Source: an uncultured Gemmatimonadales bacterium (GTDB taxonomy: Bacteria > Gemmatimonadota > Gemmatimonadetes > Longimicrobiales > RSA9). Taken from it: DNA of 64,000 bases. Shown here piece by piece: positions 1-64,000 of this stretch. The stretch lies in assembly GCA_963798085.1 (NCBI GenBank), contig CAWCRS010000003.1:576001-640000 (forward strand). Direction: 5' to 3'. The notes below the pieces were generated by a model that was given only the letters and a program-made list of their open reading frames with translations, made no database searches and was not told the origin of the DNA. How positions within the stretch are numbered: position 1 is the first letter of the stretch; each line of letters opens with the position of its first letter. A program made the position numbers and the translations under genes.

Positions 1-895
1 AGGCGAGCGGGTCGGCGAAATGGCTGGCGGCAACACCGATGATGGTGTAGGAACGACCGTCCATCACCATGGCTTGACCGACGATGTCCGTACGGCCGCC
101 GAAGTCTGCCTGCCATGTGCCCCAGCTGAGCACCACGTCATCGCCCTGGGGATCGTCCTGCCCGCGGAACAGGCGCCCGAGAGCGGGCCGGACACCGAGC
201 AGCTCGAAGAAGTCGGGCGTCACGGCCGCGGAAAGGCGCACGCCGACCGACCCATCGTTCTCGCGGAACGCGGCGCGCCAGCCCTGCCAGAAAGCGACGC
301 CTTCGATGGAGCTCGCCTGGCGCAGATCGTCCAGATCCGCCCACGAATAGCCCGGCGATATCATGACGCGATCCGCGGCGGTGTAGGGCATGGGCCGCAG
401 CAGCACGCCGTTGATGACCGAGAAGATGGCGATCACGGCGCCCATGCCCAGCGCCAGTGTTCCGATGGCAAACGCGGTAAAGCCGGGTGCCCGGCGCCAG
501 AGCCGCAGCGAATGGCGGATGTCCTGGCGCAGGATGGCGGCGAGGGCGGCACCGCCACGCTGCCGCGGGCGGCCCGACGGCGCCGGGCCACCCGGGATGG
601 ACGCTGTCGGCGGCAGCGACTGGCCTGCGGGTGTGTGCGCGGGTCGAGACCCGTCGTCGCCTGCGCCATCTGCATTCGAGCGGGCCACGACGTGGGCATC
701 ACGCCACGCCCCGGGCAGCGCAGCGAAGGCATCGAGCAGCAGCCAGAGCGCCACGCGCAGGCGAGCAGGCAGACGGGCACTCGCGCGGGCCGCACGCAGC
801 GCCTCGTCGGCAACGCCGCGCAACTCGTGTTCCCATTGGCGGCGGAAGTCGCGCGGATAGAAGCGCAGCACCAGTGCATACATGGTTCGTGTCAT
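1..895 (-). CDS. ABC-type (MacB/FtsX, ADOP-like orphan) permease, N-terminal part, truncated at window edge
   Basis: Manual translation from ATG 895: MTRTMYALVLRFYPRDFRRQWEHEL...QDIRHSLRLWRRAPGFTAFAIGTLALGMGAVIAIFSVINGVLLRPMPY...DFFELLGVRPALGR. The frame stays open to base 1. ATGA overlap with the PadR stop. Not in the ORF track because it has no stop in the window. Confidence 0.9.
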   Translation of the reverse strand, partial: MTRTMYALVLRFYPRDFRRQWEHELRGVADEALRAARASARLPARLRVALWLLLDAFAALPGAWRDAHVVARSNADGAGDDGSRPAHTPAGQSLPPTASIPGGPAPSGRPRQRGGAALAAILRQDIRHSLRLWRRAPGFTAFAIGTLALGMGAVIAIFSVINGVLLRPMPYTAADRVMISPGYSWADLDDLRQASSIEGVAFWQGWRAAFRENDGSVGVRLSAAVTPDFFELLGVRPALGRLFRGQDDPQGDDVVLSWGTWQADFGGRTDIVGQAMVMDGRSYTIIGVAASHFADPLA

Positions 896-1260
896 GAAGA
901 CCGTCCTTCGAAGCGGATGCCCCGGTCACGTGCAGCAGTCAGGATGCCGGCCAGGCGGCGCAATTCGGCGCGCAGCACCGCGCGGCCCAGGCCGGACGCG
1001 CGGAAGTAGCGACGGCGCGGATCATTCGAGTGGGGGTGCTCGTAGTCGTCCGCTTCCTCGAGCAGCCCATCCGTCTGGAGTGCGGCCAGCACGCGGTACA
1101 GACTTGCGGGGCCGGGCGCAATGAAGCCGTCCGACTGCTCGGCCACACGCGTCAGCAGCGCATAGCCGTGCAGTGGTTCCTCATCCAGCGCCAGCAGCAC
1201 GACCAGCTCCAGCTCCTTGAGCGGGAGTCTCGATTCCGGTGATCGCTGTGTGCGTGCCAT
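892..1260 (-). CDS. PadR family transcriptional regulator
   Basis: LVVLLALDEEPLHGYAL...GPASLYRVLAAL...DPRRRYFR winged-helix pattern. Start placed at ATG 1260 after GGAG. Confidence 0.92.
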   Translation of the reverse strand: MARTQRSPESRLPLKELELVVLLALDEEPLHGYALLTRVAEQSDGFIAPGPASLYRVLAALQTDGLLEEADDYEHPHSNDPRRRYFRASGLGRAVLRAELRRLAGILTAARDRGIRFEGRSS

Positions 1261-1374
1261 GTCTCCACCCGTTGCCATGCAGGCGGCCGCGAACGCCGCG
1301 CCACCGCAGCAACCCGATCCATTGGGGCATCTGCGTGCCGGTTCGGCGCCGGGGCGCGGCGCGGCGGCACCCGC

Positions 1375-2160
1375 CTAACCAGTTGTTTGACCGAGTTTCA
1401 CGAGCATTTCCAGCGCCGCGCGCGCCGCTTCCGGGCGCACCATGTGCGGGCCATCGAATTCCGTGTAGTCGACCTGATAGCCTCTGTTGCGCAGCGCGGG
1501 CACGAGCTGCCGGCTGGTCCGGTCCACGGGCAGGATCGTGTCCTGCGTGCCGTGCCAGATGGCAATGCGCGGCTTGCCGTTGCTGCCTGTCGGCGCGAAG
1601 AAGCCGGGCGAAAAAGCGAACACGAAGGGAAACAGATCACCGTTCGTGATACCGATCGACAACGCGTACGATGCGCCGTCGGAAAAGCCACCCACCGCCA
1701 TGCGCGCTGCATTGATGCTGCAGTGTGTAAAGGCGTGGTCGAGCGCGCGGTCGATGAACCCGATGTCCGGACCATAACCCGAGCTTACAACGTCCCATGT
1801 CATGGCCCGCGAATCGGGCGCCAGCAGGATCACACCGGCCTCTTCCGCAGCCGGCGCCATGGTGCGCAGCACCGTGGCACCGGCTTGCGTAGCACCGTGC
1901 AGTACCAGAGCCAGTGGTGCCGGCGCTGCGGGGTTGTACGCGGACGGGACCACGAGCCAGCCATCACGTTGCGACGCGAGACCCAGCGCGTGGCGCCCGG
2001 GCGCGATGCTCTTTTTCGGTGGATGCGGGCGCGCGTGCAGCCGGGCGGCTCCATCCTGCGTGAGGACGGAGGCCGCAGCCCGCGGCGCACACGCCGCGAC
2101 CAGCGCCCCCGCCATTGCCTGCAGCATCTCGCGCCGCCGCAACCCGATCGACCCGGTCAT
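1375..2160 (-). CDS. Phospholipase/carboxylesterase (alpha/beta hydrolase), probable Tat/lipoprotein signal
   Basis: LVLHGA, GFSDG nucleophile elbow, HGTQDT, FDGPH. N-terminal RRREML...LVAAC. GGAGG upstream of ATG 2160. Confidence 0.85.
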   Translation of the reverse strand: MTGSIGLRRREMLQAMAGALVAACAPRAAASVLTQDGAARLHARPHPPKKSIAPGRHALGLASQRDGWLVVPSAYNPAAPAPLALVLHGATQAGATVLRTMAPAAEEAGVILLAPDSRAMTWDVVSSGYGPDIGFIDRALDHAFTHCSINAARMAVGGFSDGASYALSIGITNGDLFPFVFAFSPGFFAPTGSNGKPRIAIWHGTQDTILPVDRTSRQLVPALRNRGYQVDYTEFDGPHMVRPEAARAALEMLVKLGQTTG

Positions 2161-2435
2161 GGACCTCCGAAAGCGGAGAAGATGAGGTTCTATTCTCATT
2201 ATGGGAAGAGTCTTGTGCCAGTGGCGATGGCGCAGGGACGAACAATGCCGTGCGCGGGACGGAGCGGGCCGCCTTGCGCGGGCGCGGGTGGCAGGGGAGT
2301 TTGCGCCTGTGTGCGCGCGAATCGAACCCGGGGCGCGTTCGTAGGGGCGATGGAGCTGCAACCCTGAAACGCGACCGGCGTGACGCGACGCAGGCGTGAT
2401 GCGGAGCGCCGGATCACCAACCCGGGAATCGAATC

Positions 2436-2696
2436 ATGTTTCCGATACTGCTGCTTCCTCTGGTTTTCTGGCTCGTGGTATTGAGCGGCGGCTTCTACGT
2501 GGCGATCCGTTTCATTCGAGCGTTCGAGACGCGCGGGCGGGGCGGGGATGCGGATGCGATCGAAGCGCTGGGGCAGCGGCTGCTGCGGCTGGAAGAGACG
2601 ATGGAAGCCATGGGCACGCAGCTGGAGCGCGTGTCCGAGGCGCAGCAGTTCACGACGAAGTTGCTGACGGAGAAGACGGAGCCGCCGGTCAATTGA
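2436..2696 (+). CDS. Small single-TM protein with C-terminal coiled coil
   Basis: 86 aa ORF: hydrophobic N-terminal helix, then heptad-like RLLRLEETMEAMGTQLERVSEAQQFTTKLL. Confidence 0.75.
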   Translation: MFPILLLPLVFWLVVLSGGFYVAIRFIRAFETRGRGGDADAIEALGQRLLRLEETMEAMGTQLERVSEAQQFTTKLLTEKTEPPVN

Positions 2697-2712
2697 CGCA
2701 TCGAGTGGTGCC

Positions 2713-5176
2713 ATGGAGCGAACCGTGACGCGGGTAAGAGCGGGAAGGTACGGACCCCGGATCTTCGGGGGCGGAAGCGCACTGCTGCTGCTCGCGCTGG
2801 CAGCGGGTTATGCGCTGGCCGGACCCAGCCGTTACGGTCACTCGGACCGCATTGAGCGGCACATGCTGCCCGCGGTGTCGACCGGGCCGCTGGATCCGGC
2901 GTGGAATCCTGATGGTCAGTGGATCGCGTACTCGATGCGCGGCGATGTGTGGAAAGTGCCGGCCGCGGGCGGCGAAGCGATCGCGTTGACCGCGGGCCCC
3001 GCGTACCACTTCGAGCCGGCGTGGAGTCCTGACGGCGCACGGGTCGCCCTCTCCATGGATGTGGATGGCAATCTCGACATTGGCATAGTCAGCGCGGCGG
3101 GCGGCGATGTGCAGCGCATCACGACGGATCCTGCGGTGGATGTGGAGCCGGCATGGAGCCGGGACGGGAAGAGCCTGTACTTCGTGAGTGCGCGTTCGGG
3201 CGGCTTCCGTATTTTCCGGCACGACCTGGACAGCGGCCGTGACACGGTGGTAACGAGCGGTTATCAGCCCGCGCCGTCGCCTGACGGGACGCGGCTGGCG
3301 TACGTGGCGCCGGTGCCGGGACGCAACGGCTCGGGCGGACTCTGGGTGAGGGACCTGCCCGCCGGCGAGCCTCGCCTGGTGCAGTACGAGGAAACCGAGT
3401 ATCGCATGAAGCCGGCGTGGACACCGGACGGTCAGGCGTTGCTCTACGTTTCCGACGAGCGTGGCTCGAACGATGTGGTGATCCTGCCGGTGGCGGGCGG
3501 GAGTCCGGTGGTGCTGACGGTGGATGCCCACGATGAGTTCTCGCCGTCGCCGAGTCCTGATGGCCAGCGTTTCGCGTTCGTCTCCAATCGCACGGGCCCC
3601 ACCACCCTCTACACGGCGAATATCAGCGGCGGACTGCTCAGTGCCTGGCAGGCTGTGGCGATGCGCGGACGCAGGTCTCGCCTGCCCACGGGACGGGTAC
3701 GGCTGCGCGTGGTGGATGCGAGCGGAATGCCCGTGGCCGCGCGCGTGACGGTGCAGGCGAGTGACGGTCGCAGCTACGCCCCCGACGGTGGTTTCCATCG
3801 CGTCATTGCGGTCACCGAGACGCATTACTTCCACACGGCCGGCGAGGCGGAAGTGGAAGTGCCCGCGGGACGCGTGACGATCGATGCAGCGAAGGGCTTC
3901 GAGTTCGAGCCGGCGCGCGCCAGTGTGAACGTGCCGCCGGGCGGCGTGCAGAATGCGGTGCTGCGTCTCACGCGGATGGTCGACATGCCCGGGCGCGGCT
4001 GGTACTCCGGCGACACGCACATTCACGACCTGCACCAGGGTCGCTTCGGACTGACGCACGAGACTTTCTTCAATGAGCTGCAGGCAGAGGATCTGCACGT
4101 GACCAACGCGCTGATCCACATGGATGGCACGCGACTGATGGGACGCTGGAGCGACCTCACCGGCAAACCCAGCCCGCTGTCCAGTGCGCAGTACATTCTG
4201 CAGTACGGCGAAGAATTCCGGGGCGCACTGGGCCACATCGCGATGCTGGGCATTCTCGCATTACATACTGCCCTTCACCACCGGCGAGAACGGCACTGCC
4301 TACGCGCAGCCCACACTCGATCTCATGTACCTGGACTCGGCGAAGGCGCAGGGCGGCATGGCGGGCTACGTGCATCCGTATGCCAGCATGATCGCCCGTC
4401 CGGAAATGGCCGCGAATTCGCTGATTCCCGTCGATGTCGCGCTGGGCCGCGGCGAATTCTACGACATTGGTGCGGTCTACTCGGATGAGCGGGCTTCGGC
4501 CGACATGTACTACCGCTTCCTCAACTGCGGATTCCGTCTGCCGGCGACGTCGGGCACCGACAACTTCTCGGACGTGTGGCGCGATCCGCCGCCGGGTGCG
4601 GATCGCACATTCGTGCACGTGCGCGGGCCGCTCTCGCTGAGCAGCTGGCTGGCGGGCATCCGCGCCGGTCACACGTTCGGCACCACCGGCCCGCTCGTGT
4701 TCCTCGATGTGCAGGGAAAGGAGCCAGGCGACGAGATCAGTCTGGCCGCCGGCGCGCGCGCGAGCCTGCACGTTCACGCCGAGGCCCTGTCCATCGCGCC
4801 CATCGACAGCCTGGAGATCGTGGCCAATGGCCGCATCGTGCAGAGTATCACAGGCGACTCCGCGCACCTCACGTTCGACGGCACCGTGGACCTGCCGCAC
4901 GGGGGCTGGATCGCGGCGCGCGTGACCGGGCCATCGTCGCGCTATATAACCGACAGTTATGCCTTCGCACAGAGTTCACCGGTGTACGTGGTGCGCGGCG
5001 GCCATCCCTTCGTTTCGGCGGATGATGCGCAGTTCCTGGCGGCCGCAGTGGACGCGTTGTGGGCGCGCATGGAGCGCACCCGCTGGCGCACCAGCGCGGA
5101 ACGCGACCGGTTCAAGACCGCGGTCGATGAAGCCCGTTCCGTCTACGAGCGCATCGCCCGCAGTGCCGCCAACTGA
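2713..5176 (+). CDS. Secreted TolB-like (PD40) beta-propeller fused to a PHP-type (CehA/McbA-like) metallohydrolase; one frameshift near 4253
   Basis: Repeated P[AS]WSPDG motifs, GWYSGDTHIH, GEEFRGALGH. Continues in the 4184..5176 frame (GYVHPY, SGTD, GHTFGTTGP, AQSSPVYV). Confidence 0.85.
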
Positions 5177-5211
5177 CGCGCGCCGCTCCCTTCGCTGATC
5201 CGCCCCTGCTC

Positions 5212-5255
5212 TTGTCCGGCTGTCGTTCCCTTTATATCTTCCTGCGAGAGTAAGA
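5212..5255 (+). promoter_or_regulatory. Sigma70-type promoter with overlapping imperfect palindrome upstream of padR
   Basis: TTGTCC (5212-5217)-N17-TATCTT (5235-5240). Imperfect inverted repeat TCTTnCT-N5-AGnAAGA at 5237-5255. Confidence 0.55.
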
Positions 5256-5265
5256 AAGGAACGAC

Positions 5266-5604
5266 ATGCCGGACACGGAGAATCTGCCGGTCGTGGAGCT
5301 GGCGGCGCTGGTGAGCGTGCTGCGACTGGGTGAAGCGGCGTATGGGGTTTCGATCCAGCAGGAGATCGAAGCGCGGACGGGTCGTTCGCGGTCGGTAGCG
5401 GCGGTGTACGCGGCGCTGGAGCGGCTGGAAGCGCGGGGCTATGTGGAGCCCTGGCTGTCGGATCCGCTGCCGGAGCGTGGCGGTCGGGCGCGCCGGAACT
5501 ACCGGATGACGCGTGCGGGGCAGGCGGCACTGCGCCGGGAGCAGGCGGCGTGGCAGCGCCTGTGGGAGGGGCTGGAGGCGGGCTCGGCCATGCGGGTGCG
5601 ATGA
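5266..5604 (+). CDS. PadR family transcriptional regulator
   Basis: AYGVSIQQEIEART...AVYAALERLEARGYV...PERGGRARRNY. AAGGA RBS. Confidence 0.93.
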   Translation: MPDTENLPVVELAALVSVLRLGEAAYGVSIQQEIEARTGRSRSVAAVYAALERLEARGYVEPWLSDPLPERGGRARRNYRMTRAGQAALRREQAAWQRLWEGLEAGSAMRVR

Positions 5605-8284
5605 GTCCGCCGCCTGGAGGCGCCGGGCGCCTGCCGCGGCTGGCGACGTGGCTGCTGCTGCGTCTGCTGCCGTCCGCGGATGCGCAATACATTCTGTGAT
5701 GATGTAAGCGAGCGTTATGCGCACGCGATCCAGCCGGCGAGGAGCCGGCTGCGCGCGTGGCTCTGGGTGTGGGGCGAGGTGTTGCGTTCGGTGGTTCCGG
5801 CATTGCGGCTGCGCTGGCGGCGGCGGGTTCCCGCAGGGCCTCGCCGGCGTGCGCGGCGACGAGCGGCTTGGGCGGTCGAGCGGCTGGCCGGCGGTATGCG
5901 CATGGGCTGGCGGCAGCTCTGGCGGAATCCCGGTTTTGCGGTGGCGGCGCTGCTCACACTGGCCGCGGCAGTGGGCCTGAACACGGCGTTATTCAGCGTG
6001 GTGTATGCGGTGCTGCTGCGGCCGCTGCCGCTGGCTTCGCCGGAGCGCATTGTGGTGCTGCAGAGGCGACCGGCGGGAGAGCAGCCGTACATTGGGTTAT
6101 CCGAGCCTGCGTATGTGGAACTCACGCACTCGGCGCACGGACTGGAGGGGGTTGCGGCGCTGGACTTCCGCAGTCTCACGGTGCGCACCGGTGCCGGGCC
6201 GGAGCGGGTCATGGCGCTGCTGGGAACGCCGTCGGTGTTCGGAGTGGCGGGCGTGGCGGCGCGTCTGGGGCGCGGTTTCGATGTCGGCGCCGGGCAACCG
6301 GGTGGCGACGGCGTGGTCGTGTTGAGCGACAGCTACTGGCGCTCGCGGTTCGGTGGTGATGCGCACGTTGTGGGGCGCACCATGCAGGTGGACGAGCGCA
6401 CGTGTGTGATCGTCGGCGTCCTGCCGGCCGGCCTCACGTTCGTTGGCCCGGCAGCGGACCTCTGGCTGCCGCTGGTGGTGGACGCTGCGCGCTTCGGTCC
6501 GGGCTCGGCCGAGAACAACAATCGCATTGTGATTGCGCGACTCGCGCGCGGCACATTGCTGGCGAGCGCCCAGGCGGAGTCCGGTTCCTGGGTTCAGGCG
6601 GTGCGCGCCGTGTATCCGAACGCTTTCAGCGACGGCACGCAGCTCGGCGTGCTGCCGCTGCGCGAGGTGATCGCGGGCAGGTACCGTGCGCTGCTGCTGC
6701 TGCTGCTGGGCGCCGTCGGTCTGGTGTTGCTGATCGGCTGCGCGAATCTGGCTAACCTGATGCTTGTGCGTGGCGCCGCGCGCGTGCAGGAACTGGCTGT
6801 GCGCAGCGCGCTGGGCGCGAGTCTGAAGCGTCTGATCGGACAACTGCTGCTGGAGAGCCTGGTACTCGGCGTAGTGGGAGGCACGGCCGGCCTCGTACCG
6901 GCGTGGCTGGCGCTCGGCCTCGTGCGTCGTCTCACGCCTGTGAGTCTGCCCGGACTGGAGAGCGCGGGGCTGCAGGCGCCGGTTCTGGCGTTTGCCGGCG
7001 CGATCGCCGTGACAGCGGGATTGCTGTTCGGTCTTGCGCCGGTGCTGCAGGTTGCGCGGGCGCGACTGGCCGGATCGCTGCGCGCGGGCGGGCGAGGCGC
7101 GGTACGCGGCACGCGCGGTCACGAGCTGCTGGTTGCCGCCGAGGTGGCGCTCGCAGCCGTGCTGCTGGTGGGCGCGATGCTGCTCGTGCGCAGCATGGTA
7201 CGGCTCTTTGCGGTCGATGCCGGATTCGACTGGCAGGATCGCGTCACCGCGCAGGTCACGCTGCCCGGCGATCGTTATGCGACGGATGCGGCCGTCCATG
7301 CACTGCTGCAGCCGCTGCTGGCGAGTGTGCGCTCGCTGCCGGGCGTCCGCTCCGCCGCACTGGTGCAGACGCTGCCGCTGACGGGCGCTTCCAACTGGGG
7401 CTACGAGGTGGAAGGTCACGCGGGCGAGAAGATCCGTTTTGCGGACTACAACCTGGTCAGCCCCGGCTATTTCCAGACCTTGGGGATTCCGCTGCGGCGA
7501 GGGCGCGATTTCGAGATTGCGGACGAGACGGACGGCCGCAATGTGGTGATCATCAGCGAATCCATGGCGCGCCGCGTGTTCGGAAACGTCGATCCGGTGG
7601 GGCAGCGGATCAACATGAACATCCGCGGCCAGGTCTGGCGCGAGATCGTGGGCGTGGCGGGCGATGTGCGGAGTCGCAGCCTCAGTGTGTCTTCGCCGGA
7701 CGAAGTGTATCTGCCGCCTCGGCGGCTGCCTTTCACAGCGCCACTCGAGAATGGCGATCGTCATGCACGTCGTGCATGCCGGCGGTGATGTCGCGGGTTC
7801 ACTGCGCGATCTGCTGCAGCGCCTGGATCCGTCAGTGCCCATCTCCGGTGTAAGGACGCTGTACGGCGTGGTGGCCGCTTCGGAAGCGACGCGGCGTTCA
7901 CTGATGAGCCTGCTGCTGTTGTTCGCGGGGCTGGCCGCGGGCCTTGCCGCCATCGGCATCTATGGCGTGATCGCGTACACGGTGACGCTCCGGCGGCGCG
8001 AGCTTGGACTGCGTGGTGCTCTGGGCGCACGACCATCCGACCTGCTGCGCATGGTGCTGCTGCGCGGTGCGCGGTTGTCCACGCTCGGTCTGGCGATCGG
8101 ACTGCCGGCCGCGTTTCTGATCAGCCGGCTGATGTCCGGCTTCATGTTCGGCATCGAGCGCACGGATGGACTCAGCTATGCGGCCGTGGTGATGCTCACG
8201 ATTCCCGTGACGTTGCTGGCCAGCCTGGTGCCGGCGTGGCGCGCGGCGCGCATTGATCCCGTGGCCGCGCTGAACGTGGAGTAG
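5601..8284 (+). CDS. ADOP-like orphan ABC permease (duplicated MacB-PCD/FtsX); frameshifts near 5697 and 7745
   Basis: ATGA overlap with PadR. MSPPPGGAGRLPRLATWLLLRLLP..., NPGFAVAALLTLA, LLIGCANLANL, ELAVRSALGA, C-terminal GIYGVIAY...AARIDPVAALNVE. Confidence 0.88.
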
Positions 8285-8445
8285 CAAACCCTCCTCGACC
8301 GGCCGGTGCTGGGCCGTCGCATCGCGGCAGTCCGTGCCCGGCAGCTTGCCGTCAGCCTGTGGCCGCGCGTAGATCAGCAATGAAGCGCGCGCGCCGCCCC
8401 GCCAAGAGCCGCGCGCTGCGGTGTCCTCCTGACAGGGAGTCAGAC

Positions 8446-9645
8446 ATGAGAATGCCGGCGCGTGGTTCCATCGGGACCCTGCTTGGGCTGGTGCTGGTTG
8501 CGGCCATCGCGATCGCGGCCGCACGGCCGAGGCTGGACAACGGATTGGTGCGTACACCGCCGATGGGCTGGAACAGCTGGAATCATTTCGGCTGTGATGT
8601 CAGCGCGCAGCTGATTCGCGAGACGGCAGACGCGATGGTGAGCAGCGGCATGCGCGATGCCGGTTACCGTTACGTCGTCATCGACGATTGCTGGCAGGTG
8701 GCGCGTGAGGCCGGTGGTCGCATCGTCGCCGATTCGGTGCGCTTCCCCGAGGGGATCAAGGCGCTGGCGGACTACGTGCACGGGAAGGGCCTCAAGTTCG
8801 GCATCTACACCGATGCGGGGCGGCGCACCTGTCAGGGTCGGCCCGGCTCGTACGGCTACGAGGAGATGGATGCGCGCACGTACGCCACGTGGGGCGTGGA
8901 CTACGTGAAGGTCGACTGGTGCAACGCGGAGGGGCTGGACGCGCGCACGCAGTACGCGAAAATGCGCGAGGCACTGGCGAAGGCAGGTCGACCGATCGTC
9001 TTCAGCATCTGCGAGTGGGGCAGCAACCGGCCGTGGGAATGGGGCGCAACCACCGGCAACCTGTGGCGCACGACGGGCGACATCTCGGATCACTGGAACA
9101 GTCTGTTATCGATCCTCGATCTGTCCTCGCAGTACTGGAGCGCGGCCCGGCCGGGCGCCTGGAACGATCCGGACATGCTCGAGGTGGGCAACGGCGGCAT
9201 GACCAATGACGAGTATCGCGCGCACTTCAGCCTGTGGGCGCTGATGGCGGCGCCGCTCATGGCGGGCAACGACCTGCGCACACTCGTCGGCGATGCGCGT
9301 CAGACGCGCAACATCCGTGAGATCCTGACGAACAGTGAAGTCATTGCCATCGACCAGGATTCACTGGGCGTGCAGGGCATGCTGGTGCAGAACTACCCGC
9401 CGGAGCTGCAGGTCTGGGCACGGCCCCTCGCCGACAGCTCGCGCGCAGTGGTGCTGTTCAACCGCGCGTCCGTGCCCACGAGCATGACGGTGAGCTGGAG
9501 CCGTATCGGCATCACGTCGGACTCGGCGCGCGTGCGCGATCTCTGGGCGCACACGGACGCCGGGACGGTATCACGGCGCTACAGCACGTTGGTGCCCTCG
9601 CACGGCGTTGTGATGCTGCGAGTCTGGCCTGTGCGCTCCCGCTGA
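8446..9645 (+). CDS. Alpha-galactosidase, glycoside hydrolase family 27, secreted
   Basis: TPPMGWNSWN, IDDCWQ, YVKVDWC, WRTTGDI, WNDPDMLEVGNGG. Signal peptide. Confidence 0.95.
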   Translation: MRMPARGSIGTLLGLVLVAAIAIAAARPRLDNGLVRTPPMGWNSWNHFGCDVSAQLIRETADAMVSSGMRDAGYRYVVIDDCWQVAREAGGRIVADSVRFPEGIKALADYVHGKGLKFGIYTDAGRRTCQGRPGSYGYEEMDARTYATWGVDYVKVDWCNAEGLDARTQYAKMREALAKAGRPIVFSICEWGSNRPWEWGATTGNLWRTTGDISDHWNSLLSILDLSSQYWSAARPGAWNDPDMLEVGNGGMTNDEYRAHFSLWALMAAPLMAGNDLRTLVGDARQTRNIREILTNSEVIAIDQDSLGVQGMLVQNYPPELQVWARPLADSSRAVVLFNRASVPTSMTVSWSRIGITSDSARVRDLWAHTDAGTVSRRYSTLVPSHGVVMLRVWPVRSR

Positions 9646-9654
9646 TCGCAGCGG

Positions 9655-10263
9655 TCAGGCCAGGTGCGCGACGGCGCCGCTCCAGGCAATGGGGTCCTGG
9701 TCCTGCCGGATCGGACTGGCAACATGAATGATCACGCTGCCGGACTCGATGCGCAGGGGATAGCGATCCATGCCGCGGGTTGCGCGGCCCGAGATGAACG
9801 TGCCGTCGGGCTGGTACTTCGACTTGTGCTTCGGGCACTGGAAGCGCTGGTCGGCATCGAGCCACTTGAGCATGGTGCGCTGATGCGGGCATGACAGCGC
9901 GAACGCGTAGAGCGCGCGCTGCCAGCGCACGAGGATCAGCTCGTTGCCGCGGTCGATCGTCACACCGTCGTTTGCAGGCACGGCGAAACGCACGTCCTGG
10001 TCTTCCCCGCTGGCCACGCCCCGCCACCAGCGTACGGGGATCGCGGCCGCCCTCGCCGGGCTTGCGCCCAGGCTGGCCAGCAGCACGGCGGCAAGGCCGG
10101 CGCCCTCGCGCAGGAAGTCGCGGCGGCTGCCCACGGCAAGGCAGGCATCGCACACGGCGGCCGGCGGTGCGGACGCATCGACGTGTTCGTTCTGCGAGCA
10201 AGCGCCCTCAGGGGCCGTCAGCGGTGCTGTATCCGATGCAGGCATGCGGTTTCCGAAGGTCAT
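9655..10263 (-). CDS. Tat-exported Rieske [2Fe-2S] protein
   Basis: SRRDFL twin-arginine motif plus hydrophobic stretch. CPHQ...CPKH ligands; GTFISGRATRGMDRY. Exact start uncertain. Confidence 0.88.
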   Translation of the reverse strand: MTFGNRMPASDTAPLTAPEGACSQNEHVDASAPPAAVCDACLAVGSRRDFLREGAGLAAVLLASLGASPARAAAIPVRWWRGVASGEDQDVRFAVPANDGVTIDRGNELILVRWQRALYAFALSCPHQRTMLKWLDADQRFQCPKHKSKYQPDGTFISGRATRGMDRYPLRIESGSVIIHVASPIRQDQDPIAWSGAVAHLA

Positions 10264-10757
10264 GCAGTAGTGAGTAGAACGCCCAGGAACACCAGGCTGA
10301 TCCAGAGTACCACGCTGCGCAGCGAGCCACGGCGCAGCGCACGCCAGCGCCGGGGATCTCCGGCATCGAGGCTCAGCCGGCCGCCGGCGTGGCGGATGCT
10401 GATGCCATTGAGCAGCAGCAGCGCGAAGACGCCCATTTTCATCCAGAACACACGCGAAGGCAGGAGCGCATCCACATCGGCGAGCAGCAGTGCCACGCCG
10501 GTGATAACGACGACACCCAGTCCGAGGATCACGGGTCCGTGCACGGCGGACAACTCTTCCAGGAAGCTGGAGCGGTTGCCGGTTGTGGCCGCGCCCAGGC
10601 GCAACGTGGCGCGGTCGAACGCGAGCGCGAAACCGCCCGCCACGAGCAGTCCCGTGAGATGGAGGAACTGCACGCCGGTGGAAACCCACGGGGAGCGCCC
10701 GTACAGATCCGCCCATGGCTGAGCGACGCCGGAGAGCCATCCGCTGAAAGCAGCCAT
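10260..10757 (-). CDS. Four-TM membrane protein (DUF6644/DUF2214-like)
   Basis: QFLHLTGLLVAGG, VITGVALL, FWMKMGVFALLLLNG. Overlaps both neighbours. Confidence 0.7.
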   Translation of the reverse strand: MAAFSGWLSGVAQPWADLYGRSPWVSTGVQFLHLTGLLVAGGFALAFDRATLRLGAATTGNRSSFLEELSAVHGPVILGLGVVVITGVALLLADVDALLPSRVFWMKMGVFALLLLNGISIRHAGGRLSLDAGDPRRWRALRRGSLRSVVLWISLVFLGVLLTTA

Positions 10758-11404
10758 CAGTCTCTCCGGAATGGTGGCAGCATGATCATATAACCGACTG
10801 TTGCGATGCCCATGGAGATCAGCGCATCACGGCGATGCGCGGTACGCAGCTGATTCGAATCGGGTTTGTAGGTGCCGGCGTGGGCCGCAGTGATTCCTGT
10901 GGCCACGAAGCCGGCGTCCGAGAGCAGCATCAGCAGGCCGTGCGCGGTCCGGCGCACGCGTTCATTCGGGTCGGGCCACGCCTCGATCATGTTGAGGCCG
11001 CCGGTCACCGTGTTGATGATGAAGAGACCACCCAGCACACCGGCGGCCGGGCCATGGATGCGGCGGGCCCAGCCGGGCGGCGCAGTCGTGCGACTAAGCA
11101 GCACCTGCCCCGCGACGAATTCGGTCACGAAGAGCGGCAACGTGACGTAACTCGCGATGCGGTGGAGGGCCAGTCGGGCGGCGTAGCCGTCGGAATACTC
11201 GATCAGGCGCTTCTGCGGCGTGTCGGCGCGGAGCGGCGCCCTGTCAGGCAGGCGCCAGGTGGAAGTGCCGGCGCGCGCGAGGGCGACTGCGGGCAAGGCG
11301 ATGGGGCAGGGCCGCCGGTCGCACGGCTGACCGGACCGGGCCGTGAGGGCCGGGTTGGTCGGATGGGTCGCGAACAGCTGAAGCGCGACGGCCAGCGCCA
11401 GCAT
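10757..11404 (-). CDS. Membrane protein with a His at the start of each of four hydrophobic helices (possible b-type cytochrome)
   Basis: LHRIASYVTLPLF, IHGPAAGVLGGLF, AHGLLMLLSDAGF, AHRRDALISMG. Start placed at MLALAVAL. Confidence 0.65.
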   Translation of the reverse strand: MLALAVALQLFATHPTNPALTARSGQPCDRRPCPIALPAVALARAGTSTWRLPDRAPLRADTPQKRLIEYSDGYAARLALHRIASYVTLPLFVTEFVAGQVLLSRTTAPPGWARRIHGPAAGVLGGLFIINTVTGGLNMIEAWPDPNERVRRTAHGLLMLLSDAGFVATGITAAHAGTYKPDSNQLRTAHRRDALISMGIATVGYMIMLPPFRRD

Positions 11405-11703
11405 GCCATCTCCGATGGAAGGGAATCGATGTGCCAGGGCCCGCAGGGCGTTGCGCGATTCTCTGGCAATTCGCGGTCCGCCCGCCTGGGGATTCCGCAA
11501 TCGACTTTACTGCAAGGAGTTGTAGTGCATGCGCGAGGGCGGCATGAAAGCCGTTTCGCGCACGGGATTCATGGGGATGGGAACAAGCTGCGCAATGTCA
11601 CGGGCCGGCGCCTTTCCTGCGCGGCGCGTGTCCACGTATGTTGCGGACCGCGCGGGGCTACCAGGACCGGGCCCGCGACTTACCCTTCCCGCCGAGGCGC
11701 AAC

Positions 11704-14432
11704 ATGCGAATACGCAATCTGCTTCGCTTCTCATCGTACGGCGCCATGCTGCTGGCGCTGGCAACGATGCCGGCGCGCGCGCAGCAGCGTTCCCAGAACT
11801 CGCAGCAGGATGTCGCCGCGCAGGTCGCGGCGGATCGTGCGCTGCTGGCCAAGGAAAGCTACGTGCAGCCGCCCAAGGAGATCGTGGATCTGGTGACGGC
11901 GCCGCGCTACCTGAACGTGTCGCTCACGCAGCCGAGTCCCGATCGCAAGCATTTCCTCAAGGAGCAGAGTGAAGGCTTGCCGGGCATGGATGCCTTCGGC
12001 AAGCCGCACTACTACTTCGGCGGGTTGCAGGTGGACTTCAAGGCGAACCGCGCGCGCACGCTGACCACGCGCGGCGCCGTGGGTCTGCAGCTGATCGAGC
12101 CGACAACGGGCAAGTCGATGGCGATCGAGACGCCGAAGGGCGCGACGGTGAGCAGTGCGACGTGGTCGCCGGATGGCAAACAGCTCGCCTACATCGCGAA
12201 CTTCGATGCCGCCTCGCACATCTACGTTGCCGACATTGCGACGGGAAAGTCCGTGCAGGTCACGAAGACGCCTCTGCTGGCCACGCTGGTGACGGGCGTC
12301 GACTGGACGGCGGACGGTCGCAGTGTGATCGCAGTATTGCTGCCGGAGCCGCGCATGGCGGAGCCGAAGCGGCCCGAGATCGCGACCGGACCGCTGGTAC
12401 GTCTGTGGACGGACGGCGTCAAGGATGCAGAGCGCAATTTCGCGAGCCTGCTGCAGGATCCGTACGACATGGCGCTCATGGAGTACTACGTCACCGGGCC
12501 AGCTCGCGGTGATCGATGTGAAGACGAAGGCGGTGAAGAAGGTCGGCGCACCCGCCATGATCTCGAGCGTGCGATGCTTCGCCGGACGCGAAGTATTTCC
12601 GGGTGACGACCATGCAGAAGCCGTTCTCCTACGTCGTACAGTATGGCAGCTTCGGCACTAACGAGGAGTTATGGGACGCCAGCGGCAAGGTGCTGGCGAC
12701 ATCCAGAAGCGGCCGCTGCGTCTGGGCAACGACACGACAGGCGGGCGGCCGGGGCGGCGCGGGGTGGCGCCAACGATGCGAAGCGCGGCCTGACCTGGAT
12801 GCCGCAGGGCCCGGGCATGTTCTACATCGAGTCGGAGCCGGGACGGGCCGGCGACTCCACGGCGGCCGCGCCGGCGGGTGCGGGCCGGGGTCGCGGCGGC
12901 GGGCCGGTGGCGGCGGCGGGCGGCCGGATCGCCTGGTGCAGTGGCTGCCGCCGTTCGCGGCCAATGACACGAAGGTGCTCTATCAGAGCGGACGGCCCCA
13001 TGTCGCAGGTGGTGTTCACCGACGATGCCAAGACGGTGTTCGTGGGCACCACCGCGAACGGCAGCGGTGAGATCTATGCTGTCAGCCTCGACGATCCCGG
13101 CGAAGAAGATGGTGATCGTGCGGCAACGCGGTTATTCGCCAACGTTCGCCGGCGGTGGCCGCGGTGGCCGTGGTTTCGGCGGCGGCGGCGGCCGCGGTGG
13201 CGCGGCCGACGATTCGCTTTCGTTCTACAGCAATCCCGGCGGGCTGATGACGAAGCGCGGCACGCTGGGCGGCCAGGTCGCGATGGTGTCGTCGGATGGC
13301 GCGGTGTTCCTCACGGGCACGCAGTACTACCGCGATTTCCTCAAGCAGGCGCCGCGCGGGTTCGTCGACAAGGTCGACATCCAGTCGGGCAAGAAGACGC
13401 CGCATGTTCGAGGGTGCGGAGAACATGGTCGAGACGGTGGCTGCGCCGCTCGATGACGATTTCTCGAAGGCGATCGTGGATCGTGAGTCGCCAACGCAGG
13501 TGGCCGACTCCTACCTGCGCGACATGACGACGGGGCAGCTGACCAAGCTGACCGAGCAACAAGGACTACACGCCGGAGTTCACCAACGCTATCCGCAAGC
13601 GCATCGACGTCACGCGCGCCGACGGTTTCCATTTCATGGTGCAACCTGACGCTGCCGGATGACTACCAGGCGGGCACGCGGCTGCCGGCAATGTTCTGGT
13701 TCTATCCCGTACGAGTTCACCGAGCAGTCGGCGTACGACCGCACGCTGCGCACCGAGAACATCAATCGTTTCCCGCAGGCCGGACCGCGCACGATCGAGT
13801 ACCTGGTCACGCAGGGGTACGCGGTAGCGAACTTCGATCCGCCGATCATGGGTGAGGCCGGGCGCATGAACGACAATTATGTCTCCGACCTGCAGATGAA
13901 TCTGATCGCCGTGATCGATGAGCTGGACCGTCAGGGTTACATCGATCGCACCCGACTGGGCATCGGCGGGCACAGCTACGGCGCGTTCAGCACTGCGAAC
14001 GCGCTGGTACACACGCCGCTTCTTCAAGGCGGGCATTGCCGGCGACGGCATGTACAACCGCACCGCTGACGCCCAACGGGTTCCAGAGCGAGCGGCGCGA
14101 CTTCTGGGGCGGGCAGAAGACATACCTCGACATGTCGCCCATGCATGTTCGCCGACAAGATGCAGGGCGCGCTGCTCATGTATCACTCATGGAGGACCAG
14201 AACGTCGGGACGGATCCGATCAGCTCGATCCGCATGATGCAGGCGCTGCGCGCGAATGGTAAGACGGCGGCGTTGTACATGTACCCGTACGAGGATCATG
14301 GCCCGGCGACACGCGAGTCCGATCTCGATCAGTGGGCGCGCTGGGTCTGCGTGGCTGGACATCTACGTGAAGCACGCCGGAGAGGCGAACGCCAAGAACG
14401 GCGTGGCAGCCACTTCGGATGACCGGCACTGA
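11704..14432 (+). CDS. Secreted S9 prolyl-oligopeptidase-family peptidase (glutamyl endopeptidase S9D-like); many frameshifts
   Basis: Signal peptide, WSPDGKQLAY, GGHSYGAF nucleophile motif, YNRT/LTPNGFQ, YPYEDHG, spread over ORF fragments 11638-14422. Reconstructed C-terminus ...LDIYVKHAG...SDDRH with stop at 14430-14432. Confidence 0.85.
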
Positions 14433-14490
14433 TCTGGACGGTCCGGCCGTGCGTCGGCGACGCCGCTGACGCGCGGACGGTCCTTGCAGG

Positions 14491-14528
14491 AACGGGAGGC
14501 AGAGCGACGAAGCTCAGCCTCCCGTTTT
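14491..14528 (+). terminator. Intrinsic terminator hairpin between convergent genes
   Basis: AACGGGAGGC...GCCTCCCGTT stem followed by TT. Confidence 0.7.
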
Positions 14529-14556
14529 GCATTGCATTGCATCGTGGTGCGCGCAA

Positions 14557-17286
14557 TCAATCCTGGCGCAGCACGATCATGGGATCGAGTCCAGTCGCGG
14601 AGCGCAGCGGAGCGAGCGCCGCCAGCAGCGCGATGAATGCGAAGAACAAGACTGCGGCCAGCCACGTCGCCGGATCGACCGCGTTCACACCGAACAGCTG
14701 ACTGGCGACGAGTCTGCCAATGACCAGGGCGCCCAGCAGGCCCGCGGCAATGCCACCGATCAGGATCACGCCGACGGGGCGCAGCACCAATGCCGCCAGT
14801 GCAGCCGCACGCGCACCCAGCGCCACCCGGATGCCCATCTCACGCGTGCGCTCGGCGACGGAATACGCGATCACACCGTACAGGCCGATGCCGGCGAGGG
14901 TCGCGGTCAGGAGCGCGAGCAGATTGAGCAGGCGGGCGAGCAGCCTGCGCTGACCGAGCCTCGCGTCGAGCGCTTCCTGCAGAGGCGAGAGACGCGGCAC
15001 CGCCATTTCCGGCGCGAGACGGGCAGTGGTCTCGTGAATCGCGTTGTCCAGCGCAGCGCGCAGGGCGCGATCCTCACCGTGCGCACGCACGACGAGCATC
15101 AGCCGCGGCGAATCGAAGTGCGCCGGCGCGTAGAGGGTCTCACCGGCTTCCTCGGCGGGCGATTCCATGCGCAGCTCCCCGGTCACACCCACCACGCGAT
15201 ACTGCATCTGCCTGCCTGAAGCCGCGACGGGTGAGCGCAGGACACGGCCCACGGCATCCCCGTCGCCGAACAAGCGGCGTGCGAGGGCCGGCGTGATCAG
15301 TACCGGTGTCACCTCGCCGTCGGTCGCGTCGGCCTCCGTCAGGGTGCGTCCGCGCAGCAGCGGCGCACGCAGCGTTTCCATGTAACCATCTGTTACAGAA
15401 ACGCTGGTGATCGTGGCGGTATCGGCGCCGGAGGGGTGGAGCAGGCGAACGGCGCCGCTGCGGCCCCAGAACGGTATGGTGCTGCCGGCAGCGGCGGACT
15501 CGACACCGGGCAGGGCGCGCAGCGCGGTGAGCACACTGCCAGCGAGCGCGCGCTCGGCCGGGGCGGGCATGCCCTGCGAAAAGAAGTCCAGGAACGTGCT
15601 GTACACCCGGTCGATCTGGAAGCCGAGGCTCACCGCCTGCAGGTTGCGCACCGTGCGCGTGAGCAGCAGCGCGCCCACCAGCAGCGACAGCGAAAGTGCG
15701 AGCTGCGTGCCGGAGAGCGCTGCGCGCAACGCCCCCTGACGGCCGGTGCTGTGCCGCGTGCGCCCGCGCATGACCGTGGCCGGGGCGGGACGGCGCTGCA
15801 GCAGCGCGGGCAGGATGCCGGACAGCAGCAGCGCCAGCAGCGTTGTCAGCAAGGCGATGCCCAGCACACGAACGTTGGGCCGGAAGCCGCGATAGTCGCG
15901 GAACCCCACCAGCGTGCGCCCCTGCAACAAACGGCCGAGTACGGTCGCCGCGAGCACGCCCACGCCGCCACCCAGCAGTGCCAGCACGCCGTTCTCGATG
16001 GCCATCTGCCGGGCAATGCGGATGGCGCCCGCCCCGAGGGCGCGCCGCACGGCCACTTCGCCCTGACGCGTCGAACCGCGCAGCAACAGCAGGTTAGTGA
16101 CATTGACGCAGGCGATCAGCAGGAGAACGGCGACGGCAACCAGCAGCAGCCGTGCCGTGTCATTCATGCGCTTGCGGTACGCGGGATCGGTGCCGATGCC
16201 CGGGTACAGGCGAGGCCGGTAGCCGGTGAAGCGCGAACTCGCTTCCGGATGCGCCGACGCCAGGCGGGCGAAGGCCTGGCCCAGTGCAGCCTCGCTGGCG
16301 GCCGCTGTCGAGCCATCACGCAGACGCACCACCAGCTGGCCCAGATAATAACGCCGGGGGGCGGCGGCATTGTCGTGGTCCAGCCGGGCCAGTGCGGCGA
16401 GAGGAACCCAGGCGGCGACATCGAAGTCGCGTACCACACCACGGAAGCCGCCACCGGCCACACCGATGATCGTCAGCGACTGGCCGTTGACGCGCAGCGT
16501 GCGGCCGATAATGGCCGGATCGTGGCCGAACATCGTCGTCCAGAGCGATTCACTGATCACGGCCACATCAGGGTTCGCGTCCGCTGTCGTCTCCCGCGCA
16601 TCGAGAAGACGGCCCACGATCGCGTGCACACCGAGTAATGCGAACCAGTCGCCCACGATCGCCTGACCCATGAGTCCAGTGGGCGGACCAGCGACCGACT
16701 GCGCGTGCAGTCCGATCGCGAAGTAACCTGCCATGGAATCGGCAGCACCGGCTAGCGCGCGCAGTTCATCGAATTCGCGGTCCGAGATCACCGTGCCCTC
16801 GCCCGTCCGCGCATCCTTGAACTCGACGACCGCAACACGCTGCGGTTCGCGCACGCCGGGCATGGGCGCCAGCAGCGCCTGATCCACAGCGCTGTACACG
16901 ACCGTCACCGCCCCAATGCCCAGGCCGAGTGTGCTCGCCACAATGATGGTCAGGCGCGGACCGGATCGAAGGCGGCGCAAGGCCAGTCGCATATCACTGC
17001 GCCAACCGCCGGCACTGCGCAGAAAACCATGGCCCGGAGCCAGCCCCGCTCGTGCCGTGCCGCGATCCGCTTCCCAGAGCGCGCCGCGACGGCGCCAGGA
17101 ACGCATCACAACGGAAGCGAGCGCATCCCGCCAGTAGCGCGCACGCGCGCCGCTTTCATGTCGCGACAGCCGGCGCGCAAACACCTCCTCCAGATCGCCG
17201 ATGATGACCTCCCGCTCGGCACGCGGCAGCAATACATGCAGCAGCCAGCGTGCGAGGCGAGGCGACGAAGGCGCGCGCCGCGTCAC
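14557..17286 (-). CDS. ADOP-like orphan ABC permease
   Basis: GTG start overlaps the PadR stop (GTGA). TLGLGIGAVT, LLIACVNVTNLLL, EVAVRRALGA, GLYGVIAYSVAERTREMGIRVALGA. Confidence 0.92.
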   Translation of the reverse strand: MTRRAPSSPRLARWLLHVLLPRAEREVIIGDLEEVFARRLSRHESGARARYWRDALASVVMRSWRRRGALWEADRGTARAGLAPGHGFLRSAGGWRSDMRLALRRLRSGPRLTIIVASTLGLGIGAVTVVYSAVDQALLAPMPGVREPQRVAVVEFKDARTGEGTVISDREFDELRALAGAADSMAGYFAIGLHAQSVAGPPTGLMGQAIVGDWFALLGVHAIVGRLLDARETTADANPDVAVISESLWTTMFGHDPAIIGRTLRVNGQSLTIIGVAGGGFRGVVRDFDVAAWVPLAALARLDHDNAAAPRRYYLGQLVVRLRDGSTAAASEAALGQAFARLASAHPEASSRFTGYRPRLYPGIGTDPAYRKRMNDTARLLLVAVAVLLLIACVNVTNLLLLRGSTRQGEVAVRRALGAGAIRIARQMAIENGVLALLGGGVGVLAATVLGRLLQGRTLVGFRDYRGFRPNVRVLGIALLTTLLALLLSGILPALLQRRPAPATVMRGRTRHSTGRQGALRAALSGTQLALSLSLLVGALLLTRTVRNLQAVSLGFQIDRVYSTFLDFFSQGMPAPAERALAGSVLTALRALPGVESAAAGSTIPFWGRSGAVRLLHPSGADTATITSVSVTDGYMETLRAPLLRGRTLTEADATDGEVTPVLITPALARRLFGDGDAVGRVLRSPVAASGRQMQYRVVGVTGELRMESPAEEAGETLYAPAHFDSPRLMLVVRAHGEDRALRAALDNAIHETTARLAPEMAVPRLSPLQEALDARLGQRRLLARLLNLLALLTATLAGIGLYGVIAYSVAERTREMGIRVALGARAAALAALVLRPVGVILIGGIAAGLLGALVIGRLVASQLFGVNAVDPATWLAAVLFFAFIALLAALAPLRSATGLDPMIVLRQD

Positions 17287-17621
17287 GATCCCGTGCCTCC
17301 TGCCAGCTCGTCGAGGGTACGCGTCGTGCCCGCTGCGAGACGGCGCAGTGTGTCCCACGCATCGCGCAACGCACGCGCACCCGCAGGCCGCACGCGATAG
17401 CAGCGCCGCCGCCTGCCGCCGCGCTCGGGTGTGGTGTCACCGACCCACGACTCGACCAGCCCCTTCTGCTCCATGCGCTCGAGCGCCGTGTACAGTGCGC
17501 CGGGCGACACGCGCCGTCCGGTCTTCGCCTCGATCTCGTCCGCCAGGGCCACGCCATCCGCCTCGCCGTCGAGGCGTACGAGCGCGAAGAGCAGGTACTG
17601 TTCGAAGTCTCCCAGGTGCAT
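17283..17621 (-). CDS. PadR family transcriptional regulator
   Basis: MHLGDFEQYLL...GALYTALERMEQKGLV...ERGGRRRRCY. GGAG RBS. Confidence 0.93.
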   Translation of the reverse strand: MHLGDFEQYLLFALVRLDGEADGVALADEIEAKTGRRVSPGALYTALERMEQKGLVESWVGDTTPERGGRRRRCYRVRPAGARALRDAWDTLRRLAAGTTRTLDELAGGTGS

Positions 17622-17635
17622 GGCCACTCCTTTCG

Positions 17636-17670
17636 ACTACAACGTAGTAATCGATCGGACTCGCTGGCAA
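17636..17670 (-). promoter_or_regulatory. padR promoter with palindromic operator
   Basis: Minus-strand TTGCCA (17670-17665)-N18-TACGTT (17646-17641). Palindrome ACTAC-AAC-GTAGT (17636-17648) covers the -10. Confidence 0.6.
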
Positions 17671-18407
17671 GGGAATTCACCGCGGAGGACGGGGGATGGC
17701 GCGGGGAGCTGTTCGGCACAGGCGGAAGCATCCTCGGTCGGGAATGGAACGGAGGTTTCTGCTTTACGGATTTCACCGTGGAGGACGCGGGAAGGGGCTG
17801 GGAGCTGGCACTGCCTTGCGAGGCAGCGGGTCGGCTGTGAAGGCAGTCCTGGCGTGCGGTTGCGGTTTCAATACTTGAGAATCTGGTCGATCCGCTGGTT
17901 GTTTCCCTGGCTGAGTTTGGTGGCGTTGGCAGCGCTGTCTCGAGTTGGACACCACGATGGTCGATGGGAAATACGGTGGGACGGGGCCGGGGTCGACGCG
18001 GCCGAGCTCTCCTGGGGCGCCGGTGCGACGGAGCGGACGCTGCTGTGTGCCCAGTGGTTGTCACTGAGCGGAACTGATCGGGAGGGCACTGGCCGTGTGG
18101 CGGCAGGAATGCGGATCTGTGCTCCCCGCCAGGCAGTTCCCTTGCGCACGCCATCCTTCGAGCGCCGACGCTGTGCCGGGGGACCCGGCGTTGGTTGGCG
18201 TCTGACGTTGTGAGGTCTGCCCGGGTGGCTCGGGACGCCCGTTCGCGGGCTGAAGGTAGCGCCGGCGCCGCTCGGCACGGGCGGAGCGGTGGAGCAACGG
18301 TCGCGTGTGCGGTTGGCTTTCTGGATCCGATGAGCCGATTCCGGTCCCGACTTCGCCACTGAAGATGCCGGCCGATTGTGGCTGGCTGTCCGACGGGAGA
18401 CCTTTGC

Positions 18408-18437
18408 TTGACTGTCGCCAATTCGACTGCCTAAGAT
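18408..18437 (+). promoter_or_regulatory. Candidate sigma70 promoter of FAD oxidoreductase
   Basis: TTGACT-N18-TAAGAT about 50 bp before the ATG. GGAGG RBS follows. Confidence 0.5.
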
Positions 18438-18488
18438 GGCAAAGACATTCCTCTCCGACCTTCCCAGCTCCCTTCCAGGAGGTGCTGC

Positions 18489-19913
18489 ATGAGTGTGAGT
18501 ACGATCACATTGGACGGGCGCACCACGGTGCTCGCCACCGATACGCTCGGTCGCCTGGCTGCTGATCTGCGCGGGCGTGTGCTCACGCCCGATTCCACAG
18601 GTTACGACGAGGCGCGCTCGATCTGGAACGGCATGATCGATCGCAAGCCTGCCATCATCGTGCGCTGCAGCACGACCGACGACGTGATACACGCCGTGCG
18701 CTTCGCCAAGGATCATGCGCTGGTGACAGCCGTGCGCGGTGGCGGCCACAACATTGCGGGCAATGCGCTGAGTGATAACGGGCTTGTTATCGATCTCTCC
18801 CTGATGCGCGCGGTCACCGTCGATGCGGCGGCGCGCACTGCCACGGTCGAGCCGGGCGCCACACTGGCCGATTTCGATGCGGAGGCGCAGAAGCACGGGC
18901 TGGCCACGCCGCTCGGCATCAATTCAACGACGGGTGTTGCGGGCCTCACGCTGGGCGGCGGCTTCGGCTGGCTCAGCCGCAAGTACGGCCTCACCATCGA
19001 CAACCTGATCTCGGCCGATGTCGTCACCGCCAATGGTCAGCGCGTGCGCGCGAGCGAGACGGAGAACACCGATCTGTTCTGGGGCATTCGCGGCGGCGGC
19101 GGCAATTTCGGTGTGGTGACCTCATTCGAGTTCCGTCTGCACCCCGTGGGACCGGAAGTACTGTCCGGGCTCATCGTGCACCCGCTGGACAACGCGGCGA
19201 GTGTGCTGCGCTTCTGGCGTGATTTCCTCAAGACCACGCCCGACGAGTTCGTGTGCTGGTTCGTGCTGCGCAAGGCGCCGCCTCTTCCCTTCCTCGCCCC
19301 CGAGTGGCACGGCAAGGAAATTCTGGCCCTGGCAGCCTGTTATAGCGGGCCCGATCTCAAGGAAGGCGAGCGCGTGGCGCAGCCGCTGCGCAGCTTCGGC
19401 AGCCCCATCGCGGATGTGATCGCGCCGCACCCCTACGCCGGCTGGCAGCAGGTGCTCGACCCACTGCTCACGCCGGGTGCGCGCAATTACTGGAAGACGC
19501 ACGATTTCCGCGAGGTGAGCGACGGCCTGATCGACACGCTGATCGAGCACGCGCGGCACATCCCGGATCCACAGACGGAAATCGCGTTCGCTCAGCTGGG
19601 CGGGGCCGTGGGCCGCGTACCGCAGGAGGCTACCGCGTACACGCACCGCGACGCGGCATTCGTGCTCAACGTGCACGGCCGCTGGGCCGACCCCGCGCAG
19701 GACGAGAAGTGCATTGGCTGGGCGCGCGGCCTGTTCAACGCGTGCACGCCCTTCGCCACGGGTGGCGCCTACGTCAATTTCCTGACGCAGGAAGAAGGCG
19801 CTCGTGTGAAGGCCGCGTACGGCTCGAACTACGACCGGCTGGTGCGCGTGAAGACGCAGTACGATCCGAGGAACCTGTTCCGCGTCAACCAGAACATTGC
19901 GCCGACAGGCTGA
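18489..19913 (+). CDS. FAD-binding oxidoreductase, berberine-bridge/6-hydroxy-D-nicotine oxidase-like
   Basis: RGGGHN covalent-FAD motif, GLTLGGGFG, RGGGGNFGVVT, YVNF...YDPRNLFRVNQNI. Confidence 0.93.
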   Translation: MSVSTITLDGRTTVLATDTLGRLAADLRGRVLTPDSTGYDEARSIWNGMIDRKPAIIVRCSTTDDVIHAVRFAKDHALVTAVRGGGHNIAGNALSDNGLVIDLSLMRAVTVDAAARTATVEPGATLADFDAEAQKHGLATPLGINSTTGVAGLTLGGGFGWLSRKYGLTIDNLISADVVTANGQRVRASETENTDLFWGIRGGGGNFGVVTSFEFRLHPVGPEVLSGLIVHPLDNAASVLRFWRDFLKTTPDEFVCWFVLRKAPPLPFLAPEWHGKEILALAACYSGPDLKEGERVAQPLRSFGSPIADVIAPHPYAGWQQVLDPLLTPGARNYWKTHDFREVSDGLIDTLIEHARHIPDPQTEIAFAQLGGAVGRVPQEATAYTHRDAAFVLNVHGRWADPAQDEKCIGWARGLFNACTPFATGGAYVNFLTQEEGARVKAAYGSNYDRLVRVKTQYDPRNLFRVNQNIAPTG

Positions 19914-19946
19914 TGTTCTGACGCACTGTTATATCGCTTCCGGCGG

Positions 19947-19990
19947 ACGCGTGCCGGTGGGTCAGCCCCGCCGGCACGCGTTTCGTTTTC
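19947..19990 (+). terminator. Intrinsic terminator
   Basis: ACGCGTGCCGG...CCGGCACGCGT stem followed by TTCGTTTT. Confidence 0.75.
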
Positions 19991-20176
19991 AGGAGGCGGC
20001 TCACGCAGGAATTGCCGCGCCCTCGTTCCGGGTCGGGCCGGCGAACACGGCCGGGCCGGGACTCGTGGATGGGCGGCTCCGGCCGGAAGCAAAGAATGCC
20101 CGGACTGTCCGAGTCCTTCGCCCCAGCACGCTTGCCGGGGGCATGGTGCTTCCATTAACAATGCCAGCAGACTCAA

Positions 20177-20189
20177 CTAGCACTGCTAG
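20177..20189. promoter_or_regulatory. Palindromic operator candidate upstream of padR
   Basis: CTAGCA-C-TGCTAG perfect palindrome, 8 bp before the PadR ATG. Confidence 0.55.
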
Positions 20190-20197
20190 ATCAAGGC

Positions 20198-20530
20198 ATG
20201 AACGAGAAAGAGCTGCTCGGCGAATTCGAGCACCAGGTGCTGCTGTCCGCGCTCCGGCTGGGCGATGTGGCGTTCACGTCCAGCATTGTGCTGGAGCTGG
20301 AGCGTCGCATTGAGCGGCAGGTGGCGGCGGCGGCAGTGTACATCGCGCTGCGCCGGCTGGAGGAGAACGGGCTGGTGCGGTCGGAGCTGCGCGAGGGCGA
20401 CAGTCGCGCGGGGCGGCGCGAGCGCCGGCATTTCGCGGTGACGCGCGAGGGGCTGCACCTGCTGCGCCAGTCGCGCAGCCGTTTCCTGCGCCTGTGGGAT
20501 GGCCTCGAGCTGGTGCTGGCGGAGGAATGA
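20198..20530 (+). CDS. PadR family transcriptional regulator
   Basis: LGEFEHQVLL...AVYIALRRLEENGLV...GRRERRHFAVT. Confidence 0.93.
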   Translation: MNEKELLGEFEHQVLLSALRLGDVAFTSSIVLELERRIERQVAAAAVYIALRRLEENGLVRSELREGDSRAGRRERRHFAVTREGLHLLRQSRSRFLRLWDGLELVLAEE

Positions 20531-23340
20531 TGCGCCGCGCGAGCCAGCCGAACGGCCGCAGCGCGCGGCCGCCGCGCGTGCTGCGTGTTCTGGTGCTCCT
20601 CGTCCTGCGCCTCTTCCTGCCCGCTTCGGAGCGTGCGGCCGTGGGGGTGGAGCTGGACGAGCTGCATGACGCCCGCCGGCGCGCGGCGGGACCGGTGCGC
20701 GCGGCGGTCTGGTACGCGCTGCAGCTGCCCAGTTTCGGGCTGCGGCTCTCGCTGGTCCTTGCGCGGCGCGCGTCCCGTCGCGTGCGCGGTGCCGGCTCAG
20801 CGGAATTCAGGCGACGACGTTCGTCCGGCTCTTCGTCGCGGGGCCGGCACGAGGGCTGGCTCCTGCAGCTGCCATCCGGGCTGGCGCAGGCGGGGCGTGC
20901 GCTGCGGCGCAGTCCGGCATACGCGCTGGCCACGGTGCTGACACTGGGGCTGGGTATTGCGGGTGTATCGGCGGTGTACGGTGTGGCAAACTGGGTGTTA
21001 TTGCGCCCTGTCCCCGGCGTGCGTGCGCCGGACCAGCTGCTGACCATCGTGCTGGAGAGCTTCAAGTACGCGAACAGTGCGTTCCCGATCGCGCACACGG
21101 AGCTGCAGGACCTGCGCAGCTTCTCTCCGGTGCTGTCAGGCATGGCTGCCGCCGGCGAGCAGGATGTGCACGTGGCGCCGGTCGCAGCCGGCTCCCCTGT
21201 GCGCCTTCCCGGACAGGTGGTAACAGCGAATTACTTCGACGTGCTGGGCATTGCCATGGCGGCGGGTCGTGGCTTCCTGCCCGGGGATGATGGCGAAGGT
21301 GCGCCCGCCGTCGCTGTGGTCGGTCAGAACCTGGCGCGGCGCTTCTGGGGCGACGTCGTGAGCGCAGTGGGCGCCGAGGTGCGCGTGAATGGCCTGCCGT
21401 ACACGGTGGTGGGCGTGGCGCCGCGCGGCTTTCACGGCGACGAACTGCCGGGCCGCGTGGACATCTGGTTCCCGGCAGGCGCATTGCCCGGCCTGCTCCA
21501 CGAGCCGGGGATCCTGCGCGGCGCCAGCCAGGTCTGGTCGCGGATGATTCTGCGGCCCGGGACGGGCGCACCGGTGGCAGGTATCGCCGCCCAGCTCAAC
21601 CGCGCGCTGAGCGCGAGCCGCGCGCAGCATGCCGGGGCGCCGGGATCCGTCGCCGACAGCCAGGCGCAGTTCCGTGCGCATCGTGGCATTGGTCTGTCGC
21701 CGCTGCTGCGCAGCTCCGTGCAGCGCACGCTGACGATCCTCACGGCCGCGGCCGTGCTGCTGCTGCTGCTGGCCTGCGCCAACGTGGCAAACCTCGGGTT
21801 AGCGCGGGCCGCCGTCCTGCGCGCCTCGGTCACGCTCCGCCTGGCGCTGGGCGCCGGCCACGCGCGACTCGTGCTCGAGCGACTCATGGAGAGCGCACTC
21901 GCCGGCATCGCCGGCAGCGGTCTGGGTGCGCTGCTCGCGCTGCTGGCGGTGACGGTGCTGCGGCACAGCAATCTCGGTCTGCTGGGCGTGCCGCTGGACG
22001 GCGTCGCGCTGGACCTGCGCGTCCTGGCGTTCACGATCGCGGCCGGTCTGATGGCCGGTGTACTCGCCGGCGTTCTGCCTTCGCTGGCGGTGCGTCACGA
22101 TCACGCCAGTAGAGTGCTGCGCTCTGCACGTCATGGCGACCGTCGCGGAGCCCGCGTGCGCTCCGCGCTGGTCATGGCGCAGGTTGCGCTGTCGGCAATT
22201 CTGCTCGTGGGCGCCGGTCTGCTGGCGACCACGCTGTGGCAGTTGCGACGGGTGGAAATTGGTGTGCCCGTCGACGGCGTTGTGACGTTCGCGTTCGATC
22301 CGGAACTGCAGGGTTATGACGCCGCGCGAACGGTGGACCTCGTCGCGAAGCTGCTGGACGCCGTGCGCGCGGATCCCGCGGTGTCGTCTGCCGGCATTTC
22401 CGGTTTTCCGCCTTTCGGCTCGCTGTACATTCCGCTCGGGCTCAAGCGACCGGAAGGCGACTGGCGCAAGAACCGCGTCGTCGCCCGGTCCTTCAGTGTT
22501 TCGCCCGGCTTCATGGATGCGCTCGGCGTCCGCCTCGTGGCGGGCAGGCCCATTCCAGAGGATCTCTGGCTGCAGCGGGACAGCACCGCACCGCGTGTGG
22601 CGATCCTCAATGAAACGGCTGCCCGCGCGCTGTTCCCGGAGCTGCAGCCGGTCGAAGTGGTGGGAAAGAGCGTCGACATGCGCGGCCCCGGCTATCCGCC
22701 GCTGCAGGTGATCGGTGTGGTGCGTGATGCCCGCCTCGCCAATGTCTCGGAGCCGCCGATACCGTACTGCTTCCAGCCATGGTCGCAGGGGTTCGTGAGC
22801 GGCACCGTGACGGTATACGCGCGCACGCGTGGAGATCCTCGTCCCTTCCTGCGCGCAGTGCGCGAGATCATGGCGAGAGTCGACGGCACGCTGCCGGTGT
22901 ACGAACTGCGCACCCTGCGCGAGCTGATCGACGATCAGCTTGCCGAGCCGCGCTTCGTATCATTGCTGGCAGTCGTGCTGGCCGCACTCGGCCTCGTGCT
23001 TGCCGCCGTGGGCCTGTACGGCCTGCTGGCGCACAGTGTCGCGGAGCGCACACGCGAGATCGGCATCCGCAGCGCACTGGGCGCCGTGCCTTCGCGCATC
23101 GTGAGACAGGTCGTGCGTGGCGGGCTCGGCACTACGCTTGCCGGTGCGGCGGCAGGCCTGCTCGGCGCTGCATTTCTCGGGCGCTACCTCGAGTCGCGAC
23201 TCTTCGGCGTCGAACCGCTCGACCCCTCGATCTACCTCGCCGGCATTGTGCTGCTGCTCGGTGTCGCGCTGCTCGCCAGCTGGCTGCCTGCCCGACGGGC
23301 CATGCGTGTAGACCCGATGGTAGCGCTCCGCTCGGAGTGA
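20527..23340 (+). CDS. ADOP-like orphan ABC permease
   Basis: ATGA overlap with PadR. SPAYALATVLTLGLG, LLACANVANL, GLYGLLAHSVAERTREIGIRSALGA, VDPMVALRSE. Confidence 0.92.
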   Translation: MMRRASQPNGRSARPPRVLRVLVLLVLRLFLPASERAAVGVELDELHDARRRAAGPVRAAVWYALQLPSFGLRLSLVLARRASRRVRGAGSAEFRRRRSSGSSSRGRHEGWLLQLPSGLAQAGRALRRSPAYALATVLTLGLGIAGVSAVYGVANWVLLRPVPGVRAPDQLLTIVLESFKYANSAFPIAHTELQDLRSFSPVLSGMAAAGEQDVHVAPVAAGSPVRLPGQVVTANYFDVLGIAMAAGRGFLPGDDGEGAPAVAVVGQNLARRFWGDVVSAVGAEVRVNGLPYTVVGVAPRGFHGDELPGRVDIWFPAGALPGLLHEPGILRGASQVWSRMILRPGTGAPVAGIAAQLNRALSASRAQHAGAPGSVADSQAQFRAHRGIGLSPLLRSSVQRTLTILTAAAVLLLLLACANVANLGLARAAVLRASVTLRLALGAGHARLVLERLMESALAGIAGSGLGALLALLAVTVLRHSNLGLLGVPLDGVALDLRVLAFTIAAGLMAGVLAGVLPSLAVRHDHASRVLRSARHGDRRGARVRSALVMAQVALSAILLVGAGLLATTLWQLRRVEIGVPVDGVVTFAFDPELQGYDAARTVDLVAKLLDAVRADPAVSSAGISGFPPFGSLYIPLGLKRPEGDWRKNRVVARSFSVSPGFMDALGVRLVAGRPIPEDLWLQRDSTAPRVAILNETAARALFPELQPVEVVGKSVDMRGPGYPPLQVIGVVRDARLANVSEPPIPYCFQPWSQGFVSGTVTVYARTRGDPRPFLRAVREIMARVDGTLPVYELRTLRELIDDQLAEPRFVSLLAVVLAALGLVLAAVGLYGLLAHSVAERTREIGIRSALGAVPSRIVRQVVRGGLGTTLAGAAAGLLGAAFLGRYLESRLFGVEPLDPSIYLAGIVLLLGVALLASWLPARRAMRVDPMVALRSE

Positions 23341-23408
23341 GCAGCCGCAGGCGACAATGGACTCTGCGTGATTCGACAGAACATTGCGCGCGGCGGAGCG
23401 CAGCTACC

Positions 23409-23978
23409 CTACCACACGCCGGGAATCAGCGCGGCGACTTCCGTCTCGTACGCTGCGTACTCGGGTCCGAACGTGGCGCGCATGAGCTGCTCCTCCTGCC
23501 GGAGCTTCAGCACGAAACCGACCACTAACAGCAGGAAGCCCAGTGGCGCGGCGCGCGTGTCCTGGATGAGCGTACTGGCAAGGAGTGCGAGCAACAGGCC
23601 CGTGTAGATGGGGTGACGTGTCAGGCGATAGGGGCCTGTGCGGATCAGCGCGTGGTTTTCCTTCAGCGTGACCGCGGCGCTCCACTGGCGTCCGATGTGG
23701 ATGCGCGCCCACCAGGTCCAGCCGAGGCCGACAAGGACGACGGCCAGTGCCATCCAGTCAGTTACAGGACTGGCCGGGTAGAGCGGGCGGAGCAGGATGC
23801 CGAAGGCGGTGGAATGAGCGAAGAGGAGGATCCCGCCGGCCCAGATGAAAACACTGTGTTTGAGCCTGGCCATGCCTGACTGACGCGATCGCGTGGGATT
23901 GGTCCACGCGGCCGCGGCGAGCCAGCTGAGCAGCCAGATCACCCACAGCGCGCCCAGCGTGGTTTCGATTCCTTTCAT
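23409..23978 (-). CDS. Isoprenylcysteine carboxyl methyltransferase (ICMT/PEMT) family membrane protein
   Basis: MKGIETTLG start. HALIRTGPYRLTRHPIYTG, EEQLMRATFGPEYAAY. Confidence 0.88.
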   Translation of the reverse strand: MKGIETTLGALWVIWLLSWLAAAAWTNPTRSRQSGMARLKHSVFIWAGGILLFAHSTAFGILLRPLYPASPVTDWMALAVVLVGLGWTWWARIHIGRQWSAAVTLKENHALIRTGPYRLTRHPIYTGLLLALLASTLIQDTRAAPLGFLLLVVGFVLKLRQEEQLMRATFGPEYAAYETEVAALIPGVW

Positions 23979-24070
23979 TCCGCCATCCCCCGCGTCCGCG
24001 CGTCGAACGATCAATCCGGTAGCATCTGCTTCTCGCCTTGCGGACTGGCGTTCTCCGCCGACGGGCAACG

Positions 24071-24491
24071 CTAACGCCCGGCTTGCTTCGCCGCCTCCAG
24101 CCGCAGGAACCCCTGAATGAAGAAGAGACCGAAGAAGATGTTGCTGGGGGTCGCCGCCAGCAGACTGATGGTACCGGCGGTGGTCATGCTGGAGGCGTGC
24201 AGCACGTACGTCACGTCGGCGAAGATTTCGCCCAGGCGCATGCCGCCGACGATCACCAGCCAGTACGGCCGGTGGCGCCAGCGTATCAGCGCAATGGAGA
24301 TGGAACAGTGAGAACGCGGCCCATGTCGCGCCGGTCCGGGCGAGCAGTCCCTGCGGGTCGTCGAGCGGCGCGTTGTGGAAGAAGTGGAACCAGAATGCGG
24401 GGAAGAAAAGGGCCCAGCAGGCGAGGATCGCGTCCCACACCGTGAAGAACAGCAGGAACGCGGTCGTGAGGAAGCGGCGGATCAGGGACAT
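24071..24491 (-). CDS. Four-TM membrane protein of unknown function; frameshift near 24300
   Basis: N-terminal MSLIRRFLTTAFLLFFTVWD...RTGATWAAFSLF joins ...RWRHRPYWLVIVGGMRLGEIFADVTY...AKQAGR stop in another frame. Confidence 0.7.
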
Positions 24492-24518
24492 GTCGATGCC
24501 TTTCTGGTCGCCAGAGGG

Positions 24519-25697
24519 TCAGGGCTGCGTGGCGTCGGGTGGTGTGGCAGGCGCTGCGCGCGTTTCCTGATAGCGGAGCAGCTCCGCTTCCAGCTCCGGC
24601 CCGATAACACCATTGTCATCAAAGAACGGCTGGTACGTCGCCGCCGGCAGCGCACTGCGTGTCTTCTGACTGAGTGCGTAGCCCAGCTGCCGTGCCGCGG
24701 TGAACGTGGTGCCGGGAAAGTCGCGGGCTGCCTGGCCGGCTCGTGTGGCCACCCAGTTGCCGGGATTCGCGCCCATGGCGCCTGCGAGCAGGGCGAGGAG
24801 GCGCGCGTCGCGTGAGGCGGGATCGGTCTGCTCGAAGGTCACGGCGCCCACGCTCACCGCGTGCGTTTCCGACCAGGCGTGCGTGTTCTTCTCGAGCGGC
24901 GTCGTGCGCTCGTCGATGTAGGGGATCCAGCGCAGATCGAACGCAATGTCGCCGGCGAGGCAGCGTTCACGCCAGTCATCAGTCAGATAGTGCGCGCCCG
25001 GTCGCAGCGCGCGGTGGTGGTTTACATTGGTTGCGGGCACGAACGTGAACTTGCCATGCGTGTCGCCGGCCTCGACCACGCCGGTCCAGTACTGCTGCAC
25101 TGCGCTGCTGGAAAGGACTGTGCGGCCCGTCTGCCGCGCGATGTGCAGGTACAGCTCCGTTGCGCGCAACAAACCGAGGCGCTGGCGAAGTGCGTGGAAC
25201 AGCTTCGCCTGTGATGCGGTCAGGTTGCCGACATCGAGCTGACCCACAGTGCCGAACGGGATATCGGCGCCGGCCGCGGCCGCGGTTGCGGCGAGCAGCG
25301 CGACGAATTCAGCGGCCGTATCCGTGGGTGCGCCCGGATCATTGATGGCGAGGAAGTCAACACGCTCGCGGTTGCGTGTCTGGAATGCGACCATGAGCCC
25401 GAGAAAATCCGGGTCCGTCTCCAGGTGCGGGCAACCGAGCCCTGTCGAGATGCGGCCGATGCCCGTGGCGCGCGCGCCCGGCTGGAACAGACCCAGGCCA
25501 TCCAGCGCAGGAGGCAGCGCGGCCGCGGCCGCGAATGAAACGCGACCGGCAGCGAGCTGCTGCTGGTGTGCGCCGCGATCCGTGCCGCCTAACCGTGCGT
25601 TCTCACGCAGCACGCGCTGGATCCCGGGCATTTCCGATACGATCGCGGCCAGCGCCTGCCGTTCGTCGTCGGTTCCATTGAAGCGCCAGCCGGCCAT
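24519..25697 (-). CDS. Catalase-fold (mini-catalase / catalase-related hemoprotein-like) protein
   Basis: Ordered motifs RGAH (distal His, 25566-25577), GRISTG, PDFLGLMV, DFLAIN and RQLGY (RxxxY proximal Tyr, 24678-24692). Confidence 0.65.
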   Translation of the reverse strand: MAGWRFNGTDDERQALAAIVSEMPGIQRVLRENARLGGTDRGAHQQQLAAGRVSFAAAAALPPALDGLGLFQPGARATGIGRISTGLGCPHLETDPDFLGLMVAFQTRNRERVDFLAINDPGAPTDTAAEFVALLAATAAAAGADIPFGTVGQLDVGNLTASQAKLFHALRQRLGLLRATELYLHIARQTGRTVLSSSAVQQYWTGVVEAGDTHGKFTFVPATNVNHHRALRPGAHYLTDDWRERCLAGDIAFDLRWIPYIDERTTPLEKNTHAWSETHAVSVGAVTFEQTDPASRDARLLALLAGAMGANPGNWVATRAGQAARDFPGTTFTAARQLGYALSQKTRSALPAATYQPFFDDNGVIGPELEAELLRYQETRAAPATPPDATQP

Positions 25698-25707
25698 GTC
25701 GTCCGCC

Positions 25708-27324
25708 TCAGAGGGTCTTCAGGTATTCGATCAGCGCGTTCTTCTGGTCACTGCCCAGCGTCGTACCGTACCTGTGGCCGTGATTGCTGTTGCCGCGGAG
25801 GCTGGTGTCGTAGCGCCAGCCTTCGTCCGACGGCATGCAGCCCCACACGGAAGTGCCGGCGACGGGTGCGGCGGGCAGACTGGCATTGTCGCCTGCACAA
25901 CGCGCCGCGATGAAGCCCATGTTGAAGCGGTCCAGCACATCATAGCCGCGGTAGAACGAAGCCGGTCGCCTGTCCTCGGGATCGAGCAGTGCGCGCACGG
26001 TGGGCACGGAGCCGTTGTGCAGATAGGGCCCGCGCAGCCAGAGCCCATCAAGCTGGAGCGCGATGTAGCCGGGCCTGTCGGGTTTGCCCATGGGTGTGCG
26101 GTCGATTCCGGCCAGGTGGCGCACCGCGCGGTTGGCGCTGTCTGCGGCTTCGCGTGTCCAGGCATTGGCGCGCTCCGCGTCGGTACCGATCTCCTCGAGC
26201 GGGATCACCGTTCCTAACCGGTTGTTGCGGCCGCTGGCGTGGCATTCCGCGCACGCCGTCTCGAACACCGCCTGGCCTCGCCTGGCCAGCGTGGAGTCGA
26301 TGGGCAGCGGGTACCGTGGCGGCGGCAGCTTCATGAGCCAGTCCTCGATGTCTTTCATGCGCTGGCGGAAGAAGGCGGAATTCTTCGCCTGCAGGCCCAG
26401 CGCAGAGTCGATGATCACCGACCGATAGGAGGTGGTGGCGCCGTCCAGGTTCATGAGCATCAGGTGCGTCGCATCGGTGCCGGCCTTCGACCAGTCCGCG
26501 GTCAGCGCGAAGTCCGTGGGCGGCCATACACGACCCTGCTGCACACGCGTTTCCAGGTGCCAGATGGATGGGAAATCCGTGTTATCTATGCTGCTGTCCA
26601 TTGGCAGCTGGAGGAAATTGAACTTGGTGAGGTTCATGGGCGCGTCCCGGCCCGGTCCCCAGGCCGGCCGCTGCGCCGCCCACTTGAAGCCCTCGCCCTG
26701 CTCCGCGAGTCGCTTCTTCGCCAGCGGTATGTAGAGGAACTTGTACAGCAGCCGATCGACGAAGCCGAGCGGGTACGCCATGTCGATCTGGGTGATGATC
26801 GTCTCGGCGCCGAAGCGGGAATCGGCCGCGGCCCGGCTGAAGAAGTTGAGCAGACCCTGCACATCCGCGGTGTTGCTGCCGCCGGCGGCGACAATGACAG
26901 GCGTCGAGTCCGGGTGCACGCGGTACTGTGTCGCGTGACAGAGCGCACAATTGAAGCCCACGCGATCGAACCCGACTGTCTTTTTCGAGAAGCCGACGGG
27001 CAGCTCCGTACCCGGTTGCCAGGGAATGCCCAGCGATGCGTAGCCGCCGGGACCGGGCAGCAGGTCATCGAAGATGCGTGGCAGCACGACCACGATCCAG
27101 TAGGGAATGCCCGCCTGTGCTTCGGCGCCGATCGAGCCGTGCAGGAAATTCGCTTCCTGATTGTCCGTGATCCACTTCGGCTGGGGCAGCTCGCGGAAGA
27201 ATTTGTACCAGCCGAATATGCCGCTGGGAACGGCGATGATGACAAGTATGACCAGGATCCGCACGAGCCACGTCTTCCAGCCGGCTTTCTTTTTCGCTGC
27301 TGCTGTCCCCGTGCTGTCGCTCAC
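25708..27324 (-). CDS. Membrane-anchored di-heme c-type protein, RoxA/MauG/bCcP superfamily
   Basis: N-terminal TM. CALCH (26935-26949), CAECH (26239-26253), LWLRGPYLHNGSVPT, GNSNHGH..G, ALIEYLKTL. Confidence 0.88.
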   Translation of the reverse strand: MSDSTGTAAAKKKAGWKTWLVRILVILVIIAVPSGIFGWYKFFRELPQPKWITDNQEANFLHGSIGAEAQAGIPYWIVVVLPRIFDDLLPGPGGYASLGIPWQPGTELPVGFSKKTVGFDRVGFNCALCHATQYRVHPDSTPVIVAAGGSNTADVQGLLNFFSRAAADSRFGAETIITQIDMAYPLGFVDRLLYKFLYIPLAKKRLAEQGEGFKWAAQRPAWGPGRDAPMNLTKFNFLQLPMDSSIDNTDFPSIWHLETRVQQGRVWPPTDFALTADWSKAGTDATHLMLMNLDGATTSYRSVIIDSALGLQAKNSAFFRQRMKDIEDWLMKLPPPRYPLPIDSTLARRGQAVFETACAECHASGRNNRLGTVIPLEEIGTDAERANAWTREAADSANRAVRHLAGIDRTPMGKPDRPGYIALQLDGLWLRGPYLHNGSVPTVRALLDPEDRRPASFYRGYDVLDRFNMGFIAARCAGDNASLPAAPVAGTSVWGCMPSDEGWRYDTSLRGNSNHGHRYGTTLGSDQKNALIEYLKTL

Positions 27325-27344
27325 GTTTTGCCAGCCTCTCCGGC

Positions 27345-28979
27345 TCAGAATGTCTTGAGGTACTCGATGAGCGCTGCCTTCTGCGCGGCCGTCAGTGTGG
27401 TGCCGTACTCGTGTCCGCCATTGCCGTTGCCGCGCACCTTCGTGTCGTAGCGCCAGCCGTGCTTCTCCGCATCCGGTCCGCTGGTCACGAAGCCCACGCG
27501 ATCGTAGTCGTAGACGTCGTACCCGATCCAGAACAGCTGCGGCCGGTTACGCGCCGGCTCCAGCAGCGACTGCAGATCGGGCACCGAGCCGTTGTGCAGG
27601 TAGGGCGCGCGCAGCCACAGGCCGTCCAGAGGCATGTTGGCGTAGCCGTTGGTCTTCCGAAAGTGCGTGAAGCGGGCGGGATAACAGTTCTTTACATTGT
27701 CGGGATGTTCGCGGCAGTGCTCCTCGTCCGCCGGGAACCCGTCATAGAGCGAGTTCTGCGCTTCGGCCAGCACTTCGGTGTAGGAGTCGAGGCGGGAGCG
27801 GTCGGTGCCGATGTACTCGAGCGGGGTGACCGTGCCCACGCGGCTGCCATCGCCTTCCGTGCGGAACGGCGGTTTGCCGTTGCCGTGGCAGGACCAGCAG
27901 TACTGCCGGTAGATGGGCTCGCCCTGCGCCGCCAGTTCCGGGCGGAGATGCTCGGGCGGGAATGCGGGCGGCTTCGCCTGGTCCCACAGATACGCCGCGA
28001 TGCGCAGCACACCCGCCTTGTCGATGGTGGTGGGCGTCGCACCCGTGCCGAAGCCGGCGCTGAGGTTGCGCTCGTTGACGGATGTGTTGTTGCCGTCCCA
28101 GTGCAGCTGCATGCCCTCCTTGTACTTCTGATTCCACACCGCCGGGAAGTCCGCATTGCCCACCTTTTCCCGCTCCGGCGCCTTCTCCATGGGAAAGCCG
28201 AGCAGCGCCTTGGGCGGGTCGAACGTGTCCACGCGTCCCGGCCCCCAGCTCAGCGTGTTCACGAACGACATGCGTGACGTGAGCGTGAGCAGCTGCTCGC
28301 GCAGCAGTGTAATGCCGAGATAGCGGAACACGAAGCGGTCGACAGGATTCAGCGGATCGGGCCGGTACACGCCGGCTGGCAGATGCGCGGCGGTTCGCCG
28401 CGTCTCCAGCTCGTCGACCTTGGGCATGATGCGGGTCGAGCGGAACTTCCAGTCGGCCGCGGCGCGGTCCAGGAACTCGGCGAGCGCACCGAGGTCGAAG
28501 GTATTCGCCGGCATCCCGAGGATGATCTGTCGCTTGCCATCCGTTGACGGCCGTACCGATCCCGTGTGACAGACGGAGCACGTGAAGTACACGCGGTCGA
28601 TGCCCTGCACGCGGCGCATGGACATGCCCACGGGCAGATCGAACACCGGGTCCTTGCCATCCTCGTAGATCATGCCGAACGAGAGAAAGCCGCGGCCGGC
28701 CTGATGATCGGGCAGGTACTCCGGAAACATTTCGGGCAGCGCGATCCAGATCCAGTAGGGAAAACCGAAGCCGAATTGCGTGCCGAAACCGCGCTCGCCG
28801 CCGGTCGAGCCGTACTTGAAGTGCTCCTGGACGTCTTCGTACGTGACCGGCTTGTCATTGGTGAGCCGCACGGTCAGGTAGATGGCAAGGCCGATGAACG
28901 CGAGTACGCAGACGACGCCGATCCAGAATGTGATGTTCGCGAGTTTCTTCCGCGTCCGCTCCAGGAACGAGTCCGCCAT
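27345..28979 (-). CDS. Membrane-anchored di-heme c-type protein, RoxA/MauG/bCcP superfamily (paralog)
   Basis: N-terminal TM. CSVCH (28566-28580), CWSCH (27885-27899), LWLRAPYLHNGSVPD, GNGNGGHEYG, ALIEYLKTF. Confidence 0.88.
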   Translation of the reverse strand: MADSFLERTRKKLANITFWIGVVCVLAFIGLAIYLTVRLTNDKPVTYEDVQEHFKYGSTGGERGFGTQFGFGFPYWIWIALPEMFPEYLPDHQAGRGFLSFGMIYEDGKDPVFDLPVGMSMRRVQGIDRVYFTCSVCHTGSVRPSTDGKRQIILGMPANTFDLGALAEFLDRAAADWKFRSTRIMPKVDELETRRTAAHLPAGVYRPDPLNPVDRFVFRYLGITLLREQLLTLTSRMSFVNTLSWGPGRVDTFDPPKALLGFPMEKAPEREKVGNADFPAVWNQKYKEGMQLHWDGNNTSVNERNLSAGFGTGATPTTIDKAGVLRIAAYLWDQAKPPAFPPEHLRPELAAQGEPIYRQYCWSCHGNGKPPFRTEGDGSRVGTVTPLEYIGTDRSRLDSYTEVLAEAQNSLYDGFPADEEHCREHPDNVKNCYPARFTHFRKTNGYANMPLDGLWLRAPYLHNGSVPDLQSLLEPARNRPQLFWIGYDVYDYDRVGFVTSGPDAEKHGWRYDTKVRGNGNGGHEYGTTLTAAQKAALIEYLKTF

Positions 28980-29006
28980 GTCAGCCTCTCGCCGGTGGCG
29001 TGTGTG

Positions 29007-29474
29007 TCATGCGGCGGCCGCGGTCGGGAACTCGAGCATGAACAGCGCAATGCGGCGTTTGCCCCAGAACACCTGGCCCAGGTACACACCGGGCGAGACC
29101 ATGCGGATCTCATTGCGGATGAAGCGCGCCACCACAGAGGTCTTCGAATAGTCGAGAATGATCGCCGGGCCGGTGCAGAACCAGCTCTGGTCTTCGTAGA
29201 CGCGGGCGCGGATCAGCGGAAAGCCCAGGATGCTGATGCGATTCTTCAGGTCGCCGCTCTCGGGCCGGAAGATCTTGCCCTTCCACATGAACACGCGGAT
29301 CAGTCCGTGGATGACCCGGTCCAGGAGCGAGCCCGGCAGCACCATTGCGGTGCCGCGTGCGGGACCCGCCGGAATCGGGCCCGGCTGACTCTCGCGGAAG
29401 ATGCGGTCCAGCTCGTTGCGCGGCGCAACCGCCATTTCCCGCGCACTCACCTGTGATGCGATGTTAGTGCTCAT
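29007..29474 (-). CDS. Small conserved-looking hypothetical protein, possible lipocalin-like beta-barrel
   Basis: 155 aa. LDRIF...WKGKIF...LDYS...IRNEIRMVSPGVYLG. Start overlaps the P450 stop. Confidence 0.7.
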   Translation of the reverse strand: MSTNIASQVSAREMAVAPRNELDRIFRESQPGPIPAGPARGTAMVLPGSLLDRVIHGLIRVFMWKGKIFRPESGDLKNRISILGFPLIRARVYEDQSWFCTGPAIILDYSKTSVVARFIRNEIRMVSPGVYLGQVFWGKRRIALFMLEFPTAAAA

Positions 29475-30751
29475 GATATCCCCTCCGTGACTGTGAAGCG
29501 CGCTTCCTTCGCCGGGAAGGACACGGGCAGCGGATCGCGTGCGAGTCGCTGACTGCGCGCGGCCACCCGCAGCTCCACGATGAGTCGCACGAGCGCCGCT
29601 CGACACACGAACAGGATCAGGTCACGGCCCGGGCAGGCGCGCGGGCCGCGCAGGAACAGGTTGGATGCGGCGGCCGCCGCATCGGGCTGCGTCTCGAGCC
29701 AGCGCTCGGGGCGGAAATGGTGCACGGTCGGGCCGAGCGCGTCGTCGCGCTGGAGCAGCGGGAACCAGTGCACGTACTCGGTCTCGCCCTTCGACGTCTG
29801 TGCATGGTGGAAGGTGCGCGTGACCGGCGGGAACAGTCGACCGGTCTCGAGGATGCACGCGTTCAGGTACGGCAGGCGCTCGATGGACGCGGCGCGATCC
29901 GCCGGCCCCGCGCCCGCAATCTCCTCGCGCACGCGCCGTCGCACTTCCGCGCGCGACGTCACGAGCGCCAGCGTGCGCGCCAGCAGGTCCGTGCCCGATC
30001 CGGTGAACGTGAACATCCAGTGCGGAATCTGTTCGAGCAGTGCGTCGAGGCTGGTGCCGGGCGCCAGGGCGCGGGCGTGTGCAATCAGTGCAGGCGACGA
30101 TGCAGCTTCCGCCTCCCAGCACGCTTCCAGTGTGTCGTAGAGCCGGCGCCGCCGCTCGCGGTAGCGGAACCCGAGCAGCTTGCGGCGCATTGGCGACTGC
30201 ACGGCATCGAACAGGACGCGTACGTCCTCGGCCGGATCCACGCCCGCGGGTACGCTGCGGCCCAGCACGATAGGCACCATGGCGCGGCCCATGGCGGCGC
30301 GCAGGCCGTGCACATTCGTCACCGGCAGGGCGAACGCGGCACGCACGGCGTCCAGGTAGTGCTGCGCGGCCGGGTGAGCCTCGCCGGTGTGCAGGACGTG
30401 CTCGTTGAAGGGCCGCAGCTCGTGCCACGCCTCGCCATTGGCAATGGTGAGTGCGTGCGGCGCCAGGAAGCTCATCGCGCCGGTCTTGAGGCGCCCGGCC
30501 GTTGCACCCGCGGGCGAGGGTGGTGTGGAGAGGAGCGCGTCGGAACGCCCGCGATCGGCGACGATCTCGAACTCCGTGTTACCCAGCCTGAAGCCGGGAT
30601 CGCCGCCACGGTCCCGGCGCACCACATTGCGCAGCCAGTGACACAGTATCTCTCCGGTGTCGCGGGGCCGGCGCAGCAGGCCCGAGCCCAGGCGCGCGCC
30701 CAGGCGGACGACGTCGCCAGCTCCGATCCGTGCGCCACCGCCCTTCGCCAT
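29471..30751 (-). CDS. Cytochrome P450, atypical I-helix
   Basis: ETGR (ExxR), FRPERW, FLRGPRACPG heme-Cys motif. I-helix FTGSGTD. ATG one base after the peroxidase stop. Confidence 0.88.
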   Translation of the reverse strand: MAKGGGARIGAGDVVRLGARLGSGLLRRPRDTGEILCHWLRNVVRRDRGGDPGFRLGNTEFEIVADRGRSDALLSTPPSPAGATAGRLKTGAMSFLAPHALTIANGEAWHELRPFNEHVLHTGEAHPAAQHYLDAVRAAFALPVTNVHGLRAAMGRAMVPIVLGRSVPAGVDPAEDVRVLFDAVQSPMRRKLLGFRYRERRRRLYDTLEACWEAEAASSPALIAHARALAPGTSLDALLEQIPHWMFTFTGSGTDLLARTLALVTSRAEVRRRVREEIAGAGPADRAASIERLPYLNACILETGRLFPPVTRTFHHAQTSKGETEYVHWFPLLQRDDALGPTVHHFRPERWLETQPDAAAAASNLFLRGPRACPGRDLILFVCRAALVRLIVELRVAARSQRLARDPLPVSFPAKEARFTVTEGIS

Positions 30752-30752
30752 G

Positions 30753-33609
30753 TCAGCGGCCCTTGAAGGACGGATCCTGCTGTGCTTCCGCGCGAGCGCG
30801 CCAGCCAATGCCGTAGTAGCTGCCACGATCGCGCCCCCATGGATCGAAGGCGTTGATCACGCCTTTCAGCTCGGGCGCCAGCTCGGGCATGGTGCGCAGC
30901 AGGATGCGCTTCATGGGCGACACGACTTCCTCGTGTCCGTTGGGTTTGCCTGCCTCGTTCTCGACGTCCGGTCCGTTGTTGTTGACCCAGTCGACGCCCA
31001 GCTGCGAGTAGAACTCGGGCCGGAAGCTGGATGTGAAGAAGCGATCGCTGAAGAGGCGCCGCGACGCGTTGATGATGAAAACCGTGAACTGCGTCTCGGA
31101 GATGGCGAAGCCGTGCGGCCGCGTGGACTCGGCCAGCCAGCCCACCACGGTATCCAGGTCCTCGATGTTGTCCACCACGGTGCCATCGGGATGACCCAGG
31201 CAGTCGGTGACGAACTTGCCGTTCAGCTTCTGCGCGCCGGTGATCTGCTTCGAGTCGTCGCATCTGTGCGTGCCGTAGATCGCGCGCAGCTTCTGCACGT
31301 ACGCCTGTTCCCGCTGCTTCTCCGCCGATGTGTCGGGCAGGCTGACGTTGATGAAGTCATCGAAGCTGCTCAGGCTCTGCAGCCCGTACTGGCGGCGGAA
31401 CTCGTTGAAGCGGGGAATGCCGCGCTCGCGGTCGCGCAGGATGTCGAGTGCGGCCACATCCAGTTGATTCGTTCTGCTGTGCAGCCGCGGCATGGGCAGG
31501 TTCTGCAGGAACATGGGGTGATTGTCCAGCGTCAGCAGGCCCAGCCGCTGCCGGCCCATGGTAACAGCCCAGTTCGCGAGCCCGCCATCGTGCATGGCAT
31601 TGGTTGCCAGGCCGCGGAATGTGTTCACCACAGGCACCGGCTTCTCGACCTCGTTCGGTCTTCTGGTATTCGCGGAACTCGAGCAGGTCGGGCACCAGCG
31701 GGTGCAGGCGGTATACGGTGACGAACTCCTCCGGGAAATTGAAGGGCGAGCCGAAGTGGTTCACACCGCGATTCAGGTCCTTCGGCTGTCCGGCATTCCA
31801 GCGGCGTTCTGGCTGCCCAGGCCGAAGATGCCGGCGCCCGATGCGAACACGGAGTACCACAGGGTCTCGTCGCGTTCGTTGAAGGACTGTCCGAAGTGCT
31901 GCACGGCGGCCTTCTCGAGTGCGCGTGACACGCTGTTATCGCCGCGCACCAGGCCGTGCCAGTTCGCGTTCATGGCGCTGGTAGAGCGGCTCGTCGTAGA
32001 GCAGCTGCGTGGTCCATTCGATGGTGTGGATCTTGGCGATCTCCGCCGCCACCACCAGCCGCGCCACCTCGAACAGCTCGTCGGCGACTGACATCGCGGT
32101 AGCGGATCACGGAATCGGGACGCGCGGGGTCGCGCAGTCCGCAGTCCGCGTCCGGACTGGCCGACGTCCGCCTGCGGAACTCATCGACGAAGAGATTGTG
32201 CTCGCGCGAGAAGACATTGTGCAGGAAGCTCAGGCCGATCGACCAGTTGTCCGGAAACGCCACCGATTCCTGCCCGGCCCACGCGGGATGGATCGGGATC
32301 CGCGGCGGCGAACAACGGCAGGTAGCCCTGCTGGTCGCCGGCCGCATCGTGACCCGGCAGCTGCACCATCAGCAGCTTCGCGGGATCGTTGGGGTCGCGC
32401 TTCACGCGCAGCGCGGAGCGATCGCTGTAGCCATAGATCTGCGAGGCGTCCCACCACGCGGTGTTGCTGTTGCGCGTGGTCTGGTACGCGCGCGCGAGGT
32501 ACGTGCACGTTGTCCTTCTGGAACGTCGGGCGGCGCGTGTCGTGTCGGCCGATCAGCGCCGCGTCCATGCGGTCATCGGGACGGCAGCCGAGCTGGGCGA
32601 TCTCCGCTTGCGTCAGCGGCGCGCTGCGCCCCGTTGTCCAGCTTTGCCGCGCAGCCGACCGCCATCCATGCGCCGGCGCATTCTGTCCCTCGTCGAGGTG
32701 CGAGAACCAGTCGTGCGTCATGAACTGGATCCAGAACGCCGCAAGCACGTTGAAGAACGGCGCCTTCATGTAGTCGCAGTGGGCGTCGGCGGCCGCGTCC
32801 TGCCCGTTCTGGCACTGCGCCGCAGCGCGACTGCTGGCGCGTGAACAGCTCGCGGCTGATGACTGCGGGTCCGGCTTCAGCAGACCGATGCCGGTCGCCG
32901 TGGCGGTTGCGCACGAGCTCGGTCGCGGCCGAGCAGCGGGAAGGTCTCCTCGAACTGCACGTTGCGCGCGAACAGGTGTTCGGTGGAACCCATCAGCGGA
33001 TTGAGGATGTCATTGCAGATGCCGGTCAGGGTACGGTAGCGGATCAGCTCGCCGCCGCAGACCTGCTCGCTGGCCGCGCCGCCCACCTCCGATAGTGCGG
33101 ATTGTCCGGCGGCAGTCGCATCGCCGGCCAGACCTTCACGGAGCGCCCGGGCGACGCCGTCGCGGCCGTTCACATAGGCCTGAAATGTGTAGTTGTCGAA
33201 CAGGTTGAACTTGAGCAGCTCCATGCGCTGGTACTCGAGGTCGAGCAGGGCGCCATCGACGCCGCGGCCGTCGGGCGAGACCGCCCGAGACGGCGAGAGC
33301 CAGGTCATGAAGACGTGATGACGCATCGCCGGCGCCCCAGTAGTGGCTCCAGTCGACCCACGGCGTCTGCCGGTTGGCCAGCGCGCCCGAGCCGCCGCGG
33401 CAGCGCGCCGTGAACTCCTTCACCTTGCCCAGGAAACGGTCTTCGCGTTTCTCCGCTACCGTACGGAATCCCGCTCGTACCAGCGTGTAGCACGAGCCCA
33501 GCGAGTGCACCTCCTCACGCACGTTGCGCGATGCTGCGTAGAGCAGCACAGGCACCGCCAGCAGAATGAGGATGACTACACCGAGATTCCGCCAGGTGGT
33601 ACGCTTCAT
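30753..33609 (-). CDS. Peroxidase-cyclooxygenase superfamily heme enzyme, fatty-acid alpha-dioxygenase-like; many frameshifts
   Basis: Reconstructed across frames: YRTLTGICND..NPLMGS, FARNV, WIQFMTHDW, NTAWWDASQIYG, FSREHN, KIHTIEWT, EEFVTVYRLHPL, RDRERGIPRFNEFRR, GFAISET, SRRLFSDRFFT. N-terminal TM/signal; AAGGAG RBS. Confidence 0.88.
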
Positions 33610-33733
33610 GGGTGGATTCTCCTTGCTGTGGAACGACGGCCGTGCCGTTGACAGTGCTGTCCTGGTCCGTCGAGGCCGCGGCGCCGAGGGCGGACGCTGA
33701 ACTTTGAAGGAGGCTGCTGCCAGTGGGGAGTGA

Positions 33734-33787
33734 ATCATTGAGCGGCTGACAGCCGCTGTCAACGTCCACCTGCGTCGCCTGTCAACG
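33734..33787 (-). promoter_or_regulatory. Candidate promoter/operator region of the heme-enzyme operon
   Basis: Minus-strand TTGACA (33762-33757)-N17-AATGAT. Palindrome TGACAG-CCG-CTGTCA at 33747-33761. CTGTCAACG repeated. Confidence 0.5.
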
Positions 33788-33983
33788 CACAGTTGGAGAT
33801 GTTGCGCTGTTTCCGCCCGGATTCACCCCGTCCTGATCGCGCAAAGCACCGGGCTGTCAGGTCAGCAGGCGAGGACGGTTCGCGAAATGTGCAGTCAGGC
33901 AGGGCGCTTGCGGACCTCGGCCGGTGAAGGCACTGCGCGCGGGCGCCGGCGGAAACGTCAATGAACGGACGGCGCCGTGGATG

Positions 33984-35057
33984 TCAGGATGGCGTGTGGC
34001 CGTTCGCCTCCTCCCATGCCCGGCGCACGGCTTCGCCGGTGAAGAAGTCCCAGTAGCGAGCGCTCACGTCGTCGTTCACGAACCACGCACGCTGAGCCGA
34101 GAGGTCCACACGCTTGCGTGTGTCGTCGAGATTGAGGTGATCGCGGGTCGCGGCGTCCACCGCCGTGACGATCGCGCCCACCAGTGCCTGGACGTGCTGC
34201 AGATGCTCCAGCGCCGCGCCGCCTTCGCGCACCGCGCCGTGACCGGGAATGATGGCCTTGAAGCCGAGCTGCTGGAACGCTCGCAGTGTTTCCAGCTCGG
34301 CGTGCGGCGAGCCATCGCCCAGGTAGGGCAGATCATCGAGCAGGTCACCCGTGATCAGGATCTTCTCGGCGGGCAGCCACACCACGAGGTCGCCGCGCGT
34401 GTGCCCTGCGAAGTGAAGCAGTCGGACTTCCCGCCCGTCCCGCAGCGTCAGCGTGTCGCCCACCGTCCGTGTCGGCAGGACGAAGCCATGCACGGCCTGA
34501 ATGCGGGCGAGGTAGGCCCTGCGCCGGTCGACGCGGCCGCGCAGCTGTTCCTTCTGCGCTTCGCTGAGCCGCTTCCCATCCGCCTGACCGCTGGCCAGCG
34601 CCGCATTGGCCAGTGCCAGCCACTCGGGAATGTCCTTCAGCTCCTTCTCGTGATCGGGGATCGCGCGCGTTTCCATGTCTTCGCGCACGCTCTCCTGCGC
34701 GATGAACTCGGCATCGGGGAACGCGTCGCGATAGACTTCGTTGCCCTGCACGTGGTCGCCGTGAAAGTGCGTGTTGACCACCCAGCGCACGGGCTTGTCC
34801 GTGATCTCGCGCACCCTCGCCAGCACCTCGCGCGCACCCGCTGGCGAGTTCTGCGTGTCCACGATCAGCACACCGTCGGACAGCACGATAACAGCCGAGT
34901 TCGCGTCGTCAATGCGCAGCGCCGCGGGCTGCAGCACCGCGTACACGCCGTCCGCCACCTTGCGCACGGACATCGCCGTCTGGGCTGCGGCGGGAGCACA
35001 CCACAGGACGGAGAGGCTGAGAGCAGCGGCGACAGAGCGGGGGTAGCGGCTCGCCAT
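33984..35057 (-). CDS. Secreted metallo-beta-lactamase-fold hydrolase (cyclase-like)
   Basis: Signal peptide; NTHFHGDH, GHTRGD, TGDL, IIPGHG. Confidence 0.88.
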   Translation of the reverse strand: MASRYPRSVAAALSLSVLWCAPAAAQTAMSVRKVADGVYAVLQPAALRIDDANSAVIVLSDGVLIVDTQNSPAGAREVLARVREITDKPVRWVVNTHFHGDHVQGNEVYRDAFPDAEFIAQESVREDMETRAIPDHEKELKDIPEWLALANAALASGQADGKRLSEAQKEQLRGRVDRRRAYLARIQAVHGFVLPTRTVGDTLTLRDGREVRLLHFAGHTRGDLVVWLPAEKILITGDLLDDLPYLGDGSPHAELETLRAFQQLGFKAIIPGHGAVREGGAALEHLQHVQALVGAIVTAVDAATRDHLNLDDTRKRVDLSAQRAWFVNDDVSARYWDFFTGEAVRRAWEEANGHTPS

Positions 35058-35186
35058 GGCGGGCTCCCGTTGCAGGCGGTGAACAGCGTGTGCGGAGCAG
35101 GCGACGACGCCGCGTCACCGCTTCGTCGATCCTGCCACGCAACGCTTGTGACGGGAACCGTCACCGGCAAGCCACCGCGGGACGGA

Positions 35187-37817
35187 CTACTCCGCCTTGA
35201 GGACGTGTACCGGGTCTGTGCGGGCGGCGCGGTGCGCGGGCAGCCGCGAGGCCAGCGCCGCCACGACGAGCATGATCGTGATGACGAGGGCGAGAGACAC
35301 GGGGTCGCCGGGCTGCACACCGAAGAGCAGGCTGCGCATCAGCCGGGAGAGCGCCAGCCCCGAAGGCACACCAATGACGACGCCGGCCGCGGCCGCCAGC
35401 AGGCCCTGCCGCAGGAACAGCCCTTCCACGCCACGACGCTGCGCGCCCAGCGCCATGCGGATGCCCACTTCGCGGCGCCGCTGGATCACCGCGTACGACA
35501 GCACGCCGTAGATGCCGATGGCGGCGAGCACGAGCGCGGCCGCGGAGAGTGTGAGCATGATGCCGGTGAGAAAGCGTGGTTGCGCGATGCTCTGCGACAG
35601 CCCGGCGAGCACCGGCTCGAGTCGAGAGATCGGAAGTGCGGGATCGAGCCGGCGTACGACATCACGAATGACGCCCGGGGTCGCATTGCCTTTCAGCCGG
35701 ACGCCTGCAGACGCATAGGATGGCGCCGACGCAGGATTGCGCGGTCGGATCACGGCATAGGGGGCGCGCCGATCGTCCAGGCCATCCAGCGTCATGTGCC
35801 GGAAGACACCCACCACCGTATACCACGGCGCTCGCTCCGAATCGCGGAACCGCTTGCCGATGGCATTGCCCTGCCAGAGCAACCTCGCCAGCCGGTCATC
35901 GATCAGGGCGTCGGGCGTACCGTAGTCCGCGGCGGTGAGGTCGCGTCCCGCCAGCAGATGGCCGCCGATCGTGGGCAGGTAGTCCGGAGCCGCGGATATT
36001 ACCGGCAGCAGCATTTCCGGATCGCCGGGCAGCGCCGGCATGCCTTCGGCCTGCAGTGCGATGTCGAAGCGGAAGCCGACGTGCGGCGGAATCCCATTGG
36101 CCACGGTTGCAGACGCCACGCCGCGCGCGCTCTCCAGCTCGGTCTCCAGCCGCTGCATGAACGCCCCGCGTGCTGCCGGCGATGCGTAGCGTGATTCCGG
36201 GAGGCTGAGAGACAGCACGTACAGGCGAGCGGGTTCGAAGCCCGTGTCGTTGCCCATCAGGCGTACCAGGCTGCGCCCCAGCAACCCGGCGGTTGCCAGC
36301 AGCGCCACCGCCAGTGCGACTTCGGCAATGGACAGCAGCTGGTGCAGGCGGGCATCGCGGCGAGTCACGTTCCTCGCCGTGCGCAGGTCGAGTCCCGGAC
36401 GGGGACGCAGCACCCGCCAGCCGGGAAGCATGCCCAGTACTGTGCCGGCCGCAATCGCGATCAGGAATGCGAACAGCAGTACGCGCTGCTCGATGCGGAA
36501 CGAATAGACGGAGGAAAACGCGAATTCGTCGGGCAGCAGCCGGTTCAGTCCTCTAACCGCGAGTTGCGCCAGCAGCATGGCGCACAGGCCGCTCGCCAGC
36601 CCCAGCAGCCAGCCCTCCACCAGCAGCTGGCGCAGCAGGCGCAGGGTGCCGGCGCCGAGCGCGCGGCGCACGGCCAGCTCCGCCGCGCGATCCGCCGCGC
36701 GGAAGAGCACCAGATTCACGCCGTTCGTGAGCGCAATCAGCAGCATGAGCAGCACGCCGGCGCCCAGCAGCCACACGCCGCGCTTCAGGTCCGGATTGGC
36801 GCGCCACTTGCCCACCGGCTCCAGCGCCACGCGCCAGCCGTGCTCGCCTTGCGATTCCCGTCCCAGCGCGCTGGCCAGCGCATCCATGCGCTGCTGCACC
36901 TCCCCCAGCGTGTGGCCGTCAGCCAGCCTCGCCACCACGCCGAATCGCTCGCGTCCGGTCAATGCCAGATCACTGCCCAGCGCGAGCCACAGCGCAGGCG
37001 GTGTTCCCGCTACCGGGAACTTGAAGTCGCGCGGCAGTACGCCGACGATCTCCCAGGGCTCGCCATCCAGCCGCACCGTGGTCCCGATGACATTTGTGTT
37101 AGCACCCAGCCGCTGCCAGTACGGGTAGCTCAGCAGGGCGCGGCGCACGCCCGGCCGGGCATCCGCTTCGTCGAACGTGCGGCCCAGGCGGGCGTGCATG
37201 CCCAGCAGCTCGTCCAGCCCGTGCGACACCGCTATCGCCTGCAGTTCCTCAGGCTCCGTGCCATCCGTGCGCGCCACCGACGCCTGCTGGTAGAACGCGA
37301 ACGGGCTCAGCTGATCCACCGCGTGATCCAGCCGGTCGATCTGATCACGGAACAGAAAGGGAACGTACCCGCCACCCTCCAGCGCCGCGTTCAACGTCAC
37401 CAGCTGATCCGCAGCACGGAACGGCAGCGGCCGCAGCAGCAGCGCATCCAGGATGGTGAACACCGCAGCCGCGGCACCCATGCCCAGACCCAGCGTCGCG
37501 ATCACGGTGACGGCGAATGCCGGCGAGCGGCGCAGCCCGCGCAGACCGTACCGCACATCGGCGCGCAGCGAGACGAGCCATTCGCGCAGCCGCGTACGGC
37601 GCTCGCGTGAACGCGTCACACTCAGCATTTCCGAGCGGAAGCGTGTCAGATCGCCGAAACGACGCCCCGCTTCCGCGCGCGCCGCCGCCTCCGTCCAGCC
37701 GTTTGCCACGAGGCGGTCCGTCAGCTCGTCAATGTGATGCCGGATCTCCAGGTCCACCGCACGCGTCGCATCATCGTGCAGCGGCGCCGGCGATTGCGCG
37801 CCTCGCCCGGGCTTCAC
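35187..37817 (-). CDS. ADOP-like orphan ABC permease with permease-prefix domain
   Basis: EIRHHIDELTDRLVANGWTEAAARAEAGRRFGD prefix, DVRYGLRGLRRSPAF, GIYGVLSY..RRREVGIRMALGA. GTGA overlap with PadR. Confidence 0.93.
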   Translation of the reverse strand: MKPGRGAQSPAPLHDDATRAVDLEIRHHIDELTDRLVANGWTEAAARAEAGRRFGDLTRFRSEMLSVTRSRERRTRLREWLVSLRADVRYGLRGLRRSPAFAVTVIATLGLGMGAAAAVFTILDALLLRPLPFRAADQLVTLNAALEGGGYVPFLFRDQIDRLDHAVDQLSPFAFYQQASVARTDGTEPEELQAIAVSHGLDELLGMHARLGRTFDEADARPGVRRALLSYPYWQRLGANTNVIGTTVRLDGEPWEIVGVLPRDFKFPVAGTPPALWLALGSDLALTGRERFGVVARLADGHTLGEVQQRMDALASALGRESQGEHGWRVALEPVGKWRANPDLKRGVWLLGAGVLLMLLIALTNGVNLVLFRAADRAAELAVRRALGAGTLRLLRQLLVEGWLLGLASGLCAMLLAQLAVRGLNRLLPDEFAFSSVYSFRIEQRVLLFAFLIAIAAGTVLGMLPGWRVLRPRPGLDLRTARNVTRRDARLHQLLSIAEVALAVALLATAGLLGRSLVRLMGNDTGFEPARLYVLSLSLPESRYASPAARGAFMQRLETELESARGVASATVANGIPPHVGFRFDIALQAEGMPALPGDPEMLLPVISAAPDYLPTIGGHLLAGRDLTAADYGTPDALIDDRLARLLWQGNAIGKRFRDSERAPWYTVVGVFRHMTLDGLDDRRAPYAVIRPRNPASAPSYASAGVRLKGNATPGVIRDVVRRLDPALPISRLEPVLAGLSQSIAQPRFLTGIMLTLSAAALVLAAIGIYGVLSYAVIQRRREVGIRMALGAQRRGVEGLFLRQGLLAAAAGVVIGVPSGLALSRLMRSLLFGVQPGDPVSLALVITIMLVVAALASRLPAHRAARTDPVHVLKAE

Positions 37818-38185
37818 GACGCCTGCCCCTGCGCCGCCACCTTCGCGACGGCCGCGACGTAGCGCTGCCAGTCGTCCTGCGCTTTCGTCAGTGCCCGCCG
37901 CCCGGCCGCTGACAGCCGGTAGTACTTCGCGCGCCGCCCCCGCTCCGACACGGCCCAGTCGCCTGACACCCAGCCTCGCCGTTCCAGCCGGTGCAGCGCG
38001 GGATAGAGCGCACCCTCCTCCACCACCAGCTCATCCTGCGTCGCCTCGCGGATCGCATCCAGGATCTCGAAGCCGTGCAGCTCGCCCCGGCCGCCCAGTG
38101 TCTGCAGCAGCAGCAGTTCCAGTGTCCCGGCCAGCAGATTCATGCGACGCACCATGGGGCTGCGCTCCGTGTTCCGTGCGCTCAT
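37814..38185 (-). CDS. PadR family transcriptional regulator (start may be 38155 or 38143)
   Basis: GTLELLLL...HGFEI...EEGALYPALHRLE...RRAKYYRL. Confidence 0.93.
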   Translation of the reverse strand: MSARNTERSPMVRRMNLLAGTLELLLLQTLGGRGELHGFEILDAIREATQDELVVEEGALYPALHRLERRGWVSGDWAVSERGRRAKYYRLSAAGRRALTKAQDDWQRYVAAVAKVAAQGQAS

Positions 38186-38240
38186 TGACCTAAACGACTC
38201 AGGGCAACGCCAGACTAATGACCTTACTCGTTTAGGTCAA
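38186..38240 (-). promoter_or_regulatory. padR promoter flanked by two palindromic operators
   Basis: Minus-strand TTGACC (38240-38235)-N17-TAGTCT (38217-38212). TGACCT-N9-AGGTCA at 38219-38239 and TGACCT-N9-AGGGCA at 38186-38206. Confidence 0.75.
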
Positions 38241-38521
38241 GAGCCGCGACGCGAAGGACCGCACGCACGGTACCCATGAGACTGGCCCCGTGTCAGGGGC
38301 CTGGGCTCTGCGGAGCGCCGTCCGGCTGCAATGGCTGACGCGGAGACAATGCGGGAACAACCGGAAGCAGCGGAACCAATGGCGGCGCCGCCTCGGCCGC
38401 CGTGTCGATAACCTGGCGTTATGGGTTATTCGGCGCGGTGCGGTGAACCCCGGGGCGAGTTGCGGCGCCAGCCGCTGGACACGGCTGTGCGTGTGCGGGA
38501 AGCGCACTGGCGGTGCTGCTG

Positions 38522-40009
38522 TCAGTGCACCTGTCCGTTGTCGGCGATGCGCAGCACCAGGGCCTTGCCGCTGTGGGCGGCGGGATCCACGGCGGCGACT
38601 TTCGCCGTGCGCCGGCCGGTGCGCGTGCTGAATGCGACCTCCACGTCCACGCGGCCGGCGGCGGGCAGGCCGAAGTGGACGGGCAGCACGCTCTGGCTGT
38701 CATAGCCGGAACCGGCATCGACGAGGCGGGTGCCCAGCAGGCGGCGGCTTCCGGCGGCGTAAAGGCGTACTTCCGCGCCGGCACGCGTGGCGTGCCCCTG
38801 CGCGTCCAGCACCATGATCTGCAGTGAGCGCGCGGCCACCTCCGGCGCCAGCGTGTTGCGCAGCAGCAGGTGCATGCCGTTGGCGGTGGAGCCCGTGAGG
38901 GCCAGGTCGATGGCGCCGTCCCCGTCGAAGTCGGCCCACTGCACGCCGTGGTCCGCCTCGAGGCGCGCGAGCTCCTGCGGCGTGGCTTCGGCGAAGCGTG
39001 TGCCCTCGTTGTGCCAGAGCCAGTCGCGATAGCTCGTGCCGCCCGTGACGGTGCCATTGACGTAGAGGTCGAGGCGGCCATCGTTGTCGGCATCGGCGAA
39101 GGCGCAGGTGTCGTAGCGCGAGTCGCTGTCGATGCCCCAGGCCTTCGAGACGTCGGCAAAGCGCCCTTTCCCGCGGCTCATGAACAGCCCATTAGCGCCG
39201 TAGTTGGCGAAGAAGAGGTCGAGGTGACCGTCACCATCGACGTCGGCCACGCAGGGGCGGACCGTACCGTTGGTGGAGTCGCGCGGCGTGCGCCCGCCCC
39301 AGGCTACACCTCTCGCCACGGCCACATCGCGGAAATGGCCGCGCTCGTTCTGGAACAGCCCGTTGGCATCGCCGTCCATGTTGGCCACGATGACGTCCAG
39401 GTCACCGTCCTCGTCCAGGTCGAACCAGACGGCGCCCACGCTGCGGCGGGGATCGGCCAGACCCACGTCCGCCGCGATCTCCGTGAAATGGCCGCCGTCG
39501 TTGCGGAATAGCGTGTTAGGCCGGTCCCGGAAGGCGACGAACAGATCGAGGTCGCCATCGCCGTCGAAGTCGACCCAGACGGGCTGGCGCACGGCGCCAC
39601 CGCTCACCACCAGGCCGGCTTCCCGAGTGGCGTCCACGAAATGGCCGCCGTCATTGCGATAGAGGCGCAGCACCGGCCCCCCCGCAGGGGTGAAGCCGAG
39701 CAGCAGATCAGGGTCGCCGTCGCCGTCGAAATCGCCCCATGCCGCCGCGCGTGTGGCGCGCGCATCGGCCAGGCCCGCCGCGGCGGCGACATCGGCAAAG
39801 CGGCCGCCATCGTTCCGATACAGCCTGTTAGCAGCGCCATTGAAGCCGACGAACAGGTCGGCAGCGCCATCGCCATCGAAATCCGCCCAGGCGTTCACCA
39901 GCGTGCCGCCGGCGGCGAACAGTTCGGGCTGCACCGCTTCGAAGTGGAGCGGCGACTGCCGGGCGCCCGCGACCACCGTGAGCAGCAGGGCGAACAGGAT
40001 GGCGCGCAT
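38522..40009 (-). CDS. Secreted FG-GAP/VCBS repeat protein with ASPIC/UnbV domain (CRTAC1 family)
   Basis: Signal peptide MRAILFALL. Seven DxDxDGxxDL-type repeats. GSGYDSQS..VHFGL. Confidence 0.9.
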   Translation of the reverse strand: MRAILFALLLTVVAGARQSPLHFEAVQPELFAAGGTLVNAWADFDGDGAADLFVGFNGAANRLYRNDGGRFADVAAAAGLADARATRAAAWGDFDGDGDPDLLLGFTPAGGPVLRLYRNDGGHFVDATREAGLVVSGGAVRQPVWVDFDGDGDLDLFVAFRDRPNTLFRNDGGHFTEIAADVGLADPRRSVGAVWFDLDEDGDLDVIVANMDGDANGLFQNERGHFRDVAVARGVAWGGRTPRDSTNGTVRPCVADVDGDGHLDLFFANYGANGLFMSRGKGRFADVSKAWGIDSDSRYDTCAFADADNDGRLDLYVNGTVTGGTSYRDWLWHNEGTRFAEATPQELARLEADHGVQWADFDGDGAIDLALTGSTANGMHLLLRNTLAPEVAARSLQIMVLDAQGHATRAGAEVRLYAAGSRRLLGTRLVDAGSGYDSQSVLPVHFGLPAAGRVDVEVAFSTRTGRRTAKVAAVDPAAHSGKALVLRIADNGQVH

Positions 40010-40472
40010 GGTGATCTCCGGGTCGCGGAAACGCCGCCGTGGATTTTCGTCCGGCACACTGCGCGCGGGCGTCGCCTTGGCGTGCCGGCGCGACAGTCGG
40101 GCGGACTGCCGGAATGCGGAAGGGTAGACGGCGAAGCGACCTGACTCAAGCCCCGCGAGACGGATGCCGGCGAGAGCGTGGACGCCGGACACGCGCCGGC
40201 CGCGCGAATGGAGGCGTCGCCTGAAATGCGAACGGGAAAGGGCCCGGCAGGCTGCGACTCCCTCCCACGCACCGGTACGGCCGCACCATTCGGCACTTCG
40301 TCATGCCGGACAGCTTTCATCGGGCGCCGGCTCCGTCGTCAGAGCCTGCGTTTGAATCGGCGGCGGTACCGGTGTCGTGGAAAACGGGAGCATCGACCGG
40401 TCGTCCAGGCGCCGCGACAGGCGCGCCCAGCCAGGTAAGCGCAGCCTGCGGCCGGGACGGGCCATGTGCCGT

Positions 40473-40614
40473 CGGACCGTCCTGGCGTTCTTTCCTTGCG
40501 GCCGCGGCACGTATCAGCGCGAGCCGGTTTCCCATGAAAAATGGTCAATCGACGCCCGGATGAGCCGGCGGCATGCCCGGATCGGCCGAAACGCAAGAAC
40601 GCAAAGACGGTCCG
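40473..40614. repeat. Intergenic element bounded by 20-bp imperfect inverted repeats (REP/MITE-like), copy 1
   Basis: CGGACCGTCCTGGCGTTCTT (40473-40492) and AAGAACGCAAAGACGGTCCG (40595-40614). Ends shared with 61954-62183. Confidence 0.75.
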
Positions 40615-40619
40615 GCGAA

Positions 40620-41732
40620 TCAGCCAGCCGCGATCTCGAGCGCGTGCGTGAGGTCGAGGATCAGGTCGTCGATGTGCTCGCAGCCCGCACTCATGCGAAT
40701 GAAGCCATCGGGCACGACATCGCCGCCCCAGCGCGCGCGCCGCTCGGCGGTGGTGTGCACGCTGCCGAAGCTGGTTGCCTCGGTAACCAGCGTACACGCC
40801 GAGAGAAAGCGTTCCGCTGCCAGTCGGTTGGGCAGCTCGAAGCTGACAATGGGTCCGAACCACTGCATCTGGCGGGCAGCAATGGCGTGCGAGGGATCGC
40901 CTTCGAGCCCGGGGTAGCGGACGCCGCGCACGGGCGCGCGGTCGCACAGGAACCGCGCGAGCGCCAGCGCATTCTCGCCCATGCGCTCGAGGCGCAGCTG
41001 TGCCGTGGCCAGTGCGCGATGCGCGAGCCACACTTCCATGGGCCCGGGGATGCAGCCCGTGCGCGTGCGCCATGTGTGCAGTTGTCCGGCCCAGCTGTCG
41101 TCGCGCACGGCCACGTGGCCCAGCAGCAGATCGCCGTGTCCACTCAGCGCCTTGGTGTCTGCCGCGAGCGAGAAGTCCGCGCCCAGCGCCAGTGGCTGCT
41201 GTCCCAGCGCTGTAGCAGTCGTGTTATCAACGGCGACCAGCACGTCGCGCGCATGCGCAGCGGCCGACAATGCCGCAATGTCGCACACGTCCAGGCCCGG
41301 ATTGCTGGGCGTCTCCAGACACAGCAGGCGGGCGCCTGCCAGCAGATCCGGCGACGACTGCATCTGCGTGGTCGGACAGGTGCGCAGCTGCACCCCCATG
41401 GCCGCGAACCACTCCTGCATCAGCACGCGACCCGTGTAGTAGCCGTCGGCGGGCATGACCGCGATGTCGCCGGGCCGCAGCACGGTGGCCAGCACCGCGG
41501 TCAGGGCGGCCATGCCGGAAGCGAACGCGATGGCGGGCCCGCCCTCGAGCCCGGACAACGCCTGCTCCCAGTGCGCCCATGTGGGATTGCCGAAACGTCC
41601 ATAGCTGTACGGCGACGTAGCGGGTTCACCGGCGAGGTGGTAGATGCCGGCGAAGACCGGACCGGGCAGCAGCGGATCGCCCTGCTCGGGCATGGGCAGA
41701 CCTGCTCGAATGACACGCGTCGCGGGGTGCAT
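40620..41732 (-). CDS. Cystathionine gamma-lyase/synthase (Cys/Met metabolism PLP enzyme)
   Basis: YGRFGNPT, FASGMAA, ETPSNP, VDNT, DTKALSGHGD, TSFGSVHT, IRMSAGCE. Confidence 0.92.
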   Translation of the reverse strand: MHPATRVIRAGLPMPEQGDPLLPGPVFAGIYHLAGEPATSPYSYGRFGNPTWAHWEQALSGLEGGPAIAFASGMAALTAVLATVLRPGDIAVMPADGYYTGRVLMQEWFAAMGVQLRTCPTTQMQSSPDLLAGARLLCLETPSNPGLDVCDIAALSAAAHARDVLVAVDNTTATALGQQPLALGADFSLAADTKALSGHGDLLLGHVAVRDDSWAGQLHTWRTRTGCIPGPMEVWLAHRALATAQLRLERMGENALALARFLCDRAPVRGVRYPGLEGDPSHAIAARQMQWFGPIVSFELPNRLAAERFLSACTLVTEATSFGSVHTTAERRARWGGDVVPDGFIRMSAGCEHIDDLILDLTHALEIAAG

Positions 41733-41903
41733 CGCTCCTCCAGAATCCGTGCGGCGCCGGCATGGCGGCGCGCCAGTCGGCCCGGATAAGATGAGACGGA
41801 TGGCAAGAGCCGGTGGCTGCACGTCGGAAACCTGCCTCTGGCCCTGTCCGTAGAACCCGGCAGAATGTCAGCCGATTCCCCTCTTTGAAACAGGAGGCCC
41901 CCA

Positions 41904-42392
41904 ATGGCCCACGTCACACGCGGGATCGCGCCGCTGCGCCGTCCCGCCAGAATGCTGGCAGCACTGGCGTTGCTGCTCGTTGCGGGAACCGCGCGCGTTC
42001 AGGCGCAGGAGGTCACCGATACCACGAAGCTGCCGGCCGCCATGCGCAGCGCGCGCGCCGGGCTGAACAAGGCACTCGAAGCGAAGGACGGCGTCGCCGC
42101 CGGCGCCTTCTTCGCAGACAGCGTGGTCGTCGATTTCCAGGGCGACCTGTACACGGGCCGCAGGACCGCGGTGGACACATGGCTGGTCCCCACGCTCAGC
42201 AGTGTCAGCTCGCTCCGCTTCAGCGCCGGCACATTCATGATGGAGAACGGCGACATCATCGAGCGCGCCGTGCACCACGTCGTGCCCGCCGACGGCTCCG
42301 GCGATACCCAGGAAGGCACGCACATCGTGCGCTGGAAGCACATGCCCGATGGCAGCTGGAAAGTCATCCGTCTCACCGTGAGCGAGGGCTAG
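41904..42392 (+). CDS. Secreted NTF2/SnoaL-like (DUF4440-type) protein
   Basis: GGAGG RBS, signal peptide (ARVQA), FFADSV, C-terminal WKHMPDGSWKV. Confidence 0.7.
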   Translation: MAHVTRGIAPLRRPARMLAALALLLVAGTARVQAQEVTDTTKLPAAMRSARAGLNKALEAKDGVAAGAFFADSVVVDFQGDLYTGRRTAVDTWLVPTLSSVSSLRFSAGTFMMENGDIIERAVHHVVPADGSGDTQEGTHIVRWKHMPDGSWKVIRLTVSEG

Positions 42393-42918
42393 ACCCGCAC
42401 GCGTTTCCGGCGACACGGCAGCCGCACGTTGCCGTGCCAGCGTCGGCCGTCAGTACGCAGCCGGCCCTCCGGCGTGGACCCGACGTCGGTCCGCTGAGGG
42501 ACGCGCGTCGCGAAGACTCCGCATCGAGCCCCCCGTATGGCGCGAGGCGGACCCGGCCCGGGCCTCGGTCCTCGCCTCCGCGCGTCCGCTCGGGACCACC
42601 CTCTCCCTGCCCACAACGCGCTTCCTCCCGCCTGCAGCATCAGCGGGAAAGCGCTGACAAGAAAGGGTCGCGGCGAGCCGACGCTCTGAAGTGAGCGCAT
42701 CATCAGGGAAGAACGAGCAGACATCGGGCGGCGACGGAACCGACACAGTCCGTGGTTCCCGCGATCGGCGGCTTTCCATCGGTTGAGTGGCAGCCAGCGG
42801 GTCGCTAACCTGAGTTCGACTGCGGATCAACCCGGCCCGTCGCGCGCGCTCCCGCCGTCGGATATCGCGGTGCAGGACACGAGGGAAGGCGCCCCACGAG
42901 CCGGACGGAAGGAGAGGC

Positions 42919-43773
42919 ATGGCGGAGAAGGTGGTTCTCGTGCTGGGCGGCGGCGGCGTGAAGGGGCTCGCGCACGCGGGCGCCTGGCGGGCGTTGGAGG
43001 AGCGCGGCATCGTCGTCTCGGAGATCATTGGCACGAGCATTGGCTCACTGATCGGCGCGTGCATTGCCAGTGGCTGGAGCTCGGAGCGTCTCTGGTCGCG
43101 GGCGCGCTCACTTCAGCGCCGCGACATCGTCACCATGAACCGCTGGGCGTTTCTGCTGAACGGCATCAGCGAGCCCAGCGTCTTCCGCGCCGATGCCTTC
43201 CATGAATACCTCGCCAATCTGCTCGAGGTCGAGCGCTTCGATGAGCTGTCACTGCCGTTGAGCATGAACGCGGTGCACCTCGAGACCGGACGCATGGACT
43301 GGTTCGGTGCGGGCGGCCGTACCAATGTGACGCTGCCGCGGGCGATCTACGCGTCCTGTGCCCTGCCGCTCTTCTATCCGCCGGCCGATATCGAGGGCGA
43401 AATGTACGTGGATGGCGGCGTGCGTGACCCGCTGCCCATAACGCGCGCCGCCGAGCGCGGCGCCGACCTGATCATTGCGGTGGATGCGACGGCCGGTGAG
43501 GTGAAGGACTCGAAAGACACGGTGCAGAAGGGCATGGTCGCCATCCATCACCGCGTGTTCGACATCATGATGTGGGCGCGCAAGCGCGAGCTGCTCGACA
43601 GCTGGACCGACCCGGAGCTGCTCTACATCCGGCCCCGCCTGGATGGCATGTCGACGTTCGACTTCGAGCACACCGGCCGTTTCCTCGACGAAGGCTACCG
43701 CGCCGCCAGCATGGCGCTGAACGAGCGTTTCGGCGAGCGCAGCGCCGCGCGGGGCCGCAGAACGGCCGGTTAG
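42919..43773 (+). CDS. Patatin-like phospholipase
   Basis: GGGGVKG, GTSIG and DGG motifs. Confidence 0.92.
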   Translation: MAEKVVLVLGGGGVKGLAHAGAWRALEERGIVVSEIIGTSIGSLIGACIASGWSSERLWSRARSLQRRDIVTMNRWAFLLNGISEPSVFRADAFHEYLANLLEVERFDELSLPLSMNAVHLETGRMDWFGAGGRTNVTLPRAIYASCALPLFYPPADIEGEMYVDGGVRDPLPITRAAERGADLIIAVDATAGEVKDSKDTVQKGMVAIHHRVFDIMMWARKRELLDSWTDPELLYIRPRLDGMSTFDFEHTGRFLDEGYRAASMALNERFGERSAARGRRTAG

Positions 43774-43823
43774 GCAGGTTCTGCCCGATCCGGCGGGGGC
43801 TGATCGCGGCAGCCGCCGGCTCC

Positions 43824-45335
43824 CTAACGCGAGCTTTCGCCCTGGGCCAGCAGCTCCACAATGCGGTCCATGGCGCGGCGCACGGTGGCTGCGGGAGCGC
43901 CCGTGCCGTTGGTCATGATGCTGAACGTGACCGTGTGTCCGTCCGTGGCGGTCAGCCAGCCGCTCAGCGTGTTCACGTTCGTGATGCTGCCGGTCTTGGC
44001 GCTCAGGCGTCCCTGCAATGCGACCAGGCGGCCGGCCATCGTGCTCCCCTGCATGCCCGGCCCGGGCAATGCGGCGCGGTAGACGGCGCCCCAGGGGGCC
44101 CGGCGCGCGTACTCGAGAACACCGACGATCGCGGCGGGGGTCAGCAGGTTCTGCGCGGAGAGGCCGGAACCATCGCGCAGCTGGAAGGACAGTGAATCGA
44201 TTCCCATGACATCGATCAGGCGACGCCGCTCGACATCGATACCGGTGTTCCAGCCGCCGGAACCGCGACGTTCCGCACCCAGTGTCTTGAGCAGCTGCTC
44301 CGCCATCCAGTTCTGACTGGGGCGCAGGATCCCCGCAATGATGTCGCTCAGGGGCGGCGAGAAAGCCGTGGCAACACGCTGATAGTCGCTGCCCAGGCGC
44401 GCGCGCAGCGCCGCGGCCGCGGTGGAATCGCGCAGCACGCGTGCCGCCCCGTCCACGCGGATGCCGCGCGCGCGCAGCGCCCAGATCAGCGCACGGCCGG
44501 CGTAGCGCGCGGGCTGCGTGACCGCGTACTCGCTGGTGTCCGCCCGCCCGGCCGCAAGGCTCGCCGTGAGCAGCAGTTCATCCGTGTGGCGCATGTAATC
44601 GATGCGCGTCTGCGTGCGCGCGCCCGCCGTGTCTGTGCGCACCGTTGCCTGCAGCGGCTGCAGTCCCTGCGGCCCGGTCGTCACTGCCTCACCGGGATCG
44701 CCGGGCTGGTCGCCGGCCTTCAGCACCAGCCGGAACGCGCCTTCGCCAATGGCGAACGCTTCCACGGGCGGTGCGTCGGATGATGGCAGATCACCCACCT
44801 CCCAGGTGCCGTTGATGGGCAGGTCGCCGAAGAAGCTGGCGTCGACGGTGATATCACCGGCAATGCGGCGAATGCCGGCCGCCGCGATCTGATCCGCAAG
44901 GGAATCGGTGACCGTGAAGTCGTCGGCATGGAAGCGCGCGGAGAACGTGGGATCGCCGCGCCCGACGACCACCAGCTCCTGCGCCACCGTGTCGCCCTTC
45001 TGCATGCGCGCGAAAACGGGCGTTTCGTAGCGGTAGTCCGGCCCCAGCTCATCCAGCGCGACGGTGGTCACCACGAGCTTGGTGTTGGAGGCAGGGATGT
45101 AGTGCCGTTCGGCGTTCAGGCCGATCAGCCAGCGCCGGGCATCCACATCCCACGCGGCAATGCCCCAGGATGTGCCTGCCAGTGGTGCCGTCGTCAGGAT
45201 GGAGTCGATCACGGTGGCGATGCCGCGCGGCGCCAGCAGTCCCGGCCGCGCGCGCGAGCCGGCACAGCCCGCGACGCAGAGGACGAGCAGCCCGCTGGCC
45301 AGCGCCGGCTGTACGCCGGTCGCACGCCTCGGCAT
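43824..45335 (-). CDS. dacB: D-alanyl-D-alanine carboxypeptidase/endopeptidase (PBP4, S13)
   Basis: PASNTK (SxxK), SQN (SxN), DGSGLS, KTG. Lipoprotein-like N-terminus. Confidence 0.92.
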   Translation of the reverse strand: MPRRATGVQPALASGLLVLCVAGCAGSRARPGLLAPRGIATVIDSILTTAPLAGTSWGIAAWDVDARRWLIGLNAERHYIPASNTKLVVTTVALDELGPDYRYETPVFARMQKGDTVAQELVVVGRGDPTFSARFHADDFTVTDSLADQIAAAGIRRIAGDITVDASFFGDLPINGTWEVGDLPSSDAPPVEAFAIGEGAFRLVLKAGDQPGDPGEAVTTGPQGLQPLQATVRTDTAGARTQTRIDYMRHTDELLLTASLAAGRADTSEYAVTQPARYAGRALIWALRARGIRVDGAARVLRDSTAAAALRARLGSDYQRVATAFSPPLSDIIAGILRPSQNWMAEQLLKTLGAERRGSGGWNTGIDVERRRLIDVMGIDSLSFQLRDGSGLSAQNLLTPAAIVGVLEYARRAPWGAVYRAALPGPGMQGSTMAGRLVALQGRLSAKTGSITNVNTLSGWLTATDGHTVTFSIMTNGTGAPAATVRRAMDRIVELLAQGESSR

Positions 45336-47908
45336 CAGAGATTCAGCCAGTAGTTCAGCTTCACCAGGAACACGTTGCTGGGCCGGGTATCGAACAGTGC
45401 GCGGCTGTCACGGCCGAAGTCCAGGCGTCCCTGCTCGATGGAATCGGAACGTCGCTGCTGCCACACCACGAACAGCGTCGAGCCGGGACGCCACTGCCAG
45501 CGTAATACCGCGTTACCGCGCAGCGAGCGGGTGTTGAAGTCGCTGCCGGCATCGCTGCCTGTCCACGGCTCGAAGGCGAACTGGCGCGGCGCCAGCAGTC
45601 GCATGGTGGCGCCGTAATCACCCGTGGCAATGAAGGGTTGCGCGTACAGCTCGAACGAGAGGTCCGGCGTGAACGTCACATTGAGACGGGTTTCCATTGA
45701 CACTGTGGTCTGTTCGATGGGCGCGAACAGGTAGTCCCTTCCGAAGGTGGCCGTGTTGGCGGCATCCTCGACAGTGCCCAGGTACTGCGCCGCCGTGCGC
45801 GAGCGGTTGAGTTTCGGCCCGGCGCTCACCGTCCAGTTGCTGCCCGGCCGTACTGTGAGGTTACCGGAGAGCGAGCGCTGCCAGCTGCCCGACACCGCCT
45901 GCATCCAGTTGAACTGCACCCGCCCGGATGCCCAGCGTCGGTCATCGCTGTTGAGCTGAATCTCGAGTCGGTCATCCGCCAGATTGCGCGCCAGCGGGCC
46001 ACCGCGCGTGAGGCGGTCATCGAAAGTGGAAAACGCGTGCGTGTAGTTGATGTGCCCGCCCCAGTAGTTGGCCAGCTGGCCCTGCAGATTGAGCTGTCCC
46101 CGCCGGCTCACGCCGACGCCGCCGAAGTTCCTGTCGCCGGAGCCGTGCAGCTCGATGCGGTAATTGCGAAACAGCGGACCCGGCCGGTTCTCGACCCACT
46201 GCAGCTCTGCCTCACCGCCCACGCGATCCGCGGATGTCTCGAAGCCGAGGTCGTTGACCTCGAAGCCCGGACTCATGGCAGCAATGTGGGCACTGCCTCG
46301 CCAGTGCTCTCCGGCATTCTTTTCGATGGCCAGCCGCGCCGCGTATCCCTCGAGCATGGTGCGCGACGAATCCAGGGTCACGTAATCGGCATCGGGCCGC
46401 TGGTAATAGCGCGCCGATGAGAGCTGCGCGCGCGCCATTGCCGACGGACTGCCCTGCACATGGCTGAGCGAGAAGTAGCCGCTCAGCGTCCACGAGCGCT
46501 GCGCGAATTCGTGCGAGAAATCGGCGCCCGCGGAAAAGGCCGAAGCACGGAGCAGACTCGCGAGCAGCGTGTCGCCCAGACTGCGGTTCACGGCGGTAAC
46601 AATGCCGCCCAGGCGGGTCTGCCCCTGGCGCAGGTCACGGGTGGCGCGCGCCACCAGATAGTTGGTGGGCGGCTCCACCGGCGTCTCTCCAAACACGCCG
46701 TTATAATCCTGCCAGGACGCCTGCTCCGCCGCCGTCACCGCCTCGAGCAGGCCCACGTTCCAGCCGGACGCCGTATGGCCGGTGACCTTGGCCGCGCCCA
46801 GGATCGTGCTGTTGTCCGGCTTGTGCGCGAACGCCACCTCATCCGGCGCCGAACCCTGCGGCTGCCGGCCAATGCGCCGCGAGTAGAAGAGACGCAGGTC
46901 ATTGAAGTGAAATACGTCGGAGCCCTCCGTGAAGAACGGCCGCTTCTCGTCGAACGATGTCTCGAACGCCGAGAGATTGACCACCGCCGGATCGACTTCC
47001 ACCTGGCCGAAATCCGGATTGAACGTGGCATTCATCGTCATGCTCGACGTGAGGCGATACTTCAGATCCAGTCCGGCGCCCGTGAACATCCGGGCTCCGG
47101 CGCGGAACGGATCGGCAGGATCCACATTGAGGTACTCGGCGCGCGTGAGGGCGTAGGGCAGCAGCTCGAGCGGGCGACCGGGCCGGATGCCCTGAAGTCC
47201 GACGAGGTGGCCGTAGCGCGCCACACCACCCCGCTGACTCTTCGGTGTGAATGACAACACCGTAACTTCCTGTTTGCTGACCGTGCGCCGCGAAAGCTGC
47301 AGCCCCCAGATCTGCACGTCCTCGTGGTTGAAGCGCAGCTGGCTGAACGGAATGCGCAGCTCCGCGGTCCAGCCGTCGGCATCCACGGAGGTGGCCGCGT
47401 CCCACACGGCATCCCATGACGTGCTGCGGCCCACCTGGTCGCGCTGCACGCCCGCGGGATTCACACTGAACTGCACGGACGTGACGTGGTCGTGATAGGT
47501 GTCGAGCATCACGTCGAGCCAGTCCGAATCGCTGAGGTACGAGTCCCGCCGGCCCAGCCGCGAGCTCACGTGACCGGACGCGTCCCACATGCGCGCCCCG
47601 ATGTAGAGCGCGTCCGCGTCGAACAGGATGCGCACCTCGGTGCGATCGGTCGCCGGCTCGCCTTCGTGCGGCTCCGTCTGGGTGAACTGCGTCGCGGGCG
47701 CCACTTCCTGCCACGCGGCCTCGTCCAGCTTGCCATCCAGGTGGATCGCGGCGGCAATACGCATGGTGTGCAGCAGCGGCATGGCTGCGAGGTGCGCCTC
47801 CGTGGCAGCCCCCGCCGCGCCCGTCAAACCGCTGTTATCCTGAGCCAGGAGTGGGGCTGGACCGACCGCCACGGCCGCCATCAGCAGCAGCGTGCGCAGC
47901 CGGGTCAT
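45335..47908 (-). CDS. CBM9-like domain plus DUF5916-type outer-membrane beta-barrel protein
   Basis: LDGKLDEAAW, WTAELRIPFSQLRF, NPDFGQVEVD, EKRPFF, C-terminal VKLNYWLNL. Signal peptide from ATG 47908. Confidence 0.85.
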   Translation of the reverse strand: MTRLRTLLLMAAVAVGPAPLLAQDNSGLTGAAGAATEAHLAAMPLLHTMRIAAAIHLDGKLDEAAWQEVAPATQFTQTEPHEGEPATDRTEVRILFDADALYIGARMWDASGHVSSRLGRRDSYLSDSDWLDVMLDTYHDHVTSVQFSVNPAGVQRDQVGRSTSWDAVWDAATSVDADGWTAELRIPFSQLRFNHEDVQIWGLQLSRRTVSKQEVTVLSFTPKSQRGGVARYGHLVGLQGIRPGRPLELLPYALTRAEYLNVDPADPFRAGARMFTGAGLDLKYRLTSSMTMNATFNPDFGQVEVDPAVVNLSAFETSFDEKRPFFTEGSDVFHFNDLRLFYSRRIGRQPQGSAPDEVAFAHKPDNSTILGAAKVTGHTASGWNVGLLEAVTAAEQASWQDYNGVFGETPVEPPTNYLVARATRDLRQGQTRLGGIVTAVNRSLGDTLLASLLRASAFSAGADFSHEFAQRSWTLSGYFSLSHVQGSPSAMARAQLSSARYYQRPDADYVTLDSSRTMLEGYAARLAIEKNAGEHWRGSAHIAAMSPGFEVNDLGFETSADRVGGEAELQWVENRPGPLFRNYRIELHGSGDRNFGGVGVSRRGQLNLQGQLANYWGGHINYTHAFSTFDDRLTRGGPLARNLADDRLEIQLNSDDRRWASGRVQFNWMQAVSGSWQRSLSGNLTVRPGSNWTVSAGPKLNRSRTAAQYLGTVEDAANTATFGRDYLFAPIEQTTVSMETRLNVTFTPDLSFELYAQPFIATGDYGATMRLLAPRQFAFEPWTGSDAGSDFNTRSLRGNAVLRWQWRPGSTLFVVWQQRRSDSIEQGRLDFGRDSRALFDTRPSNVFLVKLNYWLNL

Positions 47909-48100
47909 CCCGGGATATGGTTCGTATGACAAGAGCGCTTTCCTGAGTCGGGCACAGCGTCGCGCGCACAGTCGCACGCACCACACGCGCGTGTCCTCGA
48001 AGATGCGCCGGTATCTCGGGGGAAACCGCCCGACGCCGCGCTGTTTCCGGAAACAGCGCCACCATGTCAACATAACGACTGCCCCCGCAGGAGGAAAAAC

Positions 48101-49570
48101 GTGGAAGCGTCCGCCGCACCGCCACCGCGCGCATTGGACATGGATCCGGAAACCTTCCGCCGGCACGGCCACGCCGTGATCGACTGGATCGCAGGATACC
48201 TGGCCCAACCCGAGGCGTGGCGTGTGTTTCCGGCCGTTCCGCCCGGCTCCGTACTGGCTCAGCTGCCGGACGCACCGCCCGACCGGGGCGAAGACTTCGA
48301 GCAGATCTTCGCCGACTTCGAGCGCATCATCCCGGGCGCCACCACGCACTGGAATCACCCGGGCTTCATGGCGTATTTCGCCAATACCGGCTCAGGGCCG
48401 GGCATCCTCGGCGAATTGCTGGCCGCGGCGCTCAATGTGAACGCCATGCTCTGGCGTACGTGCCCGTCCGCAACGGAGTTGGAGCAGGCGACGACGGGTT
48501 GGACGCTGCGTCTCCTGGGTCTGCCTCCCGATTGGGATGGCACCATCAACGACACCGCCTCGACCAGCACACTATACGCCCTGGCCGCGGCCCGGGAATA
48601 TGCATCGGACCTGAAGATACGCGATTTTGGCATGGCCGGCCGACCGGAGCTGCCGCCGCTTCGGGTCTACGCCTCCGAGGAAGCGCACTCCAGCGTCGAC
48701 AAGGCGGTTCTGACTCTGGGCCTGGGCCGGACAGGAATCCGCAAGATCCAGACGGACCAAAAGATGCGCATGGATGCCGGGCTGCTGCATGCCGCCATCC
48801 GAGAAGATCGCGCAAACGGGATCCGCCCCATTGCGGTGGTCGCTACCACAGGCACCACGTCCACGACCGCCGTCGACCCCGTTCCGGCCATCGCCGACAT
48901 CTGCGAACGCGAGCACCTCTGGCTGCACGTCGACGCGGCCTATGGCGGATCCGCGGCGGCGCTGCCGGAGATGCGCTGGGTGCTCGAGGGGTGTGAGCGC
49001 GCAGACTCGTTCGTGGTGAACCCGCACAAGTGGCTGTTCGTCCCGGTCGACTGCTCTCTCCTCTACACCCGCCGGCCCGACGTGCTGAAGCGCGCCTTCA
49101 GCCTGGTGCCGGAGTACCTGACGACGCCGGAAAGCGAACAGGTCAAGAACCTGATGGACTACGGCATCGCGCTCGGCCGGCGCTTCCGCGCGCTCAAGCT
49201 CTGGTTCGTGCTGCGCTGGTTCGGCGTGGAGGGCATCCGCGCGGTGCTGCGCGAGCACCTTCGGCTCGCACAGCTGTTCGCAAGCTGGATCGATGCGGAT
49301 GCCGCGTTCGAGCGACTGGCGGACGTGAACCTCTCCGTCGTCAACTTCCGCGCGCATCCGCCAGGTCTCGATGATGCGGCAGAGCTGGAGCTTCTGAACG
49401 CGGCGCTGCTCGACAGGGTCAACGCGAGCGGGGAAGTCTTTCTCTCGCACACGAAGATCCGCGGCCGCTACGCGCTGCATCTCGCGATCGGCAACGTGCG
49501 CACAGCGGAGCGGCACGTGCGCCGCGCATGGGAACTGCTGCGCGCGGGTTGCGTGGATTCGGTGCCCTGA
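48101..49570 (+). CDS. Group II PLP-dependent (aromatic-L-amino-acid-type) decarboxylase
   Basis: THWNHPGFMAYF, HSSVDKA, HVDAAYGG, NPHKW, RRFRALKLWF. Confidence 0.92.
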   Translation: MEASAAPPPRALDMDPETFRRHGHAVIDWIAGYLAQPEAWRVFPAVPPGSVLAQLPDAPPDRGEDFEQIFADFERIIPGATTHWNHPGFMAYFANTGSGPGILGELLAAALNVNAMLWRTCPSATELEQATTGWTLRLLGLPPDWDGTINDTASTSTLYALAAAREYASDLKIRDFGMAGRPELPPLRVYASEEAHSSVDKAVLTLGLGRTGIRKIQTDQKMRMDAGLLHAAIREDRANGIRPIAVVATTGTTSTTAVDPVPAIADICEREHLWLHVDAAYGGSAAALPEMRWVLEGCERADSFVVNPHKWLFVPVDCSLLYTRRPDVLKRAFSLVPEYLTTPESEQVKNLMDYGIALGRRFRALKLWFVLRWFGVEGIRAVLREHLRLAQLFASWIDADAAFERLADVNLSVVNFRAHPPGLDDAAELELLNAALLDRVNASGEVFLSHTKIRGRYALHLAIGNVRTAERHVRRAWELLRAGCVDSVP

Positions 49571-49613
49571 CAAACTCTGTCAACGCGGCAGTGCGCCGCA
49601 TATCTTTGCGCCC

Positions 49614-50610
49614 ATGATTGATGTGGTGGCACTCACGGCCGATCTGCTCGCCATCGATTCGCCGACGGGCGGCGAGGCGAAGATCGTGGATCATCTGTCG
49701 CGTTTTCTGGTGGCCCATGACTGGAACGTGACGGTGCAGGAGGTCACGCCCGGGCGAGGCAACATCTGGGCTTCTCACGGCGGCGGCGGCGTCACGCTGT
49801 CGACGCATCTCGATACCGTGCGGCCGTACTTCGGGCCTCGCCTCGACGACGGCAAGCTCTACGGTCGCGGTGCGTGCGATGCAAAAGGCATCGCCGCCGC
49901 CATGATTGCGGCCGCGCAGAGCCTCGCCGAGGACAGTGAAAGGCGAGTTGACCTGCTGCTTGTGATTGGCGAAGAGGGCGGTTCTGATGGCGCGCGGGCA
50001 GCCAATCAGCTGCCGGCGACGAGCCGGTACCTGATCAACGGCGAGCCCACGCAGAGCCAGCTGGCGACCGGGGCCAAGGGCTCGCTGCGCGTGACCCTGC
50101 GCACGCGCGGTCGTGAGTCGCACTCCGCGTATCCGCACCTGGGCCGTTCGGCGATCGAGCCCATGCTCGAGCTGCTGCCCACGGTGAAGCAACTGCAGCT
50201 GCCGCGCGATGAGCGGCTGGGCGAGCCCACTGTCAACATTGGTGTTATCCGCGGCGGCACCGAAGCCAACGTGATACCGGGCGAGTGCGAGGCGCAGCTG
50301 ATGTTCCGCATTGTCAGCCCGGTCGAGCCGGTGAAGCGCAGGATCGAGGAGTGGGTAGAGGGTCGCGCGGAGATCACGTACGGCTCACACATCCCGGCGC
50401 AGCTCTTTCACACGATCCCCGGATTCGAGACGGCGCCGGTCGCCTACACGACGGACATCCCGCTGCTGGACCGGTGGGGCACGCCGCTGCTGTTCGGGCC
50501 GGGGTCGATTCATGTGGCACACACGCCCGAGGAACACATCGTGGTGAATGAACTGCGCGCCGCGGTTGGCATCGTACGAGCGCATGGTGCGCTCGCTGCT
50601 CTCGCAATGA
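49614..50610 (+). CDS. M20 metallopeptidase, ArgE/DapE-like (probable succinyl-DAP desuccinylase); frameshift near 50567
   Basis: HLDTV, GRGACDAKG, GEE, NGEPT, GPGSIHVAHTPEE. Removing one T gives ...VASYERMVRSLLSQ stop, overlapping the asd ATG. Confidence 0.82.
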
Positions 50611-51683
50611 CGGCCGCCGCCTTCCGCTCGAGTGAGCGCCTGCCCGTCGCCGTGCTGGGTGCGACGGGTGCGGTGGGGCAGACGTTCGTGCGTCTGCTGG
50701 CGGATCATCCGTGGTTCCGGCTCGCGGAAGTCGCCGCATCCGAGCGCTCGGTGGGCCGGCGCTACGGCGAAGTCGTGCACTGGCTCGAGGGGCGGCTGTC
50801 TGCGGAGACGGCCGCGCTCGAGGTCGTGCCCTGCGATCCCGCGACGGTGCGCTCGCGTGTGGTGTTCTCCGCGCTGGATGCGGCAGCCGCGAACACGGTG
50901 GAGCCGGCATTCGCGCGCGCCGGCGGCTTCGTCTTCAGCAACACGAAGAACTTCCGCATGGAGCCGGACGTGCCGCTGGTGATCGCGGAAGTGAATGCGT
51001 CGCATCTCGACGTGCTCGAGACGCAGCGCAAGGCACGGGGCTGGAGCGGCGCCATTGTCACCAATGCGAATTGCGCGGCCATCGCCGCCGCACTGCCGCT
51101 GGCGCCGCTGCACCAGGCGTTCGGCCTGCGCCAGGTTTTCGTAGTGACAATGCAGGCCGTATCGGGCGCGGGCTATCCCGGTGTTGCGTCGCTGGACATC
51201 CTGGGCAACGTGATTCCGTTCATCAGTGAGGAAGACGCCAAGATCGAGCGCGAGCTGCCCAAGATGCTGGGGCGCATGGTGGACGGCGCCATCGAGCCTG
51301 CGAACTTCGTTGTCAGCGCACAGGCCAATCGGGTGCCGGTCGAGCACGGCCACACGGTGTGTCTTTCGGTGGGCCTCGAGACGCGCGCCTCCGCCGAGCA
51401 GTGTCGGGCAGTGCTGGAGCAGTGGTCAGGCGACGAGTGCGCCCGCGGGTTGCCGTCGTCTCCGGAGCGCGTGCTGCTGGTCACGTCCGAGGCGGACCGG
51501 CCGCAGCCGCGTCGCGACGTGCACACGGGCCGCGGCATGACCGTCGTGATCGGGCGCGTGCGCCCCGACCCGCTGCTCGATGTCAGGTTTGTCGCACTCA
51601 GTCACAACACGATCCGTGGAGCGGCGGGCGCATCGCTGCTCAATGCGGAGGTGATGGCGGCGCGCGCCGCCCTGCCGCGATGA
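50607..51683 (+). CDS. asd: Aspartate-semialdehyde dehydrogenase
   Basis: GATGAVGQ, NANC, MQAVSGAG, RVPVEHGH, HNTIRGAAGASLLNAE. Confidence 0.93.
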   Translation: MTAAAFRSSERLPVAVLGATGAVGQTFVRLLADHPWFRLAEVAASERSVGRRYGEVVHWLEGRLSAETAALEVVPCDPATVRSRVVFSALDAAAANTVEPAFARAGGFVFSNTKNFRMEPDVPLVIAEVNASHLDVLETQRKARGWSGAIVTNANCAAIAAALPLAPLHQAFGLRQVFVVTMQAVSGAGYPGVASLDILGNVIPFISEEDAKIERELPKMLGRMVDGAIEPANFVVSAQANRVPVEHGHTVCLSVGLETRASAEQCRAVLEQWSGDECARGLPSSPERVLLVTSEADRPQPRRDVHTGRGMTVVIGRVRPDPLLDVRFVALSHNTIRGAAGASLLNAEVMAARAALPR

Positions 51684-53030
51684 TCGTCGTCAAGTTCGGC
51701 GGCACGTCGGTGGGCGATGCGGAGGCCATCGCGCGTGCCGCCGAGATCGTGCGCAGCCGGCTGGAGCGCCGCCCGCTGGTGGTGGTTTCCGCGCTGGCGG
51801 GCACGACTAACGCGCTACTACAGATCGCGGAGCAGGCCGCCACGGGGCAGCTCATCAGCGCGGCGCGTGCCGTGACAGCGCTGCGCGACCGGCACGTGGG
51901 CGTGGCGGAGGCGCTGCTCGCGGGATGGTCGGAGGGTGCGGACGTGGTGGCCGAGCTGAGCAGCGCGTTCGACGAGCTGGCCAGTCTGGCGGAAGCCCTG
52001 AGCGTGCTGGGCCACCTGACGCCGCGCAGCCATGATGCCATCGCCGCCAAAGGCGAGCTGATTTCGTCGGCGCTGATCGTGGCCGCGTTCCGCGCGAGGG
52101 GTCTGCCCGTGCAGCACGTGGATCCGACGAAGGTCATGGTCACGGATGACCGCTTCGGCCGGGCCGAGCCGCGCACCGACCGTATCGCCGAGGCATCACA
52201 GCGCCTGCTGCGGCCGCTGCTGGACGAGGGCGTAGTGCCTCTGACCGGCGGTTACGTGGGGGCCACGGACACCGGCATCATCACCACGCTGGGTCGCGGC
52301 GGCTCCGACCTTTCTGCTTCGCTGTTCGGTGCCGCGCTGGGCGCTGAATCCATCGAGATCTGGACCGATGTGGACGGCATGCTCACGGCCGACCCGCGCG
52401 TCGTGCCGGGCGCCACGCTCATCGAGCGCATCCGCTTCGATGAGGCCAGTGAGCTGGCGTCCTTCGGCGCCAAGGTGCTGCACCCGAACACCATTGCCCC
52501 GGCCGTGCGCCTGGGCATTCCCGTGTACATTCTACAACTCGCGCAACCCGGAAGGCACGGGCACGCTGATCACGTACGACGCGCCCGTCTGCCCGGTGCG
52601 CGCGATTGCCGGCAAGACCGGTATTACCGTGATCAAGATCCGCTCCGCGCGCATGCTGCTGCAGCACGGCTTCCTGCGCACGATCTTCGAGGTGTTCGAG
52701 CGTCATCGCACATCCGTCGATGTGGTGGCCACCTCCGAGGTCAGCGTGAGCGTTACCGTGGACGATCCCTCGCACCTGGACACGCTGACGGTCGAGCTGT
52801 CGCACCTGGGCGATGTTTCGGTCGAGCGCAGCCGCGGCATCCTGGCGGTCGTGGGTTCGGGCGTGGCACAGGACAGCTCCACCATGGCGCGCGCCCTGGC
52901 CGCGATCGCGCCGGCGCGCGTCCACATGCTGTCGCTCTCCGCGAGCGGCATCAATCTTACCGTGCTGGTGGATGGCGAGCAGGTGCCGCGCGCAATGGCA
53001 GCGCTGCACCGCGAATTCTTCGGGCGCTGA
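51680..53030 (+). CDS. lysC: Aspartate kinase; frameshift near 52531
   Basis: KFGGTSV, TLGRGGSD, WTDVDG, GAKVLHP. ACT domains lie in the 52329..53030 frame. Confidence 0.92.
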
Positions 53031-53056
53031 ACGCGCCGGACAGGAAGGCAGGCCGG

Positions 53057-53758
53057 GTGCGCATCGGCATCATTGGTGACGGCAAAATGGGTCGTGCGAT
53101 CGCGGCGCTGGCCGCCGAGCGCGGCATTGAAGTCGTCGCCCTGCTCGGTCTGGAGAACCAGGGCGGATCCGCCATTGCCGCGGGCGCGCTGCAGGGCGCG
53201 GAAGCGGCCGTCGAATTCACCGAGCCGCACGCCGCCGTGGCCAATGCCATCGCGTGTGCGCATGCCGGCATTCCCGTGGTCATGGGCACCACCGGCTGGT
53301 ACGACCGGCTGGAGGAAGTGAAACAGGCTGTTACCGGCGCAGGCGGTGCGCTGCTCTGGTCGCCCAACTACTCCGTGGGAGTGGCGCTGTTCAACGCGCT
53401 GGTCGAGCGTGCCGGCCAGCTGTTCGCGGACGCGTCGCTCTTCGATGTGCACATCATCGAGACGCACCACGCCGGCAAGAAGGACGCGCCGTCGGGCACG
53501 GCGGCGGCCCTGGCAGGGACATTCGCGGCGGGCAGCGGCCGGCGCCCGCCGATCACGAGCGTGCGCACGGGGCACGTGCCGGGCACGCACGAGCTGTTGC
53601 TGGACGCTTTCTTCGAGCAGGTCCGGCTGGTGCACACGGCGAGGGATCGCCGGGTGTTCGCTGATGGCGCGCTGTTAGCCGCAGCCTGGCTGCGCGGCAG
53701 GCGGGGCGTCTTCACGATGCGCGACGTTCTGGGCCTTGAACCCGAGAGGAACGGATGA
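53057..53758 (+). CDS. dapB: 4-hydroxy-tetrahydrodipicolinate reductase
   Basis: GDGKMG, GTTGW, ETHHAGKKDAPSGTA. Confidence 0.93.
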   Translation: MRIGIIGDGKMGRAIAALAAERGIEVVALLGLENQGGSAIAAGALQGAEAAVEFTEPHAAVANAIACAHAGIPVVMGTTGWYDRLEEVKQAVTGAGGALLWSPNYSVGVALFNALVERAGQLFADASLFDVHIIETHHAGKKDAPSGTAAALAGTFAAGSGRRPPITSVRTGHVPGTHELLLDAFFEQVRLVHTARDRRVFADGALLAAAWLRGRRGVFTMRDVLGLEPERNG

Positions 53759-54648
53759 ACGCCCAACCTCTTTTCGGCTGTGGCACCGCACTGTGCACGC
53801 CGTTTACCCGTGATGGCGAACTCGATGAGGCCGCACTGCGCGCGCTCGTGGAATGGCAGATCGCGGAGGGTGTGCACTTCCTCGTGCCCTGCGGCTCGAC
53901 GGGGGAAGCGCAGACACTGACGCCTGCCGAGCACCGCCGCGTGGTCGAGATCACCGTGCAGACGGCGGAAGGCCGCGTGCCCGTGGTTGCGGGCGCGGGC
54001 TCGAACGACACGCGCAAGGCCATTGAACTGTCGGTCGAGATGGCTTCTGTCGGCGCCACCCATCTGCTGCACGTCTCGCCCATGTACAACAAGCCGCCGC
54101 AGCGCGGGATTGTCGCGCATTTCCGCGCCATCGCGGAATCGGTGGACCTGCCCATCGTGGTCTACAATGTGCCGGGCAGGACGGGCAGCAACATTGAAGC
54201 GCGCACGGCGCTCGAGCTGGCCACGATCCCGGGCGTGGTCGCCATCAAGGAAGCTTCCGGCAATCTTGGCCAGATCGAGCAGATCCTGCGCGAGAGTCCA
54301 CCTGGATTCGGCGTGCTGTCGGGCGATGATTCGCTGACGCTGCCCATCATGGTCATGGGCGGTGGCGGCGTGATCTCGGTGGTCAGCAACGCCACGCCGC
54401 GCGCCATGGCGAAGCTGGTGGAAGCGTGTGCCGCGGGCGATTACGCGACTGCGCGCGCCATGCACGAGCTGCTGGGCCCGTGGATGGCGGCCGCGTTCGT
54501 CGAGTCCAACCCGATCCCCGCCAAAGCCGCACTCGCCATGCTGCGGCGCGCGCAGAACGTGCTGCGGCTGCCGCTCGTGCCGCTCGCTGAGGCGAACATC
54601 GAGATCGTGCGGCGCGCGCTCATCGCCGCGGGAGCACTGGAAGCGTGA
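53755..54648 (+). CDS. dapA: 4-hydroxy-tetrahydrodipicolinate synthase
   Basis: GSTGE, YNVPGRT, IKEASG, SGDD, NPIPAK. Confidence 0.95.
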   Translation: MNAQPLFGCGTALCTPFTRDGELDEAALRALVEWQIAEGVHFLVPCGSTGEAQTLTPAEHRRVVEITVQTAEGRVPVVAGAGSNDTRKAIELSVEMASVGATHLLHVSPMYNKPPQRGIVAHFRAIAESVDLPIVVYNVPGRTGSNIEARTALELATIPGVVAIKEASGNLGQIEQILRESPPGFGVLSGDDSLTLPIMVMGGGGVISVVSNATPRAMAKLVEACAAGDYATARAMHELLGPWMAAAFVESNPIPAKAALAMLRRAQNVLRLPLVPLAEANIEIVRRALIAAGALEA

Positions 54649-55511
54649 TCGCGTTCTCCACGGAATCGCTGGCCGCGCGCGTGCGCGAGCTGGCGGCAAC
54701 GCCGTCCGCTCAGGCACTGCCCGATGATGCCGGCGAAGTGATTCACGCGCTCCTGGGCGCACTCGAGCTGGGCGATGTACGCGCTGCCGAGAAAGGCGCT
54801 GACGGACAGTGGCGCGCGGTGCCGTGGGTCAAGCAGGGCATCCTGCTCGCGTTCCGCGCCGGCCGCATTGTCGAGCACGGACCGGCGGCGGGACCGCTGC
54901 ATTTCTTCGACAAGCACACGCTGCCTGCGCGCATTTTCGCGCCCTCCGACAACGTGCGCATCGTGCCGGGTGGCAGCTCGGTGCGGCGGGGCGCGTACCT
55001 CGCGCCCGGCGTGGTGTGCATGCCGCCCATGTACGTCAACGCGGGCGCCTGGGTCGGGCCGGGCACGATGGTGGATTCGCACGCGCTCGTGGGCTCGTGC
55101 GCGCAGGTGGGCGCCCGCGTGCACCTCAGCGCCGCCGCGCAGATCGGTGGCGTGCTCGAGCCCGTGAACGCTGCACCTGTCGTGATCGAGGACGACGTCA
55201 TTGTGGGCGGCAACTGCGGTGTTTACGAGGGCACGGTCGTGCGCGAGCGCGCCGTGCTGGCGGCGGGTGTGATCCTCACGCGCGGCACCCCCGTGTTCGA
55301 TCTGGTGCGCGAGCAGGTCTATCGCGGTTCCGCCGAACAGCCGCTCGAAATACCGGCAGGAGGGGTCGTGGTGCCGGGCGCGCGCGCCATCACCGCCAAC
55401 CGCTCCGCCTGGGGCGCGGCCGAAGCGCTCTCGCTGCAGACACCCGTGATCGTGAAATACCGCGACGAGCGCACCGATCTCGCCACCGCACTCGAGCAAT
55501 GGCTCCGTTAG
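54645..55511 (+). CDS. dapD: Tetrahydrodipicolinate N-succinyltransferase
   Basis: WVKQGILL, RIVPGG, YVNAGAWV, GSCAQVG, IGGVLEP. Confidence 0.93.
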   Translation: MIAFSTESLAARVRELAATPSAQALPDDAGEVIHALLGALELGDVRAAEKGADGQWRAVPWVKQGILLAFRAGRIVEHGPAAGPLHFFDKHTLPARIFAPSDNVRIVPGGSSVRRGAYLAPGVVCMPPMYVNAGAWVGPGTMVDSHALVGSCAQVGARVHLSAAAQIGGVLEPVNAAPVVIEDDVIVGGNCGVYEGTVVRERAVLAAGVILTRGTPVFDLVREQVYRGSAEQPLEIPAGGVVVPGARAITANRSAWGAAEALSLQTPVIVKYRDERTDLATALEQWLR

Positions 55512-55521
55512 TTCCCGGTTA

Positions 55522-56373
55522 TCAGGGCTGAGGCCCGCGCTCGAGCACGTACGCACTCCAGTCGGCCGCGCGCACGACATCCATTACCACGAAGCCACGT
55601 GCCAGGTAGTGCTCGAACGCGAGTCGCGTGCCGGCGCGCCATTCTGCGGCCGCTTCCGCGTTCTGTTGCTTCAGCTGCTGGATGTCGGTCGGAATCGCAA
55701 TCAGCAGCCGGGGCCCATCCAGGTCGAGCGCGGGTTCCGCGCAGCGGAGTGAGCGGGCCGGATCACGCAGCGGGTTGATGACAGGCGTGTTCGCAACATC
55801 GGACGGTGCTGGCAGCGCGTCGCGGCGGTCCAGGCGACGGGTCACGCGGTCGTCCTCCAGCGGCCATTGCACGATGAGACGGTCCGTGGCCAGGCCGCGG
55901 TGCAGTGCGGAATCGCTCTCCCCGTAGAAGTCGCGGGTGTATTCCCGCGCGATACCGCCGAAGCGAGCGAAGTTGAGCCAGGCATTGCGCGACTCGAGCG
56001 GATCGAATGTCCACTCGGCCAGGGTCACGCCCTGACGCAGGAGGGTCTCGCGCTGGAAGCGCTTGAGCCGCTCGCCAATGCCGGAATCGCGGAGCCCCGG
56101 CCGTACCGCCATCATGTCGGACCAGTGGATCGGCCGGCCGGCGCGCACCCCTGTGAAGCCGAAGACGAAGCCTACCATGCAGTCCGCCGGCTCGAATGCG
56201 GCGGCGAGGAGGCCGCCCACGCGCAGCGCCGAACGCAACAGTGAGGCGGGCGTTTTTTCATTGAAGCCGCGGCCCCACGTGAGTTCCTGCAGCTCGACGC
56301 ACTGTGTCAGCTCCGCGTCCGTCCGGAGCGCGCGAATCTCGATTGCCATTTCATGGTCCGGCTGGACAGGCAT
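55522..56373 (-). CDS. GNAT-family N-acyltransferase (D-amino-acid N-succinyltransferase-like)
   Basis: HWSDMMAV, GIGERLK, WTFDPLESRNAWLN, TDRLIVQW, IAIPTDI. Confidence 0.8.
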   Translation of the reverse strand: MPVQPDHEMAIEIRALRTDAELTQCVELQELTWGRGFNEKTPASLLRSALRVGGLLAAAFEPADCMVGFVFGFTGVRAGRPIHWSDMMAVRPGLRDSGIGERLKRFQRETLLRQGVTLAEWTFDPLESRNAWLNFARFGGIAREYTRDFYGESDSALHRGLATDRLIVQWPLEDDRVTRRLDRRDALPAPSDVANTPVINPLRDPARSLRCAEPALDLDGPRLLIAIPTDIQQLKQQNAEAAAEWRAGTRLAFEHYLARGFVVMDVVRAADWSAYVLERGPQP

Positions 56374-56499
56374 CAGGTGCGCCTTGGGGCGGCAGAGCCC
56401 TGAAGCCAGCGAGCGTAACTACAAGTCCTGCAATCAGTCCAACGTTATCGCCAAGCGGTTCTGGGTCGGCGCTGGCCGGCCGCCGGTGGCCCGGCGCGT

Positions 56500-57672
56500 T
56501 CAGAGCCGGCGCAACAATCCAACCAGGAGCGCAAGTCGGAACGGCAAGTCCGACAATACGATATGCTCGTCGATCGCGTGGGCGCCGCCGCCCCGTGCGC
56601 CGAGGCCGTCGAGCGTGGGCGTGCCCCAGCTGGCGACGAGGGACCCGTCACTCCCCCCGCCCGTGCTGCCTTCACCAAGCTCAACACCAAGTCCGGCAGC
56701 TACCTCACCGGCTTCTTCATAGAGCGCCACGACGCCCGCCGTGCGCACCAGCGGAGGACGCATCTCGTTGCGCACGACTTCCAGGCGGGAACCGGCAAGT
56801 CGTGGTCCGAGGCCAAGAAGCGCGGCATCGAGCCGATCCCCTTCGGCGGGCTCGACAAAACGCGTATCGACCGTCGCCCAGGCGTGCGCGGGCACCACGT
56901 TGCTGGCCGTGCCGCCACCGATCAGACCGACGTTGATGGTGGTGCCGGCATCGTGATCGGCGAGGTCCAGAATGCGCATGATCTGACCCGCGAGCTCGGC
57001 GATGGCGCTGACGGCCTTGTGCGGCTCGACGCCGGCGTGGGCGGCGCGCCCGTGCACGTCGACGCGGTAGGTGCCGACGCCTTTGCGCCGGGTCTTGACC
57101 GAGCCGTCGGCGAGGCAGGGCTCGGGCACGAGCGCCGCGGCGGCGTCTTCGCAGCTTTGGCGGAACAGAGCGCGTGCGCCGTGCGAGCCGATCTCCTCAT
57201 CGCAGGTGAGTATGAGACGCACCGGGCGACGCGGCCGCTGTTCGCGCTCATGGAACCAGGCCAGCGCTTCGACAGCCAGCGCCACGCCCGTCTTCATGTC
57301 GAAGATGCCGGGGCCCTCGGCGCGGTCGCCGTCGATGCGGAACGGCTGGCGCAGCAATGTGCCGATGGGGTGGACGGTATCGAGATGGCCGAGGATGACG
57401 AGCGGGGCCAGCTCCGGTTCCTCGCCTGCGACGGTAGCGCGCAGGTTGCGCCCCAGCCCGGGCACGGCGAACGCTTCAATGCCCGCGCCCAGTGCCCGGA
57501 GCTCGTCTTCGATGCGTAGCGACAGGTCGACGAGCGGCTGCTCGTGACCGCTGGGCGTCTCGGCCTCGACCCACGGCTGCACGCGGCGCAGCACGCGCTG
57601 GATGATGTGCGGGGGCGCGATTCCAAGCGCGCTCTCAATGGCTGCTGCGTTGCCCGTGAGGCTGTGCTCCAT
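56500..57672 (-). CDS. M20 peptidase, carboxypeptidase G2-like
   Basis: GHLDTV, GPGIFDMK, DEEIGS, HAG, GGGSDG, DGLG..GGGAHAIDE. Confidence 0.9.
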   Translation of the reverse strand: MEHSLTGNAAAIESALGIAPPHIIQRVLRRVQPWVEAETPSGHEQPLVDLSLRIEDELRALGAGIEAFAVPGLGRNLRATVAGEEPELAPLVILGHLDTVHPIGTLLRQPFRIDGDRAEGPGIFDMKTGVALAVEALAWFHEREQRPRRPVRLILTCDEEIGSHGARALFRQSCEDAAAALVPEPCLADGSVKTRRKGVGTYRVDVHGRAAHAGVEPHKAVSAIAELAGQIMRILDLADHDAGTTINVGLIGGGTASNVVPAHAWATVDTRFVEPAEGDRLDAALLGLGPRLAGSRLEVVRNEMRPPLVRTAGVVALYEEAGEVAAGLGVELGEGSTGGGSDGSLVASWGTPTLDGLGARGGGAHAIDEHIVLSDLPFRLALLVGLLRRL

Positions 57673-57732
57673 GCGCTTCCCGTTCTGCTGGTGGCAGCTG
57701 TTGGCGTTGGTGGAGCAGGCGACGACGGGTCG

Positions 57733-59157
57733 TCAGCCTGCCGGCAATGGGTGTGCCGCGCTGAACGCGGCGGCGCTGGACGATGGGCTCTGTTCGAGCC
57801 GGCGATAGCTTTCGGCGAGCAGCTCGACGGGGTGCAGCACAGGCGTGGCATCGCCCTTGATGAGCAGGCCGGCGCCAATCTGCATCATGCAGCCCGGGTT
57901 GGGGGTGACCACGGCGTCAGCGTGCGCGCTTAACACGTTGTTCAGCTTGTCGGCGAGAATGCGACCGCCGAGGTCGGGATGGGTGAGGCCGTACGTGCCG
58001 GCGCCGCCGCAGCATTCATCGGCGTGCGGGATGGTTACGACGTCGAGGCCCGGGATGGCGGCCAGCATCTGGTGCGGCGCCCGCTCGATACGCTGTGCGT
58101 GCAGCAGGTGACAGGGGGAATCGAATGCGACGCGCAGCTTCATGCCGCCACCCGTACGCGGGCCGAGCTCGACGAGGAATTCCGCGATATCTCTGACTTT
58201 CGCGGCGAACGCCTTCGCCTTGCGGTGCTCGGGCGTGCCTTCGAACAGCTCGCCGTACTCCTTCATTGCGGCGCCACAGCCGGCCGCATTCACGACGACG
58301 ACTTCGGCGCCTGCGCGCTCGAACGCATCGATGTTGACCTGCGCCAGCGCACGTGCGCCTGCCAGATCGCCGCCGTGCGCATGCAGTGCGCCGCAGCAAC
58401 CCTGTGCAGGGACGGGCACAATGGTACAGCCGTTGGCCTCGAGCACCTGCACGGTTGCCTGGTTCACGCGCGCGAAAAGGCCCGCCTGCACGCACCCGCT
58501 CAGGACTGCGGCGCGGGGCACGGCCGGCGCTGCACGCGGCACTCTGACGTACGATTCGCGCGGTGTGGCGCTCTGCGCACCCGGCACTGCGCTGATGGTG
58601 CTCTCGGCGTCGGGCGCCACAGGCGGGGGCGGCGCCGGTACATCAGTGAGTCGCTTCCACGGGCGGGATGCCGCGAGCATGGCGAGCGCGAAGCGGGTGC
58701 GGTGGAAGCGCGCGGGCAGTGCGCGCGCGAGCAACGCGGCCATGCCGGAACCGCGCAGCAGGCGAGCGAGCGCCATGACAACGCGTGTGCGACCGCGGCG
58801 GCCAAAGGTATCGAGCAGGCGGCGCGTGGTGGCATCCGTGCCGCGATTCCTGGCGACGATGGCGCGGCCGCGCTCGAGGAGGTAACCGTACTGCACGCCC
58901 GATGGGCAGACCGGCTCGCAGGCGCGGCAGCCGAGGCAGCGATCGAGATGGATCTCGAGCGCTTCCGCATCGGCGGGGACGCGACCTTCGGCAACCGCGC
59001 GCATGAGATAGAGTCGGCCGCGGGGCGAATCGGATTCCAGTCCCAGCCGCGTGTAGGTGGGACAGGCGTCGAGACAGAAACCGCAGTGCACGCACGCCAG
59101 CAGTCTCGCCTCTTCCCCGGCGAATTCTTCGAGCGGCGAGTGCGTGATGTCGGGCAT
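57733..59157 (-). CDS. glcF: Glycolate oxidase iron-sulfur subunit
   Basis: CVHCGFCLDACP, CLGCRACEPVCP, two CCG domains. Confidence 0.88.
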   Translation of the reverse strand: MPDITHSPLEEFAGEEARLLACVHCGFCLDACPTYTRLGLESDSPRGRLYLMRAVAEGRVPADAEALEIHLDRCLGCRACEPVCPSGVQYGYLLERGRAIVARNRGTDATTRRLLDTFGRRGRTRVVMALARLLRGSGMAALLARALPARFHRTRFALAMLAASRPWKRLTDVPAPPPPVAPDAESTISAVPGAQSATPRESYVRVPRAAPAVPRAAVLSGCVQAGLFARVNQATVQVLEANGCTIVPVPAQGCCGALHAHGGDLAGARALAQVNIDAFERAGAEVVVVNAAGCGAAMKEYGELFEGTPEHRKAKAFAAKVRDIAEFLVELGPRTGGGMKLRVAFDSPCHLLHAQRIERAPHQMLAAIPGLDVVTIPHADECCGGAGTYGLTHPDLGGRILADKLNNVLSAHADAVVTPNPGCMMQIGAGLLIKGDATPVLHPVELLAESYRRLEQSPSSSAAAFSAAHPLPAG

Positions 59158-59162
59158 GCGGC

Positions 59163-60464
59163 TCAGACGACGAAGCGGCCGGGCGAGAGGATGCCCGCCG
59201 GGTCGAAGACGTTCTTCAGGCCGCGCATCAGGTCCACAATGGGACCGGGTTCACCGAACGGATCGAAGCCCGGGTCGGCAGCGGGGGGCGGCATGGGTGT
59301 GGTCACGGTGCCGCCATGCGTGGCCAGCTCGTGGCGTGCCTGGTCGATGGTGGCAGTCAGCCGGGCGGTGGCGTCGTACGTCAGTGGTTCGGTGCGCCAC
59401 ACGCGAACAATGCCGTTACCGGCATGGGCTGCAATGTGCCACGCATCGCGTCCGTGCGCATCGTGTGTGTCCCCATTGGGTGTGACGGCGGCGCTGGCCA
59501 TGGCCACGAGGCGCTCCAGGTGGCTGGGCAGTGATGCCATGCGCACGGCGATCAGCGCGCGTGCTTCCAGATTGGCGAGCCCCTCCCAGAAGCGACTGGC
59601 CGTGGCCTCGTCGAGGAGTTCCGGAGGTGCCGGCGAGAGTGCCTGGAGTCGTCGCCTGGCCTCTTTGACAAACCCTTCATTACCGCGGCAGCGCACGGCC
59701 AGCGCCCACTGGCGAGGTCTGCCGAGCGCGGCCGCAGTGGCGGGCGCCAGCAGCTCCATGGCGGCGGGCCAGGTGTGGGCGGCGCGGCCGGCAAGCGCGC
59801 CCAGCTGCACGGGATCGCCGGCTGCGAACAGCGCTGTTACGCCGGTCTCGGGCGCGGGTCGCAGCCGCACGTGCGCGGCCGTGATCAGGCCCAGCGTGCC
59901 GCGGCTGCCGACGACCAGGCGCACCAGATCATAGCCCGCCACATTCTTCACCACACGACCGCCCAGGCGCACAATGCGACCATCCCCGGTGACCAGCTCG
60001 AGACCCAGCACCTGGTCGCGCGGCGTCCCCAGGGAGAGGCGCAGCGGTCCGGCGCTGGCGAGCGCGATGGCGGCGCCCAGCGTGGCGCCGGGCCGTGCGG
60101 GCGGATCGAGGCCCAGCATCTGCCGGTCGACGGTAACGGTTTCGGCCAGCTCGGCGAGGGGCGTGCCGGCGGCGGCGGAAATGGTGAGGTCGGCGGGTTC
60201 GTAGTCGGTGACGCCGGCCAGCCGCTCGGCTGATAACACGACATCAACACGGTGGGGCGGGCGCCCCCAGTCCAGCCATGTGCCGCCGCCGGCAAGCTCG
60301 ACAGCCCAGCCGTTTTCACTGCAGGCGCGCAGCAGAGCGGACGCCTGTTCCACGCTCCAGGGCGAAACCACGGCAATGGGCGTGCGCCCGTGCACGCGGA
60401 AGGGCGAGAACTCGCCCTCGGTCACTGCGTCGACGCCGAGCAGCTGCCGCAGCCGCTGGATCAT
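59163..60464 (-). CDS. glcE: Glycolate oxidase FAD-binding subunit
   Basis: YEPADLT, GGRVVKNVAGYDL, GSRGTLG, FDPAGILSPGR. Confidence 0.88.
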   Translation of the reverse strand: MIQRLRQLLGVDAVTEGEFSPFRVHGRTPIAVVSPWSVEQASALLRACSENGWAVELAGGGTWLDWGRPPHRVDVVLSAERLAGVTDYEPADLTISAAAGTPLAELAETVTVDRQMLGLDPPARPGATLGAAIALASAGPLRLSLGTPRDQVLGLELVTGDGRIVRLGGRVVKNVAGYDLVRLVVGSRGTLGLITAAHVRLRPAPETGVTALFAAGDPVQLGALAGRAAHTWPAAMELLAPATAAALGRPRQWALAVRCRGNEGFVKEARRRLQALSPAPPELLDEATASRFWEGLANLEARALIAVRMASLPSHLERLVAMASAAVTPNGDTHDAHGRDAWHIAAHAGNGIVRVWRTEPLTYDATARLTATIDQARHELATHGGTVTTPMPPPAADPGFDPFGEPGPIVDLMRGLKNVFDPAGILSPGRFVV

Positions 60465-61915
60465 CAGACCTCCGCTTCGACGCGGCGGGTGGCCGGGCCC
60501 ACCCACTCGCGGCAGACACGCACGGGCAGGACCTTGGCCGGATTGGCCAGCCCGCGCGGGTTGAAAACGCGGCGCACCGCGCACATGAGTGCCATCTCCT
60601 GCTCACCGAATACAAGTGGCATGTACTCGCGCTTGTCGAGACCAACACCGTGTTCGCCCGTGATGCTGCCACCCGCATCGATGCACGCCTGCATGATGGC
60701 GCGAGACGCACGCTCGACGCGGACCACATCGTCCTCGTTGCGGCGGTCGAAGAGGATGACGGGGTGCAGGTTGCCATCGCCGGCGTGGAAGGTGTTGCAC
60801 AGGCGGAGCTGGTTCTCGCGCGCGATGGCGTACACCTGATGCAGCACGGCGGGCAGCCGGCTGCGCGGTACGACGGCGTCCTGCACGAGCACGTCAGGCG
60901 CGAGGCGGCCCATGGCGCCGAACGCTTTCTTGCGCGCGTACCACAGGCGCTGGCGCTCGGCATCATCGCGGGCCCGGCGCACATCGCGCGCGCCGTGGCG
61001 GATGCACACGGCGCGGGAGCGCTCGGCATCATCGGCGAGGCCGGCGGTGGCGCCGTCGAACTCGATGACCAGCGCGCCCGCGACGTCGGTGGGCAGGCCG
61101 GCCGCGTAGGCACTGGCTTCGACGGCGCGGATCGCTTCCTGATCGACCATCTCGAGCGCGGCGGGCAGCAGGCCTTCCGCGACGATGGCGCTGACCGCGC
61201 GGCTGGCGTCATCGATGTCGTCGAACAGGGCGAGCAATGTCTCGACCGACTCGGGCAGCGGCAGCAGGCGCACCGTGATCTCGGTGGCGACGCCGAAGGT
61301 GCCTTCGCTGCCGACGAAGGGGCCGAGCAGGTCGTAACCGATGTCTTCGCCCGGTCCGCCCAAGGTGATCGGGTGGCCGTCGGGCAGCACGACTTTCAGC
61401 GCCAGGATGTGGTTGACGGTGGTGCCGTACTTCAGACAGTGCGGGCCGCCCGCGTTCTCGGCGACGTTGCCGCCGATCGTACACACGGTCTGGGAGCTGG
61501 GGTCGGGCGCGTAGTAGAGGCCGAAGGGGCGTGCGGCCGCGGTCAGGCGTGCATTGGCGACGCCGGGCTCGACGACAGCCAGCTGGTTGTCCTCATCGAT
61601 GCGCAGGATGCGGTCCATGCGGGCGAGGGACAGGACGACGGCGCCTTCGAGCGCGAGTGCGCCACCGGACAGGCCGGTGCCGGCGCCGCGCGGGACGAAT
61701 GGGATGCCGGCGTCGGCGAGCAGGCTGATGGTGGCGGCGACCTGGTCAGTGCTGCGGGGGAGGACGAGGGCGCGCGGGCGCACGCGGTGGGCGGTCAGTC
61801 CATCGGACTCGTAGACGAGCAGCGAGTTGGGGTCCGTGACGACGGCGTCGTGGCCGAGGAGGCGGACCAGTTTGTGTTCCAGCGCTTCATCGAGCTGGGC
61901 GGGCGCGTCGGTCAT
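60464..61915 (-). CDS. glcD: Glycolate oxidase subunit D (FAD-linked oxidase)
   Basis: RGAGTGLSGG, APDPSS, NAGGPHCLKYG, HAGDGNLHP, GEHGVG. Confidence 0.9.
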   Translation of the reverse strand: MTDAPAQLDEALEHKLVRLLGHDAVVTDPNSLLVYESDGLTAHRVRPRALVLPRSTDQVAATISLLADAGIPFVPRGAGTGLSGGALALEGAVVLSLARMDRILRIDEDNQLAVVEPGVANARLTAAARPFGLYYAPDPSSQTVCTIGGNVAENAGGPHCLKYGTTVNHILALKVVLPDGHPITLGGPGEDIGYDLLGPFVGSEGTFGVATEITVRLLPLPESVETLLALFDDIDDASRAVSAIVAEGLLPAALEMVDQEAIRAVEASAYAAGLPTDVAGALVIEFDGATAGLADDAERSRAVCIRHGARDVRRARDDAERQRLWYARKKAFGAMGRLAPDVLVQDAVVPRSRLPAVLHQVYAIARENQLRLCNTFHAGDGNLHPVILFDRRNEDDVVRVERASRAIMQACIDAGGSITGEHGVGLDKREYMPLVFGEQEMALMCAVRRVFNPRGLANPAKVLPVRVCREWVGPATRRVEAEV

Positions 61916-61953
61916 GGGGGGATAGTAGTGGTGGGAGGCTGGGAGTGGCAGTA

Positions 61954-62183
61954 CCGGACCGTCTTGGCGTTCTTTCCTTGTGCCACACCCAGCTATCCCG
62001 AGGTCGGCTGACTCGGGGGGATCGTTGTGCTTCTCCGGTTGTGCTACGCCCCCGATGGCATTCTAGCGCCCAGGCGGCCCGACGCCATGGCGGTGTGGGG
62101 ATCGCGCATTGCCGGCTGGGATTCCGCTGGGCCGTCGCTGCATGGTGGAAGGCGACAAACCCAAGAACGCCAAGACGGTCCGG
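61954..62183. repeat. Intergenic element bounded by perfect 21-bp inverted repeats (REP/MITE-like), copy 2
   Basis: CCGGACCGTCTTGGCGTTCTT (61954-61974) and its exact reverse complement (62163-62183). Confidence 0.8.
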
Positions 62184-62208
62184 AGTGGGCACAACCGCCC
62201 CGTCCCGC

Positions 62209-62976
62209 TCAAATGCGCGCTGATCCGCGCAAAACCCACAGGTCATTCGACCGCGCCACCCGCCCGGCTTCACGCAAATAGTCCAGGTACGCAAGCGTGG
62301 CCGAAGCGGCCACGGCGACGAGGGCCTCCGGGATCGCGTCACGGTAGACGGCGCGCGCGACCCCATCCGTGTCGAGGGGACCGGCCTCGAGTGCTCGCAG
62401 CACCTGCTCGAGGCGGGCCTGGCGGTGGGCGATATAGCTGGCGATCGCGCGGTCGGGCTCAGTGAAGGCGGGGCCGTGCGCGGGGTGGATGACTGCCGGC
62501 TGCAAGGCGCGCAGGCGCTCGAGTGATTCGAGATAGCGCGCCAGGTTGCCTTCGGGCGGCGCGACCAGAGCCGTGTCGAGACCCCCCATCATGAGGTCGC
62601 CGCAGAACACGGCGTTAGCCGGCCTCCAGTGAAAGGCGGCGTGATCCGGCGTGTGGCCGGGCGTCGCGAGGGTGAGGAGTTCGCCGGCATCGGTGCGGAT
62701 GACGTCGCCTGCAATCAGATTCCCGTGACCGAGCGAGCGCACGGGCGCGCCCAGGCGCCCGGCCAGCGACTCGGCGCCGGCGGCGTGATCCGGATGCTGA
62801 TGCGTCAGCAGGATGGTGGTGCTGGCAGCACGCGTGGCGTCGGCTATCGCGTCGAGATGCGGCTGCAGCAGCGGTCCCGGGTCGATGATGGCGACCACGC
62901 GCAGGCCGATGAGGAAGGTCCGGGTCCCGTCCAGCGTCATGGGTGACGGGTTGCCGGCGAGGAGCTCGCGCAGCAT
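62209..62976 (-). CDS. MBL-fold hydrolase (LACTB2-like) with C-terminal winged helix
   Basis: NPSPMTLDGT, THQHPDH, TPGHT, CGD, PAHG. Confidence 0.88.
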   Translation of the reverse strand: MLRELLAGNPSPMTLDGTRTFLIGLRVVAIIDPGPLLQPHLDAIADATRAASTTILLTHQHPDHAAGAESLAGRLGAPVRSLGHGNLIAGDVIRTDAGELLTLATPGHTPDHAAFHWRPANAVFCGDLMMGGLDTALVAPPEGNLARYLESLERLRALQPAVIHPAHGPAFTEPDRAIASYIAHRQARLEQVLRALEAGPLDTDGVARAVYRDAIPEALVAVAASATLAYLDYLREAGRVARSNDLWVLRGSARI

Positions 62977-63024
62977 GGGAAGGTCAGGCCGGGACGCCCG
63001 CGCCGCGCGTCCCGGCAGCGTTTG

Positions 63025-63495
63025 TCAGCGGCGCTCGGCCATGAACACTTCGGCGAGCTTGTCGGCCACCATTTCCAGCGCTTCCTGATTCGGCGCATCG
63101 AAGCCGTCGGGCTTGCGGCTGTCGATGTCGAGCTGGCCGAAGATCTCGTCGCCGGCGCGGATGAGCACTACCAGCTCTGACTTGGTGCGCGGACTGCAGG
63201 CCAGGTAGTTCTCCACCTTGGTGACATCGGGCACGTTCTGGTTGGCCTTCTCGGCGACGGCTGTGCCGCAAATGCCTGTGCCCACGGGGATCTTGGCGTG
63301 CTCGGTGGGCTCACCCACGTAGTTGTGCAGCCACACGACGTTCTCTTCGGGATTGAAGAGGTATACGCCCACGAAGTTGAAATCCAGGTCGGTGGTTTTG
63401 ACCTGCTTGACGGTTTCGCGCAGGATGGCGTCGGAGAGGTAGCCTTCGTCGCGCATTTCCTGGATCCGCTTGACCAGCTTTCCTGCATCTACCAT
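63025..63495 (-). CDS. GAF-domain protein, free methionine-(R)-sulfoxide reductase-like
   Basis: VGVY, GICG, YLACS, SELVV and LDIDS motifs typical of fRMsr/MsrC. Confidence 0.8.
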   Translation of the reverse strand: MVDAGKLVKRIQEMRDEGYLSDAILRETVKQVKTTDLDFNFVGVYLFNPEENVVWLHNYVGEPTEHAKIPVGTGICGTAVAEKANQNVPDVTKVENYLACSPRTKSELVVLIRAGDEIFGQLDIDSRKPDGFDAPNQEALEMVADKLAEVFMAERR

Positions 63496-63580
63496 GGATC
63501 GTCTGCCTTTCCCATCAGGTGGATTGCATCGTCTGTAAGCCCGTGTTAGAGCTGCCCTCCGGGGCAGGTCGCACGGGCGT

Positions 63581-64000
63581 TCATGTCTCGGCGTCGAGCA
63601 GCACGGCGCGCACGGGCGAGCTGTCGGCGTCCGTGAGTCTGAGGGGCAGCGCCACCAGCGTGTAGCGGCCGGGCGCCACGTCGCTCAGCACCAGGTTCTC
63701 GAGTATCGCGACGCCGTGTCCGCCCAGGATGCGGTGTGCGTCCAGCGTCTTCGAAGCGAAGGGATCGACCGATGGCGCATCGGTGCCCACCAGGCGGACG
63801 CGCGCGCTCCCCAGCCGTTCCGCGAGCGCGGGCGTGAGCGCGGCGAAGTGCTCGGGAAACTGGCCCGCGTCGACCTGTTCGCGCGTGCGGAAGAGCACGC
63901 GCTGCTCGCGCTGCAGCTCGATGCCGTTGACCACGTCCGCATCCAGGCTGTCGCGGCCGCGCGCGTCCACGACCAGTGCCGGCCCGAGGAACGCATCCAG
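63581..64000 (-). CDS. Cyclase family / kynurenine formamidase (KynB-like), C-terminal part
   Basis: VGTDAPSVD, AH, ILENL, LVALPL, DSSPVRAVL. The 5' end is outside the window. Confidence 0.85.
   Translation of the reverse strand: MDAFLGPALVVDARGRDSLDADVVNGIELQREQRVLFRTREQVDAGQFPEHFAALTPALAERLGSARVRLVGTDAPSVDPFASKTLDAHRILGGHGVAILENLVLSDVAPGRYTLVALPLRLTDADSSPVRAVLLDAET

What the first reader, a model, noticed from the sequence alone, without database searches (positions are those of the whole stretch)
23409..33609. Eight-gene heme-rich operon resembling an undescribed bacterial oxylipin / fatty-acid oxygenation pathway
Seen: eight co-directional genes with gaps of 1, -4, 27, 20, 10, 27 and 92 bp. 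Order: alpha-dioxygenase-like peroxidase, atypical P450, small putative beta-barrel, two di-heme c proteins, catalase-fold protein, 4-TM protein, ICMT-family methyltransferase. That is five hemoproteins from four unrelated folds, with no ferredoxin or reductase. Known: COX-like dioxygenases make fatty-acid hydroperoxides. These are processed by P450 domains (fungal Ppo/linoleate diol synthase DOX-CYP fusions) or catalase-related proteins (coral allene oxide synthase; Nostoc 10S-DOX partner lyase). RoxA-type di-heme proteins oxidatively cleave C=C bonds. Inference: this operon combines all these hydroperoxide-making and hydroperoxide-consuming modules in one pathway to a lipid signal or defence metabolite, possibly methylated at the end. 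I do not know of a characterised cluster with this composition, but I cannot search.
Basis: partly seen in the sequence, partly recalled or inferred. Interest (0 to 1): 0.92.

Follow-up and report, generated by a model that had tools for sequence, protein, structure and literature searches.

The report
Bacterial fatty-acid-oxidising haem-enzyme gene cassette
Eight tightly packed genes are present, and five of them recur in the same order in other bacteria; they encode a likely exported plant-type fatty-acid alpha-dioxygenase plus haem enzymes predicted to process its peroxide product, pointing to an untested bacterial route to oxidised lipids.

Summary
The eight genes, their order and gaps are real. 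The peroxidase gene carries about 17 single-base breaks; near-identical short-read contigs lack the extra bases at the places they show (7 bases, 6 breaks), so these look like assembly errors. It is an alpha-dioxygenase, not a COX/Ppo type: the catalytic Tyr, both haem His and the His/Arg carboxylate clamp are kept in 119-120 of 120 homologues. It adds an export signal and five Cys pairs. Only a five-gene core is conserved (dioxygenase, P450, small protein, two RoxA-like dihaem proteins): full order in five other genomes. The catalase-fold gene is an occasional partner. The 4-TM and methyltransferase genes appear in no related locus, so terminal methylation is unsupported. The P450 lacks the acid of its acid-alcohol pair but shows no CYP74 kinship. 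The dihaem pair recalls the P. aeruginosa diol-synthase pair; direct comparison was impossible. Best reading (0.5): envelope alpha-oxygenation of free fatty acids, with swappable hydroperoxide-consuming enzymes in two mixable modules. My ten paper searches found no characterised equivalent. The scan has noted kin cassettes on other DNA before.

The parts
33734..33762 (-). Sigma-70-like promoter match (TTGACA-17-AATGAT) about 125 bp upstream of POX
   Evidence: 1 found, 1.3 expected in shuffles; well placed but at chance level.
30753..33609 (-). POX: alpha-dioxygenase-type haem protein (about 950 aa when intact), predicted exported, five conserved Cys pairs; broken by about 17 single-base indels in this assembly, likely assembly errors
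   Evidence: 672 of 977 columns identical to intact L012 homologue, no in-frame stop; rice alpha-DOX E 1e-56; (active-site residues, Cys pairs, N-terminal anchor); AAGGAG upstream of ATG.
29471..30751 (-). Divergent cytochrome P450 (426 aa): ExxR and Cys373 intact, I-helix AGxET replaced by TFTGS; no signal peptide; starts 1 bp after the POX stop
   Evidence: (463 homologues).
29007..29474 (-). C: 155-aa protein of no Pfam family, weakly GXWXG/DUF4334-like; fused to D in some genomes; candidate lipid carrier (inferred)
   Evidence: fusion ORFs in L010, L017; fusions P0244, P0251, P0378.
27345..28979 (-). D: membrane-anchored RoxA-like dihaem c protein (544 aa); keeps the RoxA Trp302, Phe317 and His641 equivalents and the PYLHNG motif; His293 where RoxA has Phe301
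25708..27324 (-). E: paralogous membrane-anchored dihaem c protein (538 aa, 36% identical to D); lacks the inter-haem Trp (MNLDG for LHWDG)
24519..25697 (-). F: small catalase-fold haem protein (392 aa), invariant R41, H44, R82, N119, R336, Y340, R347; Ala before the distal His; accessory member
   Evidence: (636 homologues); linkage.
24071..24491 (-). G: about 139-aa membrane protein, one frameshift in the assembly; not a conserved member
23409..23978 (-). H: ICMT/PEMT-family membrane methyltransferase (189 aa); not a conserved member
   Evidence: (below the NF040696 cut-off).
23385..23402 (-). Hairpin after H, facing the convergent ABC-permease gene
   Evidence: 6 terminator-like sites found, 5.2 expected; chance level.

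Best explanation
The five conserved genes likely form a cell-envelope fatty-acid oxygenation cassette in which a predicted exported alpha-dioxygenase would add O2 at carbon 2 of free fatty acids and the neighbouring haem enzymes would likely consume the resulting hydroperoxides. Step 1 (inferred from an intact active site, about 0.8): fatty acid freed by lipases is clamped by His/Arg and oxygenated by a Tyr radical to a 2-hydroperoxy acid, which otherwise decays to a one-carbon-shorter aldehyde or a 2-hydroxy acid. Step 2 (inferred, about 0.5): the acid-less P450 uses the hydroperoxide as its own oxidant without ferredoxin, giving 2-hydroxy or dihydroxy acids; catalase-fold proteins such as F can join or fill this slot. 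Step 3 (inferred, about 0.5): the periplasm-facing pair D/E is a second oxygenase/isomerase module like P. aeruginosa PA2077/PA2078, with D the redox-active partner. C likely carries lipid. G and H are passengers here. The two modules probably share a substrate class, not necessarily one linear route (about 0.35). Shown: genes, folds, residues, synteny. Not shown: any activity, localisation or transcript.
For: Alpha-DOX residues named in PMC8720084 (passages) map onto intact homologue L012, are present in the window's read-through and are conserved in 120 homologues: H157 119, H311 120, W315 120, T316 120, F375 120, Y379 120, H382 120, R559 119. Best PDB hits are alpha-DOXs (E 1e-56) against E 4e-5 for myeloperoxidase. 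N-terminal hydrophobic stretch in 110 of 120, lipobox-like in 48, ten Cys in 118-120 of 120. POX is in the same locus in 10 of 11 loci that carry this P450 (the 11th contig starts at the P450). The full order POX-P450-C-D-E holds in L009, L010, L012, L113 and L116. P450 I-helix: BM3 AGHET aligns without gaps to TFTGS; T248, F249, S252 in 115 of 115; Gly at the acid position in 102 of 115, Asp in 1. In L038 a catalase-fold gene sits in the P450's slot, and its family hits coral allene oxide synthase at E 1e-8; a member is fused to a D homologue (P0309). Lipase-type neighbours: Tle1/DUF2235 (L014, L118), PGAP1-like (L115, L116), patatin (L097, Rhizobium pRL11). D keeps the inter-haem Trp in every D row; E lacks it in its 13-row clade. 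PA2077 likewise has W251 and PA2078 S243 (PMC4496055, parts 2-4 of 6 read). Cytochrome c maturation genes exist in the genome.
Against: No activity, transcript or localisation data. The P450 model's nearest structures are ordinary monooxygenases (CYP725A4, CYP51, CYP97; at most 21% identity), with no CYP74 or PGIS among the rows listed. It has Ser, not the Asn of LDS/AOS/PGIS, at the distal position, and Arg rather than His in the Cys loop (PMC13049297 passages). The genome has many Fe-S-motif frames that could supply electrons in trans (noisy). POX is predicted outside and the P450 and F inside the membrane, so an unstable hydroperoxide would have to cross it. D/E and C occur without POX or P450 in L013-L016, L019-L021, L097/L099/L101 and Rhizobium, and POX+P450 occur without D/E in L023, L024 and L117. 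Only 7 of 81 F loci hold a cluster gene, and F was not found in 5 of 5 core-bearing genomes searched. Six of 19 E-clade rows keep the Trp, and E lacks the Phe317 equivalent that PA2078 keeps. F has Ala where coral AOS has Thr66. Lipase neighbours were noticed, not tested against a background rate.
Confidence: 0.5

Rival explanations
1. Same first chemistry, but the purpose is catabolic alpha-oxidation: shortening beta-blocked (3-methyl, isoprenoid-derived) or very long fatty acids for growth, with the other haem enzymes clearing peroxide by-products rather than making a signal.
For: Alpha-DOX products are n-1 aldehydes and 2-hydroxy acids (PMC9305512 passages). An exported enzyme with lipase neighbours suits scavenging of outside lipid. 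GMC oxidoreductases recur near D/E and G homologues.
Against: No aldehyde dehydrogenase, beta-oxidation or transporter gene is a conserved neighbour in the ORF lists I inspected (one AMP-binding enzyme next to L009). The cassette is rare and patchy: 6 of 400 genomes of the order.
Confidence: 0.2
2. The genes are co-located oxidative modules with different, partly non-fatty-acid substrates: D/E cleave C=C bonds of isoprenoids like RoxA, and the P450 is a conventional monooxygenase fed by ferredoxin in trans.
For: D's only PDB sequence hit is RoxA (E 7e-12) and it keeps the W302/F317/H641 equivalents. The modules occur separately. The P450 model resembles sterol, carotenoid and terpenoid P450s. 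Catalase folds also do non-lipid chemistry (chanoclavine synthase among F's hits).
Against: D and E score 58-88 bits on RoxA/B/C models with cut-offs of 900-1000. They have His or Asn where RoxA has Phe301. The P450 lacks the proton-delivery acid in 114 of 115 and travels with POX in 10 of 11 loci.
Confidence: 0.15
3. It is a lipid-peroxide and oxygen defence island: the enzymes burn O2 on fatty acids and destroy organic peroxides, with no dedicated product.
For: Close POX homologues carry labels from sulfur bacteria and Desulfuromonadales, groups I recall as low-oxygen dwellers. F's best structural match is a catalase-related protein. PA2078 was proposed to detoxify PA2077's hydroperoxide.
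Against: A peroxide-making dioxygenase with an intact substrate clamp is a poor defence enzyme. Invariant, unusual active-site residues in the P450 and F suggest specific chemistry.
Confidence: 0.1
4. In this strain POX is a true pseudogene and the cassette is decaying.
For: About 17 frameshifts fall in POX and none in P450, C, D, E or F. About 11 of the 17 are not covered by any listed indel row.
Against: No in-frame stop and all catalytic residues kept. A near-identical contig differs by 1 substitution and 3 indels in 305 bases, an error-like ratio. Seven left-out bases match six breaks predicted independently from the homologue. The L009 gene shows similar breaks.
Confidence: 0.04

Closest known systems
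Plant and cyanobacterial fatty-acid alpha-dioxygenases (rice 4KVJ/4KVK, Arabidopsis 4HHR; CalDOX, LepDOX; PMC8720084)
   Same: Peroxidase-cyclooxygenase fold; Tyr379, His157, His382, His311, Arg559, Thr316, Trp315, Phe375/549/552 equivalents conserved.
   Different: About 960 aa against about 620-650; N-terminal anchor or lipobox and five Cys pairs (predicted periplasmic); encoded with a P450 and dihaem proteins.
P. aeruginosa oleate-diol synthase pair PA2077/PA2078 (FadCcp; PMC4496055)
   Same: Tandem RoxA-like dihaem paralogues with two CXXCH motifs and the PY(L/F)HNGSVP motif, similar haem spacing (227 and 232 aa against 245 and 235), inter-haem Trp kept in one partner and lost in the other.
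   Different: D/E are about 540 aa with a predicted uncleaved anchor; the Trp-keeping gene comes first; E lacks the Phe317 equivalent; they sit with an alpha-DOX and a P450. I could not align them to PA2077/78 directly.
Fungal DOX-CYP fusions (Ppo, linoleate diol synthase, DOX-AOS; PMC13049297)
   Same: A peroxidase-COX-family dioxygenase tied to a P450 with an atypical I-helix and no encoded redox partner.
   Different: Separate genes, predicted on opposite sides of the membrane; alpha-type rather than mid-chain dioxygenase; no distal Asn; RxC rather than HxC loop.
Nostoc 10S-DOX with catalase-related lyase; coral cAOS/cHPL; Mycobacterium 33-kDa catalase-related protein (3E4W/3E4Y)
   Same: F is a small catalase-fold protein with the R64, H67, R102, N137, Y353, R360 equivalents.
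   Different: Ala in place of Thr66; 19% identity to 3E4Y; most F homologues stand outside such clusters.
Rubber oxygenase RoxA (4B2N), RoxB, RoxC
   Same: Dihaem core with W302, F317, H641 equivalents in D.
   Different: Far below family cut-offs; membrane-anchored, paired, His293 in place of Phe301.

Membership tests
Fatty-acid alpha-dioxygenase | Catalytic Tyr379 with stacking Phe375 and proximal His382 | tested here: met
   EEFVTVYRLH in the window and 120 of 120 homologues.
Fatty-acid alpha-dioxygenase | Distal His157 | tested here: met
   FMTHDW; 119 of 120.
Fatty-acid alpha-dioxygenase | Carboxylate clamp His311/Arg559 and Thr316 | tested here: met
   120, 119 and 120 of 120; residues from PMC8720084; numbering mapped by hand.
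Fatty-acid alpha-dioxygenase | O2-dependent formation of (R)-2-hydroperoxy fatty acid | not testable with these tools
   Needs an assay.
Fungal DOX-CYP fusion (Ppo/LDS) | Dioxygenase and P450 in one polypeptide | tested here: not met
   Stop, 1-bp gap, new ATG; intact homologues end at about 960 aa.
Fungal DOX-CYP fusion (Ppo/LDS) | Distal Asn and HxC Cys loop of LDS-type P450 | tested here: not met
   Ser252 and R371-x-C373 in 115 of 115; criteria, where Asn is said to be dispensable in some members.
CYP74 (AOS/HPL) | Insertion in the Cys loop (feature recalled, from no call) | tested here: not met
   FLRGPRACPG aligns without gaps to BM3.
CYP74 (AOS/HPL) | Closest structural neighbours are CYP74 | tested here: inconclusive
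   None among the listed rows; an unlisted family is not excluded.
Cytochrome P450 superfamily | P450 fold, ExxR, Cys thiolate | tested here: met
   (Z 32.8, rmsd 3.0, 373 aligned).
Conventional electron-fed P450 monooxygenase | I-helix acid-alcohol pair (A/G)Gx(D/E)T | tested here: not met
   TFTGS; acid absent in 114 of 115, Ser at the Thr place.
Catalase-related hydroperoxide enzymes (cAOS/cHPL) | Catalase fold with distal His/Asn, proximal Tyr, haem Args | tested here: met
   R41, H44, R82, N119, Y340, R347 in 117 of 117; equivalence by motif order and the 3E4W alignment.
Catalase-related hydroperoxide enzymes (cAOS/cHPL) | Thr66 before the distal His | tested here: not met
   Ala43 in 117 of 117; criterion from PMC5617202.
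Rubber oxygenase RoxA/B/C | NCBIfam cut-off | tested here: not met
   58-88 bits against 900-1000.
NF040606 di-heme cytochrome c peroxidase subfamily | Score over 150 bits | tested here: met
   D 178.4, E 161.5 as proteins; in the genome scan only D was marked over the cut-off.
FadCcp (PA2077/PA2078) | Tandem paralogues, two CXXCH, MauG motif | tested here: met
   against Table 1 of PMC4496055.
FadCcp (PA2077/PA2078) | Same clade as PA2077/PA2078 | not testable with these tools
   No tool returned those sequences; the paper's alignment is an image.
FadCcp (PA2077/PA2078) | 10S-dioxygenase and diol-synthase activity | not testable with these tools
   Needs an assay.
GXWXG/DUF4334 (protein C) | Pfam match | tested here: inconclusive
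   0 of 18 members match PF14231/PF14232 at E<=1; Atlas nearest named cluster 0.87, a lead only.
Protein-S-isoprenylcysteine methyltransferase (H) | NF040696 cut-off 160 | tested here: not met
   83.8 bits; PF04140 is met.

The most novel reading that the evidence does not exclude
A widespread, modular bacterial oxylipin system starts from a periplasmic, disulfide-bonded alpha-dioxygenase. Its P450 is the first self-sufficient enzyme acting on 2-hydroperoxy fatty acids (an alpha-hydroperoxide isomerase making 2,n-diols), interchangeable with catalase-fold enzymes, and it is coupled to a diol-synthase-like dihaem pair to make a new class of bacterial lipid signal.
Probability: 0.25. Interest if true: 0.88.

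Novelty: new variant of a known kind. Interest (0 to 1): 0.64.

Why it matters
The characterised bacterial oxylipin routes I found in the papers read are few: the P. aeruginosa diol-synthase pair, the Nostoc 10S-DOX/lyase pair and isolated cyanobacterial alpha-DOXs studied as biocatalysts. None of those passages gives a physiological role or genomic partner for a bacterial alpha-DOX. This cassette supplies candidate partners and makes that question testable. It also offers three uncharacterised enzyme families with invariant, unusual active sites: an acid-less P450 (463 homologues), a Pfam-less mini-catalase (636) and a paired dihaem oxygenase. A cultured carrier of the five-gene core exists (Thioalkalicoccus limnaeus, L010). 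A P450 that acts on alpha-hydroperoxides without electrons would be new chemistry, useful for making aldehydes and hydroxy acids.

Tried and rejected
(1) Eight-gene conservation: G had no hit and H one weak hit (L037, 27%, about 5 kb from a lone F gene on the other strand) among all non-self loci held. H was not found in 5 of 5 genomes tried, an empty search without a positive control. (2) G as a homologue of the membrane domain fused to D-type proteins (9 of 151 sequences carry it): hhalign probability 0.4%, E 0.14, no better than background frames; rejected. (3) P450 kinship to CYP74/PGIS by structure: none listed. (4) Fold or family for C: no PDB hit at E<=10, no Pfam; my first C profile was contaminated by two unrelated membrane proteins, so its two weak hits (P0369, P0270) are discarded. 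(5) Getting PA2077/PA2078 sequences: not among the listed plasmid hits, 0 of 14 control genomes, representatives unnamed. (6) Expression: no RNA holder listed. (7) Promoter and terminator scans at chance level. (8) GC and GC3 show no foreign signature. (9) Flank synteny in relatives: the upstream metallo-hydrolase was not found in 3 genomes, so the insertion point is unknown. (11) The dihaem tree is the quick version without bootstrap. (12) Ten paper searches listed no paper describing this cluster; subscription journals are largely missing from the library, and Brash 2014 was not held and is cited through a review passage.


Full report
OBSERVATION. The window is C3:576001-640000 of a 6.2-Mb, 12-contig, 67% GC genome. 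The nearest homologues of its dihaem genes come from Gemmatimonadota, so that phylum is my inference for the host. Eight minus-strand genes run from 33609 to 23409 in the order given, with gaps 1, -4, 27, 20, 10, 27 and 92 bp. I call them POX, P450, C, D, E, F, G and H. Five are haem proteins of four folds, as claimed. GC and GC3 match the flanks.

THE BROKEN PEROXIDASE GENE. POX is in fragments in the assembly. A frameshift-aware alignment to the intact 960-aa homologue in L012 needs 17 single-base events, gives 672 identical of 977 columns and meets no stop. One of three public runs holds short contigs of a near-identical strain. They lack the window's extra base at 9 places: 7 in POX (31660, 31801, 31805, 32620, 32664, 32671, 32829), one in G (24296) and one between G and H (23987). 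The 7 match six breaks predicted from the homologue. Each rests on one contig of depth 2-6, and about 11 breaks have no such row. One of these contigs differs by 1 substitution and 3 indels in 305 bases, which fits sequencing error better than decay. I therefore read POX and G as intact in life (inference).

POX IS AN ALPHA-DIOXYGENASE TYPE, PREDICTED EXPORTED. The intact homologue hits rice and Arabidopsis alpha-DOX at E 1e-56 and 7e-55, myeloperoxidase at 4e-5, and no COX at E<=0.01. The residues listed for rice in PMC8720084 (passages) map onto it; I counted a +3 offset by hand. In the best 120 of 2353 homologues: H157 119, H311 120, W315 120, T316 120, F375 120, Y379 120, H382 120, F549 118, F552 119, R559 119; M325 varies. 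His311/Arg559 hold the carboxylate next to the Tyr radical, which directs attack to C2. The product can decarboxylate to an n-1 aldehyde or give a 2-hydroxy acid (PMC9305512, passages). New features: a hydrophobic N-terminus in 110 of 120, a lipobox-like motif in 48, a strict Tat motif in 1, and ten Cys conserved in 118-120 of 120. These predict a periplasm-facing, disulfide-bonded enzyme. P450 and F homologues have such an N-terminus in 1 of 115 and 0 of 117.

THE P450. It has 463 homologues and models at pLDDT 94.5. ExxR and Cys373 are invariant. The profile aligns without gaps to BM3, placing AGHET on TFTGS: Phe for Gly, Gly for the acid (102 of 115; Asp in 1), Ser for Thr. Loss of the acid fits an enzyme that does not need proton-coupled O2 activation (established P450 mechanism, my knowledge). 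It is not diagnostic. Structure searches list ordinary P450s at no more than 21% identity and no CYP74 or PGIS. PMC13049297 (passages) describes Asn at that site in LDS, plant AOS and PGIS but Thr in 8R/9R-AOS, so Ser neither proves nor excludes self-sufficiency.

D AND E. Both have one N-terminal helix, two CXXCH motifs and PYLHNG, pass NF040606 and fall far below the RoxA/B/C cut-offs. Against RoxA (4B2N, E 7e-12), D keeps the W302, F317 and H641 equivalents and has His for F301. Among 46 dihaem rows, every D row keeps HWDG. All 19 rows of the E clade replace the His with Asn; 13 also lose the Trp and 6 keep it (quick tree). PMC4496055 (parts 2-4 of 6 read) describes PA2077 (10S-dioxygenase, W251) and PA2078 (diol synthase, S243) as tandem RoxA-like paralogues. 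The parallel is striking, but I could not obtain their sequences, so it is a resemblance, not membership.

F AND C. F heads a family of 636 proteins with no Pfam hit. Its model matches the 33-kDa catalase-related protein 3E4Y (E 2e-13; Z 24.4, tied with true catalases). R41, H44, R82, N119, R336, Y340 and R347 are invariant in 117 of 117. They correspond to the cAOS residues in PMC5617202 (passages), except Ala for Thr66. C has no family and a weak GXWXG/DUF4334 lead. It is fused ahead of D's anchor in L010, L017, P0244, P0251 and P0378.

SYNTENY. D found 14 genome loci. POX+P450+C were in 4 of them, P450+C in a fifth short contig, and F, G or H in none. The P450 profile matched 6 of 400 genomes of the order, all with POX and C nearby, 5 with D; two of the six duplicate L009 and L012. 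It matched only the centre genome among 401 in a second order. The same-genus genome (91% complete) had no match. Over 11 distinct P450 loci, POX is present in 10 and C follows the P450 in 10; L023/L024 and L115/L116 are close kin. The full order POX-P450-C-D-E holds in L009, L010, L012, L113 and L116, and up to the contig end in L115. L017 has POX-P450 inverted. F lies with cluster genes in 7 of 81 loci (4 of the 20 metagenome loci of 8 kb or more); its two best-ranked loci (64-66% identity) are among them. It was not found in 5 of 5 core-bearing genomes. No locus I viewed has all six. Two locus tags four steps apart on equal-length contigs (P0208, P0023; also P0444) hint at one more six-gene case (inference). 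Variants show two modules. POX+P450+C occur with other catalase-fold genes and no D/E (L023, L024, L117). C+D+E occur with further dihaem genes and no POX (L013-L016, L097, L099, L101; D+E in L019-L021 and Rhizobium pRL11). L118 has POX-C-D-E-lipase-F without the P450. In L038 a catalase-fold gene takes the P450's place; that family hits coral allene oxide synthase at E 1e-8. Lipase-type genes flank L014, L097, L115, L116, L118 and pRL11; I did not test this against background. G homologues occur in 6 of 300 genomes, two directly behind GMC oxidoreductases and none beside cluster genes within 1.5 kb. H has no link.

MECHANISM. I commit to envelope alpha-oxygenation of free fatty acids (0.8 for this step), with hydroperoxide-consuming haem enzymes downstream: the acid-less P450 without ferredoxin (0.5), catalase-fold proteins as optional or substitute consumers, and D/E as a second oxygenase/isomerase pair (0.5). 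Overall 0.5. The main difficulty is topology: an unstable hydroperoxide made outside would have to reach cytoplasmic enzymes. The independent occurrence of the modules argues against one obligatory sequence of steps. Rivals: catabolic alpha-oxidation (0.2), unrelated co-located modules (0.15), peroxide/O2 defence (0.1), pseudogene (0.04). Final methylation by H is unlikely (under 0.1).

NOVELTY. Dioxygenase plus hydroperoxide-consuming haem enzyme is a known kind of system. This combination, the exported alpha-DOX and the P450 family were not described in any paper listed by my ten searches; I saw listings and abstract starts for most, and passages or sections for six papers. The library lacks most subscription journals, and I read no supplements. 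Earlier notes of this scan report kin cassettes on other genomes; they are unchecked and not counted as support. Verdict: new variant of a known kind, interest 0.64.

Noticed in passing
L023:5850-7151, L024:3777-5078, L117:139-1377, L038:382-1515: A second catalase-fold family in related clusters. It has Asn or Gln where the distal His is expected (read from the alignment), its profile hits coral allene oxide synthase (E 1e-8), and one member is fused to a dihaem domain (P0309).
   Followed up: partly
L023:7158-8459, L024:5085-6386, L117:2881-4299: A conserved 433-aa protein without Pfam hit sits beside that catalase-fold gene in POX-P450 clusters lacking D/E.
   Followed up: no
L013:13153-18832, L097:5618-7804, L021:5220-7730, L124:12330-15119: Third and fourth, larger dihaem proteins (730-930 aa) accompany D/E where POX and P450 are absent.
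   Followed up: partly
L124:10410-10841, L125:9557-9970, L126:8536-8940: A membrane domain of about 130 aa occurs free beside, or fused in one or two copies to, D-type proteins (9 of 151 sequences); no detectable homology to G.
   Followed up: yes
L125:6133-12466: A Qingshengfaniella plasmid carries a more distant peroxidase-family gene, an FAD-binding gene, a D homologue and an alpha/beta hydrolase together.
   Followed up: no
window 42919-43773: Patatin-like phospholipase about 9 kb from the cassette; a possible source of free fatty acid, linkage untested.
   Followed up: no
window 5680-7788, 14557-17358, 20198-23340, 35187-38185: Four MacB/FtsX-type ABC permease genes, two with adjacent PadR regulators, flank the cassette.
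   Followed up: no
window 18489-19913: Berberine-bridge-enzyme-like FAD oxidase (PF01565 + PF08031) 3.5 kb beyond H; such enzymes release H2O2 (recalled), which alpha-DOX can use for priming. Not tested in related loci.
   Followed up: no
window 33984-35057: Secreted-looking metallo-beta-lactamase-fold hydrolase just upstream, same strand, 375 bp gap; below all NCBIfam cut-offs shown and absent from related cluster loci.
   Followed up: partly
window 49614-55511: Lysine/diaminopimelate operon in which M20 peptidase+Asd and aspartate kinase+DapB each read as one ORF; either true fusions or assembly frameshifts.
   Followed up: no
window 57733-61915: GlcD/GlcE/GlcF-like FAD oxidase and Fe-S CCG genes (glycolate or lactate oxidase type, label recalled).
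   Followed up: no
P0435, P0451, P0471, P0494, P0500: Close POX homologues (64-71%) carry labels from Thioalkalivibrio, Thioalkalicoccus, Ca. Tenderia, Deltaproteobacteria and Desulfuromonadales, suggesting spread across phyla including low-oxygen dwellers.
   Followed up: no
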